Shown here: piece after piece, positions 1 to 24,790 of the stretch
Position numbering within the stretch: the stretch's first letter is position 1
How the letters are laid out: every line of letters starts with the position of its first letter
Virus record (IMG/VR): IMGVR_UViG_2711768033_000002
Origin: a virus
Taxonomy: Duplodnaviria; Heunggongvirae; Uroviricota; Caudoviricetes
DNA: 24,790 nucleotides
Reading direction: 5' to 3' (one strand)
Translations under genes and position numbers: made by a program
Notes under the pieces: model-generated
The model's database searches: none
What the model was told of the DNA's origin: nothing
Seen by the model: the letters and a program-made list of their open reading frames with translations, nothing else

Positions 1-20
1 TAATTACCTCTCGCTTTTCT

Positions 21-49
21 GCAATAAAAAAGGCGCCATTTCTGGCGCC
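21..49 (-). terminator. Rho-independent terminator downstream of J
   Basis: Plus 32-37 ggcgcc, loop atttct, 44-49 ggcgcc; on the minus strand the hairpin is followed by TTTTTTATTGC (complement of plus 21-31). Lies 20 nt past the J stop (69-71). Confidence 0.55.
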
Positions 50-68
50 CGTATATGGGTTATAAAAT

Positions 69-3000
69 TCAGCTGATACTGATGCCTGCGGTGGCTTTCT
101 TCATCACCACAACCAGCAAATCGCTGATACTTGCTGTGGGATACCAGTCATTTACCAGCCATGCTGACACCGAAAACTCCAGCGTCATGTGGCCGTGACC
201 AGCTGGCATATCAATAACACCACTGTAAATCAGCGTATTATCCAGCGCGGTACGGTTATAAATTTCAGCACCATTTTTCTTCACTATCAGGCGGCATGAG
301 GAGTAAATATCAGTATGCTCTCTCTCATGTTTAGCACCGCTGAATGCCACCGCCGGAATAACAATCTGCCGGTCAAACGGCTGATCGTCATAAATCCTGA
401 CGGTAATGGTCCCTGATGGCCACCGCTCCGGTGCCCGGGAGTCCCGCGGGAAAGCCTTACCCACTGTTTTGACAATATCGCCTTCAATCTGGTTGGCTGA
501 CAGTTTCCCTTTAATCTGACAGTTCTCATTTATCGTAACGTTGTTGAGCGTCCCGGCGTTCGCATTCACACTGCCACTGATATCTGCATTTTTAGCGGTC
601 AGCTTTCCGTCCGGTGTCATGGAAAATGCAGGAGGATTACCGCCGCTGGTAATGGTGGGAGCCGTCAGATATTTCAGGAACACTTCATTCATGAATATCT
701 GATCACCCTGACCAACAAACATCGGTTTTGTGTTGCCATTTGCAGGATTAATCATCGCAATCCTGTCTGCCGCCAGCAGCACCTGACTCTGCATGCCGTC
801 GGGGGTGTTCTCAATACCGGCACCGATACCCGCAATATAAAGGCGTCCGTCCTGCATCTGCTGCAGCTTCACAGCCCACATGCTGTTCAGATTATTATTT
901 GTATCAACCTGAACCTTCTGTATCTGCTGGATCGCTGCACTCTGGTCTTCCAGTTTCTTATTGACGGTCTGTGTGATTTCATTGCTGACATCCGTAATGG
1001 ACGTCCTGATTTCAGCCAGGTCAGGCGCAAGCTGACCGTTATCAATCTGCGTCCACAGCTCCTGAGCCAGATGGGTTTTCCCTATCTCGCCTTTGAAAAA
1101 ATCCAGATAGCCGGATGCGTCATCACTCGGCTGACCAACAGCCTCCACGAATGCCGATTTGCCAACGGTGTTCACACTGCGAACGTAAAAATAATAATTA
1201 TGGCCCGGCCTGATATTGATACTGGCGGCTATCCAGTACAGCGCCGTACCAAGATAGCGGGCTGTGGTTTCAACCTGCCTGATATCCGCAATCCGCTTTT
1301 CCGAGAACCAGAACTCAAACTGTACCGTCGGGTCATAAACGGCAAGATGCGGCGTGGCGGTTATCTGAAAATAGCCCGGCGTCAGCTCAAGCCGCGACGG
1401 CACTGCAGGTGCGGCAATCCGGAACGATACCGATGCCGGATCGCCCTGCTGCCCCCACGCATTTACCGCCCGGACTGTCAGCCTGTAGTTCCCTGGCGCC
1501 AGCTGCGTGAAGCGGTATGTGGTTTCCGTCGTCCGGGCCGTGCTGACCAGCCGCTCACTGCCGTCATCCGCTGCCACGGTCAGGCGAAGCAGGAAGCTCA
1601 CGCCCTTCACCACCTTCGGCGTGTCCCAGCGCGCCAGCACCTGATATTCCCCGCTGTCTGCGGTGACTTCGGCGGTCAGGTGCTGCACCGCTGGCGGCGT
1701 GACACCATTCACCGTGCCGCTCTGGTCGCCGTCAAAGTGCGCCCCGTTATCCACGATGGCTTCTTTTTCCGGTACATGCTGCACGGCAGTGATGGCATAC
1801 GTGCCGTCATCGTTCTCACGGATACTCACACAGCGGAACAGGCGCTGGCGCAGCGTCGGCAGCTTCAGCCCCCACACACTGTATTCTGCAACGCCGTCAG
1901 GAACCCGGTTCACTTTCACCTTAAGTCCGTCGGTGACGGACTGAACCTCCACGCTGACCGGATTACCACTTCCGTCAACCAGGCTTATCAGCGTGGTACC
2001 GGAGGATGGCAGCGTGATTTCACGGTCGAGCGTCAGCGTCCGGGTCTGGCTGTTCACCGCCAGCACGCGACCACCGGTGCTGATACCGGCATAGTCATCA
2101 TCGCAGATTTCAATGACATCCCCCGGTACATGGCGAAGCCCTTCCGCACCCACGCTGAAGTCCACGGTCTGCGTCTCCAGCAGTTCCGTTTTAATCAGCC
2201 ACAGCCCGGCGCGGTGTGCCTGCCCCCGGCTGGTACAGCCAAAGGCATCCATCTTCGTGACATTACGACCGTAACGGGCAATGGCCTGCGTATCTTCAAC
2301 AAGCTCTGTCGCCGTCTCCCAGCCGTTGTCCGGGTCAATCCAGTTCACCTCAACGGCATTATGGCGGTCCTTCAGGGCGCTGAAGCTGTAGCGGAACGGC
2401 GCGCCATCATCCGGCATCACCACATTACTGCGGTTATAGGTCCACACCTTATCCGACGGTCGGTCCTGCACGAACGTCAGCGTCTGCCCGTTCCATACCG
2501 GCATACAGCGCATCGCCGAGCAGAAATCACTGAGCACATCCCACGCCTTGCGCTGTGTGGTCAGGTACGCATTACAGGTGATGCGCGGCTCCGTGCCGCC
2601 AAAGCCGTCCGGCACTGACTGGTCGCAGTACTGGCCGATGACATACAGCGCCCATTTGTCCACATCCGCCGCACCAAGACGTTTCCCCATGCCGTAGCGT
2701 GGATGGGTCAGCATATCCCACAGACACCAGGCCATGTTATTGCTGTATGCTGGCTTAAACGTTCCGTCCCAGATACCGCTGTATTGCCGAGTCTGCGGGT
2801 TATAGTTCGACGGCACCTGCAGAATACGCCCGCGCAGATGATAATTACGGCTCACCTGCTGGCTGCCGAACTGCTCCGAATCCACCTGTACGCCGACCAG
2901 TGCCGTGTTCGGGTAGCACTGTTTCACATCGATGATTTCGGTGTATGACGACCAGAGCGTTTTGTTCTGCAGCTGGTCTGTGGTGCTGTCCGGCGTCATC

Positions 3001-3548
3001 CTGCGCATCCGGATATTGAACGGGCGCGGCGGCAGGTTACCCACCACCACCGATGCCAGATACTGCGAGGTGGTTTTGCCTTTAATGGTGATGTCTTTTT
3101 CCGTCACCCAGCCACCATTACGCTGTATCTGAACCAGCAGGCGGACTTCCGACGGATTCCGGTCCCCCTTTGAGGTGGTTTCCACCAGTGCCTGCACACC
3201 GAAGGTAAAGCGCAGACGGTCGATGTTTGCCGACGTGATGGTCCTGGTAATCGGCGTGTCGTACTTCACTTCCGTACCCAGCACCGTCTCGGAGCCGGAG
3301 GATTCAAATCCCTCCGGCGGTGTCTGCTCCTGCTCACCGGCCCGGAACACCACCGTGACGCCGGATATATTGGTATTCCCCTCACTGTCCAGCACCGGCG
3401 TACTGTTCAGCAGCACGCTTTTTAATCCGTCCACCGGACCTTCAACCGGCCCTTCGCTGATGGCATCGATCACACTCAGCAGCTGCGTGGACTTCAGGTT
3501 GTCCTTCGCTTCGCGCGGGGTATGCCCCTTACTGCTGCCTTTACCCAT
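69..3548 (-). CDS. J: Host specificity / central tail fiber protein J (lambda gpJ family)
   Basis: 1159 aa ORF; N-terminus [24 protein letters not shown] matches lambda J as I recall it; ATG at 3546-3548, TGA at 69-71; last gene of the tail operon after I. Confidence 0.93.
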
Positions 3549-3570
3549 TCGTCATGCTCCATAAACGATA

Positions 3571-3590
3571 AAACCGCCCGGAGGCGGTTT
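3571..3590 (-). other. Stem-loop in the I-J intergenic gap
   Basis: aaaccgcc / cgga / ggcggttt perfect 8-bp stem; on the minus strand it is followed by TATCGTTTATGGAG and then the J ATG. Possible attenuator or processing site; function is inferred. Confidence 0.3.
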
Positions 3591-3608
3591 CACATAAAAC
3601 ATTTTGCA

Positions 3609-4250
3609 TCAGCGACCAATCACCACAACCTGACCACCATCCCCTTCGTCTGCCGTGCTGATCTCCTGAGAAACCACGCGTGACCCCACGCGCATTTCAC
3701 CGTACAGAACCGGCAGAACATTGCCCTGGGCAACCATGTTATCCAGTGAAGAAAAATAGGTATTCTGTTTGCCGTTATCCGTTGTCTGTGTGCGGGGGGT
3801 TTTGGGTTTAGGGGCCAGCATCTGTGCAACACCGCCAAGCGTCATACTGGCACCGAGAGAAAACAGCAGATTACTCGCCATAATTCCTACCCCCGGCATC
3901 CATATAGCAACCGCCATAACAGCCGCCCCCAGCACAGCCTGAAACACACCGCCACTTTTGGCTCCTGCCAGACGCGGCACGATATGGATCACGGCACCAT
4001 TTTCCAGCGGCTCATTAAGACGGGCAGACAATTCGGTTTCACCTGCATCACGCCCGGCAATGCGTACCTGGTACCAGCCGTCGCTCAGTTTCTGACGAAA
4101 TGCCGGGATCTGCATGGCCAGCGCCCGGATGGCTTCGGACCCCGTTTTCACTCGAAGGTCGATGCGGCGGCCAAATCGTTGTAAATCCCCGTAAAGGCAG
4201 ATGCGTGCCATGCCCGGTGACGCCAGAGGGAGTGTGTGCGTCGCTGCCAT
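3609..4250 (-). CDS. I: Tail assembly protein I (lambda gpI family)
   Basis: 213 aa; MAATHTLPLASPGMARICLYGDLQRFGRRIDLRVKTGSEAIRALA resembles lambda I; hydrophobic Gly/Ala-rich middle; overlaps K by about 100 nt as in lambda. Confidence 0.88.
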   Translation of the reverse strand: MAATHTLPLASPGMARICLYGDLQRFGRRIDLRVKTGSEAIRALAMQIPAFRQKLSDGWYQVRIAGRDAGETELSARLNEPLENGAVIHIVPRLAGAKSGGVFQAVLGAAVMAVAIWMPGVGIMASNLLFSLGASMTLGGVAQMLAPKPKTPRTQTTDNGKQNTYFSSLDNMVAQGNVLPVLYGEMRVGSRVVSQEISTADEGDGGQVVVIGR

Positions 4251-4891
4251 TTGTCGGTGTACCTCTCTCGTTTGCTCAGTTGTTCAGGAATATGGTGCAG
4301 CAGCTCGCTGTCACCACAGTAAATGGCGGCATGATTCGGCACCGATGAACCAAAACAGCACAGCAGCACATCGCCCGGCTGCGCCGCTGACAACGGCACC
4401 TGATACAGCCCTGTGGCCTCCAGATTATCCAGATAGAGATTCTGACCGTTACGCCACCAGTCATCCCCGCGATGAAAATCCGGCATCTCAATTCCCGCCA
4501 GATGGTAAGCGTCCCGGAACAGCGTGTAACAGTCCGTTACCCCGTGCTCAAAGCGCCGCCCGGTGAGATGCGGCACACAGCGGAATTTATGAATCGCCCC
4601 CCGGCAGACCAGCCACCACGGCAAATCACTCTGTACCTGCAGCCGCCGGTCGGCCTCACTCAGCCAGGGCAGACCACCGGGGTGGCTGTGGACCAGCGCC
4701 ACAATCTCTCTCTGCATTTCTGCACTCAGCCAGTCCTCCGGCGACATCCGGAAATACTCCTCCGGCTCACCGGAGATATTCACGCAGGGAAAATATCTTT
4801 CCTCCTCCGGCGTTCTCACCACGAAGCCGCACGACTCCGCTGGCGCACATCGCCGGGCGTGCGCCAGAATCGCTGATTCTGTCTCTGTCAT
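4148..4891 (-). CDS. K: Tail assembly protein K (JAMM/MPN plus NlpC/P60 domains)
   Basis: 247 aa; HSHPGGLPWLSEADR is a JAMM-type motif; C-terminal Cys (GVTDCYTLFRDAYH) and His (VPNHAAIY) fit NlpC/P60; start is 5 nt after the L stop. Confidence 0.88.
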   Translation of the reverse strand: MTETESAILAHARRCAPAESCGFVVRTPEEERYFPCVNISGEPEEYFRMSPEDWLSAEMQREIVALVHSHPGGLPWLSEADRRLQVQSDLPWWLVCRGAIHKFRCVPHLTGRRFEHGVTDCYTLFRDAYHLAGIEMPDFHRGDDWWRNGQNLYLDNLEATGLYQVPLSAAQPGDVLLCCFGSSVPNHAAIYCGDSELLHHIPEQLSKRERYTDKWQRRTHSLWRHRAWHASAFTGIYNDLAAASTFE

Positions 4892-4896
4892 GGGAT

Positions 4897-5595
4897 TTAC
4901 TGCGAAAGTTTGTTAATGGAAAGGAAGCTGCCAAAGTTGCCGACATTATTGCGAAACTTACAGCCACTCAGGCATTTGCTGCATTTATCCTTCGTGATAT
5001 CGGACGTCGGCTGGTCATATTCATCCGCGACCGCCGGACCGCTATAACCGCACTCATCGCCGCGATAGGTCCAGGTGCAGGTGTTGGCCAGCATGATACG
5101 TCCCGGAAAAACAGCGCCATCCGTTTCAGTCGGCGTGGACAGTACAAAAGAGGCACTGACCGCGCTCAGTTCGCTGCACTGCTCGATGCGCCAGCGGCTG
5201 ATCACCTCCTGCTCCGGATCGGCTTCGCTGTTTCCGTTGACGAAGTTCACCGCATCCAGAAAGCGGGCGTAAACCTTACGCCGGACCACCGTTCCGCCGA
5301 CCAGACTCTGCAGATCTTCCGCCATCCCGGTGATCATGCCGTGCAGGTTAGAGACCGTCAGTGTCGGACGGGCAGCACTGCCCTTGCCGTTCATCTCAAA
5401 TCCACTCCCCTGAATGGGATAGGCCTGATACTGCCGACTCTGCCAGGTGACAGACTCACCTTTTTCGTTCTGCTCATTACAGAAAAAGTAGCGATCCCCG
5501 CCTACCTCGGTCAGGTCGATTTCCCAGAGCACCACGCTGGCCGACTGCTCCGCACGAATGCATTCATTCAGCGTTTCCTGTTGTATGTCCTGCAT
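4897..5595 (-). CDS. L: Minor tail protein L (lambda gpL family)
   Basis: 232 aa; [31 protein letters not shown] resembles lambda L; C-terminal Cys cluster; start overlaps the M stop (TGATG). Confidence 0.9.
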   Translation of the reverse strand: MQDIQQETLNECIRAEQSASVVLWEIDLTEVGGDRYFFCNEQNEKGESVTWQSRQYQAYPIQGSGFEMNGKGSAARPTLTVSNLHGMITGMAEDLQSLVGGTVVRRKVYARFLDAVNFVNGNSEADPEQEVISRWRIEQCSELSAVSASFVLSTPTETDGAVFPGRIMLANTCTWTYRGDECGYSGPAVADEYDQPTSDITKDKCSKCLSGCKFRNNVGNFGSFLSINKLSQ

Positions 5596-5933
5596 CAGAT
5601 CACCACTTCGTCAAACTGACACGAAAAATCGGTATAGGTGATATGTTCTGTCGCTGACCACGTTCGACACACCACTCTGATTTTTCTGTTAATACCCGGC
5701 GGGCGCCAAAAAAAAGATTTATAGCCTTCATGCCGGGCTAAAAATTTTTCAAATGAATCACGTTCATTCGCCTCAACTTTGAAATCACAGGTGAAAACGC
5801 GCAGAGAATGATTAAGTCCATTTGGACTTCGTTGCTCATAACCATCGCCAAATCTTACAGTTTTTATCGATGGTTTATTTTCTGTTTTCATTCCATCCTC
5901 TGGTAACCAGTGAAATTCTTCCGTATTAGCCAC
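5595..5933 (-). CDS. M: Minor tail protein M homolog (diverged from lambda gpM)
   Basis: 112 aa; [10 protein letters not shown] and C-terminal FDEVVI resemble lambda M (VRFGDGYSQR...FEQVVN); GTG start at 5931-5933 overlapping the tape-measure stop; an alternative ATG start is at 5889-5891. Confidence 0.78.
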
Positions 5934-8900
5934 TTAACATTCCCCCATCACGTCGCATATTTAACAGATTGCCCTGCACCCGCTGATCAACCATCCCCAT
6001 AAGTGCTTTTATTGCCTGAGGGCCAATCTCTCCATTCTGGCCGTCATTTTGAATAGTGATTTGGTATACAGGGGCATAGGTAATATCTCCGCCTCCATTA
6101 CCACTTTTACTATTAATAGCTCTGACACCAAGAGAACCATCGGAAGTTCGTGTTAATGGCATAATGGCTTCCGGTCCAGCCTCACCAAAAACACCAGCCC
6201 CTTTTGCAAAAGCAAAAAATTGCGGGGAATCATAAATACCGTTCGAATACGTGCTCAATGACGGAGACTCATAAACACCGCCCTTTGCATTCGGAATAAA
6301 TTTACTAATAGCACTCCCGATAGTTCCTAAAATCCCCCCAGAAGAACTGTTACTAATGCTGTCGAAAATCCCAGTAATTGAAGCCTTTAATGCTATTCGA
6401 CTAAGATCCGAAATCACGGAAGTAGCGAAAGAACGAAAATTTGCCTTGCCTGTCGTGACAAAATCACCCAGCGCATCGGTCATCCCATCAAACATCTGAG
6501 TCGTGGTTGATTTTATCTGCTCACTGATATCCTTAGTGTCATCCAGCCAGTTATTGAATCCCTGGGAGGCACCACTAACCCAGTCTCCTGCCTGAATATC
6601 GAGCTGCTCGTTTTTCTGTCTGACAATTTCTTTTTCCCGTTCCAGAGCATCATTCAGAGCCTGCATTTTCTCTTGAAAAACATGATCTGACATTCCACGG
6701 GATTTATCTGCATAGTCACGTTCAAGTTGCAGACGCTGATTGTTATATCCATGTTCAATCCGCAGTAATTCCTGCTGGCGTTGCTGATTTTTATCGCCAA
6801 CCCCATAACCAGCAATCTGAATATCATACCCCTGCTGACGATTATCAATCGAAGCCTGCAATGAATCACGCCATGCTGTTATTTCGGCGGATTCCTTGAT
6901 TAGCCTGTTATTTTTTTCAATCGCAACATTTTTCTCCATCAACGTGGTTATTTCTTCCCGGTGTAAGAGAAGCGATTTCTGATCCTGGGTTAATTTCGAT
7001 GATGGTCGTGACTCTAGGTCGGCAATCCGCTGACGCCACTTAACCAGTTCCTGTTCAGAGGAACTTAATTTAACGGTCAACTCAGCTTGTGAACTTAGTA
7101 ACGCATTCTGTTGATTCAGATGATCAATCATTCGTTGGGCTGCATCATCAGAATAATCTTTCGCCTTTGGTTGCTTTGGATCTTTATAACGCTCATTTAT
7201 TTGAGCGATAAGATTATTATATTCTTCCTTTGAATACTGATTCTTTAGCTTTTCCAGTTTTGCAAGTTCACTAGCTCTCTGCTGCTCCCGGGTCTGATAT
7301 TGTTTTGAAAAGGCATCTGCTCTCTGTCTGAGTTCAATTCCTTCCTGTTGTCGCTTGTTGTAATCGTTTATTGATGAATTTAGTACGTCCTGAGCAATTT
7401 TTTCTGCTTGAAGTACGCCCAATTGCTGCTTTAATCGTGCCAGCCTTTTATTTTGAGCTCCGCCATCTCCAATGCCACCTAACCCGAAAACTCCGGATCG
7501 GGTATTTTTTTCTATTTCATCAATTTGACGGAGAACATCTGAGATTTTTTGATCAAGGGAGGCCTCACGGCCAATATCCAGCATGGAATCCCATGCCCAT
7601 TTTGCGGAGTCTGCGACAGCTTTCCATGCAGTCTCAAGATAACCAAGATTTTCTTTAATCTGGTTGGTGCGCTGGATCATTGAGGATGAGTATTCTTCTG
7701 TCGCAATGCGGGCGGCCTCCTGCTGGTTCCCTTCATCCTGTAGCGCCTTAATCTGGTTATAAGTCGCAAGTGTCAGAAAATGGTACTGATCATTAAGTTT
7801 TGATATGGCACTGACAGGATCCTTTGCAATTTCATTGAAGTCATTAACCAGTTGTTCGGTTGATATTCCTGTTACTTCGCTCGTTTTTACTATCGCTGTC
7901 GTCACTTGCTCCAGCGAACTGCTCGCTACCTTTCCCGAACGCACAAGCTGATTTAATACTGCCGCCGCAGCACCAGTTGTCGAATCAGCCGCATTCCCGG
8001 CACGTTGAGCTAAATCGCCCAATTGCCCGCTGGTTGTCCCCAACTGATTTCCGGTAAGAATAAGAGATTTATTAAATTCGTCCTGCTCCTGAGAGCCTTT
8101 ATAGTAAGCCAGTCCTAAGACCCCAACGGCTGCTGCGGCCAGGGTAAAAGGATTAATTAATCCCAGCACATAAGAACCTACCCCTTTGATCGCCGGGCCA
8201 ATCCCACCGAACATATCTTTTAGCTGGCCGCCCTGCTGCATTAACACCATAAATGGCGACTGACCAGTGGACAACCCAACAACAATATCCGTCATTTGTG
8301 CAGGCAACATGCGCATAGCAAAAGCCGTTTGTTTTGCCGACATTCCGGTTTTGCTTAATTGTGATTGAGTAACCTCAAGCTCACTCCGCATAGCACGAAG
8401 TTTTCCAGAAAGCTCCTCATACATTTCAGGAGAAAGCATCCCCTTAGCTTTTGCTTCATTGAGCTGTTTCTGTTGTTCTACCAGACGATTAAAAGCAGTT
8501 CCGACAGGATCAAGTTGAGCAATCAGACGTTGCAAAGCAACAACCTGTTCATCATGCGCTTTTGCTGCTTCTCGCTCTGCCTGAGCCTCTCCGGTAAGCT
8601 CTCGCCGTGTTTCCTGTATTTTTCGGCTATAATTCTCAAACTGAGAACCATTTATTTTCCCGGATGCAAACGCAGCATTAAGTTCATCATGCTGTTGTTC
8701 AAGATTTCTTAGCGCCGCAGCCAGAGGGTCGATCTTGTCCAGCATTCTTTGAAAGGCCTGAGCCTGCGCTTCCTGCTGGGCGGCAGCAAGTTTTCCGGCC
8801 TTCTCGGCTTCTCTCTGCGCTTGCGCAACCCCGCTCAATTCCTCTGTGGTTTCATTAAGTTTACGGACAAGAAATTCATATTCTTCTTTATCAATAAGCC

Positions 8901-9159
8901 CTTTATCGAAAAATTTCTTTAATTCAGAATAGCGTCGACCGACAGTATCAATTGCGGCACCAACTGGATCAATAGCTGCTTTTAATTTTGCGAGCGCGTT
9001 CTTCTCATCTTCTGTTGCCTTAGTCACTTTCCCTGCGCTATTTGCAGCAGTTTCCCCAGCCTGCGTCATTTTGACTAATGAGGAGGTCAGATTGTCAGCA
9101 TTATTTTTCGCTCCAGTGCTATCAATAATTATTGCGAGACGCGAGGTTTGCTCTGCCAT
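5926..9159 (-). CDS. Tail tape measure protein
   Basis: 1077 aa; coiled-coil-rich N-terminal half, hydrophobic Gly-rich segment ([18 protein letters not shown]), position between G/GT and M; ATG 9157-9159 preceded by AGGAG; TAA 5926-5928. Confidence 0.9.
8365..8980 (-). repeat. Three diverged tandem repeats of about 65 aa inside the tape measure N-terminal region
   Basis: Translation shows [20 protein letters not shown]...EELSG / [20 protein letters not shown]...RELTG / [20 protein letters not shown]...SELE; DNA coordinates are approximate. Confidence 0.5.
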
Positions 9160-9171
9160 TTATTAAAACTC

Positions 9172-9204
9172 CTGACAACAAAAAACCCACCGCGAAGTGG
9201 GTTT
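9172..9204 (-). terminator. Terminator-like hairpin just upstream of the tape measure gene
   Basis: Plus 9183-9190 aaacccac / loop cgcgaa / 9197-9204 gtgggttt; on the minus strand followed by TTTTTTGTTGT, then AGGAG and the tape-measure ATG. Confidence 0.45.
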
Positions 9205-9324
9205 CAGGCGACATAATAGTAGATATAGCGATTACGAGGCCACGCAATGCTTTTCTCCAGGAGCATCATCGATTTAATTAAAGACACCATCACATCTCTG
9301 TAACAGAGTGTACGTAATTAACAA

Positions 9325-10094
9325 CTACACACACTGCTCCTGAAAATACTGGTCATCCAGTGCAAAGATCACTGCTTCAAATTCATCGCGCTCAATCAAT
9401 ACCGGATGAGTGGCTAAATATTCATTTATCTCTGTCAGAGATAAAGGCAAAGGCACCCCAGCCATTCCAGCATAACGTCGGGCACGGGATATTACCGAAT
9501 AGGCGTACAACAACTCCTTAAGCACCGGGTCTATTTCTGGTTCCGGTATCGGTGGCAACCTGAGTTTTTCTCGCTTCCATCTTGCCTTTTCCCCCCTTTC
9601 TCCCCCGAACTCCGATAACCACCGCTGGGCAGCTATGGCTTTTTTATCGTATCCTGCTTCTGCTGCTCTTTACCCTGGGCGATGCTGGCTGCTTCTGCAA
9701 GGATCTGCCAGTACAACTCTGGATTCTGCTTAAGCAGCGCGATCCCTCGTTCTGCCGTATATTCCAGTGCAACCTCAACACCATTAACCAGTTCACCAAC
9801 CCCTTTCCAGTCTTTCAGCAGATAACGAGCGGCATTATCAATGAGTAAATCATCAACAGAATCCACCTCGGAAACCTTTGAAATATCAAACTCCTTCGTT
9901 CCGACGTGCAAACTGGCATCCATTTTCTCAATGTGGCGACGGATTAATGCATTACGGGAGCGATACTGATCGTTATCGCTGCTTGCCACCAACAGTTTTA
10001 ACCCGTCTACAGGTTTTAAGTCCTTCATTGGCGTAAACCAGCGTTCTCCACCAATGATAATTTTCTGATTAAGAATAAACATCCATAACCTCAT
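9325..10094 (-). CDS. Tail assembly chaperone GT-like fusion made by -1 programmed ribosomal frameshift
   Basis: The -1 frame is open from the slippery site (AIAAQRWLSEFGGERGEKARWKREKLRLPPIPEP...) to TAG at 9325-9327; the downstream ORF has no ATG of its own (track start is TTG). Confidence 0.8.
9633..10094 (-). CDS. Tail assembly chaperone (gpG-like), unshifted product
   Basis: 153 aa ORF between the major tail and tape measure genes; ends ...DTIKKP with TAG at 9633-9635. Confidence 0.85.
   Translation of the reverse strand: MRLWMFILNQKIIIGGERWFTPMKDLKPVDGLKLLVASSDNDQYRSRNALIRRHIEKMDASLHVGTKEFDISKVSEVDSVDDLLIDNAARYLLKDWKGVGELVNGVEVALEYTAERGIALLKQNPELYWQILAEAASIAQGKEQQKQDTIKKP
9639..9645 (-). 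promoter_or_regulatory. Slippery heptamer A AAA AAG for the G/GT -1 frameshift
   Basis: Minus-strand ACG ATA AAA AAG CCA TAG; the heptamer sits 2 codons before the gpG-like stop. Confidence 0.8.
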
Positions 10095-10142
10095 TCAATG
10101 CGTCCCCCTGTAGGGCAGTACCACAGGAGGAATAACGGAAAA

Positions 10143-11105
10143 TCAACTAATCGCCTCAGCACTGGCTTTTGCGATCACGGCAGCCGGGGAATTTTTTTTT
10201 CTGGTTATCGTAGGTGCTTCATCTGCTGCGGTAATGCTCAATTGAACCTGGATAATGTCGCTATTACCCCCATCAGGCCATTCACCTGACACCTGAACCT
10301 TCGGGAAACTGAAAGTGTATGCCCCCTCTCCATTCGAAAGCGTGAAGCTGAACGGAACTGTTTCTCCAGTCAGTGTTTTACTCCAGATTTCCCACGCGGC
10401 TTTAGACCATGAAAGCGTCACCGTACCGGACGGTGTAAAAGTAGTCGGAATATTTGCTCCTGCATAAGGCGAGCCAGTCCCGATACAACGCTGTGTCTGG
10501 AGTTTGTTATCGAACTGAATATCAAAACTGTCGATACAAAAACCGTTACCTCCGGCAACACCATTCAGGCTTACTGCTGAAACCTCCTTAAACGAATAAC
10601 GTAGCTTTCCTGCACTATCCACAGGTTCGCCTTTGATAAAATTCGTATCATCGGCCTTTGATTCCCAGTCCAGTCCGGCAAAGGTTACGGTCGCTGTAAT
10701 ATCGCCGTCGTTAGGGATCTGCATTTTCCATGAGCCAACCTGCGCTCCTCTGACGACAGAGGCAATTCCGACATCGGACGCATAGGTCGCCAGAGAAAAT
10801 GTTATTCGCTCATTCCCCATTGTCAGAGAATCGCCTGACCATTCCGCGCCGAAACAGGATGCAAGAAAATCATCATGTTGACCCCAGCGAAATTTGGTAC
10901 CAACATCACCGCCGACATCCACAGTGCCAGGCGTCGCCCCCTGAGCCATCCGGGAGCCACCAATCTCATTATTTTCGCCTTTATTCTGGGTGGGTTTTAC
11001 TCCCCAGCTTGTGCGTTTTAATAAACTCCAGTCACCACTTGCTGGCGTAGTGCCTGCAACCGTCTCCCGGATAAATGCCGAGATAACCTTTGCACCTGAA
11101 CTCAC
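10143..11105 (-). CDS. Major tail (tube) protein
   Basis: 320 aa, Gly/Thr/Ser-rich, immediately upstream of the G/GT chaperones; GTG start 11103-11105 preceded by GGAGG with 5-nt spacing and an in-frame TAG just upstream. Confidence 0.8.
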   Translation of the reverse strand: MSSGAKVISAFIRETVAGTTPASGDWSLLKRTSWGVKPTQNKGENNEIGGSRMAQGATPGTVDVGGDVGTKFRWGQHDDFLASCFGAEWSGDSLTMGNERITFSLATYASDVGIASVVRGAQVGSWKMQIPNDGDITATVTFAGLDWESKADDTNFIKGEPVDSAGKLRYSFKEVSAVSLNGVAGGNGFCIDSFDIQFDNKLQTQRCIGTGSPYAGANIPTTFTPSGTVTLSWSKAAWEIWSKTLTGETVPFSFTLSNGEGAYTFSFPKVQVSGEWPDGGNSDIIQVQLSITAADEAPTITRKKNSPAAVIAKASAEAIS

Positions 11106-11131
11106 AGGAGCCTCCTATGTCATTAATTGCG

Positions 11132-11524
11132 CTAGAGCGCGCGATATGGAATTTGAAGATTAAGCTGGAACCAGCCATTCTTTTCGCCAACGGCTATTGA
11201 GGAAACAGCCTGGTAACTGAGACGATCGTCATCCTGAAACTCAAACAGTTCCCGCAATTTATCGGCTGTCTCAGTAATGAGTTTTGAACCAGAACCTGCG
11301 GGGACAAATAACTGAATAATGATTATCCCCGTGCGATAAACAATCGGCCCCGCGCCAATTTCATTAACTCCAGCCTGCCCGGGAATATTACTTAACCGCG
11401 CCCAGATTAACTTACCGGAAGGATCGAACGTTGGCGCGTTCGGATACAATACGTCTTTTCCATCAATAATCGTCTGTGCCGTCATTCTGGAAATAACCGT
11501 ATTTCTGATTTCAGTAAACGTCAT
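11132..11524 (-). CDS. Tail completion / tail terminator-like protein
   Basis: 130 aa ORF directly upstream of the major tail gene; ATGA overlap with the preceding gene; assignment is by synteny only. Confidence 0.55.
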   Translation of the reverse strand: MTFTEIRNTVISRMTAQTIIDGKDVLYPNAPTFDPSGKLIWARLSNIPGQAGVNEIGAGPIVYRTGIIIIQLFVPAGSGSKLITETADKLRELFEFQDDDRLSYQAVSSIAVGEKNGWFQLNLQIPYRAL

Positions 11525-11901
11525 TTGTAAGCCTGTAAAACACCATGAAAAGCGTTGGCATACACGCCAGTTGGCGCTTGTTGTGAATGACCGTTTTCAA
11601 GAGCCTCTGCATAAGGAAGGTTATTCTGGATATAAATAACTCCGTAATTTGCAGCTTTCGAAATAACCCCGATCCCACGCTGAACAGCAATCGTACCGTT
11701 CGGATCCACGTTATCAGATATACCAAAATCGGGATGCTGTAACGACACCAGGTTGTTATTTCTGAAACGTCCGGTATCAACCGGAGCAGCAATATCAATA
11801 GCAGTAAGAATCTGAATAGCGATGTAGCGAATCTTCAGCCCTACATCTTCCTCAATCATCCCGGCAAATATTGACGGTTCTATATCCCATGCCTTTGCCA
11901 T
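11521..11901 (-). CDS. HK97 gp10-family head-tail joining protein
   Basis: 126 aa; PVDTGRFRNN and NNLPYAEALENG resemble the HK97 gp10 family signature as I recall it; located in the neck gene block. Confidence 0.6.
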   Translation of the reverse strand: MAKAWDIEPSIFAGMIEEDVGLKIRYIAIQILTAIDIAAPVDTGRFRNNNLVSLQHPDFGISDNVDPNGTIAVQRGIGVISKAANYGVIYIQNNLPYAEALENGHSQQAPTGVYANAFHGVLQAYK

Positions 11902-12285
11902 TTACGCTCTCCTTAACTGGATAGAGTAAACTGATGCGGAAGGATCTACACTTGCTGTAATTACCTCGTATCGTTGTAACTGCCTTGATACAGGATCATA
12001 AATCTCAATAATATGGTCGACAGCTGGTTTATCCGTAACCTCGCATACCAGAGCGGTTAATTTAAGGTCACCATGCAAAATATTAATCCCATCAATTCTG
12101 CCCAGCTTATAACGTGTCAACACGCCTCGCCCGGTATAGATTGCGGTGGATTCGCCGCCAGTTTCCGTCACAGGATCCCAGTGCCGGTGCGTAACGTAAG
12201 AACCAGAAAAATCACTCACGGCGTCCGCTAAATCCTCATCAAAAGCAGCGGCAACCTCTGACTGAATCTCTTCACGAAGCCCCAT
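11902..12285 (-). CDS. Head-tail adaptor / head closure protein (neck)
   Basis: 127 aa ORF tightly packed between connector-like and gp10-like genes; assignment by synteny. Confidence 0.5.
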   Translation of the reverse strand: MGLREEIQSEVAAAFDEDLADAVSDFSGSYVTHRHWDPVTETGGESTAIYTGRGVLTRYKLGRIDGINILHGDLKLTALVCEVTDKPAVDHIIEIYDPVSRQLQRYEVITASVDPSASVYSIQLRRA

Positions 12286-12680
12286 TATCCCCCCCTCACA
12301 ACCCTGACTTGTGAGCGACTAAGTCCGTACGGTTTCAGCAGTGCTATCGCAAGCTGTAAATCGGGTTCAAGCAATGCAGTGCTGTTTGCTGGCAACTCAG
12401 AAAATGATTTCGATACACTGACCCCGTCAGCCGACACGGCTTTACTGATAACAACGCCAGAATCATTTTTCTGCTGAAACAACTTACCGAATGAGGCAAT
12501 TCTGGCTGCATATGCTCCCGCAAGTTTTACCTCTTCCGGAATACGGGATGGGTTAATTTTCAGGTTGAAGCCATTAAGCCAGGCATTAGCCATTAAAACA
12601 GCTTTATTTTTAGCGTTCTCACTCGTCCAGGCGTTCCCAAACGCATTATCAACGTCATCACAGGTCACGTAAGTGATCAT
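12285..12680 (-). CDS. Head-tail connector protein (gp6-like)
   Basis: 131 aa; first gene after the capsid terminator and small ORF; AGGAG-type RBS upstream of the ATG at 12678-12680. Confidence 0.55.
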   Translation of the reverse strand: MITYVTCDDVDNAFGNAWTSENAKNKAVLMANAWLNGFNLKINPSRIPEEVKLAGAYAARIASFGKLFQQKNDSGVVISKAVSADGVSVSKSFSELPANSTALLEPDLQLAIALLKPYGLSRSQVRVVRGG

Positions 12681-12683
12681 GTG

Positions 12684-12860
12684 TTACTCCTGAGTTTTCC
12701 AGCCCATAGCCTTCCAGTTGTCAACTTCATCAGGATGAACATTAGCGATAGTTGGTGCGCCGGGAAACATCTGATAATCGGTCACCATAACCACTAACTC
12801 AATTTGCGTTTTTTGTGCGGCTTCACGCTGTGCTCTTTGCTCTTTAGTTAATCCGGCCAT
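12684..12860 (-). CDS. Small hypothetical protein (58 aa), absent from the ORF track
   Basis: ATG at 12858-12860 after a GGGGGG run; translates MAGLTKEQRAQREAAQKTQIELVVMVTDYQMFPGAPTIANVHPDEVDNWKAMGWKTQE; TAA at 12684-12686 lies 3 nt before the next gene's ATG. Confidence 0.4.
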   Translation of the reverse strand: MAGLTKEQRAQREAAQKTQIELVVMVTDYQMFPGAPTIANVHPDEVDNWKAMGWKTQE

Positions 12861-12867
12861 ATGCCCC

Positions 12868-12893
12868 CCATTAAAAATGGGGCCGAAGCCCCG
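12868..12893 (-). terminator. Rho-independent terminator after the major capsid gene
   Basis: Minus-strand GGGGC TTCG GCCCC followed by ATTTTTAAT (plus 12879-12892 ggggccgaagcccc); begins about 10 nt after the capsid TAA. Confidence 0.7.
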
Positions 12894-12902
12894 TTTGAAT
12901 GT

Positions 12903-14042
12903 TTAACCAAGAATCAGACAACCATGTGCCGGCTTCACTGATGAAACACCCCATGCCAGTCCAACTTCATAGCGCACCTGGCGATACTGACGATACAGTG
13001 CAATCTGGAACGTAATCCCTGAAATCGGGTCCGTAACATTCATTACATCATCAGCATTATCGCCACCTTCCGGCATTGCCGGAGTACGGGATGCCAGCAG
13101 AAACGCGTTGCGATCAAACGCCATATTTGCCGTAAAGGCCCCAACAACTGTGATGGCAGTATCATCGGCCAGATCCTGACGCAGTCCGGGCGCTGCAAGA
13201 GTAATCAGATTGCTGGTCGCTGCTGCCACAACATACTGATTCGGATCACCAGCGAACGTAACAATCTGACCTGCAGAAATACTCCCCGAACCAGTATCAA
13301 TGGAAATAAGAACATCGCCTTCTTTTTTCTCTCCATTCACGAGATAACCAGTTGCAGCAACCTTTGGCGCTCGTTTCACACCTGCCGAACTGTGAATATT
13401 GAATCCCTCCAGACGCCCCAACACGCCCTCACGCAGTAGCTGTTCAGTGCCGGATTCATTCACTTTAAACAATACAGACTGTTTTCCGCGCAAATTAGCA
13501 ATGGCAGTGGAGCCAAGCACCATCTGCAGATCGGTTGTCGGTGCGCCGTTATCCTCCAGAACCTGACGAGCCAGAGCAGCATCAGAAAGATCATCTTTAA
13601 CACCAAACGGCGTTGTCCCTGCGGTTCCCACGGCGCGGGAAGCACCGAAATACAACGCACCAAGATCAGCCTCAACCTCGTTTGCAAGGGCGCGAAAAGC
13701 CTGCTTGAACTGATCAGCCAGAATGGTGTTGTAAGTCCCTGAAGGGCCAAGAGCCAGTTGTTCTTCACCATTCCATTTAACCGGTGCCATTTTGGATTTA
13801 GTAATTTTTACATCAACAGTGCCAATATTTTGATCACCGGTATTCGGAGCTGACGGCCCCGGTACGATATCTTCGGTTTTCGCCTCAGGCGCAACTGGCG
13901 CGGTTACCGTCTGATCTTTTGCTGCGGCGTCAGCTTTTACGTTTTTTGCTACCGCAGGGATAAAACCTACCTGCTCACGGGATACAACATCCAGGGCGGT
14001 ATAAATAGTCGGGATCAACCCGGTCAGGGTATTTCCAGCCAT
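12903..14042 (-). CDS. Major capsid protein
   Basis: About 380 aa from the internal ATG at 14040-14042 (MAGNTLTGLIPT...) preceded by AAGGAA; the 31-codon track extension upstream reads like intergenic AT-rich sequence; followed by a strong terminator. Confidence 0.8.
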   Translation of the reverse strand: MAGNTLTGLIPTIYTALDVVSREQVGFIPAVAKNVKADAAAKDQTVTAPVAPEAKTEDIVPGPSAPNTGDQNIGTVDVKITKSKMAPVKWNGEEQLALGPSGTYNTILADQFKQAFRALANEVEADLGALYFGASRAVGTAGTTPFGVKDDLSDAALARQVLEDNGAPTTDLQMVLGSTAIANLRGKQSVLFKVNESGTEQLLREGVLGRLEGFNIHSSAGVKRAPKVAATGYLVNGEKKEGDVLISIDTGSGSISAGQIVTFAGDPNQYVVAAATSNLITLAAPGLRQDLADDTAITVVGAFTANMAFDRNAFLLASRTPAMPEGGDNADDVMNVTDPISGITFQIALYRQYRQVRYEVGLAWGVSSVKPAHGCLILG

Positions 14043-14140
14043 AATTAAATATTCCTTAAAAATTTGCGTAATTGTGAATAGATGGAGTAATGAGCTATCC
14101 AGCCCTGACACCAGCTCCCATCCGGAAGCTGACAAATGTG

Positions 14141-14905
14141 TTAATCAACGATTGTGATACCGTCTTTCAATGCGTTTTGCTTACCTGCAACATCCAGTGC
14201 ATCAAAAGCAGAGCGTTTCATCGTTTTCTGACCAATATCATGCTGTGTCGGACGGGAGCCGCCGCCATTGTTGCCACTGGCTTTCAGGATGTAGTCTTTC
14301 TGAGGGTAATTTTCGACAAGGAACTCCAGCGCCTCATCAAACTGCGCCAGTTCGCCAGGCTTCGCGCGGGAATAAATTTTGTTGCCGGAAGCGTCATAAG
14401 CAACGATCTTCCCTTCTTCCACTTTGAATGCCTGCCCGAAGCGGGCTTGTAATAAATCTGCCGGGATCGCAATTTTATCGGCAATATATTTTGAACCCGC
14501 AAAACTACCGCCAATCATAGAATCGTAAAGCTGCGTCTCCAGCATCTGAGAGCGTTGCTTTTCTTCATCTAATTGCTGCTGAAAATTTTTCGTAATTTCT
14601 GCCTTAACCTGGTCAACCTGTCCCGCATCGATCAGCTTTTTCTGGTCGATTTTTAACAGCATTTCCAGTGCCTCGATCGCCTTCTTCGGGTCTTCGATAG
14701 CGGCAAACTTAGCCAGTTTTTCCTCTGCAGCTTCTTTAGCCAGGCGATGATTTTTTGCCTCGCCATTAAGCTCTGTAATTTTTTTTATCGCCAGCGGTGC
14801 ATCGAAGCCGATTTCTTTACCATCGTCGTGCACATAAACTGGCAGGCCAGCAGTATCAATTTCTGCGTATTGTTTTCCGTTAATCTCGACCGTTTTCAGT
14901 TTCAT
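14141..14905 (-). CDS. Head scaffolding protein
   Basis: 254 aa from ATG 14903-14905 (MKLKTVEINGK...); coiled-coil-rich with a Gly-rich C-terminal tail; sits between the MuF-like and capsid genes. Confidence 0.6.
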   Translation of the reverse strand: MKLKTVEINGKQYAEIDTAGLPVYVHDDGKEIGFDAPLAIKKITELNGEAKNHRLAKEAAEEKLAKFAAIEDPKKAIEALEMLLKIDQKKLIDAGQVDQVKAEITKNFQQQLDEEKQRSQMLETQLYDSMIGGSFAGSKYIADKIAIPADLLQARFGQAFKVEEGKIVAYDASGNKIYSRAKPGELAQFDEALEFLVENYPQKDYILKASGNNGGGSRPTQHDIGQKTMKRSAFDALDVAGKQNALKDGITIVD

Positions 14906-14960
14906 ATTAGTACCTGGTTTAAGTCTTCCGACAGTTACGCTGCTCACCATCCGGATCGCA

Positions 14961-14989
14961 GCAATAAAAAAGGCCACCCGAAGGTAGCC
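14961..14989 (-). terminator. Rho-independent terminator between the head morphogenesis and scaffold genes
   Basis: Minus-strand GGCTACC TTCG GGTGGCC (one G-U pair) followed by TTTTTTATTGC; plus 14972-14989. Confidence 0.55.
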
Positions 14990-15009
14990 TGTTGTAATAA
15001 ATGATTTAT

Positions 15010-16125
15010 TTAAATCCCTGCTTTTCTGAATACCTGTGCATCACGCTCACGGAGTTGCTTCAGCGTCAGCCATTCGCCTTTATCGGTGTAAAATTCATCT
15101 GGCGACATACCGCCATCCCGAATCAGCTTTGCCCGGGTTTCCCCCACAATCTGTTTTTGTCTGGTGTAAGGCTGACGCAAAAACCATTCCCTGTAGGTTG
15201 TATCTCCGGCCACCACGCCATCCATGCTGGCCCGCTCAGCCGGGGAAATATCACGAACATCAATACCCAGTTCCTTCGCTGATTTCAGAATGAACGTTTC
15301 CGTTGAGCGGCAGCAGAAATGAATTTTTCCCGGCCCATGCAAATAAGGCACACTGTGACCTACAGGTTTATTATCCAGCGTATATTTGAGGCGATCCCTG
15401 ATTCGACATTGTGGCGTAGTACGATTATCAAGCGTTGATAACCATTGCTTACCCTTAATCAAATCATTATTCGCGCTGGCAAAACTCTCACGGGCAGTAG
15501 CAGCAAGATGTCCAACCGCTGTTTTTGCAATGCTGGCCGCATTAGCCCGGCTCATCTGCAATGCACCATCCTGAAATCCCTTGCTGACATGTCCCCGAAT
15601 TTTTCTTGCGATCTGCTCATTGGTATCCCCCAGCAAAAAACCCTGACGCACCGTATTTGTTATGCGTCTGAGCCGATCCGCCTCAAGATCCAAGGCCCAC
15701 TCACTGAGCAGTCGTCCCTGGAATGGTCGCGCCATTGCAGCGGCGTAAAGTGCATCAGAAGATATACCAACCAGAGGGTGAACATCAGCAACAAAATCAG
15801 GTAGCAGAGAATCAAACAGACTTAACTGATAACCAGCCTCATAAATTGCCAGCTCGTTCAGCTCTCCGGAGAGACTGGTAAACATGCTGTTAATAGCAGC
15901 GCGGTTAACCTCTCTGACACTCGCCAGAAGTGACTCCAGGCGCGTAACGGTAAAACTACCAGGATCGAGGCTGTCCAGTGCTACCAGCAGGCGAGCTGTA
16001 AGCTCCGCATCGCTGTCATTCAGTATTTTCACCATTCTGGCAGCCACACCAGTGCTATAGCGGGATATCCAGACTGCATGAGCAATTGATTCATCACGCA
16101 GCCGTTCATTCACGGTTTGCATCAT
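15010..16125 (-). CDS. Head morphogenesis protein (Mu F / SPP1 gp7 family)
   Basis: 371 aa directly downstream of the portal gene; the Mu F / SPP1 gp7 family call rests on this position plus general resemblance. Confidence 0.75.
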   Translation of the reverse strand: MMQTVNERLRDESIAHAVWISRYSTGVAARMVKILNDSDAELTARLLVALDSLDPGSFTVTRLESLLASVREVNRAAINSMFTSLSGELNELAIYEAGYQLSLFDSLLPDFVADVHPLVGISSDALYAAAMARPFQGRLLSEWALDLEADRLRRITNTVRQGFLLGDTNEQIARKIRGHVSKGFQDGALQMSRANAASIAKTAVGHLAATARESFASANNDLIKGKQWLSTLDNRTTPQCRIRDRLKYTLDNKPVGHSVPYLHGPGKIHFCCRSTETFILKSAKELGIDVRDISPAERASMDGVVAGDTTYREWFLRQPYTRQKQIVGETRAKLIRDGGMSPDEFYTDKGEWLTLKQLRERDAQVFRKAGI

Positions 16126-17512
16126 TGATTTCCATCAACATTACACTCTGATTTTTTAATTCATCGATCACATCCTCTGGACGGGAATCCTGATCGATAA
16201 ATTTCAACGCCTGCAACACCCGAACCGCATCAATCTGACGTATATCACCGCCCTGACGCAATGACTGAACAGCCAGCGCGGAGGATGAGTCAAACACCTG
16301 GGCAGATACATCCAGTTCAGTGCGCACATCCACATTGCCACCGCAACTCTCTCCGCTCCATTCCGCCATTATCTGGAGAATATTATCGAGGGCATCTTCG
16401 AGGGAGTTCGCCATTGTATAAAGCGGCGAGTGTTCCTGCATCCGCTCTTCATTAGTCTGATCAACAGATTTGGTGGATGTATTTTCAGCCCGCAGAAGTT
16501 TAGCGCCGGCATGACGCATCTGATTTTCCAGCTTCTCAAGTGATGTTTCGCCAGATTCTATCGCTGCGCCACTATGTTCAACATATTCGAGGCCATTTTT
16601 TGTTCTGTCCTCAAAAATCGTAGCCGTGGATGCACCAACCGTCAGTTCTTCATTCCTGTCCAGCCCGTAGGCCACCAGCAATGGAACGCGGGCAACATGA
16701 AGAATATTGTCCTGCTCGCTCTGGCTTTGCCAGTGCTTGATATTCAGCAAGCCAAGATTAAGCAATGGCGGTGTACCACGCATAAACCCTGTTTTCTTCG
16801 TATACAGTGTTACCAGAGGAATATCATCACGGCTGGTATTCCATGACTCATGAAGCATCCAGACAGATTCGCCATTAGTACCTTCGCTGCGTCGATAAAT
16901 TTCTACTCGACGGGGCATAATATGGCGGATCTGCTCCACCTTCTTCTGCCCGAAATCATCACCATCAATAATGATGACCTCTTTTATACGCAAATCAGTG
17001 AGAACAACTTTCCCTTTTTCAACTTTCGATTTCCATCCAATAACCTGGCGTGGATTCAGCATCGTAACGTACGGGCGACCACCGGCCGCGTTTTCATCGG
17101 CTTTTGTCCGAATCTCGTTCATATCCGTTCGTGGATAGTCCACCAGCGCATGTGCCACACCATACTGAAATGCGAGACTGAAAAATTGCTGCGCCCACAC
17201 ATCCAGTCGGCTCCCCTCCATGTCGATATTTTCTGCATATTCCCTGATTTTTTCCGGCGTTTCCTCACTCAATACTGTCGGCTCTGCAAATATGCGCCCA
17301 ATATTTTGTTTGATGCTTTCTTCATACACAGGAAGTAACGTAGCCACAGACAGGCGTTTTTTATAAGCGTCTTCATCTTCATTAGGCCATTTGGGGAGAT
17401 AATTTTCCCCCTGCCTGCGCATTTCAAGCGTACCGCCCATCAATGCGTCGTTAATATCCCACGCCTCCAGCATATCGTTATAGTCGAGGTTGGGTGTTGA
17501 TATATCAGCCAT
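16106..17512 (-). CDS. Portal protein
   Basis: 468 aa ORF immediately after the large terminase gene (TAA-TT-ATG coupling); size and acidic C-terminal region are typical of portals. Confidence 0.8.
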   Translation of the reverse strand: MADISTPNLDYNDMLEAWDINDALMGGTLEMRRQGENYLPKWPNEDEDAYKKRLSVATLLPVYEESIKQNIGRIFAEPTVLSEETPEKIREYAENIDMEGSRLDVWAQQFFSLAFQYGVAHALVDYPRTDMNEIRTKADENAAGGRPYVTMLNPRQVIGWKSKVEKGKVVLTDLRIKEVIIIDGDDFGQKKVEQIRHIMPRRVEIYRRSEGTNGESVWMLHESWNTSRDDIPLVTLYTKKTGFMRGTPPLLNLGLLNIKHWQSQSEQDNILHVARVPLLVAYGLDRNEELTVGASTATIFEDRTKNGLEYVEHSGAAIESGETSLEKLENQMRHAGAKLLRAENTSTKSVDQTNEERMQEHSPLYTMANSLEDALDNILQIMAEWSGESCGGNVDVRTELDVSAQVFDSSSALAVQSLRQGGDIRQIDAVRVLQALKFIDQDSRPEDVIDELKNQSVMLMEINDANRE

Positions 17513-17514
17513 AA

Positions 17515-18816
17515 TTAAATCCGAAGTGATGTGACTCTTCCGGTCGGTTTGACAATAGGGAATTGCTTAACGATGAAATAACCTCCGGCATCATTCGGGT
17601 GATCATTGCCAGATTTTTTATCAGGCTCCCCCTTATCATCCCAGACCTGTTGCTCCAGAGATTCGGCATATACCGGACAACGCTTCACATTAACTTTATA
17701 GCGACGCTCACCATTGGCATTGCAGAACATTGCATTCATTGAGTTAACGCGATCTTTTACTGGCGGGTTCGAGCTGTTCACCACAACGTTAAAACCTGCC
17801 TGCTTAAGCTGGGCTATATCCGTCGTACTTGCGTTACTTGATTTTCTGGAATCTCCGGAAGCATCTGGATAAATATAAATCTCCCTCACTTTCCGGTAAT
17901 CATGCCCGTCATACAGCCAGAAGCGTTCTTTAATGAGGCGGATCATATCCGGCGTATCGTAGGCATTGATGATTTCAGTTACCGCACATGGAAGCCCCAA
18001 ACGCAGCACATGGACGATTCCCGCCATCTTTCCAACGTTAAAATCCATCCCAATATAAATCGGCTCCCCTGGCTGCTCCACTTCTTCGCAATTATTCAGT
18101 TTCCGGTCAAACTGATGGTAAACAGTACCACTTGTCAGGTTAGTAAACCGTCCTAGAAGATAGGCTTTAATCAGCTCTGGAGGGTATGATTCAAGAAGTG
18201 AAGGAATGTAATCTGCTGGCAGGTTCTTTTCATTATCGAAAGTAGATGCCTGCACCAGACCATACAGTGAGGCCAGCTCTGTTTTTTCACGCACGGCTTT
18301 AACAAACTGCTCGTAGACAAATTTGAATCCTTCCGGCGTGGTTGTAACGTCAATACCGTTGCGAAGTCCATCAATCTTATAACGCATACGCGCAATTATC
18401 TTGCGCCACGCCGTTCTGGCTTTTTCCTTCGGCAAAATGTCCAGTTCATCCACCAGCGCATTACCAATTTTGAAACCGACGATCGTTTGTGGCTTCTCCA
18501 TCGATCTGCAGATAGTGGTTCCCCGATACTGGCGTCCGTAATAAAAGTGAACCTCTTTATTTCCCTCATTAATTTTTACGTTCAATCCCCAGTCAGCAGC
18601 AACTTCTTCCACTGTAGGGTAAAAAATATCGCGAATTTGGGGATACGTTGGCGCAAAATATCCCTGATTTATACCTGGATGCGCCCAAATCCCCTTGCAT
18701 ATGCCGCCACACCCAACCCATGTTTTGCCCGAGCCAAAACCAGCAATATAGGCTTTAAATTTATGGGGCATTGAAAGAAATCGCGCCTGAGGCACATTAA
18801 GCGTCGGAGAGATCAT
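17515..18816 (-). CDS. Terminase large subunit
   Basis: Walker A AGFGSGKTW near the N-terminus; acidic motif IYIYPDASGDS in the C-terminal nuclease half; the ATG at 18814-18816 (MISPTLNV...) lies 8 nt after AAGGAG, while the track start at 18825 is GTG. Confidence 0.9.
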   Translation of the reverse strand: MISPTLNVPQARFLSMPHKFKAYIAGFGSGKTWVGCGGICKGIWAHPGINQGYFAPTYPQIRDIFYPTVEEVAADWGLNVKINEGNKEVHFYYGRQYRGTTICRSMEKPQTIVGFKIGNALVDELDILPKEKARTAWRKIIARMRYKIDGLRNGIDVTTTPEGFKFVYEQFVKAVREKTELASLYGLVQASTFDNEKNLPADYIPSLLESYPPELIKAYLLGRFTNLTSGTVYHQFDRKLNNCEEVEQPGEPIYIGMDFNVGKMAGIVHVLRLGLPCAVTEIINAYDTPDMIRLIKERFWLYDGHDYRKVREIYIYPDASGDSRKSSNASTTDIAQLKQAGFNVVVNSSNPPVKDRVNSMNAMFCNANGERRYKVNVKRCPVYAESLEQQVWDDKGEPDKKSGNDHPNDAGGYFIVKQFPIVKPTGRVTSLRI

Positions 18817-19891
18817 CTTCATCACTCCTTAATCTGGCATCAACCACATTAATATTGATCGCCACAGGCTGGGGATGTTCATTATCCTCCACCGTTTCGA
18901 TCTCTTTGCGCAGCTTCTGGTTCTCTATTCTGCGCCGTTCAATTTCCAGTTCCTGTAGCCGCTTATCTGCACATAATGCCCCGCCAGCAGAAAGCAAACG
19001 CAACAATTCACGCCGGGCGGCAGCCTTATCCTCCAGCAGGATCTCAACACCGTATTTTCCGAGCTTTGACCCTGCATATAATTGCCGCGCATCCCCATCA
19101 AGCAGTGTGGTATCAGCCATATAAAGCTGTCCTGTTCCCTCACCGCAGCACTTCGGGCAATCAGGATTGGGTATGGCGTTATCAACAAAGCCGAGGCCTC
19201 CATATTCCGGCTCGGGTTTACCATCTCTGGAGGCCTGTGCCGCAGCCTTATCGAATTCTGCAATATCACGCCACTGGTAGAGATGATTCTCGCCCCAGCA
19301 ATAACGGCAGTTAACACGGCGAAATTGTGCCAACTGATTGGGGTCGGCCTGGACAATGGCCATCAACTGGCTCACCAGTAAATCCAGGTCTGCGGTATAG
19401 CGTTTCTGGTACTGATTGCGGAAGTAGCTGATAGCACGATAAACCCTGGCATTTCTAAGCATACGGCTGGCGTTGCTGTTAGCTGTCGCACCTTGCCCCT
19501 CATAACCAGCCAGTCGGTATGCCTCTGTCGGCTTTTTCCCCTGAGCAACCAACATGGCGAATTTTGCCTGCTGGTCAGAAATACCGAATTCATCGGGGCA
19601 GAACGAAATTTCTTCCGTGTCCCCCTCAATCAGGAGTGCATCGGATACAGCCTTTTTTTTCTGAGATTTTCCGTTCTGCCTTTGCGCAGTCTGCGCAGTT
19701 TTTTTTCGCGCACTTTTTTGCGCAGTTTTGCGCATTTCTTTCTGCGCATTTTTCGGAGTTTTTTTGATGTAACGACGGGCTGTTGCGTAGTTCAGTCCCC
19801 TTGCTTCACACCATGCCACCGGAGATATACCGGAGCGGGTGTATTCAGCAATATACTCCTGCTGCAACGCCCCCCAGTCCGGTCTGCTCAT
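18797..19891 (-). CDS. Terminase small subunit (extended N-terminal HTH, basic linker, C-terminal Cys cluster)
   Basis: 364 aa; AKFAMLVAQGKKPTEAYRLAGYEGQGATANSNASRMLRNARVYRAI resembles the Terminase_2 HTH signature; additional N-terminal HTH-like segment; CRYC and CPKCC motifs; AGGA RBS 8 nt upstream of the ATG. Confidence 0.72.
   Translation of the reverse strand: MSRPDWGALQQEYIAEYTRSGISPVAWCEARGLNYATARRYIKKTPKNAQKEMRKTAQKSARKKTAQTAQRQNGKSQKKKAVSDALLIEGDTEEISFCPDEFGISDQQAKFAMLVAQGKKPTEAYRLAGYEGQGATANSNASRMLRNARVYRAISYFRNQYQKRYTADLDLLVSQLMAIVQADPNQLAQFRRVNCRYCWGENHLYQWRDIAEFDKAAAQASRDGKPEPEYGGLGFVDNAIPNPDCPKCCGEGTGQLYMADTTLLDGDARQLYAGSKLGKYGVEILLEDKAAARRELLRLLSAGGALCADKRLQELEIERRRIENQKLRKEIETVEDNEHPQPVAININVVDARLRSDEDDLSDA
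19683..19748. repeat. Array of palindromic TGCGCA hexamers separated by T-tracts, inside the 5' part of terS
   Basis: TGCGCA at 19683, 19692, 19719, 19729, 19743, plus CGCGCA at 19707; spacings 9-15 bp; intervening T5-T8 runs. Confidence 0.5.
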
Positions 19892-19894
19892 CAG

Positions 19895-20146
19895 TTAGTC
19901 CTGATTTTTATCCACCCTGAGTAGTTCGCGCAGAGCAAAGGCATCCCCTTTTCTGGCAAGCTTAAACAATGCCGCTCGTAACTCGGCTTCACCTTTCGCT
20001 CTGCCCTTACGGATGGCCGCATAAAAATCTGTCATTGCTTCCCGATTTTCTTTCAGTCGGTTCAGATCAACATCCAGAACGTCAGCGATTTGTTGTGCAG
20101 TCATCCGGCACGCTGCCAGAGACTCGACTTTCGAATACGGAATCAT
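19895..20146 (-). CDS. Small hypothetical protein, possibly DNA-binding
   Basis: 83 aa; ATG 20144-20146 preceded by GGGGGTG at 5 nt; stop is 3 nt before the terS ATG; overlaps the 3' end of the GT-like gene by 65 nt in another frame. Confidence 0.5.
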   Translation of the reverse strand: MIPYSKVESLAACRMTAQQIADVLDVDLNRLKENREAMTDFYAAIRKGRAKGEAELRAALFKLARKGDAFALRELLRVDKNQD

Positions 20147-21014
20147 TTGTCACCCCCATTGATATGCAGGGTGTCTTCTTCCTGTATTTTTCGTGAAGGA
20201 TTTTTACTGCAGCGTTGTTCCAGGTGACCTGATGGTGAATGCGTTTATGGCTGGCACCCATCAGTGAGATTTTTACGCACGACGGCGAATACATGACGGA
20301 GTAAAAACTTTTAACGTAGGTTCCGGAATCCAGATACAGCTCGGTCATTCCGCCGCTGTTTTTCTGCGTCTGTTTCTGCCCTAACTGGACAGCACCGATC
20401 GTCATAAACAATTCACCACAGCGACCGAGATTCGTGTACGTATTCACATCCTCGTTAATGCGCCCCATGAATGAGAACGGTCGATCAACCGAACAGATAA
20501 AGCTGTTCATTGCCTTGCGTTTCACCCACGAAGCATGGCCGCCATTGTCACCAAGAAAATCCCCGCCCTGCGACATAGCGATGGAAAGCGCGGGTATTGA
20601 TTCGTAATACGCCAGCATTTCAGAAAGGATCGCATCCAGTTTCCTTATCGGGAAATAGGCCTGGTCATAGTTGCGATCCACCCGAAACTGGAACTCGTGA
20701 TAATCATCATCGAGCTGAATGAAGTATTTACACCCGACCAGTTTTGCCAGGTCGAAACAGGCATTACGGGCGTAAAAAATTGAGCGGCGATCACCAAAAT
20801 TATCGGCTTCGTCAAAACGACTGGCAATATCGGCTTTGGAAAATACCAGCACCTGTTCACCAAATTCAGCCATGTACTGATGCCGTGTCTTATCTTCATC
20901 ATCAACAACGATAAAAATTTTCCCGGTATAGCCAGCACGACGCAACGTCCGGTAAGTCAGAACTTTGTCCGGTCGCCCGTGAGTCAGAATAAAGGCGCAA
21001 AAATCATCACGCAT
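20082..21014 (-). CDS. Soluble GT-A fold glycosyltransferase candidate
   Basis: 310 aa from ATG 21012-21014 (MRDDFCAFILTHGRPD...), with GGAGGAGGAGGAGGA immediately upstream as SD; the track start at 21038 is an alternative. Motifs KIFIVVDDED and KYFIQLDDDY are spaced like GT-A DxD motifs; no TM segments. Confidence 0.6.
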   Translation of the reverse strand: MRDDFCAFILTHGRPDKVLTYRTLRRAGYTGKIFIVVDDEDKTRHQYMAEFGEQVLVFSKADIASRFDEADNFGDRRSIFYARNACFDLAKLVGCKYFIQLDDDYHEFQFRVDRNYDQAYFPIRKLDAILSEMLAYYESIPALSIAMSQGGDFLGDNGGHASWVKRKAMNSFICSVDRPFSFMGRINEDVNTYTNLGRCGELFMTIGAVQLGQKQTQKNSGGMTELYLDSGTYVKSFYSVMYSPSCVKISLMGASHKRIHHQVTWNNAAVKILHEKYRKKTPCISMGVTNDSVFESRVSGSVPDDCTTNR

Positions 21015-21801
21015 ATTCCTCCTCCTCCTCCCCGCCATGCATGATCTCCACCATGCGCTGCGTCATTCGGACAAATCCATTTTCAATAGCCTGCTGATAA
21101 TCAATGATCACCAGCGCCGACTCCTCGAAAAGGCACTGAATTTCAGCGGGGGCATGAGCGTAATAGTCCGCAATTCTGCTGAAATTAAACACTGTGTGAC
21201 GTTCTGCCGCACACAGGAGGAATTTCTCAATATCAGGATCAAGGGACGCCGAACGTATCCGGCTGATCAGCTCCTGAGTTTTCGTATCGTCGTACAGTTC
21301 ACTGATATCCGGTTTACCGCCCGACGGCTCATAAACAGGCGTATCAATTTTCGTCGTATACGGCTCCTCCTCATTTCCTGTACCGGGCAAAACATCCGTC
21401 AACAGTTCATCAATTTCTGTCGGGATGAAGCCTGTCAGGGAGACATCAAAATCAGCATTGATTAGGTCCGACAGCTCCATCCGCAACAGATCTTCATCCC
21501 AGCCAGCATTCATCGGCAGGCGATTATCTGCCAGGCGGTACGCCTTTTTCTGCTCATCCGTCAGGCCAGACAGAACAATGACCGGAACAGAATCCATTTT
21601 GAGCATTTCAGCCGCCATAACACGACCGTGACCCGCAATAATTTCGCCCTTTTCGTCAATCAGCACCGGATTAGTCCAGCCGAATTGCTTAATACTTTCT
21701 ACCAGTTGTGCCACCTGCTCAGGGCTGTGCGTCCTGGCGTTGTGCGCATACGGTGACAATTCTTGTAATGGGCGATAGACTATCTTTAATTTCTCGCTCA
21801 T
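21007..21801 (-). CDS. ParB-like nuclease-domain protein
   Basis: 264 aa; N-terminal KIVYRPLQELSPYAHNARTHSPEQVAQLVESIKQFGWTNPVLIDEKGEIIAGHGRVMAA fits the ParB/Sulfiredoxin (ParBc) signature including GHGR; acidic C-terminus GGEEEEEYA. Confidence 0.8.
   Translation of the reverse strand: MSEKLKIVYRPLQELSPYAHNARTHSPEQVAQLVESIKQFGWTNPVLIDEKGEIIAGHGRVMAAEMLKMDSVPVIVLSGLTDEQKKAYRLADNRLPMNAGWDEDLLRMELSDLINADFDVSLTGFIPTEIDELLTDVLPGTGNEEEPYTTKIDTPVYEPSGGKPDISELYDDTKTQELISRIRSASLDPDIEKFLLCAAERHTVFNFSRIADYYAHAPAEIQCLFEESALVIIDYQQAIENGFVRMTQRMVEIMHGGEEEEEYA
21017..21031. repeat. (TCC)5 trinucleotide repeat
   Basis: Plus tcctcctcctcctcc; on the minus strand it encodes the EEEEE tail of the ParB-like protein and forms the GGAGG SD (or RRRR codons) for the downstream GT-like gene. 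Confidence 0.6.
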
Positions 21802-21828
21802 ACAGCCTTGCTTTATGAATAAAACGCA

Positions 21829-21852
21829 CCCCAGCAGCCAGTGCTACTGGGG
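21829..21852 (-). terminator. Putative terminator downstream of trkG
   Basis: Minus-strand CCCCAGTAG cactgg CTGCTGGGG (8 of 9 bp paired) followed by TGCGTTTTATTCAT; about 80 nt after the trkG stop. Confidence 0.4.
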
Positions 21853-21938
21853 ACGGAGGGGTTGCTGGTAAAGTTAGGTATTGGATCAATGAGTGAGTCA
21901 ACATAATATTAAACTCACAATTATAAATCAGCCATATA

Positions 21939-23396
21939 TTAGGAGCGCCAAAAAAAACCTGAAAACAATATAATAACAGGATAAATTTCAAGGCGACCAA
22001 GAATCATAGCTATGCACATTAAACATTTTGCAATGTCATTAAGCACTCCGAATGACGATGCAGTAGCCCCAAAACCTAATCCCATATTATTAATACATGC
22101 AGCCACTGTTGCAAATGATGTAAGAAAATCATATCCCATACCATTTAACACCAGTATAAAAAACACCGTGAAGAGAGTATAAAGAAAAAAGAAACTCCAT
22201 ACAGACCTCATTACACGATCTGTAACTATCTTCCCTCCTACATTTACACTCAACAACGCTCTGGGATGAGAAAGCTGATTTATCTCGTGTTTGCTTTGTT
22301 TGAAAAGTATAAGAAATCGAAGTGACTTAATTCCACCACAAGTTGAACCTATACATCCCCCAAAGAAACTTGACAACAGCAAAAACACTATCGTGTGCGT
22401 GGGCCAACTTGCATAATCCTGCGTAGCTAAACCATTATCAGTGAGCATGGAGCTGGCAAGAAAAAACGAATGAATAAAACTTCCATGCAAGTCATACATA
22501 CCTATATGCCAGACCTGGAAAGAGGTAACAATGATCACCCCTAAGGCTATTAACAGAAAGAAACGAAGTTCAATATCTCTGATTAAAGGTTTTATCGTTT
22601 TCCTGCTAATAACAATATACCAAAGAGTGAAGTTGAAAGCCGATAGCAGGGAAAAAGAACCAGCCACCAGCTCAACCAAATAGTTATTAAAATATCCGAT
22701 ACTCTCGCTATGAGTTGAGAAACCACCAAGCGAAACTGTGGAAATCCCGTGACAAATAGCATCAAACAAAGGCATTCCTGCAAGTCTATAACAGACAATA
22801 CAAGCAATACCTAATAAAGAATAAGTTATCCACAGTGTCCGTGACGTATCGGCCAGGCGGGGAGTGAGTTTGTCATCCTTAAATGGCCCCGGCATTTCTG
22901 ACTGATAAAGCTTTGCACCACCAATACCCAATAATGGCAATACAGCAACCGCCAGAACAATAACTCCTAAACCACCTATAAAATTTAACTGTGACCGATA
23001 GTACAAATATGCCCGAGGTAATGAACTAACATCATCAATTACAGTTGCTCCTGTTGTTGTTATTCCAGAAACCCCTTCAAACAGAGCATCAATGAACGTT
23101 AAATTAAGTTCTGAGTCAATCCATAAAGGGAATGCACTAATAACAGAAAACAAAATCCAAAACATTACAATTATAATAAACCCATCACGGGTACGTAATT
23201 GAATGCCAGATTTCTTAGTTGTATACCACGCTCCGCCACCAATGCAAAAAAATATAACGAAAGTTATAAAGAAAACGAACAGGCTTTTTTCTTTATAAAA
23301 CAATGCTACAACCATTGGTGGCAACATTGAAAGACTATAGAGCCAAACCAGGAACCCACACATATGAGTAACAACTCTTACATGAGATGTATTCAT
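21939..23396 (-). CDS. trkG: TrkH/TrkG-family potassium uptake membrane protein
   Basis: 485 aa from ATG 23394-23396 (MNTSHVRVV...); many TM segments; four TrkH-type filter motifs (SGITTTGATV, LGGFSTH, GGCIGSTCGG, NMGLGFG); markedly AT-rich; the prophage context matches the known location of trkG in Rac. Confidence 0.85.
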   Translation of the reverse strand: MNTSHVRVVTHMCGFLVWLYSLSMLPPMVVALFYKEKSLFVFFITFVIFFCIGGGAWYTTKKSGIQLRTRDGFIIIVMFWILFSVISAFPLWIDSELNLTFIDALFEGVSGITTTGATVIDDVSSLPRAYLYYRSQLNFIGGLGVIVLAVAVLPLLGIGGAKLYQSEMPGPFKDDKLTPRLADTSRTLWITYSLLGIACIVCYRLAGMPLFDAICHGISTVSLGGFSTHSESIGYFNNYLVELVAGSFSLLSAFNFTLWYIVISRKTIKPLIRDIELRFFLLIALGVIIVTSFQVWHIGMYDLHGSFIHSFFLASSMLTDNGLATQDYASWPTHTIVFLLLSSFFGGCIGSTCGGIKSLRFLILFKQSKHEINQLSHPRALLSVNVGGKIVTDRVMRSVWSFFFLYTLFTVFFILVLNGMGYDFLTSFATVAACINNMGLGFGATASSFGVLNDIAKCLMCIAMILGRLEIYPVIILFSGFFWRS

Positions 23397-23533
23397 ATCT
23401 AAATATTCTTTCAATTATAACCACCTTGCTGCAATATTATGATTATACTGTATAAAATTTAACTCCTCTTAGATCTTACTTCACTGTTCCTTATGAAACA
23501 ATCATCAAAATGAATCATATTGTAGTTAAGATT
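23397..23533 (-). promoter_or_regulatory. AT-rich putative promoter region for trkG
   Basis: Minus strand has two TATAAT hexamers (cagTATAATcat and ggtTATAATtga) within 50 nt of the trkG ATG; no good -35 match was found, so this is tentative. Confidence 0.3.
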
Positions 23534-23998
23534 TTACTTTAAACACTGCTCGGTTATGTATTGCTGAGCACCTTCAAGTTGGGCCTGCATCATTACCAGT
23601 CGTTCCCGGAGGGTGAAATAATCCCGTTCAGCGGTGTCTGCCAGTCGGGGGGAGGCTGCATTATCCACGCCGGAGGCGGTGGTGGCTTCACGCACTGACT
23701 GACAGACTGCTTTGATGTGCAACCGACGACGACCAGCGGCAACATCATCACGCAGAACATCATTTTCAGCTTTCGCATCAGCTAACTCCTTCGTGTATTT
23801 TGCATCGAGCGCAGCAACATCACGCTGACGCATCTGCATGTCAGTAATTGCCGCGTTCGCCAGCTTCAGTTCTCTGGCATTTTTGTCGCGCTGTTCTTTG
23901 TAGGCGATGGCGTTATCACGGTAATGATTAACACCCCATGACAGGCAGACGACGATGCAGATAACCAGAGCGGAGATAATCGCGGTTACTCTGTTCAT
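23534..23998 (-). CDS. Rz: i-spanin Rz
   Basis: 154 aa from ATG 23996-23998, forming an ATGA overlap with the endolysin stop; N-terminal TM ([16 protein letters not shown]) and coiled-coil periplasmic domain; TAA at 23534-23536. Confidence 0.85.
23593..23778 (-). CDS. Rz1: o-spanin Rz1 (lipoprotein), nested inside Rz in another frame
   Basis: 61 aa; lipobox VVGC followed by TS; Pro-rich (PPPPP, QPPP); fully embedded in Rz. Confidence 0.8.
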
Positions 23999-24492
23999 TG
24001 CTGACCCCACAAACAGATTTCACGCTCAATCTCACGACGAGTCATGAGACCTTTCCATTGCTTACCGCCAGCATATGTCCAGCGACGTAGCTGATCACAT
24101 GCGCCTTTGATATCGCCCTGGTTTATTTTGCGAAGAAGCGTCGATGTTCTGAAATTGCCAGCACCCACGTTGTAAACGAATGAGTAAAGAGCGCCGCGCG
24201 TTGTTTCCGGTATATCGACTTTGATGTACGGGTTAATTTGTCTGGCGACCGTGGCAAGGTCTTTATTCAAGAGTGTTTTGCATTCTGCTTTGGTATACGT
24301 TTTACCGAGCATGATGTCTTTTCCTGTATGCCCGTGACATACAGTCCATACACCAACAATATCTTTGTATGGTATGTAGCTGACACCTTCCAGACCATCG
24401 TTACCACTTGGGCCAGTGATTAACACTGATGCTATAGCAATTGCTCCGCCACCAATAGCAGCAGCAACGACTTTTCGTAATGATGGAGGCAT
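23995..24492 (-). CDS. R: SAR endolysin (T4-lysozyme-like, phage 21 R type)
   Basis: 165 aa from ATG 24490-24492 ([27 protein letters not shown]...); Gly/Ala-rich signal-anchor-release segment followed by a lysozyme core; the 9-codon track extension is encoded by IS2 sequence and uses TTG. Confidence 0.88.
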
Positions 24493-24790
24493 AGACTGGC
24501 CCCCTGAATCTCCAGACAACCAATATCACTTAAATAAGTGATAGTCTTAATACTAGTTTTTAGACTAGTCATTGGAGAACAGATGATTGATGTCTTAGGG
24601 CCGGAGAAACGCAGACGGCGTACCACACAGGAAAAGATCGCAATTGTTCAGCAGAGCTTTGAACCGGGGATGACGGTCTCCCTCGTTGCCCGGCAACATG
24701 GTGTAGCAGCCAGCCAGTTATTTCTCTGGCGTAAGCAATACCAGGAAGGAAGTCTTACTGCTGTCGCCGCCGGAGAACAGGTTGTTCCTG
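24492..24790 (+). mobile_element. IS2 (IS3 family) end carrying the orfA start, truncated by the window edge
   Basis: TAGACTGGCCCCCTGAATCTCCAGACAACCAATATCACTTAAATAAGTGATAG from 24492 matches the IS2 terminal inverted repeat as I recall it; followed by orfA. Confidence 0.85.
24583..24790 (+). CDS. insC: IS2 orfA (InsC-type transposase/regulator), 5' partial
   Basis: ATG 24583-24585; [69 protein letters not shown]; runs off the window end. Confidence 0.85.

Follow-up and report, generated by a model that had tools for sequence, protein, structure and literature searches.

The window analysed here is the whole 24,790-nucleotide stretch of a Caudoviricetes virus record (IMG/VR IMGVR_UViG_2711768033_000002), and it carries a complete head–tail–lysis module. 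The list of open reading frames and their translation place an intact gene J of 1159 codons near one edge, on the minus strand. Directly upstream on the same strand lie genes with Phage_min_tail (M), Phage_tail_L, JAB plus NlpC/P60 (K) and Lambda_tail_I domains, giving the order M-L-K-I-J; in the closest relatives lom comes after J, and the corresponding position falls past the window edge. All six gpJ Pfam models score above their curated cut-offs and in canonical order (E-values 2e-30 to 3e-43): FNIII-A_GpJ (aa 86–207), Phage-tail_3 (aa 330–498), Ig_J (aa 610–714), Ig_J_second (aa 716–818), Phage_Tail_Tip and Ig_GpJ_C. Lambda gpJ (NP_040600; PDB 8iyk, 8xck, 8xcj) has the same gene position and the same order of hub, two FNIII/Ig domains, alpha-helical shaft, beta-prism and Ig-like receptor-binding domain (RBD), and the window RBD resembles its fold with a TM score of 0.77–0.80. 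Domain series, gene order and RBD fold all match, and the protein belongs to the lambda-type tip attachment protein (gpJ) family. The features discussed below are as follows.

69..3548, minus strand: gene J, tip attachment or central tail fibre protein (six Pfam gpJ domains above cut-off; 83% full-length identity to lambda J)
1134..3548, minus strand: lambda-like body, hub and FNIII/Ig domains, aa 1 to ~805 (94–100% aa and 93–99% nt identity to lambda J; GC 0.591)
879..1133, minus strand: alpha-helical shaft region, long allele, aa ~806–890, between Ig_J_second (end 818) and Phage_Tail_Tip (start 872)
960..1043, minus strand: 28 residues that lambda J lacks, aa 836–863, from pairwise and multiple alignments, the exact edges depending on the alignment
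549..935, minus strand: beta-prism central straight fibre, aa 872–1000 (Pfam Phage_Tail_Tip PF09327, E = 2.3e-30; aligns to chains of PDB 8xck, 8xcj and 9wca)
540..698, minus strand: conserved island, aa ~951–1003, 92% aa identity to lambda, a likely shaft/tip crossover site
72..464, minus strand: receptor-binding domain, aa 1029–1159, of the PhiR55_1/WGPS2/VT1-Sakai class (Pfam Ig_GpJ_C PF12421, E = 6e-37)
414..455, minus strand: variable loop 1, aa 1032–1045, an indel-containing hypervariable block among five tip types and an inter-strand loop in the AF2 model
309..338, minus strand: variable loop 2, aa 1071–1080 (AF2 model and comparison of tip types)
231..251, minus strand: variable loop 3, aa 1100–1106, TALDNTL (same basis)
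120..158, minus strand: variable loop 4, aa 1131–1143 (same basis)
21..50, minus strand: terminator-like hairpin and T-run, 19 nt past the J stop codon (consensus scan, pattern match only)

The hairpin found by the consensus scan has an 8-bp stem with six GC pairs, followed by TTTTTTATT; phages 21 and 434 have annotated terminators at the same place after J.

We aligned J with lambda J (1132 aa), and the C-terminal part proved clearly less similar than the N-terminal part. In blocks of 50 residues, identity is 94–100% over aa 1–750 and 88% over aa 751–800, then 63%, 38% and 60% over aa 801–950, 92% over aa 951–1000, and 58%, 44% and 33% over aa 1001–1149. At the DNA level, identity to lambda is 0.93–0.99 up to aa ~795 and 0.17–0.35 thereafter. 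The first-pass annotation had let the lambda-like part run to residue ~850 and the divergent part cover the last ~300 residues, within window positions 69–1000. The contrast itself holds, with the break nearer aa 800–810 (window ~1130–1148), so that the divergent part measures ~355 aa and reaches window ~1140. Nor is that part uniform, as the island at aa 951–1003 retains 92–95% DNA identity to lambda. In the cryo-EM structure of lambda, gpJ residues 1–807 form the resolved part within the tip complex (PMC12617516).

The lower GC content of the C-terminal part, which had been read as a sign of a module swap, is real: GC falls from 0.591 over aa 1–800 to 0.50 over the remainder, and no window of 1077 nt inside the N-terminal part goes below 0.577. 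The same fall towards the C-terminus is present in every J gene compared (11 of 11), lambda's included (0.583, then 0.535 in the shaft and 0.557 in the tip), and it is therefore not indicative of a swap; we likewise rejected it as a sign of foreign origin. The average GC of the window is 0.487, to which the C-terminus of J returns, and the GC-rich outlier is instead L-K-I together with the N-terminal part of J.

The shaft, whose name and position we take from lambda gpJ (PMC11101478), is where the departure from lambda begins. Over aa 824–883 nucleotide identity is 17–35% to lambda versus 93–100% to phage 21, cdtI, PhiR55_1 and WGPS6, and the window shaft is 28 residues longer than that of lambda. 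Phage 21 thus carries an identical type of shaft allele, as do cdtI and WGPS6, whose overall architecture is also that of the window J. The peptide quoted by the first-pass annotation as an extra coiled-coil-like insert is found at aa 840–880. With respect to lambda there is indeed a net length difference of 28 aa; ‘extra’ is less apt, because the long form is the majority state. It occurs in phage 21, cdtI, PhiR55_1, VT1-Sakai, Stx1_14040, 1720a-02 and WGPS2/6, as well as in some two-thirds of the phage records that carry a J; the short form, without the 28 residues, is that of lambda, 434 and Tritos. The long shaft is thus the norm and lambda the exception, so structural models built on lambda understate how long the fibre usually is. 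If fully helical, the longer shaft would add ~4 nm of reach. Long shafts sit on at least four tip types (those of the window, 21, 434/cdtI and 1720a-02) and short shafts on two (the LamB tip of lambda and the OmpC tip of 434), so that shaft length carries no receptor information.

As for the coiled coil, a strict heptad a/d test gave a best occupancy of 0.58, equalled in 1176 of 5000 shuffles and hence not significant, and a periodicity test took its place. The hydrophobicity of the segment has a period of 3.60 residues, a value reached in 31 of 2000 shuffles, which is significant and indicates an amphipathic character. A single-sequence AF2 model of aa 790–1159, used for the helix call only and otherwise discarded (mean pLDDT 38.5; 54–73 in the stretch), predicts helices at aa 812–836 and 842–898. 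The period and this low-confidence helix hint that the segment may fit a helical bundle and not a strict heptad coiled coil.

When DNA identity is followed along J against several references, the best match changes with position. Over aa 805–950 it is 0.93–1.00 to phage 21, cdtI and WGPS6, and equally 93–100% to PhiR55_1, the shaft allele of the window being common to phages with three different tips (93–100%). Over the tip (aa ~1024–1159) a match is confined to genes of the PhiR55_1, WGPS2 and VT1-Sakai type (PhiR55_1 0.87–1.00; WGPS2 0.92–0.98; all others at most 0.72). Between the two, the island keeps 85–97% nt identity to lambda and cdtI, and the best-matching reference switches across it. 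Tritos combines a lambda-type shaft with a 434-type tip, and its junction must therefore lie in or near the island. WGPS6 compares with the window at 95–100% in the shaft, 60–80% in the N-terminal part and ~45% in the tip, a block pattern from which we conclude recombination and not gradual divergence. Diversifying selection is known to act on receptor-binding tips, and protein database matches form a near-continuous series from 99% down to 50% identity, as a single lineage accumulating point mutations with no exchange of modules might produce. Against this, identity steps are abrupt, from 0.9 to 0.2–0.3 within ~100 nt, and blocks recur at 95–100% nt identity beside neighbours at 45–80% (WGPS6, WGPS2, Tritos); we regard such gradual divergence as most improbable. 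Apparent breakpoints at window positions 1497, 2691 and 3609 in a whole-window BLAST were rejected as swaps in J, being contig ends of partial records.

In our reading, J very probably forms the central tail fibre, a trimer, of a lambdoid prophage of E. coli, and recombination has put it together from three or more blocks that can be exchanged. The first, the lambda-type hub/FNIII body (aa 1 to ~805), would plug into the M-L-K-I tail tip; the second (aa ~806–1000) would comprise the ‘long’ alpha-helical shaft and the beta-prism, an allele common in E. coli lambdoid phages; and the third (aa ~1024–1159) is the Ig-like RBD of a distinct allele class. Their joints would be conserved stretches that permit homologous crossover, one where the second Ig domain ends and the other at the SGGNPPAFS...NADISG island. 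The module swap proposed earlier is thus borne out by the abrupt identity steps, with at least two independent modules in place of one. Such a mosaic J is an everyday product of module exchange between lambdoid phages of E. coli, already known biology, and in itself has little significance beyond annotation.

We then compared the tip with the allele classes of known phages. Over the last 150 aa it is 97% identical to PhiR55_1, 95% to WGPS2 and 94% to VT1-Sakai, and 67% to phage 21, 66% to the engineered A8 gpJ chimera (PDB 9wca, 9wcb), 43% to lambda and 43% to 434. The differences gather in four loops, with variable and conserved loops alternating along the beta-sandwich and a framework identity of 48–74% outside the loops; loop identity is 44/44 to PhiR55_1, 43/44 to WGPS2, 47% to phage 21, 42% to A8, 36% to lambda and 17% to 434. 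On these figures the tip falls outside the LamB-specific lambda-type allele (43%; loops 36%) and outside the OmpC-specific 434-type allele (434, cdtI, WGPS6 and Tritos, at least 93% identical to one another), to which it is 43–44% identical, with loops at 15–17%. It also falls outside the phage 21/A8-type allele (77–89% mutual identity and shared loop lengths), the nearest other class yet a distinct one (63–67%; loops 42–47%). Loop lengths differ too: loop 1 has four residues more than in phage 21 and A8, and loop 2 lacks 5–6 residues that the phage 21, A8 and 434 types have. It does belong with the PhiR55_1/WGPS2/VT1-Sakai-type allele (at least 94% mutual identity, same loop lengths), at 94–97%. 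By sequence, then, the last ~135 aa of J are assigned to a fifth tip allele class.

An AF2 model of the tip built on a 34-sequence alignment (pLDDT 80.6) found its best Foldseek matches in A8 gpJ (9wca/9wcb) and lambda gpJ (8xck/8xcj), with TM scores of 0.76–0.80 and a probability of 1.00. OmpC is present in 9wcb and LamB in 8xcj. In a phmmer search of PDB sequences with J, A8 gpJ (9wca, 4e-128) again ranked first, with lambda gpJ at 1e-106. The strand order and the description of loops L1–L4 in lambda suggest that all four variable loops sit at the far end of the domain, towards the receptor.

This tip class is common to PhiR55_1, WGPS2, VT1-Sakai and hundreds of E. coli prophages. Over window positions 1–1200 there is 100% identity to genes annotated as gpJ in RefSeq genomes of E. 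coli. A match of at least 99% is shown by 187 E. coli records, many of them at 100%, and J homologues are nearly all from Escherichia or Shigella. PhiR55_1 (PV340571), which was grown on E. coli C, has a J of the same length (1159 aa), shaft form and RBD class, and groups with the J genes of WGPS2, VT1-Sakai (Sp15) and the PPompW prophages of O157:H7. Its DNA is 95.9% identical over window positions 1–3600, save for a patch at aa ~975–1045 where identity is 82–87% nt and the window is nearer cdtI, lambda or A8. The class is thus abundant in E. coli/EHEC prophages and has a cultured representative with identical loops. J is frameshifted in VT1-Sakai, of the same tip class, and in PhiR12_2, and many database matches are fragmentary, which would suit a gene in decay within a defective prophage, its distal part functionless. 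That the window reading frame is intact over its whole length, that many genomes carry the region with 100% conservation, that its J DNA is 96% identical to that of a plaque-forming phage, PhiR55_1, and that the head–tail–lysis module is complete make decay very unlikely.

What kind of receptor the tip may engage is suggested by its relatives. Lambda uses LamB and phage 434 uses OmpC (PMC11101478). Phage 21 is a native LamB user that gained OmpC by one mutation and OmpF afterwards by mutation (PMC11336670). A8 gpJ uses OmpC (PMC11338833; PDB 9wcb); A8 and 1A2 are the other two natural gpJ tips that have been examined for receptors besides LamB, and both bind OmpC (PMC11338833); phi330, a close relative of WGPS6, is also an OmpC user (PMC12502783). 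1A2 is an Eligo chimera specific for OmpC(EDL933). By analogy with these systems the receptor is probably a trimeric porin. Going by its homology with the solved lambda–LamB and A8–OmpC structures, the trimeric tip would attach to the porin in the outer membrane through its four distal variable loops, and binding would then trigger a rearrangement of the shaft that opens the tail.

The first-pass annotation went further and took the divergent C-terminus to imply a receptor other than LamB. The tip is of a distinct class, its loops are only 36% identical to those of lambda, and a different receptor is plausible from the sequence; implied it is not, for tips that differ this much may or may not differ in receptor: phage 21, whose tip is 48% identical to that of lambda, keeps LamB, and A8, 81% identical to phage 21, uses OmpC. 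The tip might thus still use LamB as phage 21 does, its divergence being the outcome of an arms race against variant LamB proteins, or of an immune-type diversification, with no switch of receptor. The conserved framework fold and the identity of its nearest characterised relatives, phage 21 (67%) and A8 (66%), would accord with this. All four loops nevertheless differ from those of phage 21 (47% identity, with indels of 4–6 residues), A8 is nearer phage 21 than the window tip is and is already an OmpC user, and both natural tips, A8 and 1A2, bind OmpC. We therefore hold retention of LamB to be a minority prospect, albeit a serious one. Overall, OmpC or an OmpC variant seems the best single candidate, at somewhat short of an even chance, followed by OmpF or another outer-membrane protein and then, slightly behind, by LamB.

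The literature searched in full text contained no receptor assignment for the PhiR55_1/WGPS2/VT1-Sakai tip class; a search on PhiR phage names returned only the SNIPE preprint, which includes no receptor test, and tip peptide motifs gave no literature matches. That the class recognises a receptor new for a lambda-type J, either a porin other than LamB, OmpC and OmpF (for example OmpN, NmpC or PhoE) or particular OmpC variants, strikes us as rather unlikely, a shade more so than retention of LamB; were it true, the distribution of the new receptor would shape which E. coli lineages exchange such prophages. Three PhiR phages carry this tip, and their hosts (E. coli C, ECOR13 and E. coli C, with no K-12) were considered as a receptor clue and set aside as too few, such a set being expected by chance at ~0.4 on a rough estimate.

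That lambdoid phages swap the distal part of J with one another, and that such swapping plays a role in host range, is textbook knowledge. The same exchange has already been used in engineering, in the A8 and 1A2 chimeras.

Scored against lambda J (NC_001416) in 50-aa blocks, the J protein of the window is 94–100% identical up to aa 750 and 88% at aa 751–800. Identity falls to 63%, 38% and 60% in the successive blocks of aa 801–950, rises to 92% in a conserved island at aa 951–1000, and is 58%, 44% and 33% over aa 1001–1149. The first-pass annotation had described a lambda-like protein with a divergent C-terminus, and the alignment bears this out, but the break lies near aa 800–810, not 850, and the divergence, which it assigned to the last ∼300 residues, extends over ∼355 aa (window ∼69–1140) and is interrupted by the island. 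The C-terminal part is not as lambda-like as the N-terminal part, since blocks outside the island drop to 33–63%.

We then compared window J with ten other J genes by sliding-window DNA identity. The best-matching relative changes abruptly along the gene:

aa 1 to ∼795: lambda, phage 21, cdtI, PhiR55_1 (a cultured E. coli phage) and Tritos, 0.93–1.00; Stx-phage J genes, 0.6–0.85
aa ∼805–950: phage 21, cdtI, PhiR55_1 and WGPS6, 0.93–1.00; lambda, 434 and Tritos, 0.17–0.65
aa ∼954–1003: lambda and cdtI, 0.92–0.97
aa ∼1024–1159: PhiR55_1, 0.87–1.00; WGPS2, 0.92–0.98 from aa 1051; the rest, ≤ 0.72

WGPS6 matches window J at up to 100% in the shaft, 60–80% at the N-terminus and ∼45% at the tip. This pattern marks recombination at conserved linkers; gradual divergence is argued against by a shared shaft beside a dissimilar N-terminus and tip. 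The module swap proposed earlier is therefore right in general, as seen from DNA identity blocks with different best relatives. Exchange of distal J as a module is already well established; databases contain the window allele in abundance, and a cultured phage has a J gene that matches it at 96% DNA identity.

GC content is 0.591 at aa 1–800 and 0.50 for the remainder, and no N-terminal stretch equal in length to the divergent part falls below 0.577. The lower-GC C-terminus noted in the first-pass annotation is thus measurable, but carries no weight as a sign of a swap, because GC falls toward the C-terminus in all 11 J genes compared, lambda's own included (0.583, then 0.535 and 0.557). The average of the window is 0.487; what stands out is the GC-rich stretch made up of L-K-I and the N-terminal part of J, and not the tip. 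A 515-aa ORF on the strand opposite GC-rich J sequence (window 1071..2618, + strand) is most likely no gene but an effect of the high GC3 of J (0.72). An 80-aa ATG ORF lies out of frame inside the coding region of the receptor-binding domain (window 287..529, − strand), with no sign of expression.

The gpJ domain series is complete in window J (Pfam):

aa 86–207: FNIII-A_GpJ
aa 330–498: Phage-tail_3
aa 610–714: Ig_J
aa 716–818: Ig_J_second
aa 872–1000: Phage_Tail_Tip
aa 1029–1159: Ig_GpJ_C, the receptor-binding domain (tip)

The gap at aa 819–871 is the counterpart of the lambda gpJ alpha-helical shaft, which flips, part of it turning to beta-strand, upon LamB binding (PMC11101478). The peptide previously singled out as an insert is present at aa 840–880, and the net excess over lambda J, 28 aa (aa 836–863), falls within the shaft. 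A strict heptad test over aa 843–884 was not significant; hydrophobicity over aa 842–882 has a period of 3.60 residues (reached by 31 of 2000 shuffles), and aa 842–898 form one helix in a low-confidence, single-sequence AF2 model. We read the segment as a putative helical-bundle extension, not a canonical coiled coil.

The segment is present in J of phage 21 (1160 aa), cdtI (1165), PhiR55_1 (1159), VT1-Sakai, Stx1_14040, 1720a-02, WGPS2 and WGPS6, and absent from lambda, Tritos and 434. A tblastn search with aa 806–900 against 50,697 phage records returned 250. The long allele of the window is found in 65 of them at ≥ 95% identity; among records sampled at even intervals down the ranking, about one-third have a divergent long allele (57–65%) and about one-third a short lambda-type shaft. 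Calling the segment an extra insert therefore reverses the direction: the long shaft is common, and it is lambda, Tritos and 434 that lack it. Four or more tip types occur with the long shaft, and the short one is combined with a LamB tip in lambda and with an OmpC tip in 434, so the length of the shaft carries no receptor information.

Over the last 150 aa, J proteins split into five classes.

J tip classes: members (mutual identity); receptor; identity to window tip
Lambda: lambda; LamB; 43%
434: 434, cdtI, WGPS6, Tritos (93–97%); OmpC for 434; 43–44%
21: phage 21, Stx1_14040, A8 (77–89%); LamB for phage 21, OmpC for A8, an engineered chimera; 63–67%
1720a-02: 1720a-02; none found; 47%
Window: window, PhiR55_1, WGPS2, Stx2a_JNE090861, VT1-Sakai (94–98%); none found

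Phi330, a close relative of WGPS6, uses OmpC (PMC12502783). In VT1-Sakai, the Sakai Stx1 prophage (AP000400, 3069..6541), a frameshift splits J into two overlapping ORFs, annotated by the depositors as truncated by mutation. In the plaque-forming phage PhiR12_2 (PV340550, 3200..3960), the annotated J stops at aa 954; within the conserved '...QGD.IFMNE...' stretch the reading moves to another frame, which runs on into a further tip type (∼40% identity). A sequencing indel, a programmed frameshift or a split fibre may account for this.

An AF2 model of the tip (pLDDT 80.6) was built from an alignment of 34 sequences drawn from the database matches, which as a set are nearly all from Escherichia or Shigella. 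Its best PDB fold matches (TM 0.76–0.80) were A8 gpJ alone (9wca) and with OmpC (9wcb), and lambda gpJ alone (8xck) and with LamB (8xcj). In the beta-sandwich, variable loops alternate with conserved ones, so that the four variable loops should share one end of the tip:

aa 1032–1045
aa 1071–1080
aa 1100–1106
aa 1131–1143

By inference, these would be the counterparts of the 'bottom' loops L1–L4 that enter LamB in lambda gpJ (PMC11101478). Their identity to the window is 44/44 in PhiR55_1, 47% in phage 21, 42% in A8, 36% in lambda and 17% in 434; framework identity is 48–74%.

A literature search found no paper assigning a receptor to the window tip class. A porin is likely, because the characterized relatives all bind trimeric porins. 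Sequence cannot name which, because tip identity is defied by phage 21, which uses LamB and gains OmpC through a single mutation (PMC11336670), and A8, which uses OmpC (PMC11338833): their tips are 81% identical, and those of phage 21 and lambda 48%. OmpC or a variant of it is our leading, if tentative, candidate; some other receptor is rather doubtful, and LamB the least probable of the three. That the receptor differs from lambda's, as proposed in the first-pass annotation, is put forward as a hypothesis. The Eligo chimera 1A2, whose J source is a natural E. coli phage, delivers through EDL933-type OmpC only, and its J might belong to the window class.

The window holds late genes of a lambdoid prophage of E. 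coli, with every listed gene on the − strand:

− strand: lysis genes (lysozyme, Rz)
− strand: after these, a TrkH-family gene, a ParB_N protein and a TAGT glycosyltransferase
− strand: head genes (terminase small and large subunits, DUF4055 portal, Mu-F-like protein, P22-type coat)
− strand: tail genes (tail tube, 1077-aa tape measure, lambda-type tail-tip M, L, K, I, J)
69..3548, − strand: J, intact ORF, 1159 codons
50..31: terminator-like hairpin beyond the J end

Many complete E. coli chromosomes match bases 1–1200 at 100%, in a gene annotated gpJ, and a database search with these bases gave 187 records at ≥ 99% identity.

The tape measure (5926..9159, − strand; GC 0.449) differs from lambda H (853 aa) and is close in length to that of WGPS6 (1080 aa); a GC step lies near 5400–5700. 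Because the tape measure is unlike lambda H and the head is of P22-coat type, L-K-I and the J N-terminus make up a GC-rich (0.55–0.60) island of lambda type, joined to a head and tail tube that are not lambda's. Tape measure clades track ManYZ dependence, and PhiR55.1 is listed among phages modestly inhibited by SNIPE independently of ManYZ (preprint 10.1101/2025.11.03.685801).

The TrkH-family potassium/cation transporter (491 aa; 21939..23414, − strand; Pfam TrkH E = 5e-145) has the lysis genes on one side and the ParB_N/TAGT/terminase genes on the other, and is labelled Trk potassium uptake protein in related phage records; it resembles trkG, a moron carried by the Rac prophage. A TET-associated glycosyltransferase (PF20691 TAGT, E = 6e-35) and the ParB_N-domain protein overlap directly upstream of the gene for the small terminase subunit (20082..21801, − strand). 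The pair may serve in DNA modification or anti-restriction; the window showed no TET/JBP gene. 'Salmonella phage SPF_0923' (ON032529.1; host Salmonella sp. S7) aligns with 93% of the window, J included, and is 97.7% identical to it there; the other close relatives are all from E. coli, and this record reflects either an unusual host range or a mislabelled host.

Follow-up and report, generated by a model that had tools for sequence, protein, structure and literature searches.

Genes of the window

The window analysed here, a stretch of 24,790 nt with all genes on the minus strand, can be identified from its sequence as the late, virion-assembly operon of an apparently intact Rac-family lambdoid prophage of E. 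coli. Between positions 8225 and 9984 it matches the K-12 ynaA (tmpR) and ydaY remnants with 99.9% identity, and it carries the trkG moron (21939-23414), whose product shares 100% amino acid identity with the annotated TrkG of vB_EcoS-683R6. Of 5426 complete E. coli genomes, 679 (~12.5%) contained 80% or more of the window, some of them with 100% identity. Among the ten proteins scanned were a P22_CoatProtein capsid protein, a separate DUF6651 protein in the scaffold position, a Mu-F-like protein, a DUF4055 portal and a T4-type terminase, and none of the ten matched a protease model. Thus, of the "non-lambda, HK97-style head" described in an earlier note on this DNA, only the first attribute can be kept. 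The features of the tail region are the following.

69..3548, minus: J, central tail fibre / tip attachment protein, 1159 aa (Pfam FNIII-A_GpJ, Phage-tail_3, Ig_J, Ig_J_second, Phage_Tail_Tip, Ig_GpJ_C)
3609..4250, minus: I, tail tip insertion/assembly protein, 213 aa (Pfam Lambda_tail_I)
4148..4891, minus: K, tail tip assembly protein, 247 aa (Pfam Prok-JAB and NLPC_P60)
4897..5595, minus: L, hub protein, 232 aa, first gene of the exchanged cassette (Pfam Phage_tail_L, E 7e-98)
5590..5617, minus: conserved island at the joint, seen in alignments; last M codons, Shine-Dalgarno-like GGTGGTGA, overlapping M stop and L start (TGATG)
5595..5933, minus: M, distal tail protein of Rac type, 112 aa (Pfam Phage_min_tail, PF05939, E 1.2e-31)
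5926..9159, minus: tape measure protein (TMP), 1077 aa, lambda gpH family (Pfam TMP_2, residues 267-471; TMP_4, 671-748; Tape_meas_lam_C, 858-932)
8350..9015, minus: three tandem repeats of ~74 aa each at the TMP N-terminus (residues 49-270), from pairwise local alignment scores
9160..9324, minus: non-coding gap of 165 nt between T and TMP
9325..10094, minus: tail assembly chaperones G (YdaY; 9633-10094) and T (-1 frame, open 9648-9325), from translations in both frames
10143..11105, minus: tail tube protein, 320 aa, Phage_tube_2 family (Pfam E 9e-32)

The four genes at the low-coordinate end form a lambda-type tip cassette, with the order L-K-I-J and the overlaps of lambda and phage 21 and with all family models well above the Pfam cut-offs. 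That they are close homologs of the lambda genes in high-GC DNA, as the earlier note had it, was borne out: amino acid identities to lambda are 93.5% (L), 96.5% (K), 79% (I) and 83% (J), and GC content between 1051 and 5594 is 0.58. Identities are higher still to phage PhiR49_1 (98.7% for L, 99.6% for K, 100% for I) and, for J, to phage 21 (92.6%). Nucleotide identity to lambda over 1250-5500 is 91-98%, with 80-86% in the centre of I, which varies more than any other gene of the cassette (82-88% nucleotide identity to other Rac copies). The cassette is common to most E. coli lambdoid prophages and phages at 92-100% DNA identity.

M is a divergent member of the lambda gpM family, and its gene lies between those for TMP and L; it matches the lambda tail tip protein M in PDB 8iyk_M with an E value of 2e-25. 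Amino acid identity is 39-42% to lambda M (the "distantly lambda-like" of the earlier note is apt), 39-41% to the proteins of phage 21 and PhiR49_1, 50% to that of BP-4795, and 75-93% to the Rac-type M of Citrobacter, metagenome contig L010 and E. coli 0-4. The motif FGDGYxQRxPxGLN (residues 28-41) is invariant. In the AlphaFold2 monomer, strands are formed by residues 46-54, 72-76, 85-96 and 100-109 and a helix by residues 58-68; since residues 1-42 have pLDDT <50, a location of the motif in the E-loop is no more than plausible. In lambda, gpM forms a hexameric ring that attaches to the tube by its beta-sandwich and to the gpL/gpJ ring by its E-loops (PMC10721106); by homology, M would likewise be a hexameric ring serving as adaptor between the tube and L/J.

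Assignment of the tape measure protein to the gpH family is based on the TMP_2 and Tape_meas_lam_C domains and on homology to PDB 8iyk_H (E 2.8e-70, residues 268-1077 against 55-850). Identity to lambda gpH is 28% over residues 270-1077, and the last ~55 residues are conserved with gpH, whose C-terminal helix rests upon the gpI tripod in lambda (PMC10721106). The repeat-rich N-terminus that had been noted is real, although the repeats are degenerate: local scores were 86-111 against shuffle means of ~26 (z 12.6-18.8; none of 1000 shuffles as good), control segments gave z values of ~0, and neither Tandem Repeats Finder nor BLAST self-comparison detected the repeats. The alignment with gpH starts past them, at residue 268-270, and the three repeats account for the 224 residues by which the protein exceeds gpH. 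From the known length rule for gpH, a tail longer than that of lambda is a reasonable expectation; a literature search yielded no micrographs of Rac-type phages.

Nothing lambda-like was found upstream of the tape measure gene, G, T and the tube protein (V) having no detectable match among lambda proteins. The tube protein is 71% identical in amino acid sequence to a Klebsiella phage tube protein, had no significant match to V of phage 21 and is unrelated in sequence to lambda V; by analogy it would pair with the M ring at the upper face of the latter. K-12 ydaY is 99.9% identical to the G gene of the window, a Citrobacter homologue of G matches PF27119 (Phage_YdaY), and T has a weak match to Pfam Phage_TAC_18. 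The G frame has a slippery heptamer, A_AAA_AAG, shortly before its end (9645-9639), and the -1 frame is open there; G/GT is a predicted programmed -1 frameshift pair.

Composition and relationships at the M/L boundary

The M and tape measure genes (5618-9159) have a GC content of 0.445, compared with 0.58 in 1051-5594. GC3 is 0.67 in J, 0.57 in I, 0.67 in K and 0.67 (0.674) in L, against 0.345 in M and 0.385 in TMP, so that the jump from L to M amounts to 0.33 inside ~50 nt. The maximum likelihood change point of GC within 1250-9159 is at 5557 (2-lnL support 5542-5595) with a log-likelihood ratio (LLR) of 76.9; 500 shuffles of 50-nt blocks gave a mean LLR of 5.0 and a maximum of 13.6. The step, which far exceeds what chance produces, lies at the M/L boundary, and the uneven composition anticipated by the earlier note was confirmed. 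The H and M genes of lambda and BP-4795 are GC-rich like L-J (GC3 0.62-0.66), and therefore the step is specific to the lineage of the window.

Elsewhere in the operon GC content is 0.473 (T to neck) and 0.484 (head genes). The TMP-M block has the lowest value of the structural genes, but it is just slightly AT-richer than the remaining operon, and the GC3 of TMP falls among the values for neck and head genes (0.38-0.55); the compositional outlier is the L-J block. The claim that the tape measure gene lies in AT-richer DNA thus holds with respect to L-J and much less so with respect to the other genes. The first 1050 nt of the window, encoding the C-terminal third of J, have a GC content of 0.49 against 0.58 in 1051-5594 (change point 1374, LLR 17): the N-terminal two thirds of J are part of the GC-rich lambda-type cassette, and the C-terminal third is a separate, AT-richer allele.

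A recombination joint near the M/L border had been proposed, and comparisons with other phages support it. In megablast searches, lambdoid phages and genomes match the window up to 5617, 5606, 5598 or 5547 and no further. PhiR49_1 (PV340568) shares the L-K-I and N-terminal J allele of the window (99.8-100% nucleotide identity over 2250-5500; 99.8% for L-K-I) and changes to the lambda allele at ~5503-5557; its M is 41% identical to that of the window, and its G, T, H and M are of lambda type (96-100% amino acid identity to lambda). The lambda-type phages 21, mEp332 and cdtI match the cassette at ~94%. All four have their own lambda-type M, H, G, T, V and head, and their match to the window ends at 5617. 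The cassette common to the window and PhiR49_1 could have been transferred either way.

Rac copies that are near-identical in M and TMP have L-J alleles 6-13% apart. JNQH498 and 683R6 are 98-100% identical to the window from the tube to the 5' end of L, then, from ~5479, fall to 93.7% in the body of L and to 86.5-87.8% in I, and in E. coli 0-4 a Rac-type M is joined to a lambda-allele L. When mismatches were mapped for five Rac-family copies and for PhiR49_1, the recent crossovers that could be placed lay within the first ~120 nt of L, at ~5479, 5503-5557 and 5572-5590.

The relationships of the two neighbouring genes are incongruent. M groups with E. coli 0-4, L010 and Citrobacter (75-93% amino acid identity), whereas L falls in with its counterparts from lambda, phage 21 and PhiR49_1 (93.5-98.7%), its identity to L010 and Citrobacter being only 78%. 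Contig L010 has an AT-rich L (GC3 0.38) beside a Rac-type M (GC3 0.27); its M and TMP are closer to those of the window (83-85%) than its L is (78%), therefore M and TMP are not simply fast-evolving. In the Citrobacter relative, L-J is 80-90% identical to lambda in amino acid sequence versus 41% for M, with a smaller GC3 step (0.47 to 0.61). The joint is therefore either old or was re-made in several hosts, and no date can be assigned to a single event. The only stretch of M that aligns at the DNA level with lambda-type and BP-4795-type M is the island at 5590..5617.

The earlier note had also suggested that best hits of all tail genes to a single phage genome would speak against a joint. Such hits do exist, the Salmonella phage SPF_0923 and vB_EcoS-683R6 matching all tail genes at ~98%, but they show only that the mosaic is fixed in a sequenced family. 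The test was ill-posed, and the joint is not refuted by it.

Continuity across the gap upstream of the tape measure gene

The second joint, proposed for the gap between T and the tape measure gene, was not supported. Composition is continuous there: the best GC change point within 5618-12700 falls at 7557, inside TMP rather than in the gap, and its LLR of 6.1 was matched by 3% of shuffles. In Klebsiella phage ST16-OXA48phi5.1 (MK416013), TMP residues 1-737, T, G, tube and terminator are syntenic and 63-71% identical to those of the window, and the same set is 63-72% identical in the E. coli 167 prophage. These two share with the window the whole shaft module (terminator, Phage_tube_2 tube, YdaY-type G, T, TMP 1-737); past residue 737 they have no detectable similarity, and their tip genes are of the DUF1833 and TipJ-family type, in contrast to M-L-K-I-J. 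The tblastn matches of the tape measure protein to relatives L004 and L007 end at residue 737. Its C-terminal third (5926-6948) travels with the Rac-type M, and the protein is 85% identical to that of L010 over residues 138-1077. In E. coli genomes TMP and G/T/tube occur together (693, 708 and 712 genomes in three overlapping queries).

With a coherent shaft module and no joint in the gap, the polarity of the exchange is reversed relative to the earlier proposal: the exchanged piece is the GC-rich L-K-I-J, not TMP-M. The gap contains a terminator-like hairpin (9205..9182, 10-bp stem and U-run, by terminator scan and fold) just upstream of the TMP ribosome-binding site. Rather than a joint, it is a place where relatives carry additional genes (morons) as insertions: an Ail/Lom gene (L006), a zinc-ribbon ORF (L007) or a KilA-N/Arc/antirepressor cluster (L009).

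Origin of the joint and comparison with known systems

Taken together, we consider it highly probable that a coherent Rac module reaching from the head genes to M adjoins an L-J cassette that has been swapped repeatedly by homologous recombination, M/L being the edge of homology. Head, neck, tube, G/GT chaperones, long TMP and M would constitute one moderately AT-rich module, with the lambda-type GC-rich cassette adjoining M downstream. Since homology with other prophages starts at the beginning of L, general homologous recombination, by host RecA or by phage Red/RecET-type enzymes, which tolerate about 10% divergence, would replace L-J again and again. It would be unable to enter M or the tape measure gene, and M/L would therefore persist as a fixed edge with a sharp step in composition and identity. 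Judging from the lambda structures and from sequence conservation, the chimera is probably functional, because M is an adaptor ring of which one face would bind its own tube. Lambda is known to take up DNA from K-12 Rac and other defective prophages via 88-95% identical tracts, mainly by Red-beta and with no single hotspot (PMC3945230).

Alternatively, TMP and M might be a foreign AT-rich insert in an otherwise different tail module, with joints at both the GT/TMP gap and the M/L border. Their GC content, the lowest among the structural genes (0.445), would agree with this, as would the insertions in the gap of several relatives, the E. coli 167 prophage, in which a patch of 99% nucleotide identity stops near the TMP start, and E. 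coli 0-4, with TMP and M 93% identical to the window versus 96-98% for tube, G and head, and with Ail/Lom in the gap. However, neither the GC profile at the gap nor the GC3 of TMP (0.385) sets the block apart from its upstream neighbours, identity to the Klebsiella-type relatives is uniform (63-72%) with gene order kept from the terminator through TMP 1-737, TMP co-occurs with G/T/tube, and nothing upstream of it is lambda-like. An insert of this kind is very unlikely.

Still less probable, to the point of being nearly negligible, is a history without recombination, in which M and TMP evolve much faster than L-K-I-J and composition reflects gene-specific constraint. Between lambda and BP-4795, conservation is indeed lower for M (45%) and H (34-42%, partial) than for L (77%) and K (86%). 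Yet L-K-I is 99.8% identical in nucleotide sequence to that of PhiR49_1, whose M is only 41% identical; the order is inverted in L010; GC3 changes by 0.33 in ~50 nt while H and M of lambda and BP-4795 are GC-rich; and it is the L-J alleles, not M and TMP, that differ between Rac copies. We also give very little credence to the ~23-nt island at the M stop and L start being a dedicated linker, a preferred site of exchange, as opposed to exchange anywhere in the L-J tract. The island, GTGGTGA[A/T]CTGATGCAGGA, is common to three otherwise unalignable M types (Rac, lambda, BP-4795), and many database matches end inside it (5598-5617), but these matches end there simply because homology stops, the recent crossovers that could be mapped lie inside L at varied positions, and a search found no Chi site near the joint. 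Because the island coincides with a Shine-Dalgarno-like sequence, the stop/start overlap and the conserved terminal residues of M (F-[DE]-x-V-V), translational coupling and protein constraint are enough to account for it.

Repeated replacement of L-J up to a homology edge thus remains the preferred reading, and it can be set beside known systems. In gene order and Pfam families the window equals the lambda H-M-L-K-I-J module (8IYK/8IYL/8K35; PMC10721106) throughout, whereas its tube, G/T chaperones and whole head belong to sequence families unrelated to those of lambda. The defective K-12 Rac prophage (trkG, ynaK, ydaY, ynaA/tmpR, lomR, stfR), with near-identical ynaA and ydaY, also shares the trkG moron, a ParB-like ynaK homologue and the lysis genes in the same order. 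It has lost the region from the tube to the small terminase side and, in addition, the sequence that encodes the C-terminal two thirds of TMP and all that follows up to and including J; owing to the latter loss it has no M/L joint, and the window represents its undeleted form. The M/L break is real, yet it is an ordinary module boundary of a common Rac-family prophage and an instance of textbook lambdoid mosaicism. In the mosaicism by relaxed recombination described before (De Paepe et al. 2014, PMC3945230; tail-gene co-transfer, PMC9836094), near-identical tracts similarly stand between unrelated flanks, and phage-prophage exchange via 88-95% identical DNA with variable crossover points is as in the window; the loci in those studies were stf/tfa, lysis and terminase genes, whereas exchange at the M/L border is deduced here by sequence comparison.

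Gene content and identity of the element

Every long open reading frame of the window lies on the minus strand, and together these frames make up the late operon of a phage.

Features of the late operon, in order of transcription
Lysis genes, minus strand: first in transcription order, beside trkG
21939-23414, minus strand: trkG, a low-GC moron (GC 0.378, GC3 0.32)
After trkG, minus strand: ParB-like gene, then small terminase and large terminase
After the terminase, minus strand: DUF4055 portal, Mu-F-like protein, DUF6651 scaffold-position protein and P22_CoatProtein-family capsid protein
Between the capsid and tube genes, minus strand: neck proteins and Phage_tail_terminator_5 protein
10143-11105, minus strand: Phage_tube_2 tube protein
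9633-10094, minus strand: tail assembly chaperone G
Open 9648-9325, minus strand: tail assembly chaperone T, -1 frame
9160-9324: gap of 165 nt between T and the tape measure gene
9182-9205, minus strand: terminator-like hairpin, a 10-bp GC-rich stem followed by a U-run
5926-9159, minus strand: tape measure protein (TMP), 1077 aa
5595-5933, minus strand: M
4897-5595, minus strand: L
4148-4891, minus strand: K
3609-4250, minus strand: I
69-3548, minus strand: J

G and T would form a canonical -1 frameshift pair (A_AAA_AAG at 9645-9639). Contrary to the earlier note, the head is not of HK97 style, as its capsid, scaffold-position and portal families show. The known Rac potassium-transporter moron trkG, flanked by lysis genes on one side and by the ParB-like gene on the other, is conspicuous for its low GC. 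A plus-strand open frame of 515 aa (1071-2618), antisense to J in GC-rich DNA opposite a well-supported gene, is most likely non-coding. No Rfam family reached its gathering threshold anywhere in the window.

The window comes from a Rac prophage that is still intact. Positions 8225-9984 are 99.9% identical to ynaA (tmpR) and ydaY of K-12, and at least 80% of the window was found in one place in 679 of 5426 complete E. coli genomes. Several of these copies are 100% identical, those of strains LD22-1 and ATCC 43896 among them. GenBank phage records, including Salmonella phage SPF_0923 and vB_EcoS-683R6, match it at ~98%. When the literature was searched for intact Rac-type phages (vB_EcoS-683R6, SPF_0923, PhiR49_1), either described or shown in micrographs, a prophage-prediction preprint was the sole result.

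The border between M and L

L and K are 93.5% and 96.5% identical to the lambda proteins, whereas M is distant (42%), as had been noticed before; identity of TMP is 28%, and comparison of G, T and V with lambda proteins gave nothing detectable. Composition also changes at this border. GC is 0.58 in 1051-5594 versus 0.445 in 5618-9159, and GC3 drops from 0.67 in L to 0.345 in M. A likelihood scan of 1250-9159 placed the change point at 5557 (support 5542-5595) with a log-likelihood ratio (LLR) of 76.9, the highest value in 500 block shuffles being 13.6, which shows that the difference is sharp and real. The GC of the TMP-M block differs little from that of the operon in general (0.47-0.48), being slightly lower, therefore it is the L-J cassette that is the compositional outlier. 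The polarity implied by the earlier note is reversed, the exchanged piece being L-J rather than TMP-M. The newcomer at a composition step may thus be mistaken for the resident side. H and M of lambda and BP-4795 are GC-rich to the same degree as L-J.

The decisive comparison for this joint is with PhiR49_1, an Escherichia phage with lambda-type virion genes. In G, T, H and M this phage shows 96-100% identity to lambda. Its L, K and I match those of the window at 98.7-100% (99.8-100% at the nucleotide level over 2250-5500), and the M proteins of phage and window share 41% identity. M and L of the window have incongruent relationships: M groups with E. coli 0-4, the metagenome contig L010 and a prophage of Citrobacter sedlakii (75-93%), L with lambda, phage 21 and PhiR49_1 (93.5-98.7%), the L proteins of L010 and Citrobacter being 78% identical to that of the window. 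Taken together, these observations support a recombination joint at the M/L border, as the earlier note had suggested. In Megablast searches, hundreds of lambdoid phages and ~4300 E. coli genomes matched J to L at ~92-95%, the matches ending at 5617, 5606, 5598 or 5547. The M genes of the Rac, lambda and BP-4795 types cannot be aligned outside an island of ~23 nt, which comprises the final M codons, the Shine-Dalgarno-like GGTGGTGA and the TGATG stop/start overlap; global nucleotide identities of 65-70% between unrelated M genes are alignment artefacts and were left out of the evidence.

Differences in evolutionary rate cannot explain the step, because M and TMP of L010 are closer to the window (83-85%) than is its L (78%). 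In this contig L is AT-rich like M and TMP (GC3 0.38, 0.27 and 0.39 for L, M and the tape measure gene, respectively). An assembly chimera was rejected because the junction is present in 708 complete genomes. A site-specific event at the conserved ~23-nt island does not fit the location of the crossovers, since allele switches mapped inside L. From the tube gene through the first ~115 nt of L, the Rac copies JNQH498 and 683R6 match the window at 98-100%; beyond this point L is down to 93.7% identity and I to 86.5-87.8%. The PhiR49_1 allele switches at about 5503-5557. Strain EC_T6 is 98-100% identical apart from I (87.2%), and other L-J alleles are found in E. coli 0-4 and A41. By these alignments, cassette exchange is ongoing, with crossovers located inside L. 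General homologous recombination within the common L-J cassette would produce such an allele pattern; recombination of this kind was shown experimentally between lambda and the defective prophages of K-12 (PMC3945230).

Four Chi sites (GCTGGTGG) are present in the window at 16672, 17140, 18450 and 22664, all on the minus strand in one orientation, as against ~0.8 expected (2 of 100 shuffles reached four). They lie in portal, terminase (head genes) and trkG. Chi-stimulated exchange at the M/L joint was dropped, because all four sites are far from it.

The most variable stretch of the cassette is the centre of I (3500-4250), which is 82-88% identical in nucleotide sequence among Rac copies that are 94-100% identical elsewhere; the I protein is shorter than lambda gpI by 10 residues. 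In the 3' third of J (1-1374), encoding the receptor-binding C-terminus, the DNA is AT-richer (GC 0.49 versus 0.58). Its nucleotide identity is 91% with E. coli 0-4 and ~70-77% with lambda, phage 21 and PhiR49_1. These differences mark an additional mosaic joint inside J, where the GC content changes at 1374 (LLR 17), which suggests that the C-terminal third is a host-range allele exchanged independently of L-K-I.

The tape measure gene and its upstream gap

A second joint had been placed near the gap between T and the tape measure gene. The search for a second GC change point there, covering 5618-12700, yielded only a weak one at 7557, outside the gap (LLR 6.1, reached by 3% of shuffles). The tail terminator, tube, G, T and TMP residues 1-737 are syntenic and uniformly 63-71% identical in Klebsiella phage ST16-OXA48phi5.1, the corresponding values for the E. 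coli strain 167 prophage are 63-72%, and both sides of the gap co-occur in E. coli genomes. These results leave a joint at this position unsupported. Among relatives the gap is a variable slot.

Genes found in the gap of relatives
E. coli 0-4: Ail/Lom
E. coli strain 167 prophage: zinc-ribbon ORF
Citrobacter relative: KilA-N/Arc/antirepressor cluster

The hairpin of the window lies within the late operon, ~15 nt upstream of the TMP Shine-Dalgarno. TMP and the tip genes could be expressed less strongly than the tube gene because of it; alternatively, it could be the leftover of an inserted gene.

The suspected repeats in the N-terminus of TMP were confirmed. Three units of ~74 aa (residues 49-270) align without gaps with z = 12.6-18.8 against shuffles, control segments giving z near 0. 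They were revealed solely by shuffle-calibrated local alignment; neither Tandem Repeats Finder on 5500-9400 nor BLAST self-comparison of TMP detected repeats. At 222 residues they account for the extra length relative to lambda gpH, which aligns from residue 268 onwards. A tail longer than that of lambda, with ~40 rings and a tube of ~170 nm, is predicted from the gpH length rule, scaled from lambda, where 853 residues correspond to 32 rings of 42 Å (PMC10721106) and a tube of ~134 nm.

Similarity to the Klebsiella-type relatives ends at TMP residue 737 (~6948), and the tip genes of ST16-OXA48phi5.1 and the strain 167 prophage are of another kind (DUF1833, TipJ). This suggests that the tape measure gene contains an older joint, at which a foreign shaft was linked to M and a C-terminus of the lambda family. 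In the tape measure gene of the strain 167 prophage (6622-9960), a patch matching 8250-9100, the repeat-bearing N-terminus, is 99% identical in nucleotide sequence. The remaining prophage is ~68% identical and has a non-lambda tip; the patch resembles the product of a recent intragenic conversion involving two prophages that are not related.

Fit of the tip and comparison with known prophages

In lambda, the gpM hexamer attaches to the tube via a beta-sandwich, its E-loops touch the gpL/gpJ ring, and the C-terminal helix of gpH rests upon the gpI tripod (PMC10721106). Residues 28-41 of M (FGDGYxQRxPxGLN) are invariant, and the final ~55 residues of TMP are conserved with gpH, which would agree with M and the TMP C-terminus being the parts obliged to fit the common tip. 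The AlphaFold2 model of the M monomer (10-sequence alignment) had a mean pLDDT of 62, with residues 1-42 below 50, and was too poor to locate the motif in the loop or to warrant a fold search.

It is conceivable, if rather unlikely, that the C-terminal third of TMP and M form a portable adaptor docking a non-lambda shaft (Phage_tube_2 tube, YdaY-type chaperones and a long repeat-bearing tape measure) onto a pan-lambdoid L-K-I-J tip. If so, the functionally decisive joint would be the older one at residue ~737, compatibility would demand no sequences other than the conserved motif in the M loop and the ~55 C-terminal residues of TMP, and a simple rule for constructing chimeric siphophage tails would follow.

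That lambdoid phages exchange modules has stood in textbooks for decades. The feature is an ordinary, previously sequenced case of such exchange in a very common prophage family, and its discovery value is little, since hundreds of E. coli genomes contain annotated prophages of identical sequence. The original interpretation was half right, correct about the M/L joint and mistaken about the other joint and the polarity. The circulating unit among E. coli prophages is the L-K-I-J host-range cassette, for which the M ring would serve as a fixed adaptor, which suggests for phage engineering that tip cassettes are swappable at the M/L border across phages with unrelated tubes. The element is a clean worked example, representing the defective Rac prophage of K-12 as before its deletions. 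All that K-12 Rac retains of this region is most of ydaY, T, the gap and the part of the tape measure gene that encodes the N-terminal third of TMP; the genes from tube to terminase were lost on one side, and everything from TMP residue ~312 through J on the other. These two deletions explain why no trace of the M/L joint is seen in K-12.

Follow-up and report, generated by a model that had tools for sequence, protein, structure and literature searches.

A probable −1 ribosomal frameshift at the tail assembly chaperone locus (ydaY) of a Rac-type siphovirus prophage

Genes and reading frames at the locus

The DNA analyzed here, hereafter designated as the window, is a stretch of 24,790 nucleotides of a member of Caudoviricetes (IMG/VR record IMGVR_UViG_2711768033_000002). 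The surrounding prophage carries trkG and ynaK and is thus regarded as a Rac-type prophage, of which the head and tail module in the window is complete. On the minus strand, the gene encoding the tail tube protein is followed by two reading frames, termed G and T in this study, and then by the gene encoding the tape measure protein (Table 1). The stop codon of T and the tape measure gene are separated by a gap of 165 nt (9160-9324). A 1-kb region covering the locus is 100% identical to the corresponding region of Salmonella phage SPF_0923, which is an isolated phage, and the 1-kb segment was found at a coverage of at least 80% in 1059 of the 5426 complete Escherichia coli genomes.

The G protein matched PHROG 313, annotated as "tail assembly chaperone," with an E value of 4e-46. 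The profile of PHROG 313 spans 258 positions, and the T part showed a weak match to positions 173-246 of the same profile. When searched alone, T matched PHROG 1189, an entry of "unknown function," with an E value of 1.4e-36, and weak matches to Pfam Phage_TAC_18 were obtained for T in 15 out of 19 members. Neither the G part nor the T part matched any of the NCBIfam models, and a sequence search against PDB returned no match.

Table 1. Coordinates of the genes and sequence features at the G/T locus and its flanks in the window.
Feature	Positions	Strand	Description
Tail tube (major tail) protein gene	10143..11105	−	Upstream neighbor; Pfam Phage_tube_2, E 9e-32
Upstream in-frame ATG	10083..10094	−	MRLW extension, not conserved
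G, G-like tail assembly chaperone ORF	9633..10082	−	149 aa + stop; PHROG 313 match
Last −1-frame stop (TAA) before the junction	9670..9672	−	
Shine-Dalgarno-like AGGA	9652..9655	−	6 nt before the heptamer
Slippery heptamer A AAA AAG	9639..9645	−	X XXY YYZ phase; predicted −1 shift site, base 9639 read twice
0-frame stop (TAG) of G	9633..9635	−	Second codon past the heptamer
Weak hairpin	9612..9638	−	Directly after the heptamer; about −11 kcal/mol
T extension	9325..9639	−	104 −1-frame codons + stop TAG 9327-9325
Terminator-like hairpin	9182..9205	−	UUCG loop + U-run; within the 165-nt gap (9160-9324)
Tape measure protein gene	5926..9159	−	Downstream neighbor; Pfam TMP_2, E 1.6e-81; Tape_meas_lam_C

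The 3' end of G reads ...CAG GAT ACG ATA AAA AAG CCA TAG on the minus strand, and the first A of the heptamer (9645) occupies codon position 3 of the G frame, as tandem slippage of tRNAs requires. The first-pass annotation of this DNA, made from the sequence alone, had proposed an A AAA AAG heptamer at 9639-9645 close to the stop codon of a gpG-like gene, with the −1 frame open from the heptamer onward. All of these points were reproduced: the heptamer is present and in the X XXY YYZ phase, the TAG at 9635-9633 is the second codon past it, and the −1 frame is open over 104 codons to the TAG at 9327-9325. The G and T frames can be joined only in the 34 nt between the TAA at 9672-9670 and the TAG at 9635-9633, and A AAA AAG is the sole canonical heptamer in this overlap. 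The third codon base needed by the heptamer comes here from ATA, the codon before the Lys pair, which E. coli uses rarely for Ile. Among the relatives compared, the codon preceding the Lys pair has the third base needed in every case.

After the junction, the 104 open codons of T begin with AIAAQRWLSEFGGE... The predicted GT junction reads ...DTIKK-AIAAQRW..., with ...QDTIKKAIAAQR as the sequence spanning it. The start-type codons found in T are TTG 9558 (codon 28), GTG 9525 (codon 39), and ATG 9465-9463 (codon 59). There is no start codon of any kind in codons 1-27, and the stretch encoding WLSEFGGER lies in the T frame ahead of any start codon. The earlier statement that T has no ATG of its own is therefore inaccurate in the literal sense, as there is an ATG at codon 59, but it stands for the first 27 codons, in which no start codon occurs. 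The 77-aa ORF mentioned in the same annotation turned out to be a mechanical ORF call beginning with TTG.

Two in-frame ATG codons, at 10094 and 10082, are available at the 5' end of G. The G homologues all begin with M-[FIL]-I-[IL], and this motif is aligned with ATG 10082 (MFILNQ...) in the window. One of the relatives (L063) has a TAG between the two ATG codons. A Shine-Dalgarno sequence, GAGG, is located 6 nt upstream of ATG 10082, and GAGG or GGAG is kept 6-8 nt before the second ATG in the relatives. Altogether, G probably starts at ATG 10082 and not at ATG 10094. With the start at ATG 10082, the predicted products are G of 149 aa (16.9 kDa) and GT of 252 aa (28.7 kDa), and the size of about 256 aa given earlier for the fusion, which corresponds to the start at ATG 10094, needs to be corrected accordingly.

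Conservation of the slip site and coding constraint in the −1 frame

Viral and genome collections were searched for related loci, and the 97 loci obtained represented 58 distinct sequences from Escherichia to Tatumella with G identities of 47-100%. At the homologous codons, the 58 distinct relatives carry either A AAA AAG or G GGA AAG, the latter being the heptamer of phage lambda, in phase, with the single exception of a Pectobacterium odoriferum prophage (L093). G GGA AAG replaces A AAA AAG in Raoultella, Serratia, Pantoea, and Tatumella. The 0-frame stop is found 0, 1, 7, 25, or 35 codons past the heptamer across the relatives, and the −1 ORF is open over 100-124 codons. Given this spread over 0-35 codons, the 0-frame stop is not a conserved signal. 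The two-frame layout is kept in Pseudomonas syringae phages (32% identity) and Acinetobacter phages as well. Non-canonical slip sites were found in L093 (G GGG AAG), Erwinia phage Gungnir39 (C GCA AAG, directly followed by TAA), and Pseudomonas phage Aurca01 (G GAA AAG); as predicted from their sequences, these three sites allow single-tRNA slippage only.

The codons between the junction and the first possible start codon of T bear the signature of a protein-coding sequence. In a codon alignment of 15 sequences, the mean pairwise differences at codon positions 1, 2, and 3 of T codons 1-27 were 0.25, 0.23, and 0.53, respectively. The same pattern rich in position-3 changes was observed in the rest of T, and from its first codon on, the variation at position 3 is more than double that at positions 1 and 2. 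The Nei-Gojobori dN/dS of T codons 1-27 was 0.07-0.12 in the −1 frame as compared with 0.6-3 in the other two frames. These values indicate that purifying selection acts on T codons 1-27 in the −1 frame and in neither of the other two. Codons 1-27 are thus devoid of start codons and yet constrained, and we therefore conclude that translation of the −1 frame begins at the heptamer.

T is truncated in 3 of the 97 loci. A G-rich and homopolymer-rich stretch, GGGGGAGAAAGGGGGGAAAAGG, is located inside T (9583-9606, minus strand), and a frame change in this stretch truncates T in several database entries and in one of the loci (L040). Such frame changes reflect errors of sequencing or else sites that are truly prone to indels. 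The sequence GCAGAAGCAG occurs as a direct repeat at 9689-9698 and 9654-9663 on the minus strand, the two copies being 35 nt apart. In the 240-aa protein of E. coli NB16F79 (P0001), a 35-nt deletion between the GCAGAAGCAG repeats has generated a natural in-frame fusion of G and T, which would give GT only and no free G. In another deletion derivative (P0123), found on 11 contigs, residues 1-27 of G are followed by the C-terminal part of T.

The bare A AAA AAG heptamer is not enriched in the window, in which 9 copies were found against 5.9 expected. When only the sites in phase are considered, there are 33 X XXY YYZ sites in 25 ORFs, and just one of them, besides the G/T site, enters a long −1 ORF; the −1 ORFs entered from the remaining sites are of 0-33 codons. 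By rough estimates, the chance that one of the three best E. coli heptamers occurs in phase within an 11-codon window is ~0.002, and that of 104 codons without a stop is ~0.007.

The one other site entering a long −1 ORF is G GGG GGA at 12288-12294 (minus strand), which is in phase at the end of the ORF 12680..12285 and has a 128-codon −1 ORF beyond it. We rejected this site as a candidate for frameshifting, since it belongs to an ordinary ATGA stop/start overlap, in which the next gene has its own ATG and the G-run is the ribosome binding site of that gene. Two efficient in-phase heptamers were noted inside long genes elsewhere on the minus strand, namely G GGA AAG at 7930-7936 inside the tape measure gene, with a −1 ORF of 28 codons, and A AAA AAG at 19652-19658 inside the ORF 19891..18797, with a −1 ORF of 8 codons. 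Both of them are probably unselected.

Proposed mechanism, alternative explanations, and candidate regulatory elements

The reading of this locus as a G/GT-type −1 frameshift, which had already been put forward in the first-pass annotation, is upheld by the synteny, the conserved in-phase heptamer, and the homology of T to the frameshift extension of Acinetobacter phage TRS1 (see below for the details). We propose, with a probability of about 0.92, that a −1 ribosomal frameshift occurs at the tail assembly chaperone locus of this Rac-type siphovirus prophage and that G is accompanied by a 252-aa GT protein. The G-T mechanism in general has been described previously (PMC5009743). From the arrangement, the conservation, and the −1-frame coding from the junction observed here, we infer that ribosomes slip at the heptamer in the following manner. 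Most ribosomes would translate G and terminate at the TAG at 9635-9633, and a small fraction would slip back by one base with AAA AAG (9644-9639) in the P and A sites, the tRNA-Lys re-pairing with AAA AAA. After the slip, 104 more codons would be read in the −1 frame to yield GT as the minor fusion product, presumably at an efficiency of roughly 0.3-5%, and T would be expressed solely as the C-terminal portion of GT. By analogy with lambda gpG/gpGT (PMC5009743), the G part may allow both products to coat the tape measure protein and the rare T part may recruit the tube protein, with neither G nor GT ending up in the virion.

We regard it as very improbable that T is a separate small gene which is translated without any frameshift, from a start of its own (TTG 9558, GTG 9525, or ATG 9465) or by reinitiation past the stop codon of G. 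In-frame TTG, GTG, and ATG codons do exist in T, and gene callers place short T genes of 61-66 aa here and of 60-138 aa in the homologues. However, the starts called in this way differ arbitrarily among genomes, and TTG 9558 is not conserved, the relatives reading KLKLPP, KLGLPA, or KKPVPP. The protein sequence encoded by the 27 codons ahead of the first start is conserved, and purifying selection acts on these codons in the T frame alone. Likewise, the stop codon of G is located 0-35 codons from the junction, and thus there is no fixed geometry for the coupling of termination and reinitiation.

An equally small probability is assigned to the slippage of RNA polymerase on the A6 run, by which one A would be deleted in the mRNA and the fusion protein would be made by normal translation. 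The site indeed contains a run of six A, and other phage and IS genes make use of transcriptional slippage (PMC5009743). Nevertheless, there are relatives that have GGGAAAG, with three A only, at the same codon and with the same outcome, and the heptamer is strictly conserved in its phase, a feature of importance for the re-pairing of tRNA and not for the polymerase. In addition, appreciable slippage of E. coli RNA polymerase needs runs of ~8-9 or more, and this counts against a transcriptional origin of the fusion. Decay or chance, with T being the remnant of a pseudogene and the heptamer being incidental, appears to be less probable still. Rac is cryptic in K-12, T is truncated in a few relatives, and the bare heptamer shows no enrichment in the window, all of which speak for this explanation. 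It is nonetheless difficult to reconcile with the complete head and tail module, the identity of the 1-kb query to an isolated phage, the conservation of T across genera with low dN/dS, and the recurrence of the arrangement in Pseudomonas and Acinetobacter phages.

As for the elements that might stimulate the proposed ribosomal frameshift, the weak hairpin directly after the heptamer was considered as a conserved 3' stimulator and was ruled out by shuffling, conservation, and RNAalifold. The sequence of 9612-9638 folds no better than shuffled sequences (z = +0.5 to +1.5), the hairpin is kept in close Escherichia relatives only, and RNAalifold across the G/T family yielded no consensus structure, with a value of only −1.8 kcal/mol. 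This hairpin is thus probably not a stimulator. The stop codon as a stimulator was ruled out by its spread over 0-35 codons from the heptamer. The AGGA upstream of the heptamer is present in most relatives and absent from two of them (L092 and L094). It is possible that AGGA acts as a weak stimulator, and it may equally reflect just the Gln/Lys-Asp/Glu codons encoded there.

The efficiencies measured in E. coli with no stimulator, the IS911 stimulators, and the IS3 stimulators were 0.29, 4.3, and 39%, respectively, for A AAA AAG, and 0.28, 3.8, and 43% for G GGA AAG (PMC4066793 Table S3), and thus hardly differ between the two heptamers. As no conserved stimulatory RNA structure was found, low-level, lambda-like frameshifting is probable at the G/T locus, and it probably depends mainly on the heptamer. 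The yield of GT could even be very low, because A_AAA_AAG without a stimulator reached no more than 0.29% in one reporter context and no conserved 3' structure was found.

A second hairpin, which resembles a terminator, precedes the tape measure gene. This hairpin, GAAACCCAC-UUCG-CGGUGGGUUUU, is followed by a U-run and is situated ~25 nt before the ATG of the tape measure gene, just ahead of its GGAG. Equivalent hairpins with a U-run, of which the stem sequences are unrelated to one another, precede the tape measure ATG by 20-25 nt in all of the 11 diverse relatives inspected, and their position is the same with 29 nt as with 1042 nt between T and the tape measure gene. In several relatives (L070, L048, L058, L080, L079, and L094), T and the hairpin are 485-1042 nt apart. 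The gap in L070 holds an ATG-initiated reading frame (MKAEIREVIG...), and the 165-nt gap in the window contains no such ORF. Judging from these layouts, the gap between T and the hairpin looks like a slot for moron insertion. We tentatively consider, although we regard it as rather unlikely, that stoichiometry is set at two levels, the frameshift fixing the G:GT ratio and the hairpin at 9205-9182 attenuating transcription before the tape measure gene. If true, the tape measure and tip proteins would be outnumbered by the tube protein and the chaperones, which would be produced in excess.

Annotation of ydaY and comparison with known systems

The first-pass annotation also anticipated that annotation pipelines would miss the fusion or call a spurious gene, and this is the case: PGAP and GenBank give a short "ydaY" together with either nothing or an arbitrary ORF of 61-66 aa. 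PGAP labels G as "ydaY" of 119 aa, of which the start is placed 30 codons late, even in intact prophages (RefSeq records L001 and L106). For T, PGAP gives nothing or a 66-aa hypothetical protein, and the phage record contains a 61-aa call. In the records of the Rac-type (ydaY) family examined, including those of enterobacterial phages, G is always "ydaY" or "hypothetical" and often 30 codons short, and T is missing or represented by an arbitrary short ORF. Our literature search for ydaY in combination with frameshift or tail found nothing relevant.

The ydaY gene of E. coli K-12 MG1655 (b1366, "putative uncharacterized protein") represents G with its N-terminal part truncated. The K-12 segment, NC_000913.3 1425621-1426288 (L107), belongs to a match to the window of 819 out of 820 bases, and contains the heptamer at 1425968-1425974 and an unannotated T ORF of 104 codons extending to 1426288. 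Recognition of the locus assigns a function to ydaY, which we regard as what remains of a tail assembly chaperone gene, and provides the correct gene model for engineering or classifying Rac-type prophages. The G/GT frameshift is a well-known kind of system, to which the locus contributes a member that had escaped annotation, and the value of the present analysis lies mainly in annotation. As both the G/GT frameshift and slippage at A AAA AAG are textbook matters, no new principle emerges.

A distant counterpart of the G/T locus is that of Acinetobacter phage vB_AbaS_TRS1 (TRS1_18/TRS1_19), in which the frameshift fusion is annotated as a joined CDS, TRS1_19 (NC_031098). T is homologous to the TRS1_19 extension (39% identity over residues 170-249, E value of 4e-6), and the two loci share the same two-frame layout. 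The G part of TRS1 was too diverged to be matched by tblastn. The junction in TRS1 is G GGA AAG, in contrast to A AAA AAG in the window, and its 0-frame stop is located 26 codons downstream. The TRS1 record annotates a rho-independent terminator just upstream of the next gene, TRS1_22, and extra genes lie between T and the terminator in TRS1, unlike in the window.

The same heptamer as that in the window is used in ECs1801, the chaperone of the prophage Sp9 of E. coli O157:H7 Sakai, which belongs to the cluster A_AAA_AAG_25 marked as "true" (PMC4066793 Table S4). Both are tail chaperones of E. coli prophages, with A AAA AAG beside the stop codon of G and the same gene order, whereas the stop follows the heptamer directly in ECs1801. 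ECs1801 was rejected as a homologue of G, as it belongs to an unrelated protein family and BLASTP yielded no alignment. A AAA AAG is thus an already validated slip site of a chaperone gene in an unrelated family. Outside phage tails, E. coli dnaX (tau/gamma) shares the same A AAA AAG and the same slippage of tRNA-Lys with the mechanism proposed here (PMC5009743). The two systems differ in that dnaX has a strong upstream Shine-Dalgarno sequence and a downstream stem-loop, whereas the G/T locus has no conserved stimulator. Moreover, dnaX shifts at a high efficiency to make a shorter product, and the product of the shift at the G/T locus is predicted to be longer.

The lambda gpG/gpGT pair, which arises by a −1 frameshift at G GGA AAG according to the summary of Levin 1993 and Xu 2013/2014 given in PMC5009743, is among the known systems closest to the G/T locus. 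As in lambda, the locus is positioned between the major tail and tape measure genes, with an in-phase heptamer near the 3' end of G, a −1 extension of ~100 aa, and no required RNA structure. The site in the window is A AAA AAG, while several members of the family use the exact heptamer of lambda. In the window, T and the tape measure gene are separated by 165 nt that contain the terminator-like hairpin, whereas T and H overlap in lambda. In the comparison by hhalign, no homology was detected between G and T of the window and those of lambda (probability of 0.1-0.2%). Judging from these comparisons of sequence and layout, we regard the locus as analogous to lambda G/GT in position and mechanism, rather than as a member of the same sequence family.

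Follow-up and report, generated by a model that had tools for sequence, protein, structure and literature searches.

Within the small terminase gene (terS) of a Rac-type lambdoid prophage of E. coli, we find a compact array of the 6-bp palindrome TGCGCA that is probably the recognition part of the pac site, read by the N-terminal helix-turn-helix (HTH) domain of TerS, for which the directly preceding part of terS codes. An earlier reading made from the letters of this DNA alone (hereinafter the sequence-only reading) had singled out the array as a candidate TerS recognition (pac) site, a proposal that gains support from the selection acting on the array as DNA, its covariation with the TerS N-domain and the homology of that domain to the N-terminus of PacA from phage P1. 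Taken together, the arrangement is best read as a P1-type pac cassette, in which a reader domain and its putative site lie within one gene.

Genomic setting of the array

The window, i.e., the whole 24.8-kb stretch of DNA analyzed here, comprises the late region of the prophage, which reads on the minus strand (Table 1); its relatives on record are induced prophages of E. coli with int, recET, racC, kil and sieB. The TerS protein consists, in this order, of a ~45-aa N-domain (MSRPDWGALQQEYIAEYTRSGISPVAWCEARGLNYATARRYIKK), a Lys-rich linker encoded by the array and a Terminase_2 body. It matches the Pfam Terminase_2 family (PF03592) with 36.1 bits (cutoff 26.1) over aa 122-316, and the PHROG family phrog_51 ('terminase small subunit') with an E-value of 6e-75. 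The terL product, which is presumed to be the nuclease/ATPase partner of TerS and to cut near the array, scores 32.8 bits against the PBSX-family model TIGR01547, the cutoff of which is 105. Neither TerS nor TerL nor the N-domain profile gave a usable match when solved structures were searched by sequence. The window additionally codes for a DUF4055 portal, a Mu-F-like protein, a P22-like coat protein and lambda-like tail genes, and the combination of a Terminase_6N/6C TerL with the DUF4055 portal, the Mu-F-like protein and the P22-like coat is typical of headful packagers.

Table 1. Features of the 24.8-kb window, with window coordinates and, where applicable, positions within terS.
Feature	Window position	Strand	Position in terS	Remarks
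Lysis genes	23534-24519	-		
trkG	21939-23414	-		
ParB_N protein	21007-21801	-		
TET-associated-type glycosyltransferase	20082-21038	-		
Small ORF	19895-20146	-		
terS	18797..19891	-		364 aa; N-terminal HTH, Lys-rich linker, Terminase_2 body with CxxC...CxxC
PacA-like HTH domain, proposed reader	19757..19891	-	aa 1-45	hhalign, PHROG cross-hits, AF2
Arg39 codon	19775..19777	-	aa 39	third (recognition-position) helix; covaries with hexamer position 5
Hexamer array	19683..19748	-	nt 144-209, codons 48-70	5 TGCGCA + 1 variant
Hexamer 1	19743..19748		nt 144	AAT GCG CAG (N-A-Q); slot kept in all E. coli-type relatives
Hexamer 2	19729..19734		nt 158	out-of-frame, ATG CGC AAA (M-R-K); some relatives TGTGCA or TGCGTA
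Hexamer 3	19719..19724		nt 168	ACT GCG CAA (T-A-Q)
Hexamer 4 slot	19707..19712		nt 180	variant CGCGCA, coding-strand TGCGCG (S-A-R); many relatives have perfect TGCGCA
Hexamer 5	19692..19697		nt 195	ACT GCG CAG (T-A-Q)
Hexamer 6	19683..19688		nt 204	ACT GCG CAA (T-A-Q); commonest relative TGCACA
terL	17515..18825	-		436 aa; Terminase_6N + Terminase_6C

A dense cluster of TGCGCA inside terS

Five perfect copies of TGCGCA and one variant are packed into 66 bp, with coordinates and counts that agree with those of the sequence-only reading. The coding strand of the array reads AAT GCG CAG AAA GAA ATG CGC AAA ACT GCG CAA AAA AGT GCG CGA AAA AAA ACT GCG CAG ACT GCG CAA, and the encoded peptide (TerS aa 48-70) is part of the Lys-rich stretch KNAQKEMRKTAQKSARKKTAQTAQRQNGKSQKKK. 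Five of the slots take the form NNT GCG CAR (or CGA), specifying x-Ala-Gln/Arg, and the copy at 19729 is read as ATG CGC for Met-Arg; Tandem Repeats Finder (TRF) further reports a 36-bp (12-codon) imperfect duplication. The count of TGCGCA elsewhere, which had been suggested as a check, gives 12 copies in the whole window, of which five fall within the array and seven outside it without forming another cluster, the next copy in terS being at nt 980. TGCGCA surpasses every other hexamer of the window in local clustering, with five copies per 66 bp as against three for the runners-up. The Poisson estimate for such a cluster is ~4e-7. Order-2 Markov simulations (n = 2000) gave at most three TGCGCA in 66 bp and never five. 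Likewise, across a complete 38.7-kb Rac-type phage, the terS array is the sole place with at least two TGCGCA inside 80 bp.

The regular geometry that had been ascribed to the array, a bent structure with hexamers phased at one helical turn, is not supported by the spacing: the start-to-start gaps in the window are 9, 15, 12, 10 and 14 bp, and among relatives they run from 7 to 16 bp, the modal values being 12 and 14 and only ~10% of the values 10-11 bp. Helical phasing was hence dropped as an organizing principle, the spacing corresponding loosely to one turn at best. The intervening T-runs, previously given as 5-8 nt, range from 3 to 8 nt and are the Lys AAA/AAG codons of the opposite (coding) strand.

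Conservation and variation of the array in relatives

Close relatives (80 IMG/VR loci with 25 distinct 5' ends) hold 4-6 perfect TGCGCA, with single copies decaying by point mutation and in-frame indels altering the copy number. The commonest relative has four perfect copies, and individual hexamers are thus dispensable. In a survey across genera that used one genome per species, the TGCGCA array recurs in Serratia fonticola, Superficieibacter, Buttiauxella, Citrobacter, Raoultella, Enterobacter and Pantoea. In these and in the Klebsiella relatives, with TerS identities of 36-55%, it occupies terS nt ~131-210. Klebsiella phages with a TerS that is ~44% identical have six TGCGCA in the same place, distributed over all three frames (TAQ, LRT, KCAE); 9 of the 11 copies in the 8-kb Klebsiella locus lie within the first 400 nt of terS, and relatives of the Klebsiella type show a second cluster of three hexamers at terS nt ~348-400, about 150 bp downstream. 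An unbiased clustering search ranked TGCGCA first or tied in nearly every 7-kb locus, the overlapping CTGCGC taking the first rank instead in Pantoea (L100).

The array was found in none of the homologues that lack the N-terminal extension (Acinetobacter, Collimonas, Clostridium and others), while TerS proteins with a different N-domain have another type of repeat in this place, namely a GTGGAAAC-type repeat in Serratia aquatilis and GGGGCA in Erwinia/Izhakiella. Rac-SA53, a deletion derivative without the N-domain that is annotated as a gene fusion, retains two perfect hexamers in its five remaining slots, and this decay, though a single case, is consistent with relaxed selection on the sequence after the loss of its reader.

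Selection on the array as DNA

The codons used within the array point to a constraint beyond that of the encoded peptide. Among 21 divergent TerS representatives, in which hexamer copies and lineages are not fully independent, 81 of the 86 Ala-Gln dipeptides in the arrays are written NNT-GCG-CAR, as compared to 11 of 55 in the remainder of these genes (Fisher 2e-20). Ala is encoded by GCG in 84/86 array cases versus 32/55 elsewhere; the residue preceding the Ala varies widely (T, S, N, P, D, I, A, F, G, H) while the third base of its codon is always T. The hexamers are spread over the reading frames in the proportion 85/21/6, with 27 of the 112 outside the main frame, and accordingly encode AQ, [MLV]R or CA. 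They also outlast their surroundings: between the window and a relative (L198), 35 of 36 positions are identical in the hexamer slots and 50 of 75 between the slots. Since the codon test, the use of three reading frames and the better conservation of hexamers than gaps all converge, these sequence comparisons establish that the array is selected as DNA and not as peptide. The double constraint of site and coding sequence that the sequence-only reading had surmised is borne out by the same three observations.

A PacA-like N-domain that covaries with the hexamer

In a 1.84-billion-protein library, the N-domain is present in ~190 clusters formed at 50% identity; it is borne by small terminases only and, with the exception of a handful of multi-repeat matches, is located at the N-terminus. 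A homologue search with the 47-aa N-domain yielded short truncated products only, giving a shallow alignment. The AF2 model of TerS aa 1-60, of medium confidence (mean pLDDT 76.5; 85-88 over aa 11-40), comprises helices at aa 6-20, 24-31 and 35-41, and residue 39 is therefore placed in the third helix. The top Foldseek matches of this model are HTH DNA-binding domains, none of them significant (best E 1.5), and the Pfam/NCBIfam HTH matches of both PacA and the window TerS are sub-threshold.

The sequence of the third helix goes hand in hand with the type of repeat in the array. We compared 65 non-redundant N-termini drawn from 178 loci, the counts for which are not phylogenetically independent: the helix T-A-R-R-Y-I-K-K is accompanied by TGCGCA in 56/56 cases, the helix [TS]-A-K-R-Y-I-K-[VI] by TGCGAA/TTCGCA in 8/8, and the helix T-A-R-T-R-I-K-M of Stx phages by GATCAT in 1/1. 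In one nearly identical pair, L173 and L183, the N-domains differ solely by R39K and K44V, and the arrays are TGCGCA and TGCGAA, respectively. The zinc-ribbon Terminase_2 body occurs with both specificities (the window and L173 versus Yersinia L111), as does the RothC-like body (L187 versus L183); because both specificities occur on both bodies, the hexamer tracks the N-domain and not the body. Residue 39 is not the sole determinant of specificity, as P1 PacA, also with T-A-R-R-Y, reads TGATCA. The linker that follows is Lys-rich in all types.

Comparison with the pac site and PacA of phage P1

Direct comparison of P1 PacA with the window N-domain by BLASTP gives a weak match (E 0.007). However, a 12-sequence N-domain profile aligns to P1 PacA with a probability of 92.9% (E 4e-7) and to PacA of the P1-like phage D6 with 97.8% (E 7e-13) in hhalign. 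The PHROG families are linked in the same manner, with aa 6-79 of the window TerS matching the PacA family phrog_1711, aa 3-104 of PacA matching the Stx-phage TerS family phrog_370, and the Stx-phage TerS in turn matching phrog_1711, the cross-hits between N-domain families having E-values of ~1e-4. On the strength of these sequence-profile comparisons, the TerS N-domain and the N-terminus of P1/D6 PacA are homologous, the homology being limited to ~45 aa.

The P1 pac site and its PacA/PacB pacase are reportedly the subject of work by Sternberg and Coulby (in 1987 and 1990) and Skorupski et al. (in 1994), of which PMC10028697 gives a summary. In the P1 record, nt 276-285 of pacA are annotated as the place of pac cleavage and nt 256-268 as an IHF site. 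The hexamers in pacA are TGATCA at nt 194, 201, 213 and 228, TGATCG at nt 324 and TGATCA at nt 336 and 347, such that the cleavage falls between a cluster of four (nt 194-233) and one of three (nt 324-352). These seven hexamers are described as HEX4 and HEX3, bound by PacA/PacB under the control of Dam, and their synonymous recoding lowers packaging about 9-fold (PMC10028697). The conservation pattern seen in our array is also found in P1 when it is compared as a positive control to Cronobacter phage JK004: the N-domains are identical and the hexamer positions are kept, with 37/42 bases identical in the hexamers and 91/183 outside, while only 29/75 aa of the linker peptides are identical.

The two systems thus resemble each other in having several 6-bp palindromes of the form TG-NN-CA, irregularly spaced at 7-15 bp (in P1), inside the small-terminase gene and just 3' of the part coding for the HTH, in several frames, with the DNA kept while the peptide drifts. 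They differ in a number of respects. The hexamer of the array is TGCGCA rather than TGATCA/G and hence offers no GATC (Dam) site; moreover, the annotation of the complete related phage ON470614 lists no methyltransferase, and E. coli is not known to have a GCGC methylase. A P1-style control by methylation was accordingly dropped, TGCGCA being without GATC and the complete Rac-type phage having no annotated GCGC methylase. The window has one cluster of 5-6 hexamers in place of the 4 + 3 flanking the cut in P1, and the array follows directly on the HTH (nt ~140) instead of starting some 60 nt further on. The sole window match to the IHF consensus WATCAANNNNTTR is at 15457, with none in terS, the consensus being degenerate such that a weak site may escape it. 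The body of TerS is of the Terminase_2/phrog_51 type, in contrast to PacA, which belongs to phrog_1711. Finally, TerL shows no specific similarity to P1 PacB by BLASTP (best E 0.83), and their shared PHROG match is the generic phrog_2 alone.

Comparison with other packaging systems

In lambda, the R1-R3 sites of cosB are bound by the N-terminal winged HTH of gpNu1, together with IHF. As in our proposal, a small-terminase N-terminal HTH reads repeated short sites and positions the large subunit; unlike it, lambda is a cos system with 16-bp R elements upstream of the gene and an HTH of another family, whereas the TGCGCA sites lie inside the ORF and the TerL is of the Terminase_6 type typical of headful packagers. 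The sequence-only reading had instead invoked P22, SPP1 and Sf6. That analogy is apt insofar as these phages have pac in or beside terS and the window TerS body falls in the Terminase_2 family, but P1 is the closer analogue. P22 has one asymmetric sequence of 22 bp as its pac, the SPP1 pacL/pacR are A-tract boxes (PMC9611059), and in neither phage is there an array of hexamers recognized by an additional N-terminal domain. Demonstrating sequence-specific binding by TerS in vitro has proved difficult for P22, Sf6, SPP1 and SF6 (PMC9611059).

The Stx-converting phages (933W/AU6-type) offer a further parallel in their phrog_370 TerS, which has an N-domain of the same family (by tblastn and PHROG) and a repeat array in the same position. 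Their helix is N-T-A-R-T-R-I-K-M, their repeat is (C/T)GATCAT x4 with Dam sites as in P1, two copies of TGCGCA lie farther downstream, and the body differs. The literature searched yielded no description of pac for Stx phages of the 933W type, nor any report of virion-end mapping or binding for a TGCGCA-type phage. While pac has been mapped experimentally in the E. coli LF82 prophage Gally (bioRxiv 2022.10.28.514194), we set it aside as evidence: the Gally TerS has 140 aa and is of another type, and the result therefore does not transfer.

A proposed mechanism and its alternatives

We infer physical binding of the array by TerS, a role for Arg39 in it, the approximate position of the cut and headful packaging. 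TerS oligomers would bear several N-domains on flexible Lys-rich linkers, each docking on one TGCGCA among the 4-6 copies, which are irregularly spaced at 7-16 bp. The major groove would accommodate the third helix (YATARRY), with Arg39 helping to read hexamer position 5. The resulting multivalent TerS complex would mark the phage concatemers and recruit the Terminase_6-type TerL, which would make its first cut near the array to start a headful packaging series. From such multivalent binding would follow the tolerance of the array to single-copy loss and variable spacing.

The same reader-site pair could in principle serve as an autoregulatory operator, on which the N-domain throttles the transcription or translation of terS-terL while packaging specificity resides elsewhere. 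The covariation between N-domain and array is silent on the purpose of the binding, and the array does sit early in a gene of the late operon. Yet the homologous arrangement in P1 is a mapped pac, where recoding of the hexamers lowers packaging, the cassette is confined to the N-terminus of small terminases, and there is no evident promoter or operator logic; we hence regard the operator as unlikely, while noting that both functions could coexist. It is very unlikely that the array binds another protein and that its link to TerS is incidental. Candidates would be the neighboring ParB-like protein, a nucleoid protein of the host or an enzyme of restriction-modification (TGCGCA being the FspI site), and the genes for the ParB_N protein and the glycosyltransferase are indeed directly upstream, ParB proteins being known to bind clustered sites. 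However, phages of the Klebsiella, Yersinia, GER2 and RothC types have the array without ParB/TAGT neighbors, and on several TerS bodies the identity of the hexamer follows the residue in the TerS N-domain.

Even less probable is a slippage-prone peptide repeat, (K-x-A-Q-K)n, in which selection for a Lys-rich flexible or DNA-binding linker would leave the hexamers as mere Ala-Gln codons. While the 36-bp duplication, the change of copy number by in-frame indels and the Lys-rich linker of all types would sit well with it, the hexamer is held in three frames with differing peptides (AQ, MR/LR/VR, CA), GCG is preferred for Ala, the codon before it always has T as its third base irrespective of the residue, and one residue in the upstream domain switches the type of hexamer. 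This by-product reading is thus largely refuted by the comparative data. The least probable of the alternatives casts the repeats as a recombination or module-junction hotspot marking the joint at which N-domains are exchanged among TerS bodies, with no role in binding: it would account for the presence of the cassette on at least four bodies and for the deletion fusion of Rac-SA53, which ends in the array, but leaves the cross-genus conservation of the hexamer and its covariation with residue 39 unexplained.

Recognition of the array by the TerS N-domain for packaging is hence the reading that we prefer. Beyond it, we consider it possible, though somewhat short of probable, that the N-domain and the array (together ~210 nt) constitute a portable pac-specificity cassette that has come to reside on at least four unrelated TerS bodies and is reprogrammed through one or two recognition-helix residues (R39K + K44V/I turning TGCGCA into TGCGAA). 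The bodies bearing it are those of P1 PacA, the Rac/Klebsiella zinc-ribbon Terminase_2, the RothC type and the 933W/GER2 type.

Implications for packaging and transduction

The recognition of pac DNA by small terminases is still called unclear and controversial (PMC9611059). In the literature searched, no paper connects a PacA-like cassette with TGCGCA arrays, with Rac-type phages or with Stx phages, which is weak evidence of absence given that few subscription papers were covered. The TerS family described here offers a clean test case for the problem, with a discrete reader domain and a simple repeated 6-bp site, as well as a natural switch in specificity, Arg39/TGCGCA versus Lys39/TGCGAA, on otherwise near-identical domains. 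It also ties the long-isolated P1 pac/PacA paradigm to very common enterobacterial prophages, namely those of the Rac type, those of Klebsiella, Enterobacter and Citrobacter, and probably the Stx-converting phages. Potential uses include the prediction of pac sites, the prediction of lateral and generalized transduction of neighboring chromosomal genes and the packaging of phagemids, be it by design or by blocking. If the cassette reading is true, the specificity of packaging, and so the DNA that is transduced, would be predictable from sequence and could be deliberately rewired.

Gene neighborhood of terS

Features of the window in and around terS
Feature	Coordinates	Strand	Remarks
A7–A9 runs	~19650–19770		within linker-coding DNA of the terS 5′ region
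83-aa ORF	19895–20146	-	stops 3 nt ahead of terS
Predicted TET-associated-type glycosyltransferase and ParB_N-domain protein	20082–21801	-	genes overlapping; between trkG and terS
trkG	21939–23414		TrkH-family K+ transporter, E 5e-145

The small ORF adjoining terS has no Pfam or NCBIfam match and aligns with the middle (positions 145–218 of 319; E 8e-23) of phrog_309, a small-terminase family other than that of the window TerS. It could be what is left of a terS that was displaced, or encode a small protein with an accessory role in packaging. The predicted glycosyltransferase matches PF20691 (E 6e-35) and phrog_842, annotated as ‘beta-glucosyl-HMC-alpha-glucosyltransferase’, and both the window and the complete genome of the related Rac-type phage ON470614 lack a TET/JBP oxygenase and a methyltransferase. 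The trkG gene, the known Rac moron, sits inside the late operon with the lysis genes on one side and the packaging genes on the other, and the prophage still carrying it is apparently intact. In phage Rac-SA53 (KU052037; L083), trkG and the ParB and glycosyltransferase genes are replaced by heat-labile enterotoxin IIa genes directly upstream of a gpO-terS fusion, which, per its annotation, arose through deletion. The Rac-SA53 terS is devoid of both the N-domain, i.e., the putative N-terminal HTH of TerS, and the first hexamer. Of the five hexamer slots it retains, three carry mutations (TTCGCA, TGCGCT, TGCCCA).

Variation in the N-domain and its linker

The A-runs fall in the linker-coding DNA, and in one IMG/VR relative (L068) terS is frameshifted by one additional A. 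Protein databases hold many products of 49–126 aa that combine the N-domain with an out-of-frame tail (P0121–P0131). These short forms may stem from sequencing errors in the homopolymers or from prophages in decay, or slippage may produce a free N-domain.

Klebsiella, Citrobacter and Raoultella-type relatives (L082, L084, L093–L096, L098, L113) display three further TGCGCA copies at terS nt ~348–400, in frames 2, 2 and 1 and encoding VAQAIAQQQKASIVRT; the main array lies about 150 bp upstream of them. This second cluster is missing from the E. coli Rac-type terS; the two-cluster layout resembles the bipartite HEX4/HEX3 arrangement of the P1 pac site.

Other TerS proteins carry N-terminal HTH domains unrelated to the N-domain, with repeats of their own at the equivalent linker position: Serratia aquatilis (L090/L092) shows three copies of (G/A)GTGGAAAC and an inverted GTTTCC at terS nt ~127–215, while Erwinia and Izhakiella (L091/L099) show three GGGGCA copies and one inverted copy at nt ~135–195. 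As unrelated HTH domains are accompanied by their own repeats, this suggests that the design of a reader plus a site in the linker arose or was swapped more than once.

A candidate site in Shiga-toxin phages

The N-domain family is also represented in the 933W-type Stx-phage TerS, with the helix NTARTRIKM in Stx1 phage AU6Stx1 (L115), whose TerS is shared by ~250 Stx-phage records. In this terS, the part coding for the N-domain is followed at nt ~135–185 by four copies of (C/T)GATCAT, encoding IDHEIDHKTDHEIDH, and further downstream, at nt 235–264, by two in-frame (frame 0) TGCGCA copies encoding KCAK and NCAN. Each of the four (C/T)GATCAT repeats contains one Dam GATC, a feature common to the P1 pac hexamers. 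The domain might read either of the two motifs, and this region is a possible candidate for a Dam-regulated pac site of Shiga-toxin phages.

Follow-up and report, generated by a model that had tools for sequence, protein, structure and literature searches.

Why would a prophage of Escherichia coli keep a soluble glycosyltransferase next to a ParB-like protein at the threshold of its packaging genes? How a phage fares against restriction, CRISPR, and type IV defenses depends in part on whether its DNA carries sugars, a modification that to our knowledge is understood only for cases in which a hydroxymethylated base is first produced. Canonical DNA has no hydroxyl acceptor, and no glycosyltransferase is known to us to act on bases that lack a prior modification. 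The two genes in question, late genes that overlap in a Rac-type prophage of E. coli, are contained in the stretch of 24,790 nucleotides analyzed here (IMG/VR record IMGVR_UViG_2711768033_000002, hereafter the window). "Solitary" genes for TET-associated glycosyltransferases (TAGT) have been reported in 288 of 753 phage genomes (PMC13216743), and ~16,000 glycosyltransferase contigs without a hydroxylase have been described by Pyle et al. (bioRxiv 10.1101/2023.12.21.572611; Cell Rep 2024), with no explanation offered in either study. It is clear from our results that a large and coherent part of this set is a conserved ParB-TAGT module located beside the terminase, with fusions and glycan-tailoring variants.

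Both genes and their neighbors lie on the minus strand of the window. The full-length ynaK-type ParB-like gene (21007..21801) encodes 264 aa with a pI of 4.46, and the TAGT-family GT-A glycosyltransferase gene follows it (20082..21014, 310 aa). Two ATGs could open the second frame, one at 21014, giving 310 aa beginning MRDDFCAF, and one at 21038, giving 318 aa. Every homologue in the alignments begins MRDDF, which identifies the 310-aa form as the genuine product and rules out the 318-aa start; the overlap is therefore 8 nt rather than 32 nt. These 8 nt (ATGCGTGA, 21007..21014, minus strand) hold the start codon of the glycosyltransferase and the stop codon of the ParB gene. Just upstream, a (GGA)5 tract (21017..21031, minus strand), the only place in the window, whichever strand is read, with four or more GGA units in a row, specifies the EEEEE stretch in the tail of the ParB protein, which terminates ...HGGEEEEEYA before TGA, and also provides the Shine-Dalgarno sequence of the glycosyltransferase, as a GGAGG from the tract stands 5-9 nt 5' of its ATG. 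The initial annotation described the genes as overlapping and sharing this tract; the overlap is real and the tract does serve both genes, but it lies outside the 8 nt that they have in common. The translational coupling it proposed is upheld by the overlap and by the GGAGG before the ATG. An overlap of 4-23 nt is present in 62 of 68 diverse ParB/TAGT pairs, and both genes are under purifying selection, with dN of 0.125 and 0.30 relative to a Klebsiella copy, a comparison in which dS is saturated and for which no dN/dS ratio was therefore computed.

The 310-aa protein, for which no characterized family could at first be named, is placed by profile and fold searches as a soluble GT-A enzyme of Pfam PF20691, the TAGT family. 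It matches profile positions 4-205 of 205 with 121.6 bits (cut-off 27.5; E 5.5e-35), and its PHROG match is phrog_842 (1.4e-103). The top PDB fold matches of its AF2 model (pLDDT 79) are all GT-A enzymes, as the first reading of the motifs had suggested, and the search for a non-glycosyltransferase fold, which would have spoken against that reading, again placed the protein among GT-A glycosyltransferases. The best of these matches is the nucleoside-glycosylating AvpGT, although it is weak (E 9e-5, TM 0.42), glycogenin-type self-glycosylating enzymes are found among the weaker ones, and TAGT-domain proteins rank first in the BFVD. A sequence search of the PDB with the TAGT profile gave no match, and NCBIfam gave none above cut-off. 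Assignment to a defense system was considered and rejected, as PADLOC returned no glycosyltransferase match and its sole ParB match was to the N-terminal part of a methyltransferase model.

Two DxD-type motifs had been read in this protein, IFIVVDDED at residue 33 and YFIQLDDDY at residue 97. The second holds up, its invariant D102-D103-D104 (20703..20711, minus strand) being the classical DxD metal and nucleotide-sugar motif, whereas the first, in which D38 and D41 are conserved, is not the metal-binding one. R14, D41, R83, E188-D189 (within INEDVN), Q217, R258, and H260-H261 are also invariant. Among these, R14, D102-104, and E188-D189 are unchanged across bacterial and archaeal virus homologues and form the R...DDD...ED pattern described for phage GT-A DNA glycosyltransferases (bioRxiv 10.1101/2023.12.21.572611). 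Neither protein of the pair contains a membrane segment, the maximal 19-residue Kyte-Doolittle mean being 1.08 for the glycosyltransferase and 1.25 for the ParB-like protein, in agreement with the initial view that the enzyme is not of the GtrB type. The conserved core spans residues 1-288 (20151..21014, minus strand); the remaining 22 residues (289-310), missing in homologues of other genera and modeled with pLDDT <50, constitute an Escherichia-specific tail that overlaps the next gene.

The ParB-like character of the 264-aa partner, likewise recognized at the outset, is confirmed by Pfam ParB_N (1.2e-6), by phrog_620 (1.5e-90), and by Foldseek, for which the best matches of the AF2 model (pLDDT 71) are PadC, ParB-CDP, and Noc; ParB/Srx-fold kinases such as SerK are among its fold relatives. 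Alignments and Foldseek define an N-terminal domain of the ParB/Srx CTPase fold (residues 1-135; 21397..21801, minus strand), where GHGR, in which G57, G59, and R60 never vary, corresponds in alignment to box II (GERR) of Noc/ParB, and D92-N93 to the E-N of box III. It is followed by a low-confidence linker (137-165) and an all-helical C-terminal domain (170-255), together 21037..21393 on the minus strand. The linker bears the conserved motif YTxKIxxPxYEPxGxxP, and residues 137-155 have pLDDT <50. No HTH DNA-binding domain was recognized in the model or by Foldseek. The protein is conserved over its full length, with 41% identity to archaeal virus HHTV-2 and 32% to Nocardia phage NTR1, and 12 of 68 ParB partners consist of the N-terminal domain only, without linker and C-terminal domain (e.g., in Vibrio phage pv27). 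The same N-terminal domain type is also found fused to DNA methyltransferases (phrog_498, 1.2e-50; PADLOC MTase_II, 2.5e-38). A canonical ParABS partition system was rejected as an explanation, given that the annotated prophage has no parA, the TIGR00180 score of 38.5 bits is under the 58.45 cut-off, the HTH domain is lacking, and positions 18700-22000 contain no convincing parS-like palindrome.

The pair occupies the position originally assigned to it, between trkG and terS. A terminator-like hairpin (10-bp stem with 7 G-C pairs, then TGCGTTTTAT; 21829..21852, minus strand) stands between the trkG stop and the ParB-like start and probably ends the trkG moron transcript, in which case expression of the pair would depend on the antiterminated late transcript alone. 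On the other side, a small basic ORF (19895..20146, minus strand; 83 aa, or 69 aa from ATG 20104 according to PGAP) resembles the internal part of phrog_309 terminase small subunits and probably belongs to packaging; a Klebsiella prophage has an 85-aa equivalent. Directly downstream of it is terS (18797-19891, minus strand), and terL lies at 17515-18825, also on the minus strand. A comparison with ydaY of K-12 had been proposed and was mistaken, as in NZ_CP019944 ydaY denotes a small gene located close to that for the tail tube. The K-12-type ynaK is only an N-terminal fragment of the ParB gene, and E. coli K-12 lacks the pair owing to a deletion, while about one sixth of complete E. coli genomes carry it.

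Beyond E. coli, ParB followed by TAGT is an ancient two-gene module, recognized here for the first time. ParB stands directly upstream of TAGT at 122 of 142 diverse loci (67 of 81 viral and 55 of 61 genomic loci from different species), and a terminase lies at most four genes downstream at 50 of 65 and 34 of 51 loci, drawn from three unrelated TerL families. Genes for PolA, DnaB, primase, and the beta-clamp are among the upstream neighbors. These counts come from a crude ORF caller with purpose-made HMMs, and the Pfam neighbor summaries cover the 25 most frequent families. Among the hosts are Enterobacteria, Lactobacillus, Nocardia, Vibrio, Bacteroidota, and haloarchaea, and the carriers range from Lactobacillus delbrueckii phage c5 (31.8-kb, with no annotated integrase) to 191-kb Vibrio phages. 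The pair spans ~500 clusters of 50% identity at E<=1e-30 and retains 40-47% identity when viruses that infect Gram-negative bacteria, Gram-positive bacteria, actinobacteria, and archaea are compared. Full-length ParB-TAGT fusions (P0244, P0245, and P0246) match the two window proteins over their entire lengths, ParB-MTase takes the place of a free ParB at one locus (L098), and TAGT itself occurs in arrays of 2-4 tandem copies at some loci or fused to methyltransferase, sulfotransferase, or P-loop domains, with P-loop kinase-like and radical SAM partners at some loci. A gene of ~280 aa between ParB and TAGT at several loci, considered as a candidate dioxygenase, proved to be a second TAGT copy.

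If the enzyme acted as its better known relatives do, a source of hydroxymethylated bases would be expected close by. No TET/JBP, thymidylate-synthase-like, or other hydroxymethylase gene recurs beside the module in ~160 loci, a hunt that took in the 40 largest neighbor clusters, then 149 and 92 further neighbors, and the unassigned ORFs of c5, and in which two summary scans covered only the 25 commonest families, so that a rare hydroxylase could escape. The whole genomes of phage c5 (31.8-kb) and phi jlb1 (38.3-kb) contain no recognizable hydroxymethylase, and the sole unassigned c5 ORF of at least 200 aa has no Pfam match. Neither a hydroxymethylase nor TET/JBP was found in the window or the annotated Rac-type prophage, and genes for dCMP hydroxymethylase and alpha-/beta-GT are absent from the prophage and from the pair-bearing small phages. 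In the literature on HHTV-2, Lactobacillus delbrueckii phages, and Stenotrophomonas phage DLP3, we found no DNA-modification data for module carriers, nor did we find a report of modified DNA in any phage carrying the module. DLP3 has restriction-resistant DNA and encodes a GT-B enzyme with ParB and TerL, the glycosyltransferase being of a different family. A literature check on whether the pair is already a characterized packaging accessory turned up no such paper, in line with the initial annotation.

Comparison with the closest known systems places the pair near several DNA-modifying enzymes without equating it with any. The beta-glucosyl-HMC-alpha-glucosyltransferase of T2/T6 (PMC13216743) shares Pfam PF20691, the GT-A fold, the DDD motif, and a single PHROG, 842; however, tblastn against T2 or T6 gave no match at E<=1e-5, and the T-even-type enzyme of Klebsiella phage PKO111 is only ~12% identical to the window protein and ranks 22 in the BFVD. 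The T-even enzyme places the second glucose on glucosyl-5hmC in company with alpha-/beta-GT and dCMP hydroxymethylase and without a ParB, whereas the window pair has no hmC pathway and its enzyme has ParB as an obligate partner. The label "beta-glucosyl-HMC-alpha-glucosyltransferase" on phage records is an over-transfer. The TET/5mYOX-associated GT-A enzymes of phages and JGT, the base-J glucosyltransferase of trypanosomes (Pyle et al., bioRxiv 10.1101/2023.12.21.572611; Cell Rep 2024), have the same fold and R...DDD...ED pattern, and clusters with sequential glycosyltransferases and sugar-tailoring enzymes are known among them. The phage enzymes act on 5hmC, which a neighboring methyltransferase and TET produce, and JGT acts on 5hmU, but the Rac-type clade has no such neighbor. 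The window protein exceeds the gathering score of PF20691 and has its fold and active-site pattern but not the association with TET/JBP or a hydroxymethylase. GREB1, a large animal protein with a TAGT-like glycosyltransferase domain that is reported to O-GlcNAcylate ER-alpha (PMC7968844), shares the TAGT/GREB1-related designation in PGAP and UniRef names, and PGAP calls some E. coli copies "GREB1-related protein," but it has neither ParB nor viral context. On the ParB side, phage ParB-N6/N4 DNA methyltransferase fusions (phrog_498, PADLOC MTase_II, PMC12704722) have a close N-terminal ParB and lie in prophage late regions; in these the methyltransferase is covalently attached, whereas the window ParB has its own linker and helical C-terminal domain. 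By analogy, the best mechanistic counterpart is the 5mYOX176/ParB176 pair (PMC13229309, PNAS 2026), compared here by description only. In that system, as here, an orphan ParB composed of nucleotide-binding and C-terminal domains, with none for binding DNA, is co-inherited with, and adjoins, an enzyme that modifies replicated DNA, or here would do so, often near the terminase, and a ParB176-type partner is required for the phage thymine dioxygenase to act on dsDNA. The partner of the window ParB differs in being a GT-A glycosyltransferase and not an Fe/2OG dioxygenase.

The explanation we consider best, to which we would give an even chance, is that the pair constitutes a late DNA-glycosylating enzyme whose ParB partner loads or activates the transferase on dsDNA before packaging; the acceptor is probably neither 5hmC nor 5hmU. 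Both genes would form one functional unit made late from the terminase transcript, with the 310-aa protein as a nucleotide-sugar-dependent GT-A transferase of the TAGT family and the 264-aa protein as a ParB-type nucleotide-binding module without its own DNA-binding domain. ParB would bind the transferase, to which it is fused in some viruses, and, like a ParB/KorB clamp, would load it or hold it on double-stranded phage DNA, such that the replicated genome would be sugar-modified before or during packaging and might thereby be protected from restriction. The extra TAGT copies and the fused methyl-, sulfo-, or P-loop domains of relatives may elaborate the sugar. As the pair is 40-47% identical across such unlike hosts, its acceptor should be common to all of them, and, judged from these sequence comparisons, DNA fits such a universal acceptor while envelope polymers do not. 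TAGT activity on DNA is described for the T2/T6 second glucosyltransferase (PMC13216743), and DNA is also the substrate of the 5hmC-glycosylating phage GT-A enzymes and JGT (10.1101/2023.12.21.572611). Iyer et al. 2013 defined the TAGT family and, as quoted in PMC8256090, suggested that modification is steered by ParB while packaging is under way. Against a DNA acceptor, Pyle et al. (10.1101/2023.12.21.572611) consider a glycosyltransferase less likely to have DNA as its substrate when the contig lacks 5mYOX or ThyS, and the ParB partner is very acidic (pI 4.46) and lacks a recognizable DNA-binding domain. A bolder form of the proposal, which we advance tentatively and regard as rather unlikely, is that ParB-TAGT is self-sufficient and attaches sugar directly to non-hydroxymethylated DNA, where a canonical base could receive it on an exocyclic amine or elsewhere, with ParB as a nucleotide-gated clamp that delivers the enzyme along the genome shortly before packaging.

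An unlikely alternative is that the acceptor is a protein, which could be involved in packaging, belong to the virion, come from the host, or be the ParB partner, e.g., at its Tyr/Ser-rich linker (YTxKIxxPxYEPSG), with ParB serving as substrate, scaffold, or nucleotide-gated regulator. The TAGT-like domain of GREB1 O-GlcNAcylates ER-alpha (PMC7968844), glycosyltransferase and O-methyltransferase genes among the structural genes of Cluster O mycobacteriophages were proposed as capsid modifiers (PMC4351075), and the module adjoins structural and packaging genes. Moreover, there is no evident acceptor in DNA, the linker motif shows strong conservation in spite of being modeled as disordered, and glycogenin-type enzymes appear among the weaker fold matches. 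However, the neighboring terminase, portal, and capsid proteins belong to unrelated families across loci, so that no constant protein acceptor exists except ParB, of which 12 of 68 lack the linker and C-terminal domain, and the N-terminal domain type of ParB is one attached to DNA-modifying enzymes. Quite improbable, in our estimation, is a conventional TAGT that needs DNA with 5-hydroxymethyl-pyrimidine (or its glucosylated form) and that in small phages is either inactive cargo or relies on a hydroxylase from elsewhere, be it a divergent unrecognized enzyme or a co-infecting element. Membership in PF20691 is consistent with this, as is the finding that ParB, glycosyltransferase, and terminase genes are the commonest neighbors of phage 5mYOX genes, of which thousands of relatives are missed by the Pfam TET/JBP model (PMC13229309), and the P-loop kinase-like and radical SAM partners recall 5hmU hypermodification pathways. 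Yet most loci have nothing between or beside ParB and TAGT, whole genomes of 31.8-kb and 38.3-kb have no candidate hydroxylase, and inactive cargo is hard to reconcile with strong purifying selection and ~500 clusters of 50% identity.

Least probable is that the enzyme decorates an envelope polymer or a small molecule, as in the seroconversion or exclusion exerted by TarP or Gtr, or that ParB makes an activated donor, the link to DNA being incidental. TarP, a prophage wall-teichoic-acid GlcNAc-transferase, was the best PDB match of the phage GT-A enzymes of Pyle et al., the weak best match here glycosylates nucleosides, and the ParB/Srx fold includes kinases such as SerK. Nevertheless, the protein is soluble, Gtr or Wzx partner genes are absent, PADLOC gave no glycosyltransferase match, and expression in the lysogen is unlikely because the terminator-like hairpin separates the pair from the trkG moron. 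The module is also found in phage c5, which has no annotated integrase, in 191-kb Vibrio phages, and in hosts with entirely different envelopes, archaea included. A GtrB- or TarP-type envelope enzyme was rejected on these grounds: the lack of a hydrophobic segment and of partner genes, the hairpin upstream, and the diversity of host envelopes.

Many E. coli strains carry the pair in their Rac prophage, and this has practical implications as well, as the deletion in K-12 provides a clean background for expression tests. Should the acceptor be a protein, the module would represent a new kind of ParB-regulated glycosylation. Should it be DNA, as we favor, ParB activators would be extended from dioxygenases to glycosyltransferases, perhaps with new DNA chemistry. 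If the sugar is indeed placed on canonical DNA, this would constitute a new chemical class of DNA modification, and one that would be widespread in the tailed viruses of bacteria and archaea.

The ParB-like gene of 264 codons (21007-21801) and the 310-codon gene that follows it (20082-21014), both on the minus strand, constitute a conserved, mobile two-gene module, ParB-TAGT, whose second member is a TET-associated glycosyltransferase (TAGT). The initial annotation could name no characterized family for the 310-residue protein, but it matches Pfam PF20691 over the whole model (E 5.5e-35), as well as PHROG 842 (1.4e-103). Its assignment to the GT-A glycosyltransferases holds, as strands and helices alternate in the core of its AlphaFold2 model (pLDDT 79) in the manner of a GT-A enzyme and its leading PDB matches are all GT-A transferases. 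TAGT-domain proteins lead its matches among viral structures, and a T-even-type beta-glucosyl-HMC-alpha-glucosyltransferase (12% identity) comes no higher than 22nd. Comparison of E. coli with Lactobacillus, Nocardia, Vibrio, and haloarchaeal viruses gives a set of invariant residues that includes R14, D41, R83, D102-D103-D104, E188-D189, Q217, R258, and H260-H261, in agreement with the R...DDD...ED pattern of phage DNA-glycosylating GT-A enzymes and the trypanosome base-J glucosyltransferase (bioRxiv 10.1101/2023.12.21.572611). Two DxD-type motifs had been proposed; given this match, the second is the real one, while the first marks another acidic position, also conserved. With a pI of 8.0-8.6 the transferase is mildly basic, and neither protein of the pair contains a hydrophobic segment, as had been surmised for the transferase. 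The Escherichia copy carries a 22-residue C-terminal tail (20082-20150) that overlaps the start of the next ORF, is modeled at pLDDT <50, and is missing from homologues of other genera (~288 aa); it is more likely a product of read-through than an extension with a function.

The upstream protein is indeed ParB-like. Residues 1-135 form a ParB/Srx CTPase-fold domain with Foldseek matches to PadC, ParB-CDP, and Noc; in the alignment its GHGR corresponds to box II (GERR) of Noc/ParB, with R60 invariant, and D92-N93 to the box III E-N. Phage DNA methyltransferases carry fused domains of the same type as this N-terminal one (phrog_498, 1.2e-50; PADLOC MTase_II, 2.5e-38). Helices make up the C-terminal domain; the 264-residue protein has no recognizable HTH DNA-binding domain and is highly acidic overall (pI 4.46). 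The linker after residue 135 is of low confidence in the model yet contains a strongly conserved motif, YTxKIxxPxYEPxGxxP, which hardly varies between E. coli and an archaeal virus although the linker (within 21037-21393, residues 137-255) is predicted to be disordered. In this the motif resembles a short peptide that serves for docking or as a substrate, and a clamp model does not account for it. In a RefSeq genome 100% identical over the segment, PGAP calls only a 258-bp 'ynaK' pseudogene fragment 'missing C-terminus' (21745-22002 of locus L001) and leaves the remainder of the intact ORF (window 21007-21801) without annotation, apparently because a truncated K-12 protein served as the reference. 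K-12 ydaY, a small gene close to that of the tail tube, is distinct from the glycosyltransferase gene and was rejected as its counterpart.

The module is among the late genes of an E. coli lambdoid prophage of the Rac type, whose late region makes up the window. Around the pair, a segment of 2.15 kb is 100% identical to many E. coli chromosomes and is matched in 1610 of 5426 complete genomes, with at least 80% of it covered in 867 of the 1610. Gene order on the minus strand runs from the lysis genes through trkG (21939-23414), the pair, and a small ORF of 83 codons (19895-20146) to terS (18797-19891) and terL (17515-18825). Directly 3' of trkG is a strong terminator-like hairpin (21829-21852), as would fit a trkG moron that entered the late operon and is transcribed on its own. 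Because of this hairpin, expression of the pair most likely depends solely on the antiterminated late transcript, which also carries the terminase genes. At the junction, ATGCATGGCGGGGAGGAGGAGGAGGAATATGCGTGATGAT, the ParB gene ends ...GGEEEEEYA-TGA and the TAGT gene starts at the ATG inside AATATGCGTGA, so that the genes overlap by 8 nt and share, as the initial annotation noted, a (GGA)5 tract. This run (21017-21031), the only one in the window, both encodes the ParB acidic tail and serves as the Shine-Dalgarno sequence of the TAGT gene. An upstream ATG giving a 318-aa form was rejected, since every homologue begins MRDDF. The small ORF (69 aa as annotated) encodes a basic protein whose sole match is to an internal stretch (positions 145-218 of 319) of phrog_309 terminase small subunits, and in a Klebsiella prophage the corresponding place (8867-9124 of locus L002) is taken by an 85-aa equivalent; the protein may be a packaging subunit of its own that recognizes DNA. 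Three close copies of TTTTGCGCAKTT, at spacings of 10 and 14 nt (19716-19751), fall in the lysine- and alanine-rich coding part of terS, toward its 5' end, and recall the pac-site repeats within terS genes of other phages.

Homologues of each protein number in the thousands, and those of TAGT form 1330 clusters at 50% identity, of which 497 have E<=1e-30. The order ParB, TAGT, terminase recurs among phages with unrelated terminase, portal, and capsid genes: one Klebsiella prophage, two metagenomic phages, Lactobacillus phage phi jlb1, Nocardia phage NTR1, 191-kb Vibrio phages, and the archaeal virus HHTV-2, whose ParB is 41% identical to that of E. coli over its full length. The order is also that of Lactobacillus delbrueckii phage c5, in which the pair is ORF1 and ORF2, immediately after the cos site. 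A census, made with a basic ORF caller and with HMMs derived from alignments A2 and A3, covered 80 diverse IMG/VR loci and 80 species genomes from many phyla. ParB lay directly upstream of TAGT in 67/81 of the IMG/VR set (a total that takes in a few isolate and metagenome loci) and in 55/61 of the species genomes, and its stop overlapped the TAGT start by 4-23 nt in 62 of 68 cases, counted in the IMG/VR set only. TerL followed within four genes in 50/65 and 34/51, respectively, which are lower bounds because the detection models cover three TerL families only. Relative to the Klebsiella copy, synonymous sites are saturated, against a dN of 0.125 (TAGT) and 0.30 (ParB), so that purifying selection acts on both genes. 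Upstream, the pair typically borders on the last genes of a replication module, such as PolA, DnaB, primase, and beta-clamp genes. In several unrelated loci, a DNA polymerase III beta-clamp gene directly adjoins the module (L099, 6476-7588; five neighbors among L178-L257); T4 alpha-glucosyltransferase has been suggested, as PMC13216743 relates, to act when associated with the T4 replisome.

The module also varies in composition. One ParB precedes two TAGT paralogues in several metagenomic-phage loci (L107, L135, L138, L139, L168, and L147) and four in tandem in another (L166, 5794-9703), which suggests stepwise assembly of an oligosaccharide. Full ParB-TAGT fusions (locus L122; database proteins P0244, P0245, and P0246, with 19, 4, and 19 member sequences) can be aligned with the two window proteins over their entire lengths. 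There are also TAGT-TAGT fusions and fusions of TAGT to a SAM methyltransferase, a sulfotransferase, or a Walker-A P-loop domain, the last on sub-threshold Pfam matches only. Such fusion and variant homologues (P0368, P0371, P0406, P0390, P0426, P0435, P0329, and P0339; L175, 7419-8378; L147, 8658-9614) are 45-53% identical to the glycosyltransferase where they are among the matches listed. A radical SAM gene lies immediately 3' of TAGT in two loci, and NDP-sugar enzymes are present in a few. In the three variant loci examined (L173, L175, and L176), a ParB, free or fused, or a ParB-sized gene precedes and terminase follows. Many E. coli proteins match the first 150-275 TAGT residues at 97-99% and then continue into unrelated sequence (P0004-P0045, P0361, and P0376), including tail-fiber or other phage domains (PF09327, PF02413, PF03335, PF18906, and PF12421), and in one genome (record H1) IS1 is inserted in the TAGT gene (window 20082-21014). 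This suggests recurrent deletion or rearrangement end-points inside the gene in decaying Rac prophages.

TAGT enzymes take their name from their association with TET/JBP dioxygenases. Characterized members act on 5hmC, 5hmU, or glucosyl-5hmC in DNA (PMC13216743; bioRxiv 10.1101/2023.12.21.572611). The protein described here belongs to the family by sequence, fold, and active-site pattern but lacks the defining genomic association with a hydroxylase: no gene making a hydroxymethylated base was found in the annotated Rac-type prophage, in the complete c5 (31.8-kb) or phi jlb1 (38.3-kb) genomes, or among the recurrent neighbors of ~160 loci. A conventional hydroxymethyl-dependent enzyme whose partner is hidden or missing is improbable. 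Phage records H40-H61 (e.g., NC_019449, NC_021340, and NC_024206) name the gene 'beta-glucosyl-HMC-alpha-glucosyltransferase' though these phages have no hydroxymethylcytosine pathway. The name is propagated from PHROG 842 and, with no such gene found in the places searched, is an over-transfer.

The obligate pairing, translational coupling, fusions, and ParB forms cut to the N-terminal domain alone point to a single unit in which ParB serves the enzyme. The best analogue, in mechanism and architecture rather than enzyme family, is a subclass of phage thymine dioxygenases that requires a cognate orphan ParB for action on double-stranded DNA; this ParB has a nucleotide-binding and a C-terminal domain without the DNA-binding domain, whose site in canonical ParB is occupied by the dioxygenase in structure predictions (PMC13229309, 2026). 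Aravind and co-workers, as quoted in PMC8256090, had earlier proposed that ParB proteins guide modification enzymes to DNA during packaging. We favor DNA as the TAGT target because DNA methyltransferases carry this type of ParB domain as a fusion, the module is placed between replication and packaging genes, and it is kept across hosts with wholly different envelopes and proteomes. The reading we therefore favor, at about an even chance, is a late-acting glycosyltransferase that ParB would load or activate on replicated phage DNA, with glycosylation preceding packaging and, in relatives, extra TAGTs and tailoring domains building larger glycans. A protein acceptor, which might be ParB's own conserved linker, is unlikely, and an envelope or small-molecule acceptor very improbable. 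The weak point of this DNA-glycosylation model is chemical, because ordinary DNA has no hydroxyl acceptor and we know of no precedent for glycosylation of canonical bases.

Many 'solitary' TAGT genes (PMC13216743) and GT-A contigs without a 5-methylpyrimidine dioxygenase or thymidylate-synthase-like gene (Pyle et al., bioRxiv 10.1101/2023.12.21.572611) have been recorded and left unexplained, and no paper describing or testing the ParB-TAGT module itself was found in the literature searched. ParB-TAGT is a real, widespread, uncharacterized module that poses a testable biochemical question, and the best-studied bacterium carries a copy of it in a prophage.

Follow-up and report, generated by a model that had tools for sequence, protein, structure and literature searches.

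The closest described counterpart of the locus examined here is trkG (b1363) of the Rac prophage of Escherichia coli K-12, a cryptic prophage in which the gene is flanked by an Rz/Rz1 remnant upstream and by ynaK downstream. For the K-12 protein, which is identical to the one studied here, TrkA-dependent K+ uptake and Na+-dependent K+ uptake have both been published, and K-12 trkG is expressed at a level similar to that of trkH and contributes to K+ uptake (PMC9898762). TrkG is Na+-dependent and H-NS-repressed whereas TrkH is neither, and trkG mRNA increases in hns and hns stpA mutants, reflecting partial repression by H-NS (PMC9898762). An RNA polymerase sigma-70 SELEX peak was reported at the trkG promoter, which by that method belongs to a small set of constitutive promoters within K-12 prophages (PMC5811629), and a lux fusion of an Rz–trkG fragment, which according to its primers begins within Rz and stops shortly before the ATG of trkG, is active (PMC9898762). 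Across strains the gene ranks with the most conserved of Rac (PMC5700373), and it has been published as foreign and low in GC. Thus, trkG in Rac is already known in all essentials, with its foreignness, low GC, H-NS repression, promoter and transport activity all in print. A literature search found no relevant paper that calls trkG a moron.

Here we describe trkG within a Caudoviricetes sequence (IMG/VR virus record IMGVR_UViG_2711768033_000002). The window, by which we mean the whole stretch of DNA analysed, is 24,790 nucleotides long. A preliminary description of its sequence had proposed a potassium-transporter moron at 21829-23533, a span bounded exactly by the base of a hairpin and by the first base beyond the Rz stop codon. 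Our comparisons lead us to conclude with high confidence that trkG is a moron of a full-length Rac-type lambdoid prophage, situated in the slot between Rz/Rz1 and ynaK and probably expressed from its own weak sigma-70 promoter, which would be partly damped by H-NS.

Genomic Context of trkG

The genes that define the position of trkG all lie on the same strand:

23995-24519, minus strand: endolysin (lysozyme) of the lysis cassette (Pfam Phage_lysozyme, 154.5 bits)
23534-24010, minus strand: Rz i-spanin, which ends the lysis cassette and is the upstream neighbour of trkG (Pfam Phage_lysis, 179 bits)
23593-23778, minus strand: Rz1 o-spanin, embedded in Rz (Pfam Rz1, 69.5 bits)
21939-23414, minus strand: trkG coding sequence, TrkH-family K+ transporter, 491 aa if read from TTG or 485 aa from the ATG at 23396
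21939-21941, minus strand: TAA stop codon of trkG
21007-21801, minus strand: full-length ynaK with a ParB/Srx N-terminal domain (Pfam ParB_N), downstream neighbour of trkG
18797-19891, minus strand: terminase small subunit (Pfam Terminase_2; SE11 annotation at 98.9% identity)
17515-18825, minus strand: terminase large subunit (SE11 annotation at 98.9% identity); the terminase opens the block of packaging and head genes

Downstream of trkG the order is ynaK, a gene for a TAGT-type glycosyltransferase, a small ORF, and the small followed by the large terminase subunit. With the endolysin, Rz and Rz1 genes upstream and the ParB-like, TAGT and terminase genes downstream, trkG indeed lies between the lysis cassette and the packaging genes, as had been proposed.

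The TrkG protein is 100% identical to that of E. coli K-12, the two nucleotide differences in the gene both being synonymous. The Rz–trkG–ynaK DNA matches the rzpR–trkG–ynaK stretch of K-12 Rac with 99.7% identity over ~2-2.4 kb, including both spacers; the 137-bp upstream spacer contains no difference and the downstream spacer differs at one base. This alignment bears out the likeness to the K-12 Rac context on which the preliminary description had relied. The K-12 match covers window positions 23978-21548 and resumes at 9984-8225 and, by this alignment, K-12 Rac corresponds to the element in the window without its positions 9985-21547 (11.6 kb). K-12 Rac accordingly lacks the 3' part of ynaK, the TAGT gene and the terminase, portal, capsid and tail tube genes, all of which are found in the window; it also lacks most of the lysis cassette, which is present here. 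Across the deletion in K-12, the 5' end of ynaK (window 21548) directly abuts ydaY (window 9984). This junction explains why K-12 has an orphan ydaY and a truncated ynaK, of which only the first 254 bases are retained before the match stops at window 21548.

The SE11 Rac-type prophage aligns with the window at 98.9% identity over 22.8 kb and is annotated with terminase, portal, capsid, tail tube, tape measure and tail tip genes, and outside the extent of the window it carries recET, kilR and sieB. In the window we recognize a full-length lambdoid prophage of E. coli of the Rac type, whose lysis, head and tail modules are complete by the SE11 annotation and alignment. The earlier description of its head and tail genes as intact rather than deleted proved correct: the 9985-21547 gap of K-12 is filled in the window, and a full-length prophage is 98.9% identical to it.

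Beyond its position next to trkG, ynaK overlaps a gene (together window 20082-21801, minus strand) whose product is a TAGT ("TET-associated," GREB1-related) glycosyltransferase (PF20691, 121 bits). The window proteins that were scanned against Pfam included no match to a TET/JBP dioxygenase. The M8 and OkiPb01716 prophages of E. coli, which lack trkG, retain the same ParB/TAGT gene pair, and ynaK and the TAGT gene may together act in the glycosylation of DNA or protein.

TrkG Is a Paralogue of TrkH

In the ORF list of the region, the minus strand holds a single long ORF at 21939-23414. Its product matches the Pfam TrkH profile PF02386 with an E-value of 5e-145 and 484 bits (cut-off 27 bits) across profile positions 3-500 of 502, scores 415 bits against NCBIfam TIGR00933, above the cut-off of 331, and is matched end to end by the sequences of the Vibrio TrkH structures 3pjz and 4j9u (E 1e-120). 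The TrkH-family signal in the profile searches is overwhelming, which excludes a protein without TrkH homology and substantiates the earlier assignment to the TrkH/TrkG type of K+ uptake proteins. The score against the TrkH equivalog model of NCBIfam, NF008020, is 449.7 bits, far under its cut-off of 866. TrkG is therefore a TrkH-family subunit and a paralogue of TrkH, not TrkH itself.

Sequence comparison places the four glycine-containing pore-loop motifs of TrkG, which make up the selectivity filter, in register with those of TrkH. In the alignment with Vibrio TrkH 4j9u, TTTGAT, GGFSTH, the loop glycine of TDNG / TTAG, and NNxGxG are all aligned.

Translation Start

The annotated K-12 gene begins at ATG 23396. 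A second candidate start, TTG 23414, opens the ORF directly after an in-frame TAA and follows a Shine-Dalgarno sequence:

23421-23427, minus strand: ribosome-binding site (RBS) AAGGTGG, 6 nt upstream of TTG 23414

In contrast, the annotated ATG is without an RBS. Five non-phage homologues (E. fergusonii, Citrobacter, Pectobacterium and two from Enterobacter) have a TTG or GTG with a GGAG-type RBS at the homologous position, whereas four of them read CTG, ATT, TTA or CTG where E. coli has the ATG, which is thus not conserved. Because the RBS and the TTG/GTG are conserved, and the ATG is neither conserved nor served by an RBS, we favor the conserved TTG, six codons upstream of the ATG, as the probable true start, yielding a protein of 491 rather than 485 residues. 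Annotation of the trkG start could be improved by adopting TTG 23414.

Candidate Promoter Signals Upstream of trkG

Candidate transcription signals are located between Rz and trkG:

23397-23533, minus strand: upstream spacer of 137 bp, 25.5% GC, identical to K-12
23514-23543, minus strand: TTTAAA-18 nt-TATGAT, 9/12, overlapping the Rz stop codon; the only match of a consensus scan in the spacer
23442-23447, minus strand: exact TATAAT, the best-placed candidate for a -10 box
23414-23419, minus strand: second exact TATAAT, overlapping the RBS-to-TTG spacer

If TATAAT 23447-23442 serves as the -10 box, transcription would start near 23435 and produce a leader of ~21 nt that includes the RBS, although the corresponding -35 sequence (AAGAGG/TAAGAG) is poor. 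If translation begins at the TTG, the second hexamer at 23419-23414 is probably the spacer between RBS and start codon and not a -10 box; the TTG start therefore leaves 23447-23442 as the best-placed -10. The promoter consensus scan found 5 sites versus 6.1 expected in shuffled sequence, so there is no enrichment and the scan cannot locate the promoter. Because such sites are no more frequent than in shuffles, TATAAT hexamers alone are not statistical evidence of a promoter.

These results divide the earlier proposal that trkG has its own promoter, with TATAAT in the upstream sequence. TATAAT is indeed present in the spacer, as two exact hexamers, but the one at 23419-23414 is likelier to belong to the RBS-to-TTG spacer. 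The promoter itself finds its support in the published SELEX (PMC5811629) and lux (PMC9898762) results; the sequence alone, with a scan output equal to that of shuffles, gives no proof. A scan of the whole window with Rfam at gathering thresholds matched no RNA family, and thus no riboswitch or leader of this kind is recognized upstream of trkG.

Hairpins Downstream of trkG

Two hairpins lie between the trkG stop codon and ynaK:

21893-21918, minus strand: AT-rich hairpin GUGAGU...ACUCAC just after the trkG stop codon, with no T tract and not a canonical terminator
21819-21852, minus strand: terminator-like element consisting of a stem at 21852-21829 and then TGCGTTTTAT, ~20 nt upstream of the ynaK start codon

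Of the 10 bp in the stem of the hairpin at 21852-21829, 7 are G-C. A T tract follows, and the hairpin has a predicted energy of -22.8 kcal/mol (z = -3.1), a stability reached by none of 200 shuffles. It is located in DNA of normal GC just upstream of ynaK. The BLAST match of relatives that lack trkG extends to window position 21851; the 3' arm and T tract are common to them, and the stems that these relatives have at the hairpin position are degenerate (z -0.3 and +0.9). Since its DNA is homologous to the ynaK leader of trkG-less relatives, the hairpin may be an element of the phage backbone that was strengthened in the trkG-bearing lineage, as opposed to one brought by the insert. The hairpin that had been described as the terminator of the moron is thus real, strong and followed by a T tract, but it sits in DNA shared with relatives that have no trkG, and the picture of a moron that brings its own terminator is not demonstrated.

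Proposed Expression in the Lysogen and During Lytic Growth

We propose that in the lysogen trkG would be transcribed from its own weak sigma-70 promoter, whose exact position is predicted to fall within the 137-bp AT-rich spacer, and that this transcription would be partly damped by H-NS. Transcripts would most likely end at the hairpin and T tract at 21852-21819, a putative terminator, and translation would most likely begin at TTG 23414, behind the conserved RBS. The protein is expected to act as the membrane subunit of the Trk K+ uptake system, working with TrkA of the host. Once the phage enters lytic growth, late transcription modified by Q should in our expectation continue through trkG.

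This last expectation touches on another explanation, namely that trkG is a late phage gene that shares a Q-dependent late promoter with the lysis cassette and serves lytic growth instead of autonomous conversion, for instance by making good the K+ that leaks out upon infection or by adjusting membrane potential and lysis timing. The gene has the same orientation as the late genes, follows directly after Rz/Rz1 inside the late unit, and in the window is accompanied by complete lysis, head and tail modules, so that late read-through is physically possible. However, the interval from ydaW to the rzpR remnant of K-12 contains neither a holin nor an endolysin gene, and the annotation of Rac includes no gene for Q. 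With holin and endolysin missing and no annotated Q antiterminator, the late promoter is presumably gone from K-12, and yet K-12 trkG is still expressed at a level like that of trkH (PMC9898762) and has a sigma-70 SELEX peak (PMC5811629). Closely related phages also manage without trkG, and expression in K-12 can be explained without a lytic role. We therefore consider it unlikely that trkG is a late gene in this sense. The late-gene and lysogenic roles are not mutually exclusive, and there is a small chance that in full-length Rac-type phages trkG is also read through by Q-antiterminated late transcription to the benefit of the phage, for instance if cytoplasmic K+ or membrane potential were thereby restored late in infection, with an effect on lysis timing or yield.

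trkG as Foreign DNA in the Phage Backbone

Our preferred explanation, a moron with its own promoter, holds that trkG was added to the phage, and base composition agrees with the earlier statement that it is encoded in strongly AT-rich DNA. The GC content of the coding sequence is 38.1% (GC3 32.3%), compared to 49.6% for the rest of the window, and that of the spacers is 25.5% upstream (23397-23533) and 41.6% downstream (21802-21938). In 60-base windows GC shifts between ~0.3 and ~0.6 near 21880 and near 23545.

Relatives of the prophage differ at the same position. The prophages of E. coli M8 and OkiPb01716 have a ParB/TAGT/terminase module that is 89-92% identical, combined with a different lysis cassette and no trkG. 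Conversely, a prophage with a 95%-identical Rz also lacks trkG and has other small genes between Rz and the terminase. An empty site, in which this Rz would be joined directly to ynaK, was found neither in 5,426 E. coli genomes nor in the phage collection, where mosaic relatives alone were encountered, and the insertion is accordingly deduced from mosaic comparisons. The trkG DNA, ~1.65 kb at roughly 21880-23545, is foreign to the phage backbone; the gene is missing from related phages at the same position and is distinct from the backbone in composition, in agreement with its earlier designation as a moron.

A separate observation concerns the M8 and OkiPb01716 prophages, in which the gene adjoining the terminase large subunit (locus 1-1170) is annotated "anti-CBASS protein Acb1 family protein." Its position is that of the portal gene in SE11, for which this label is odd.

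The closest TrkG relatives outside E. coli are 62-79% identical over the full length of the protein, and each is encoded outside any phage:

E. fergusonii: between porin genes and a DJ-1-like gene
Pectobacterium: after ychF
Serratia: in an island with primase and IS remnants
Citrobacter: next to dynamin-like GTPase genes
Enterobacter: in a core locus between a radical-SAM gene and ftsP-plsC-parC

The Enterobacter paralogue of TrkG type (two loci, at 5001-6476 of each) is 70-71% identical, and its GC content equals that of its flanks, from which it follows that the TrkG type is a resident paralogue in some Enterobacterales. In the Enterobacter core locus it is native and not phage-borne, and the Rac trkG is a captured, low-GC member of an Enterobacterales TrkG clade. 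Flanking sequences were also compared with those of the non-phage homologues for a promoter region that may have travelled with the gene. Nucleotide similarity is limited to the coding region (window 23419-21935), so that the sequence does not show co-transfer of the promoter, and an apparent shared AGTATAAT in E. fergusonii may be a chance match in AT-rich DNA.

The opposite history, in which trkG is ancestral in the phage lineage and the relatives without it have lost the gene, could draw on the fact that no site was found at which this Rz directly adjoins ynaK and on the high conservation of trkG among Rac genes (PMC5700373). This history is highly improbable given the GC content ~11 points under that of the backbone, with sharp transitions at both ends, the occurrence of the nearest protein relatives (62-79%) in non-phage chromosomal or island contexts in the organisms listed above, and the Enterobacter copy, which sits in a core locus with the GC content of its flanks.

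Conservation, Distribution and Integrity of trkG

Among 5,426 complete E. coli genomes, 1,541 contain at least 80% of a 2-kb Rz–trkG–ynaK query, nearly all of them annotated with trkG, and at least 1,092 complete genomes have ynaK undeleted beside trkG. Thousands of E. coli records label the matching gene trkG. The intact trkG–ynaK arrangement is common rather than unusual. Ten deposited phage records of Rac type also carry the trkG stretch. In several E. coli strains, the Rz–trkG–ynaK stretch is split by insertions of the IS1, IS3 or IS5 family.

That the AT-rich ORF is merely a decaying or silent relic without function, as low GC and targeting by H-NS (PMC9898762) might suggest, is hardly conceivable: the ORF is intact and encodes the functional K-12 TrkG with synonymous differences only, the protein belongs to a 90%-identity cluster with 4,894 member sequences, all pore-loop motifs are conserved relative to the TrkH structures, and published transport assays refute this idea for the identical K-12 protein (PMC9898762). 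The undamaged sequence and its identity to a functional protein also lead us to reject a chance ORF.

Comparison With Known Systems

As a moron of a full-length prophage, trkG can be set beside three kinds of described systems, beginning with Rac itself. In Rac, trkG is textbook host-useful prophage cargo, and recognizing it in the window means little beyond correct annotation. The complete Rac-type phage is, however, the original setting of trkG and makes a suitable background for asking whether the transporter helps the phage.

The second comparison is with members of the same protein family. The core-genome TrkH proteins of E. coli and Vibrio (3pjz, 4j9u) share family, length and fold class with TrkG, which falls in the TIGR00933 subfamily. 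Chromosomal TrkG paralogues have an RBS and a TTG/GTG start as in Rac trkG, and in Enterobacter the GC content of the paralogue is host-like, unlike that of Rac trkG. These Enterobacterales relatives could improve the picture of the history of trkG.

Finally, trkG resembles the lambdoid morons located between Rz and the packaging genes, sharing with them the slot, a cargo that does not contribute to the virion, and a composition unlike that of the backbone. An example in phage lambda is bor, and in a Qin-type prophage the slot between Rz and the packaging genes is occupied by ynfO and a DUF1398 gene. Compared to the other morons of the slot, trkG stands apart as a large polytopic transporter encoded on the strand of the late genes, with its downstream hairpin in DNA homologous to the phage backbone.

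Follow-up and report, generated by a model that had tools for sequence, protein, structure and literature searches.

An insertion sequence at the start codon of a phage endolysin gene raises the question of how it came to be there, what it has done to the lysis cassette that it interrupts, and whether it is an isolated event. We address these questions for the window, the whole 24,790 bp stretch of DNA analysed here (IMG/VR virus record IMGVR_UViG_2711768033_000002). The presence of IS2 at the start of the endolysin gene R, close to the right end of the window, is confirmed.

The prophage that carries the insertion is widespread. Hundreds of complete E. coli genomes carry a prophage that matches the 24.5 kb up to position 24492 at 100% identity, and at least 80% of the window is present in 679 complete E. 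coli genomes. The source element is a full-length Rac-locus ('KingRac'-like) E. coli prophage with trkG, and this moron shows that the window is related, as a full-length form, to the Rac remnant of K-12. Rac-locus prophages can be active, as reported for KingRac (PMC12251178). trkG is located downstream of R-Rz-Rz1 and separates the lysis cassette from the packaging genes. The features needed here are as follows.

21939-23414, minus strand: trkG, potassium-transporter moron (TrkH family, E=5e-145)
23534-23998, minus strand: Rz (i-spanin), overlapping the R stop (Pfam Phage_lysis PF03245, E=3.7e-53)
23593-23778, minus strand: Rz1 (o-spanin lipoprotein), inside Rz in another frame (Pfam Rz1 PF06085, E=2e-19)
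23995-24492, minus strand: R, intact 165-aa SAR endolysin of the phage-21/RrrD type (Pfam PF00959 and PDB matches)
24487-24491, no strand assigned: AGGCA, predicted left copy of the target site duplication (TSD), made up of codon 2 and some of codon 1 of R and deduced from the 5-bp rule for TSDs
24492-24790, plus strand: left part of IS2, the first 299 bp of an element of 1331 bp, truncated where the window ends (299/299 identity)
24492-24533, plus strand: IS2 left inverted repeat (IRL), 42 bp, TAGACTGGCCCCCTGAATCTCCAGACAACCAATATCACTTAA, read from the sequence, with length and role from PMC3299598
24500-24505, minus strand: IS2-derived AGGGGG run, putative surrogate Shine-Dalgarno sequence, 7 nt upstream of the R ATG
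24583-24790, plus strand: 5' part of IS2 orfA (InsC-type HTH protein; Pfam HTH_Tnp_1), pointing away from R

Between trkG and the terminase genes the prophage also carries, on the minus strand at 20082-21801, genes for a ParB_N-domain protein (264 aa) and then a TET-associated glycosyltransferase (PF20691, E=6e-35), a glycosyltransferase annotated elsewhere as 'GREB1-related'. The pair may constitute a DNA-modification module; a TET/JBP partner was not seen close by.

The junction itself can be placed to the base. Positions 24480-24500 read atgatggagg CAT AGACTGG, and on the plus strand GTAATGATGGAGGCA is followed across the break by TAGACTGGCCCCCTGAATC. When aligned with an uninterrupted cassette and a pair of annotated IS2 copies, the window matches the S-R cassette through GGAGGCAT and then matches IS2 from TAGACTGG onward, with T24492 common to both; uninterrupted S-R cassettes are identical to the window up to and including this base. 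From T24492 the window corresponds to the left end of the annotated 1331 bp IS2 in NZ_CM129042 (relative L001), with all 299 positions identical; its IRL is identical to that of annotated IS2 copies, and the records matching this part of the window carry the annotation 'IS3-like element IS2 family transposase'. We assign T24492 as the first base of IS2 because 23 of the 25 complete IS2 copies mapped in the cassette are 1331 bp long and begin with this T, their TAGACTGG start following directly on a perfect 5-bp duplication. Most IS2 copies from other genomes have the same first T flush against a 5-bp duplication. T24492 is also the complement of the A in the R start codon. The junction position is not a chance sequence match, and its location exactly at the start codon carries no special statistical weight, since IS2 occupies at least 14 distinct sites across R in different strains.

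The first-pass annotation had named the element from 24492 as IS2, which the alignment bears out, and had orfA transcribed away from R, which also holds, although the reading frame starts at 24583 and not at 24584 (HTH_Tnp_1 matches at 24583-24789, E=8.6e-17). Where it had IS2 abutting the ATG at 24490-24492, the element does begin at 24492 and so overlaps the start codon by one nucleotide. The splitting of the lysis cassette that it described is real on the R side and a prediction on the S side.

The endolysin gene next to the junction is complete. R begins MPPSLRK, matches Phage_lysozyme (PF00959) with E=1.8e-45, and is identical to the crystallised RrrD (PDB 4zpu) at 162 of 165 residues over residues 1-165; PDB 3hde matches as well. 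R aligns with RrrD from residue 1, which identifies the ATG at 24490-24492 as the authentic start. The GH24 catalytic residues E35, D44 and T50 are present in the translation, and the predicted SAR segment, a Gly/Ala-rich N-terminal stretch at residues 8-26, is the same as in full-length crystallised RrrD save for V8A. Judged by its sequence, R is a phage-21-type SAR endolysin of the GH24 class.

Relatives lacking the insertion show the organization that IS2 has altered. In every uninterrupted relative a class II (S21-type) holin (PF04971, 71 aa) directly precedes R, its stop codon overlapping the R start. The minus strand of the uninterrupted reference NZ_CP032237 reads GCGAGAGGTGAATAATGCCTCC; here the 71-aa holin ends in TAA, the last A of which is the A of the R ATG (TAATG), and the native Shine-Dalgarno sequence of R, GAGGTGA, is located within the 3' end of S. 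The minus strand of the window reads GGAGATTCAGGGGGCCAGTCTATGCCTCC at the R start. The A of the R ATG is now the terminal base of IS2, and both the reading frame and the start codon of R are kept, by a one-in-four coincidence. The GAGGTGA sequence and the TAATG coupling to S are absent from the window, and IS2 sequence stands in their place. For the AGGGGG run, the predicted duplex with the 3' end of 16S rRNA has an energy of -9.4 kcal/mol, versus -7.1 for the native site. Folding of RNA contexts of 80-120 nt, however, places the run in the paired part of a predicted IRL hairpin, and in such a folded model, with the G-run base-paired, translation of R could be very low.

The region upstream of S in the relatives includes a DUF1133 or faint Phage_antitermQ gene about 2.5 kb from S. 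Closer to S, between TolA-like moron genes and the holin start (L001 8579-8670, equivalent to about 5243-5340 in relative L002), there is a terminator-like hairpin, AGCTCGC-TACG-GCGAGCT with a T-run, and after it a promoter-like TTGATG-16-CATAAT.

The reading that we favour, with a probability of about 75%, is a genuine IS2 transposition into the one-base overlap of S stop and R start in the phage-21-type cassette of a Rac-locus prophage. IS2 belongs to the IS3 family and transposes by a copy-out/paste-in mechanism. The element would then be complete (1331 bp, with the DDE-encoding orfB, a -1 frameshift and the right inverted repeat) and flanked by a duplication of AGGCA, and a pinholin-type S with its stop codon intact would lie beyond the far IS2 end, as would the late promoter. 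The far side is predicted to read IS2 ...GGGGCAAATCCA and then AGGCATTATTCACCTC, the end of S, with AGGCATTATTCACCTCTCGC (the S stop and 3' end) expected directly after the right end of IS2. In a simple insertion the duplication would have carried the original A of the R ATG to the far side.

Across E. coli this cassette has been struck by IS elements many times independently, the window insertion being one such event. At least 54 records have IS2 there, and 25 loci were mapped (relatives L001, L003, L004 and L027-L048) in a reference frame in which position 301 is window position 23500, Rz occupies 335-799, R 796-1293 and S 1293-1508, and the window site is 1292. The 25 mapped loci represent 21 distinct combinations of IS2 site and orientation, given here in the reference frame.

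Window orientation: 375, 722, 905, 958, 1025, 1042, 1090
Window orientation, continued: 1133, 1158, 1205, 1225, 1606, 1647
Window orientation: one site in a bor/iss-type lambdoid
Opposite orientation: 958, 1004, 1046, 1196, 1338, 1548, 1591

Thirteen of the 21 combinations lie inside the 498 bp R gene, and the window site makes a fourteenth; Rz has two, S has one, and the 140 bp upstream of S have four. IS2 in the cassette is of two sequence types, which share about 100% and about 95.7% identity with the L001 copy. We note that site 1548 (TSD TTATG) falls in the putative -10 of the promoter-like TTGATG-16-CATAAT upstream of S.

How far this is peculiar to the lysis region was assessed with queries built in the same way for all regions, each of 993 bp of prophage joined to the first 298 bp of IS2. 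The records with IS2 joined were as follows.

Rz-R query (window orientation): 39 records
Terminase query: 0 records
Capsid query: 0 records
Tape measure query: 1 record

At least 15 further records have IS2 in the opposite orientation beside Rz-R. The cassette is also struck by other elements. In HCP6S3_I1 (NZ_CM149868; L062, 1285-2080) an IS1 with a 9-bp duplication, GAGGCATTA, is inserted at the overlap of S stop and R start no more than 3 bp from the window IS2 site, with essD and rrrD both annotated as intact, and IS3 proper interrupts R in strains PSJ-36 and LR-25 (L061, NZ_AP027648, about 1185-2445). The literature searched contained no description of IS2 in endolysin or Rac lysis genes, or of recurrent IS targeting of this cassette.

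Such an excess could arise because the cassette is a regional hot target of IS2 for structural reasons, DNA curvature for example, with the insertions being selectively neutral; we give this somewhat less than an even chance. Hot regions are documented for IS2, and in PMC3299598 and the references cited there its insertion is described as non-random in phage P1 and hemB, with curvature possibly guiding it. The cassette resembles these regions in its many sites, the use of both orientations, the lack of a consensus and the strong regional excess. An alignment of 20 IS2 sites gave no target consensus. A candidate motif like GATGGAGGCA, taken from flank extensions of about 10 nt on BLAST matches, was rejected as a ranking artefact; neither two such loci, when inspected, nor the 20-site alignment gave a consensus. 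At individual sites, the 5-bp target AATTG (site 958) holds IS2 in opposite orientations (L001, 6659; L042, 959), and at each of sites 1205 and 1548 the IS2 copies differ in sequence between strains. The repeated use of identical targets suggests reuse of preferred sites. Targeting by IS2 accounts less well for the strikes of IS1 at the S/R boundary and of IS3 inside R, since these have different target rules, and for the distribution of the sites, which pile up in R (the window included) and just upstream of S but are rare in Rz and in S itself. The cassette further differs from the P1 and hemB regions in that its insertions come from natural genomes and not from a hunt for mutants in the laboratory, and in that lysis genes are hit; sharing the target with IS1 and IS3 makes selection inseparable from targeting.

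Retention by selection is a more tentative explanation. Silencing a leaky SAR endolysin, or lysis generally, may benefit the lysogen, and the insertions would then be steps in prophage domestication. Three IS families converge on the cassette, the enrichment is in R and the S leader and not in Rz/Rz1, and the three other prophage regions queried are nearly IS2-free, although equally dispensable to the host. The promoter-like site and moron gene just upstream of S in the relatives also speak for selection. In the mouse gut, lower induction of KingRac/Nef lysogens was selected (PMC9509342), but the same study found no mutations within the prophages. Selection is also at odds with the expectation that an induced cell is still killed by the pinholin and by phage replication, and with the reuse of identical target sites, which points to targeting; moreover, the support from site numbers comes from 25 of at least 54 records, with events counted without a phylogeny. 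We consider it rather unlikely that, in full-length Rac-locus prophages, the S21-R21-type cassette acts as a population-wide IS sink caused by repeated selection of E. coli to silence a leaky SAR endolysin, with the window and HCP6S3_I1 IS1 alleles as 'clean uncouplers'. If this were true, a clean uncoupler would keep S and R intact and make R expression conditional on Q-antiterminated transcription.

The favoured reading of a simple insertion has to be weighed against the possibility that position 24492 is the endpoint of a rearrangement, by adjacent deletion or IS2-IS2 recombination, in which case R-Rz-Rz1 would be orphaned from late transcription and neither holin nor promoter would lie beyond IS2. 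Rearranged cassettes do exist. In strain HCM-22C-2 (L004, NZ_AP038228, 893-3315) the holin is followed directly by a tail-fibre gene, R, Rz, trkG and the morphogenesis genes being deleted, and an IS2 is located about 100 bp upstream of the holin; in H23 an IS2 and rrrD adjoin recE, and in L040 the cassette is bracketed by IS3 copies. Nonetheless, of the 25 IS2 copies mapped in the cassette, 23 inserted simply, each with a perfect 5-bp duplication, and the 24.5 kb of window flank ending at position 24492 match intact prophages at 100% identity. We regard a rearrangement as improbable.

IS2 might alternatively activate R, through a promoter within its end or one created by it, and give constitutive expression of R-Rz-Rz1. 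The first-pass annotation had left room for an IS2-end promoter driving R, and hybrid promoters formed by IS2 are known for ampC and acrEF (PMC9330008). For the window this is very unlikely, because R faces IRL and the outward -35 of IS3-family elements is located in the right inverted repeat (IRR), with IRL having a weak inward promoter, PIRL, just inside it (PMC3299598, PMC9330008). No outward promoter at IRL is described in the literature searched, and simple scans of the minus strand, covering the window junction and a complete IS2 taken from a relative, found no sigma-70-like site. Constitutive expression of a SAR endolysin would also be expected to be harmful.

A second copy of the junction was sought in several collections. 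By BLAST, a junction-spanning query had no single-piece match in the 5,426 complete E. coli genomes, scans found the exact left junction in neither the GTDB representatives nor the JGI metagenomes and the predicted right junction nowhere in the JGI metagenomes, and among phage records there was no match spanning the junction. The protein collection has no record of the 174-aa TTG-initiated ORF specific to the junction, and the exact R protein was located at 10 places, with IS2 next to R at none of them, in the 24 of 10,928 blocks covered. The best 100% BLAST match, strain 400660, was rejected as the window locus; its IS2 is in the middle of R (site 958), and the 100% is made up of rearranged pieces. 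The top BLAST matches as a group belong to strains that have IS2 at other places in this cassette. The absence of a second copy of the junction from every collection searched and the end of the window inside a repeat would suit a contig misjoined during assembly, but this is hardly credible for a break that falls exactly at the first base of IS2, as in real insertions, with 299 bp of IS2 in the window; a real insertion, in draft assemblies included, looks just like this, with unique flank running into an IS end.

If IS2 did transpose into the S/R overlap, as we favour, R would have no promoter of its own and none from IRL, and would therefore depend on transcripts passing through 1.3 kb of untranslated IS2 antisense RNA. 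The earlier claim that an upstream transcript must cross IS2 antisense to reach R, with orfA diverging from R, stands. Such an untranslated stretch is polar for ordinary RNA polymerase through the action of Rho, whereas the Q-modified polymerase of lambdoid phages resists both Rho and intrinsic terminators; a simple scan predicted no intrinsic terminator on the antisense strand of IS2. In the uninduced lysogen, read-through by ordinary polymerase from upstream would be stopped by Rho-dependent polarity and R would be silent, and after induction the Q-modified polymerase would cross IS2, with the level of R set by the surrogate ribosome-binding site. Of the further suggestion of polarity and a lysis-defective prophage, polarity is plausible for transcription that is not antiterminated, and a lysis defect is not established; partial support notwithstanding, it does not follow from the anatomy, in which the R reading frame and ATG are intact. 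SAR endolysins are exported in a Sec-dependent manner and do not need the holin. The lysis module of the prophage is probably impaired, and by this analysis lysis is more likely to be weakened or delayed than abolished.

Taken singly, the insertion is routine, one more IS in a prophage, and represents a new allele of a very well-known type of event. It shares with the polar and activating IS2 insertions of gal, lambda and the ampC hybrid promoter the same element, an identical IRL and the orfA HTH; the IS2 copies of the relatives are of 1331 bp with a 5-bp duplication, and the question of orientation-dependent polarity versus promoter creation is common to both. It differs from them in that IRL, not the IRR with its -35, faces the downstream gene, in that a stop/start overlap is hit, such that both flanking reading frames can stay intact, and in that Q-antiterminated phage late transcription must cross the element. 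In comparison with the S21 (pinholin)-R21-Rz/Rz1 cassette of phage 21 and essD-rrrD-rzpD/rzoD of DLP12, the window has an R that is 98% identical to the crystallised RrrD/R21 and the same nesting of Rz and Rz1, and its relatives have the 71-aa PF04971 holin and the TAATG overlap, but in the window IS2 takes the place of S at the R start, in a Rac-locus prophage with the trkG moron next to the cassette. The IS1 of HCP6S3_I1 occupies nearly the same position and differs in family and duplication length, and there both flanks are visible. The window thus constitutes a natural experiment, an intact SAR endolysin gene deprived of its native ribosome-binding site, of translational coupling and of the neighbouring holin gene, with the ATG kept by a coincidence of one base. 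The strong and previously unremarked excess of IS elements in the cassette offers a testable case of target preference versus prophage domestication.

Among the other mapped insertions, we note that L043 (NZ_CP148483, 1339-2669) has an oppositely oriented IS2 about 46 bp upstream of R, within the 3' end of S. The C-terminus of the holin is altered by this insertion, and it is the IRR, with its outward -35, that faces R.
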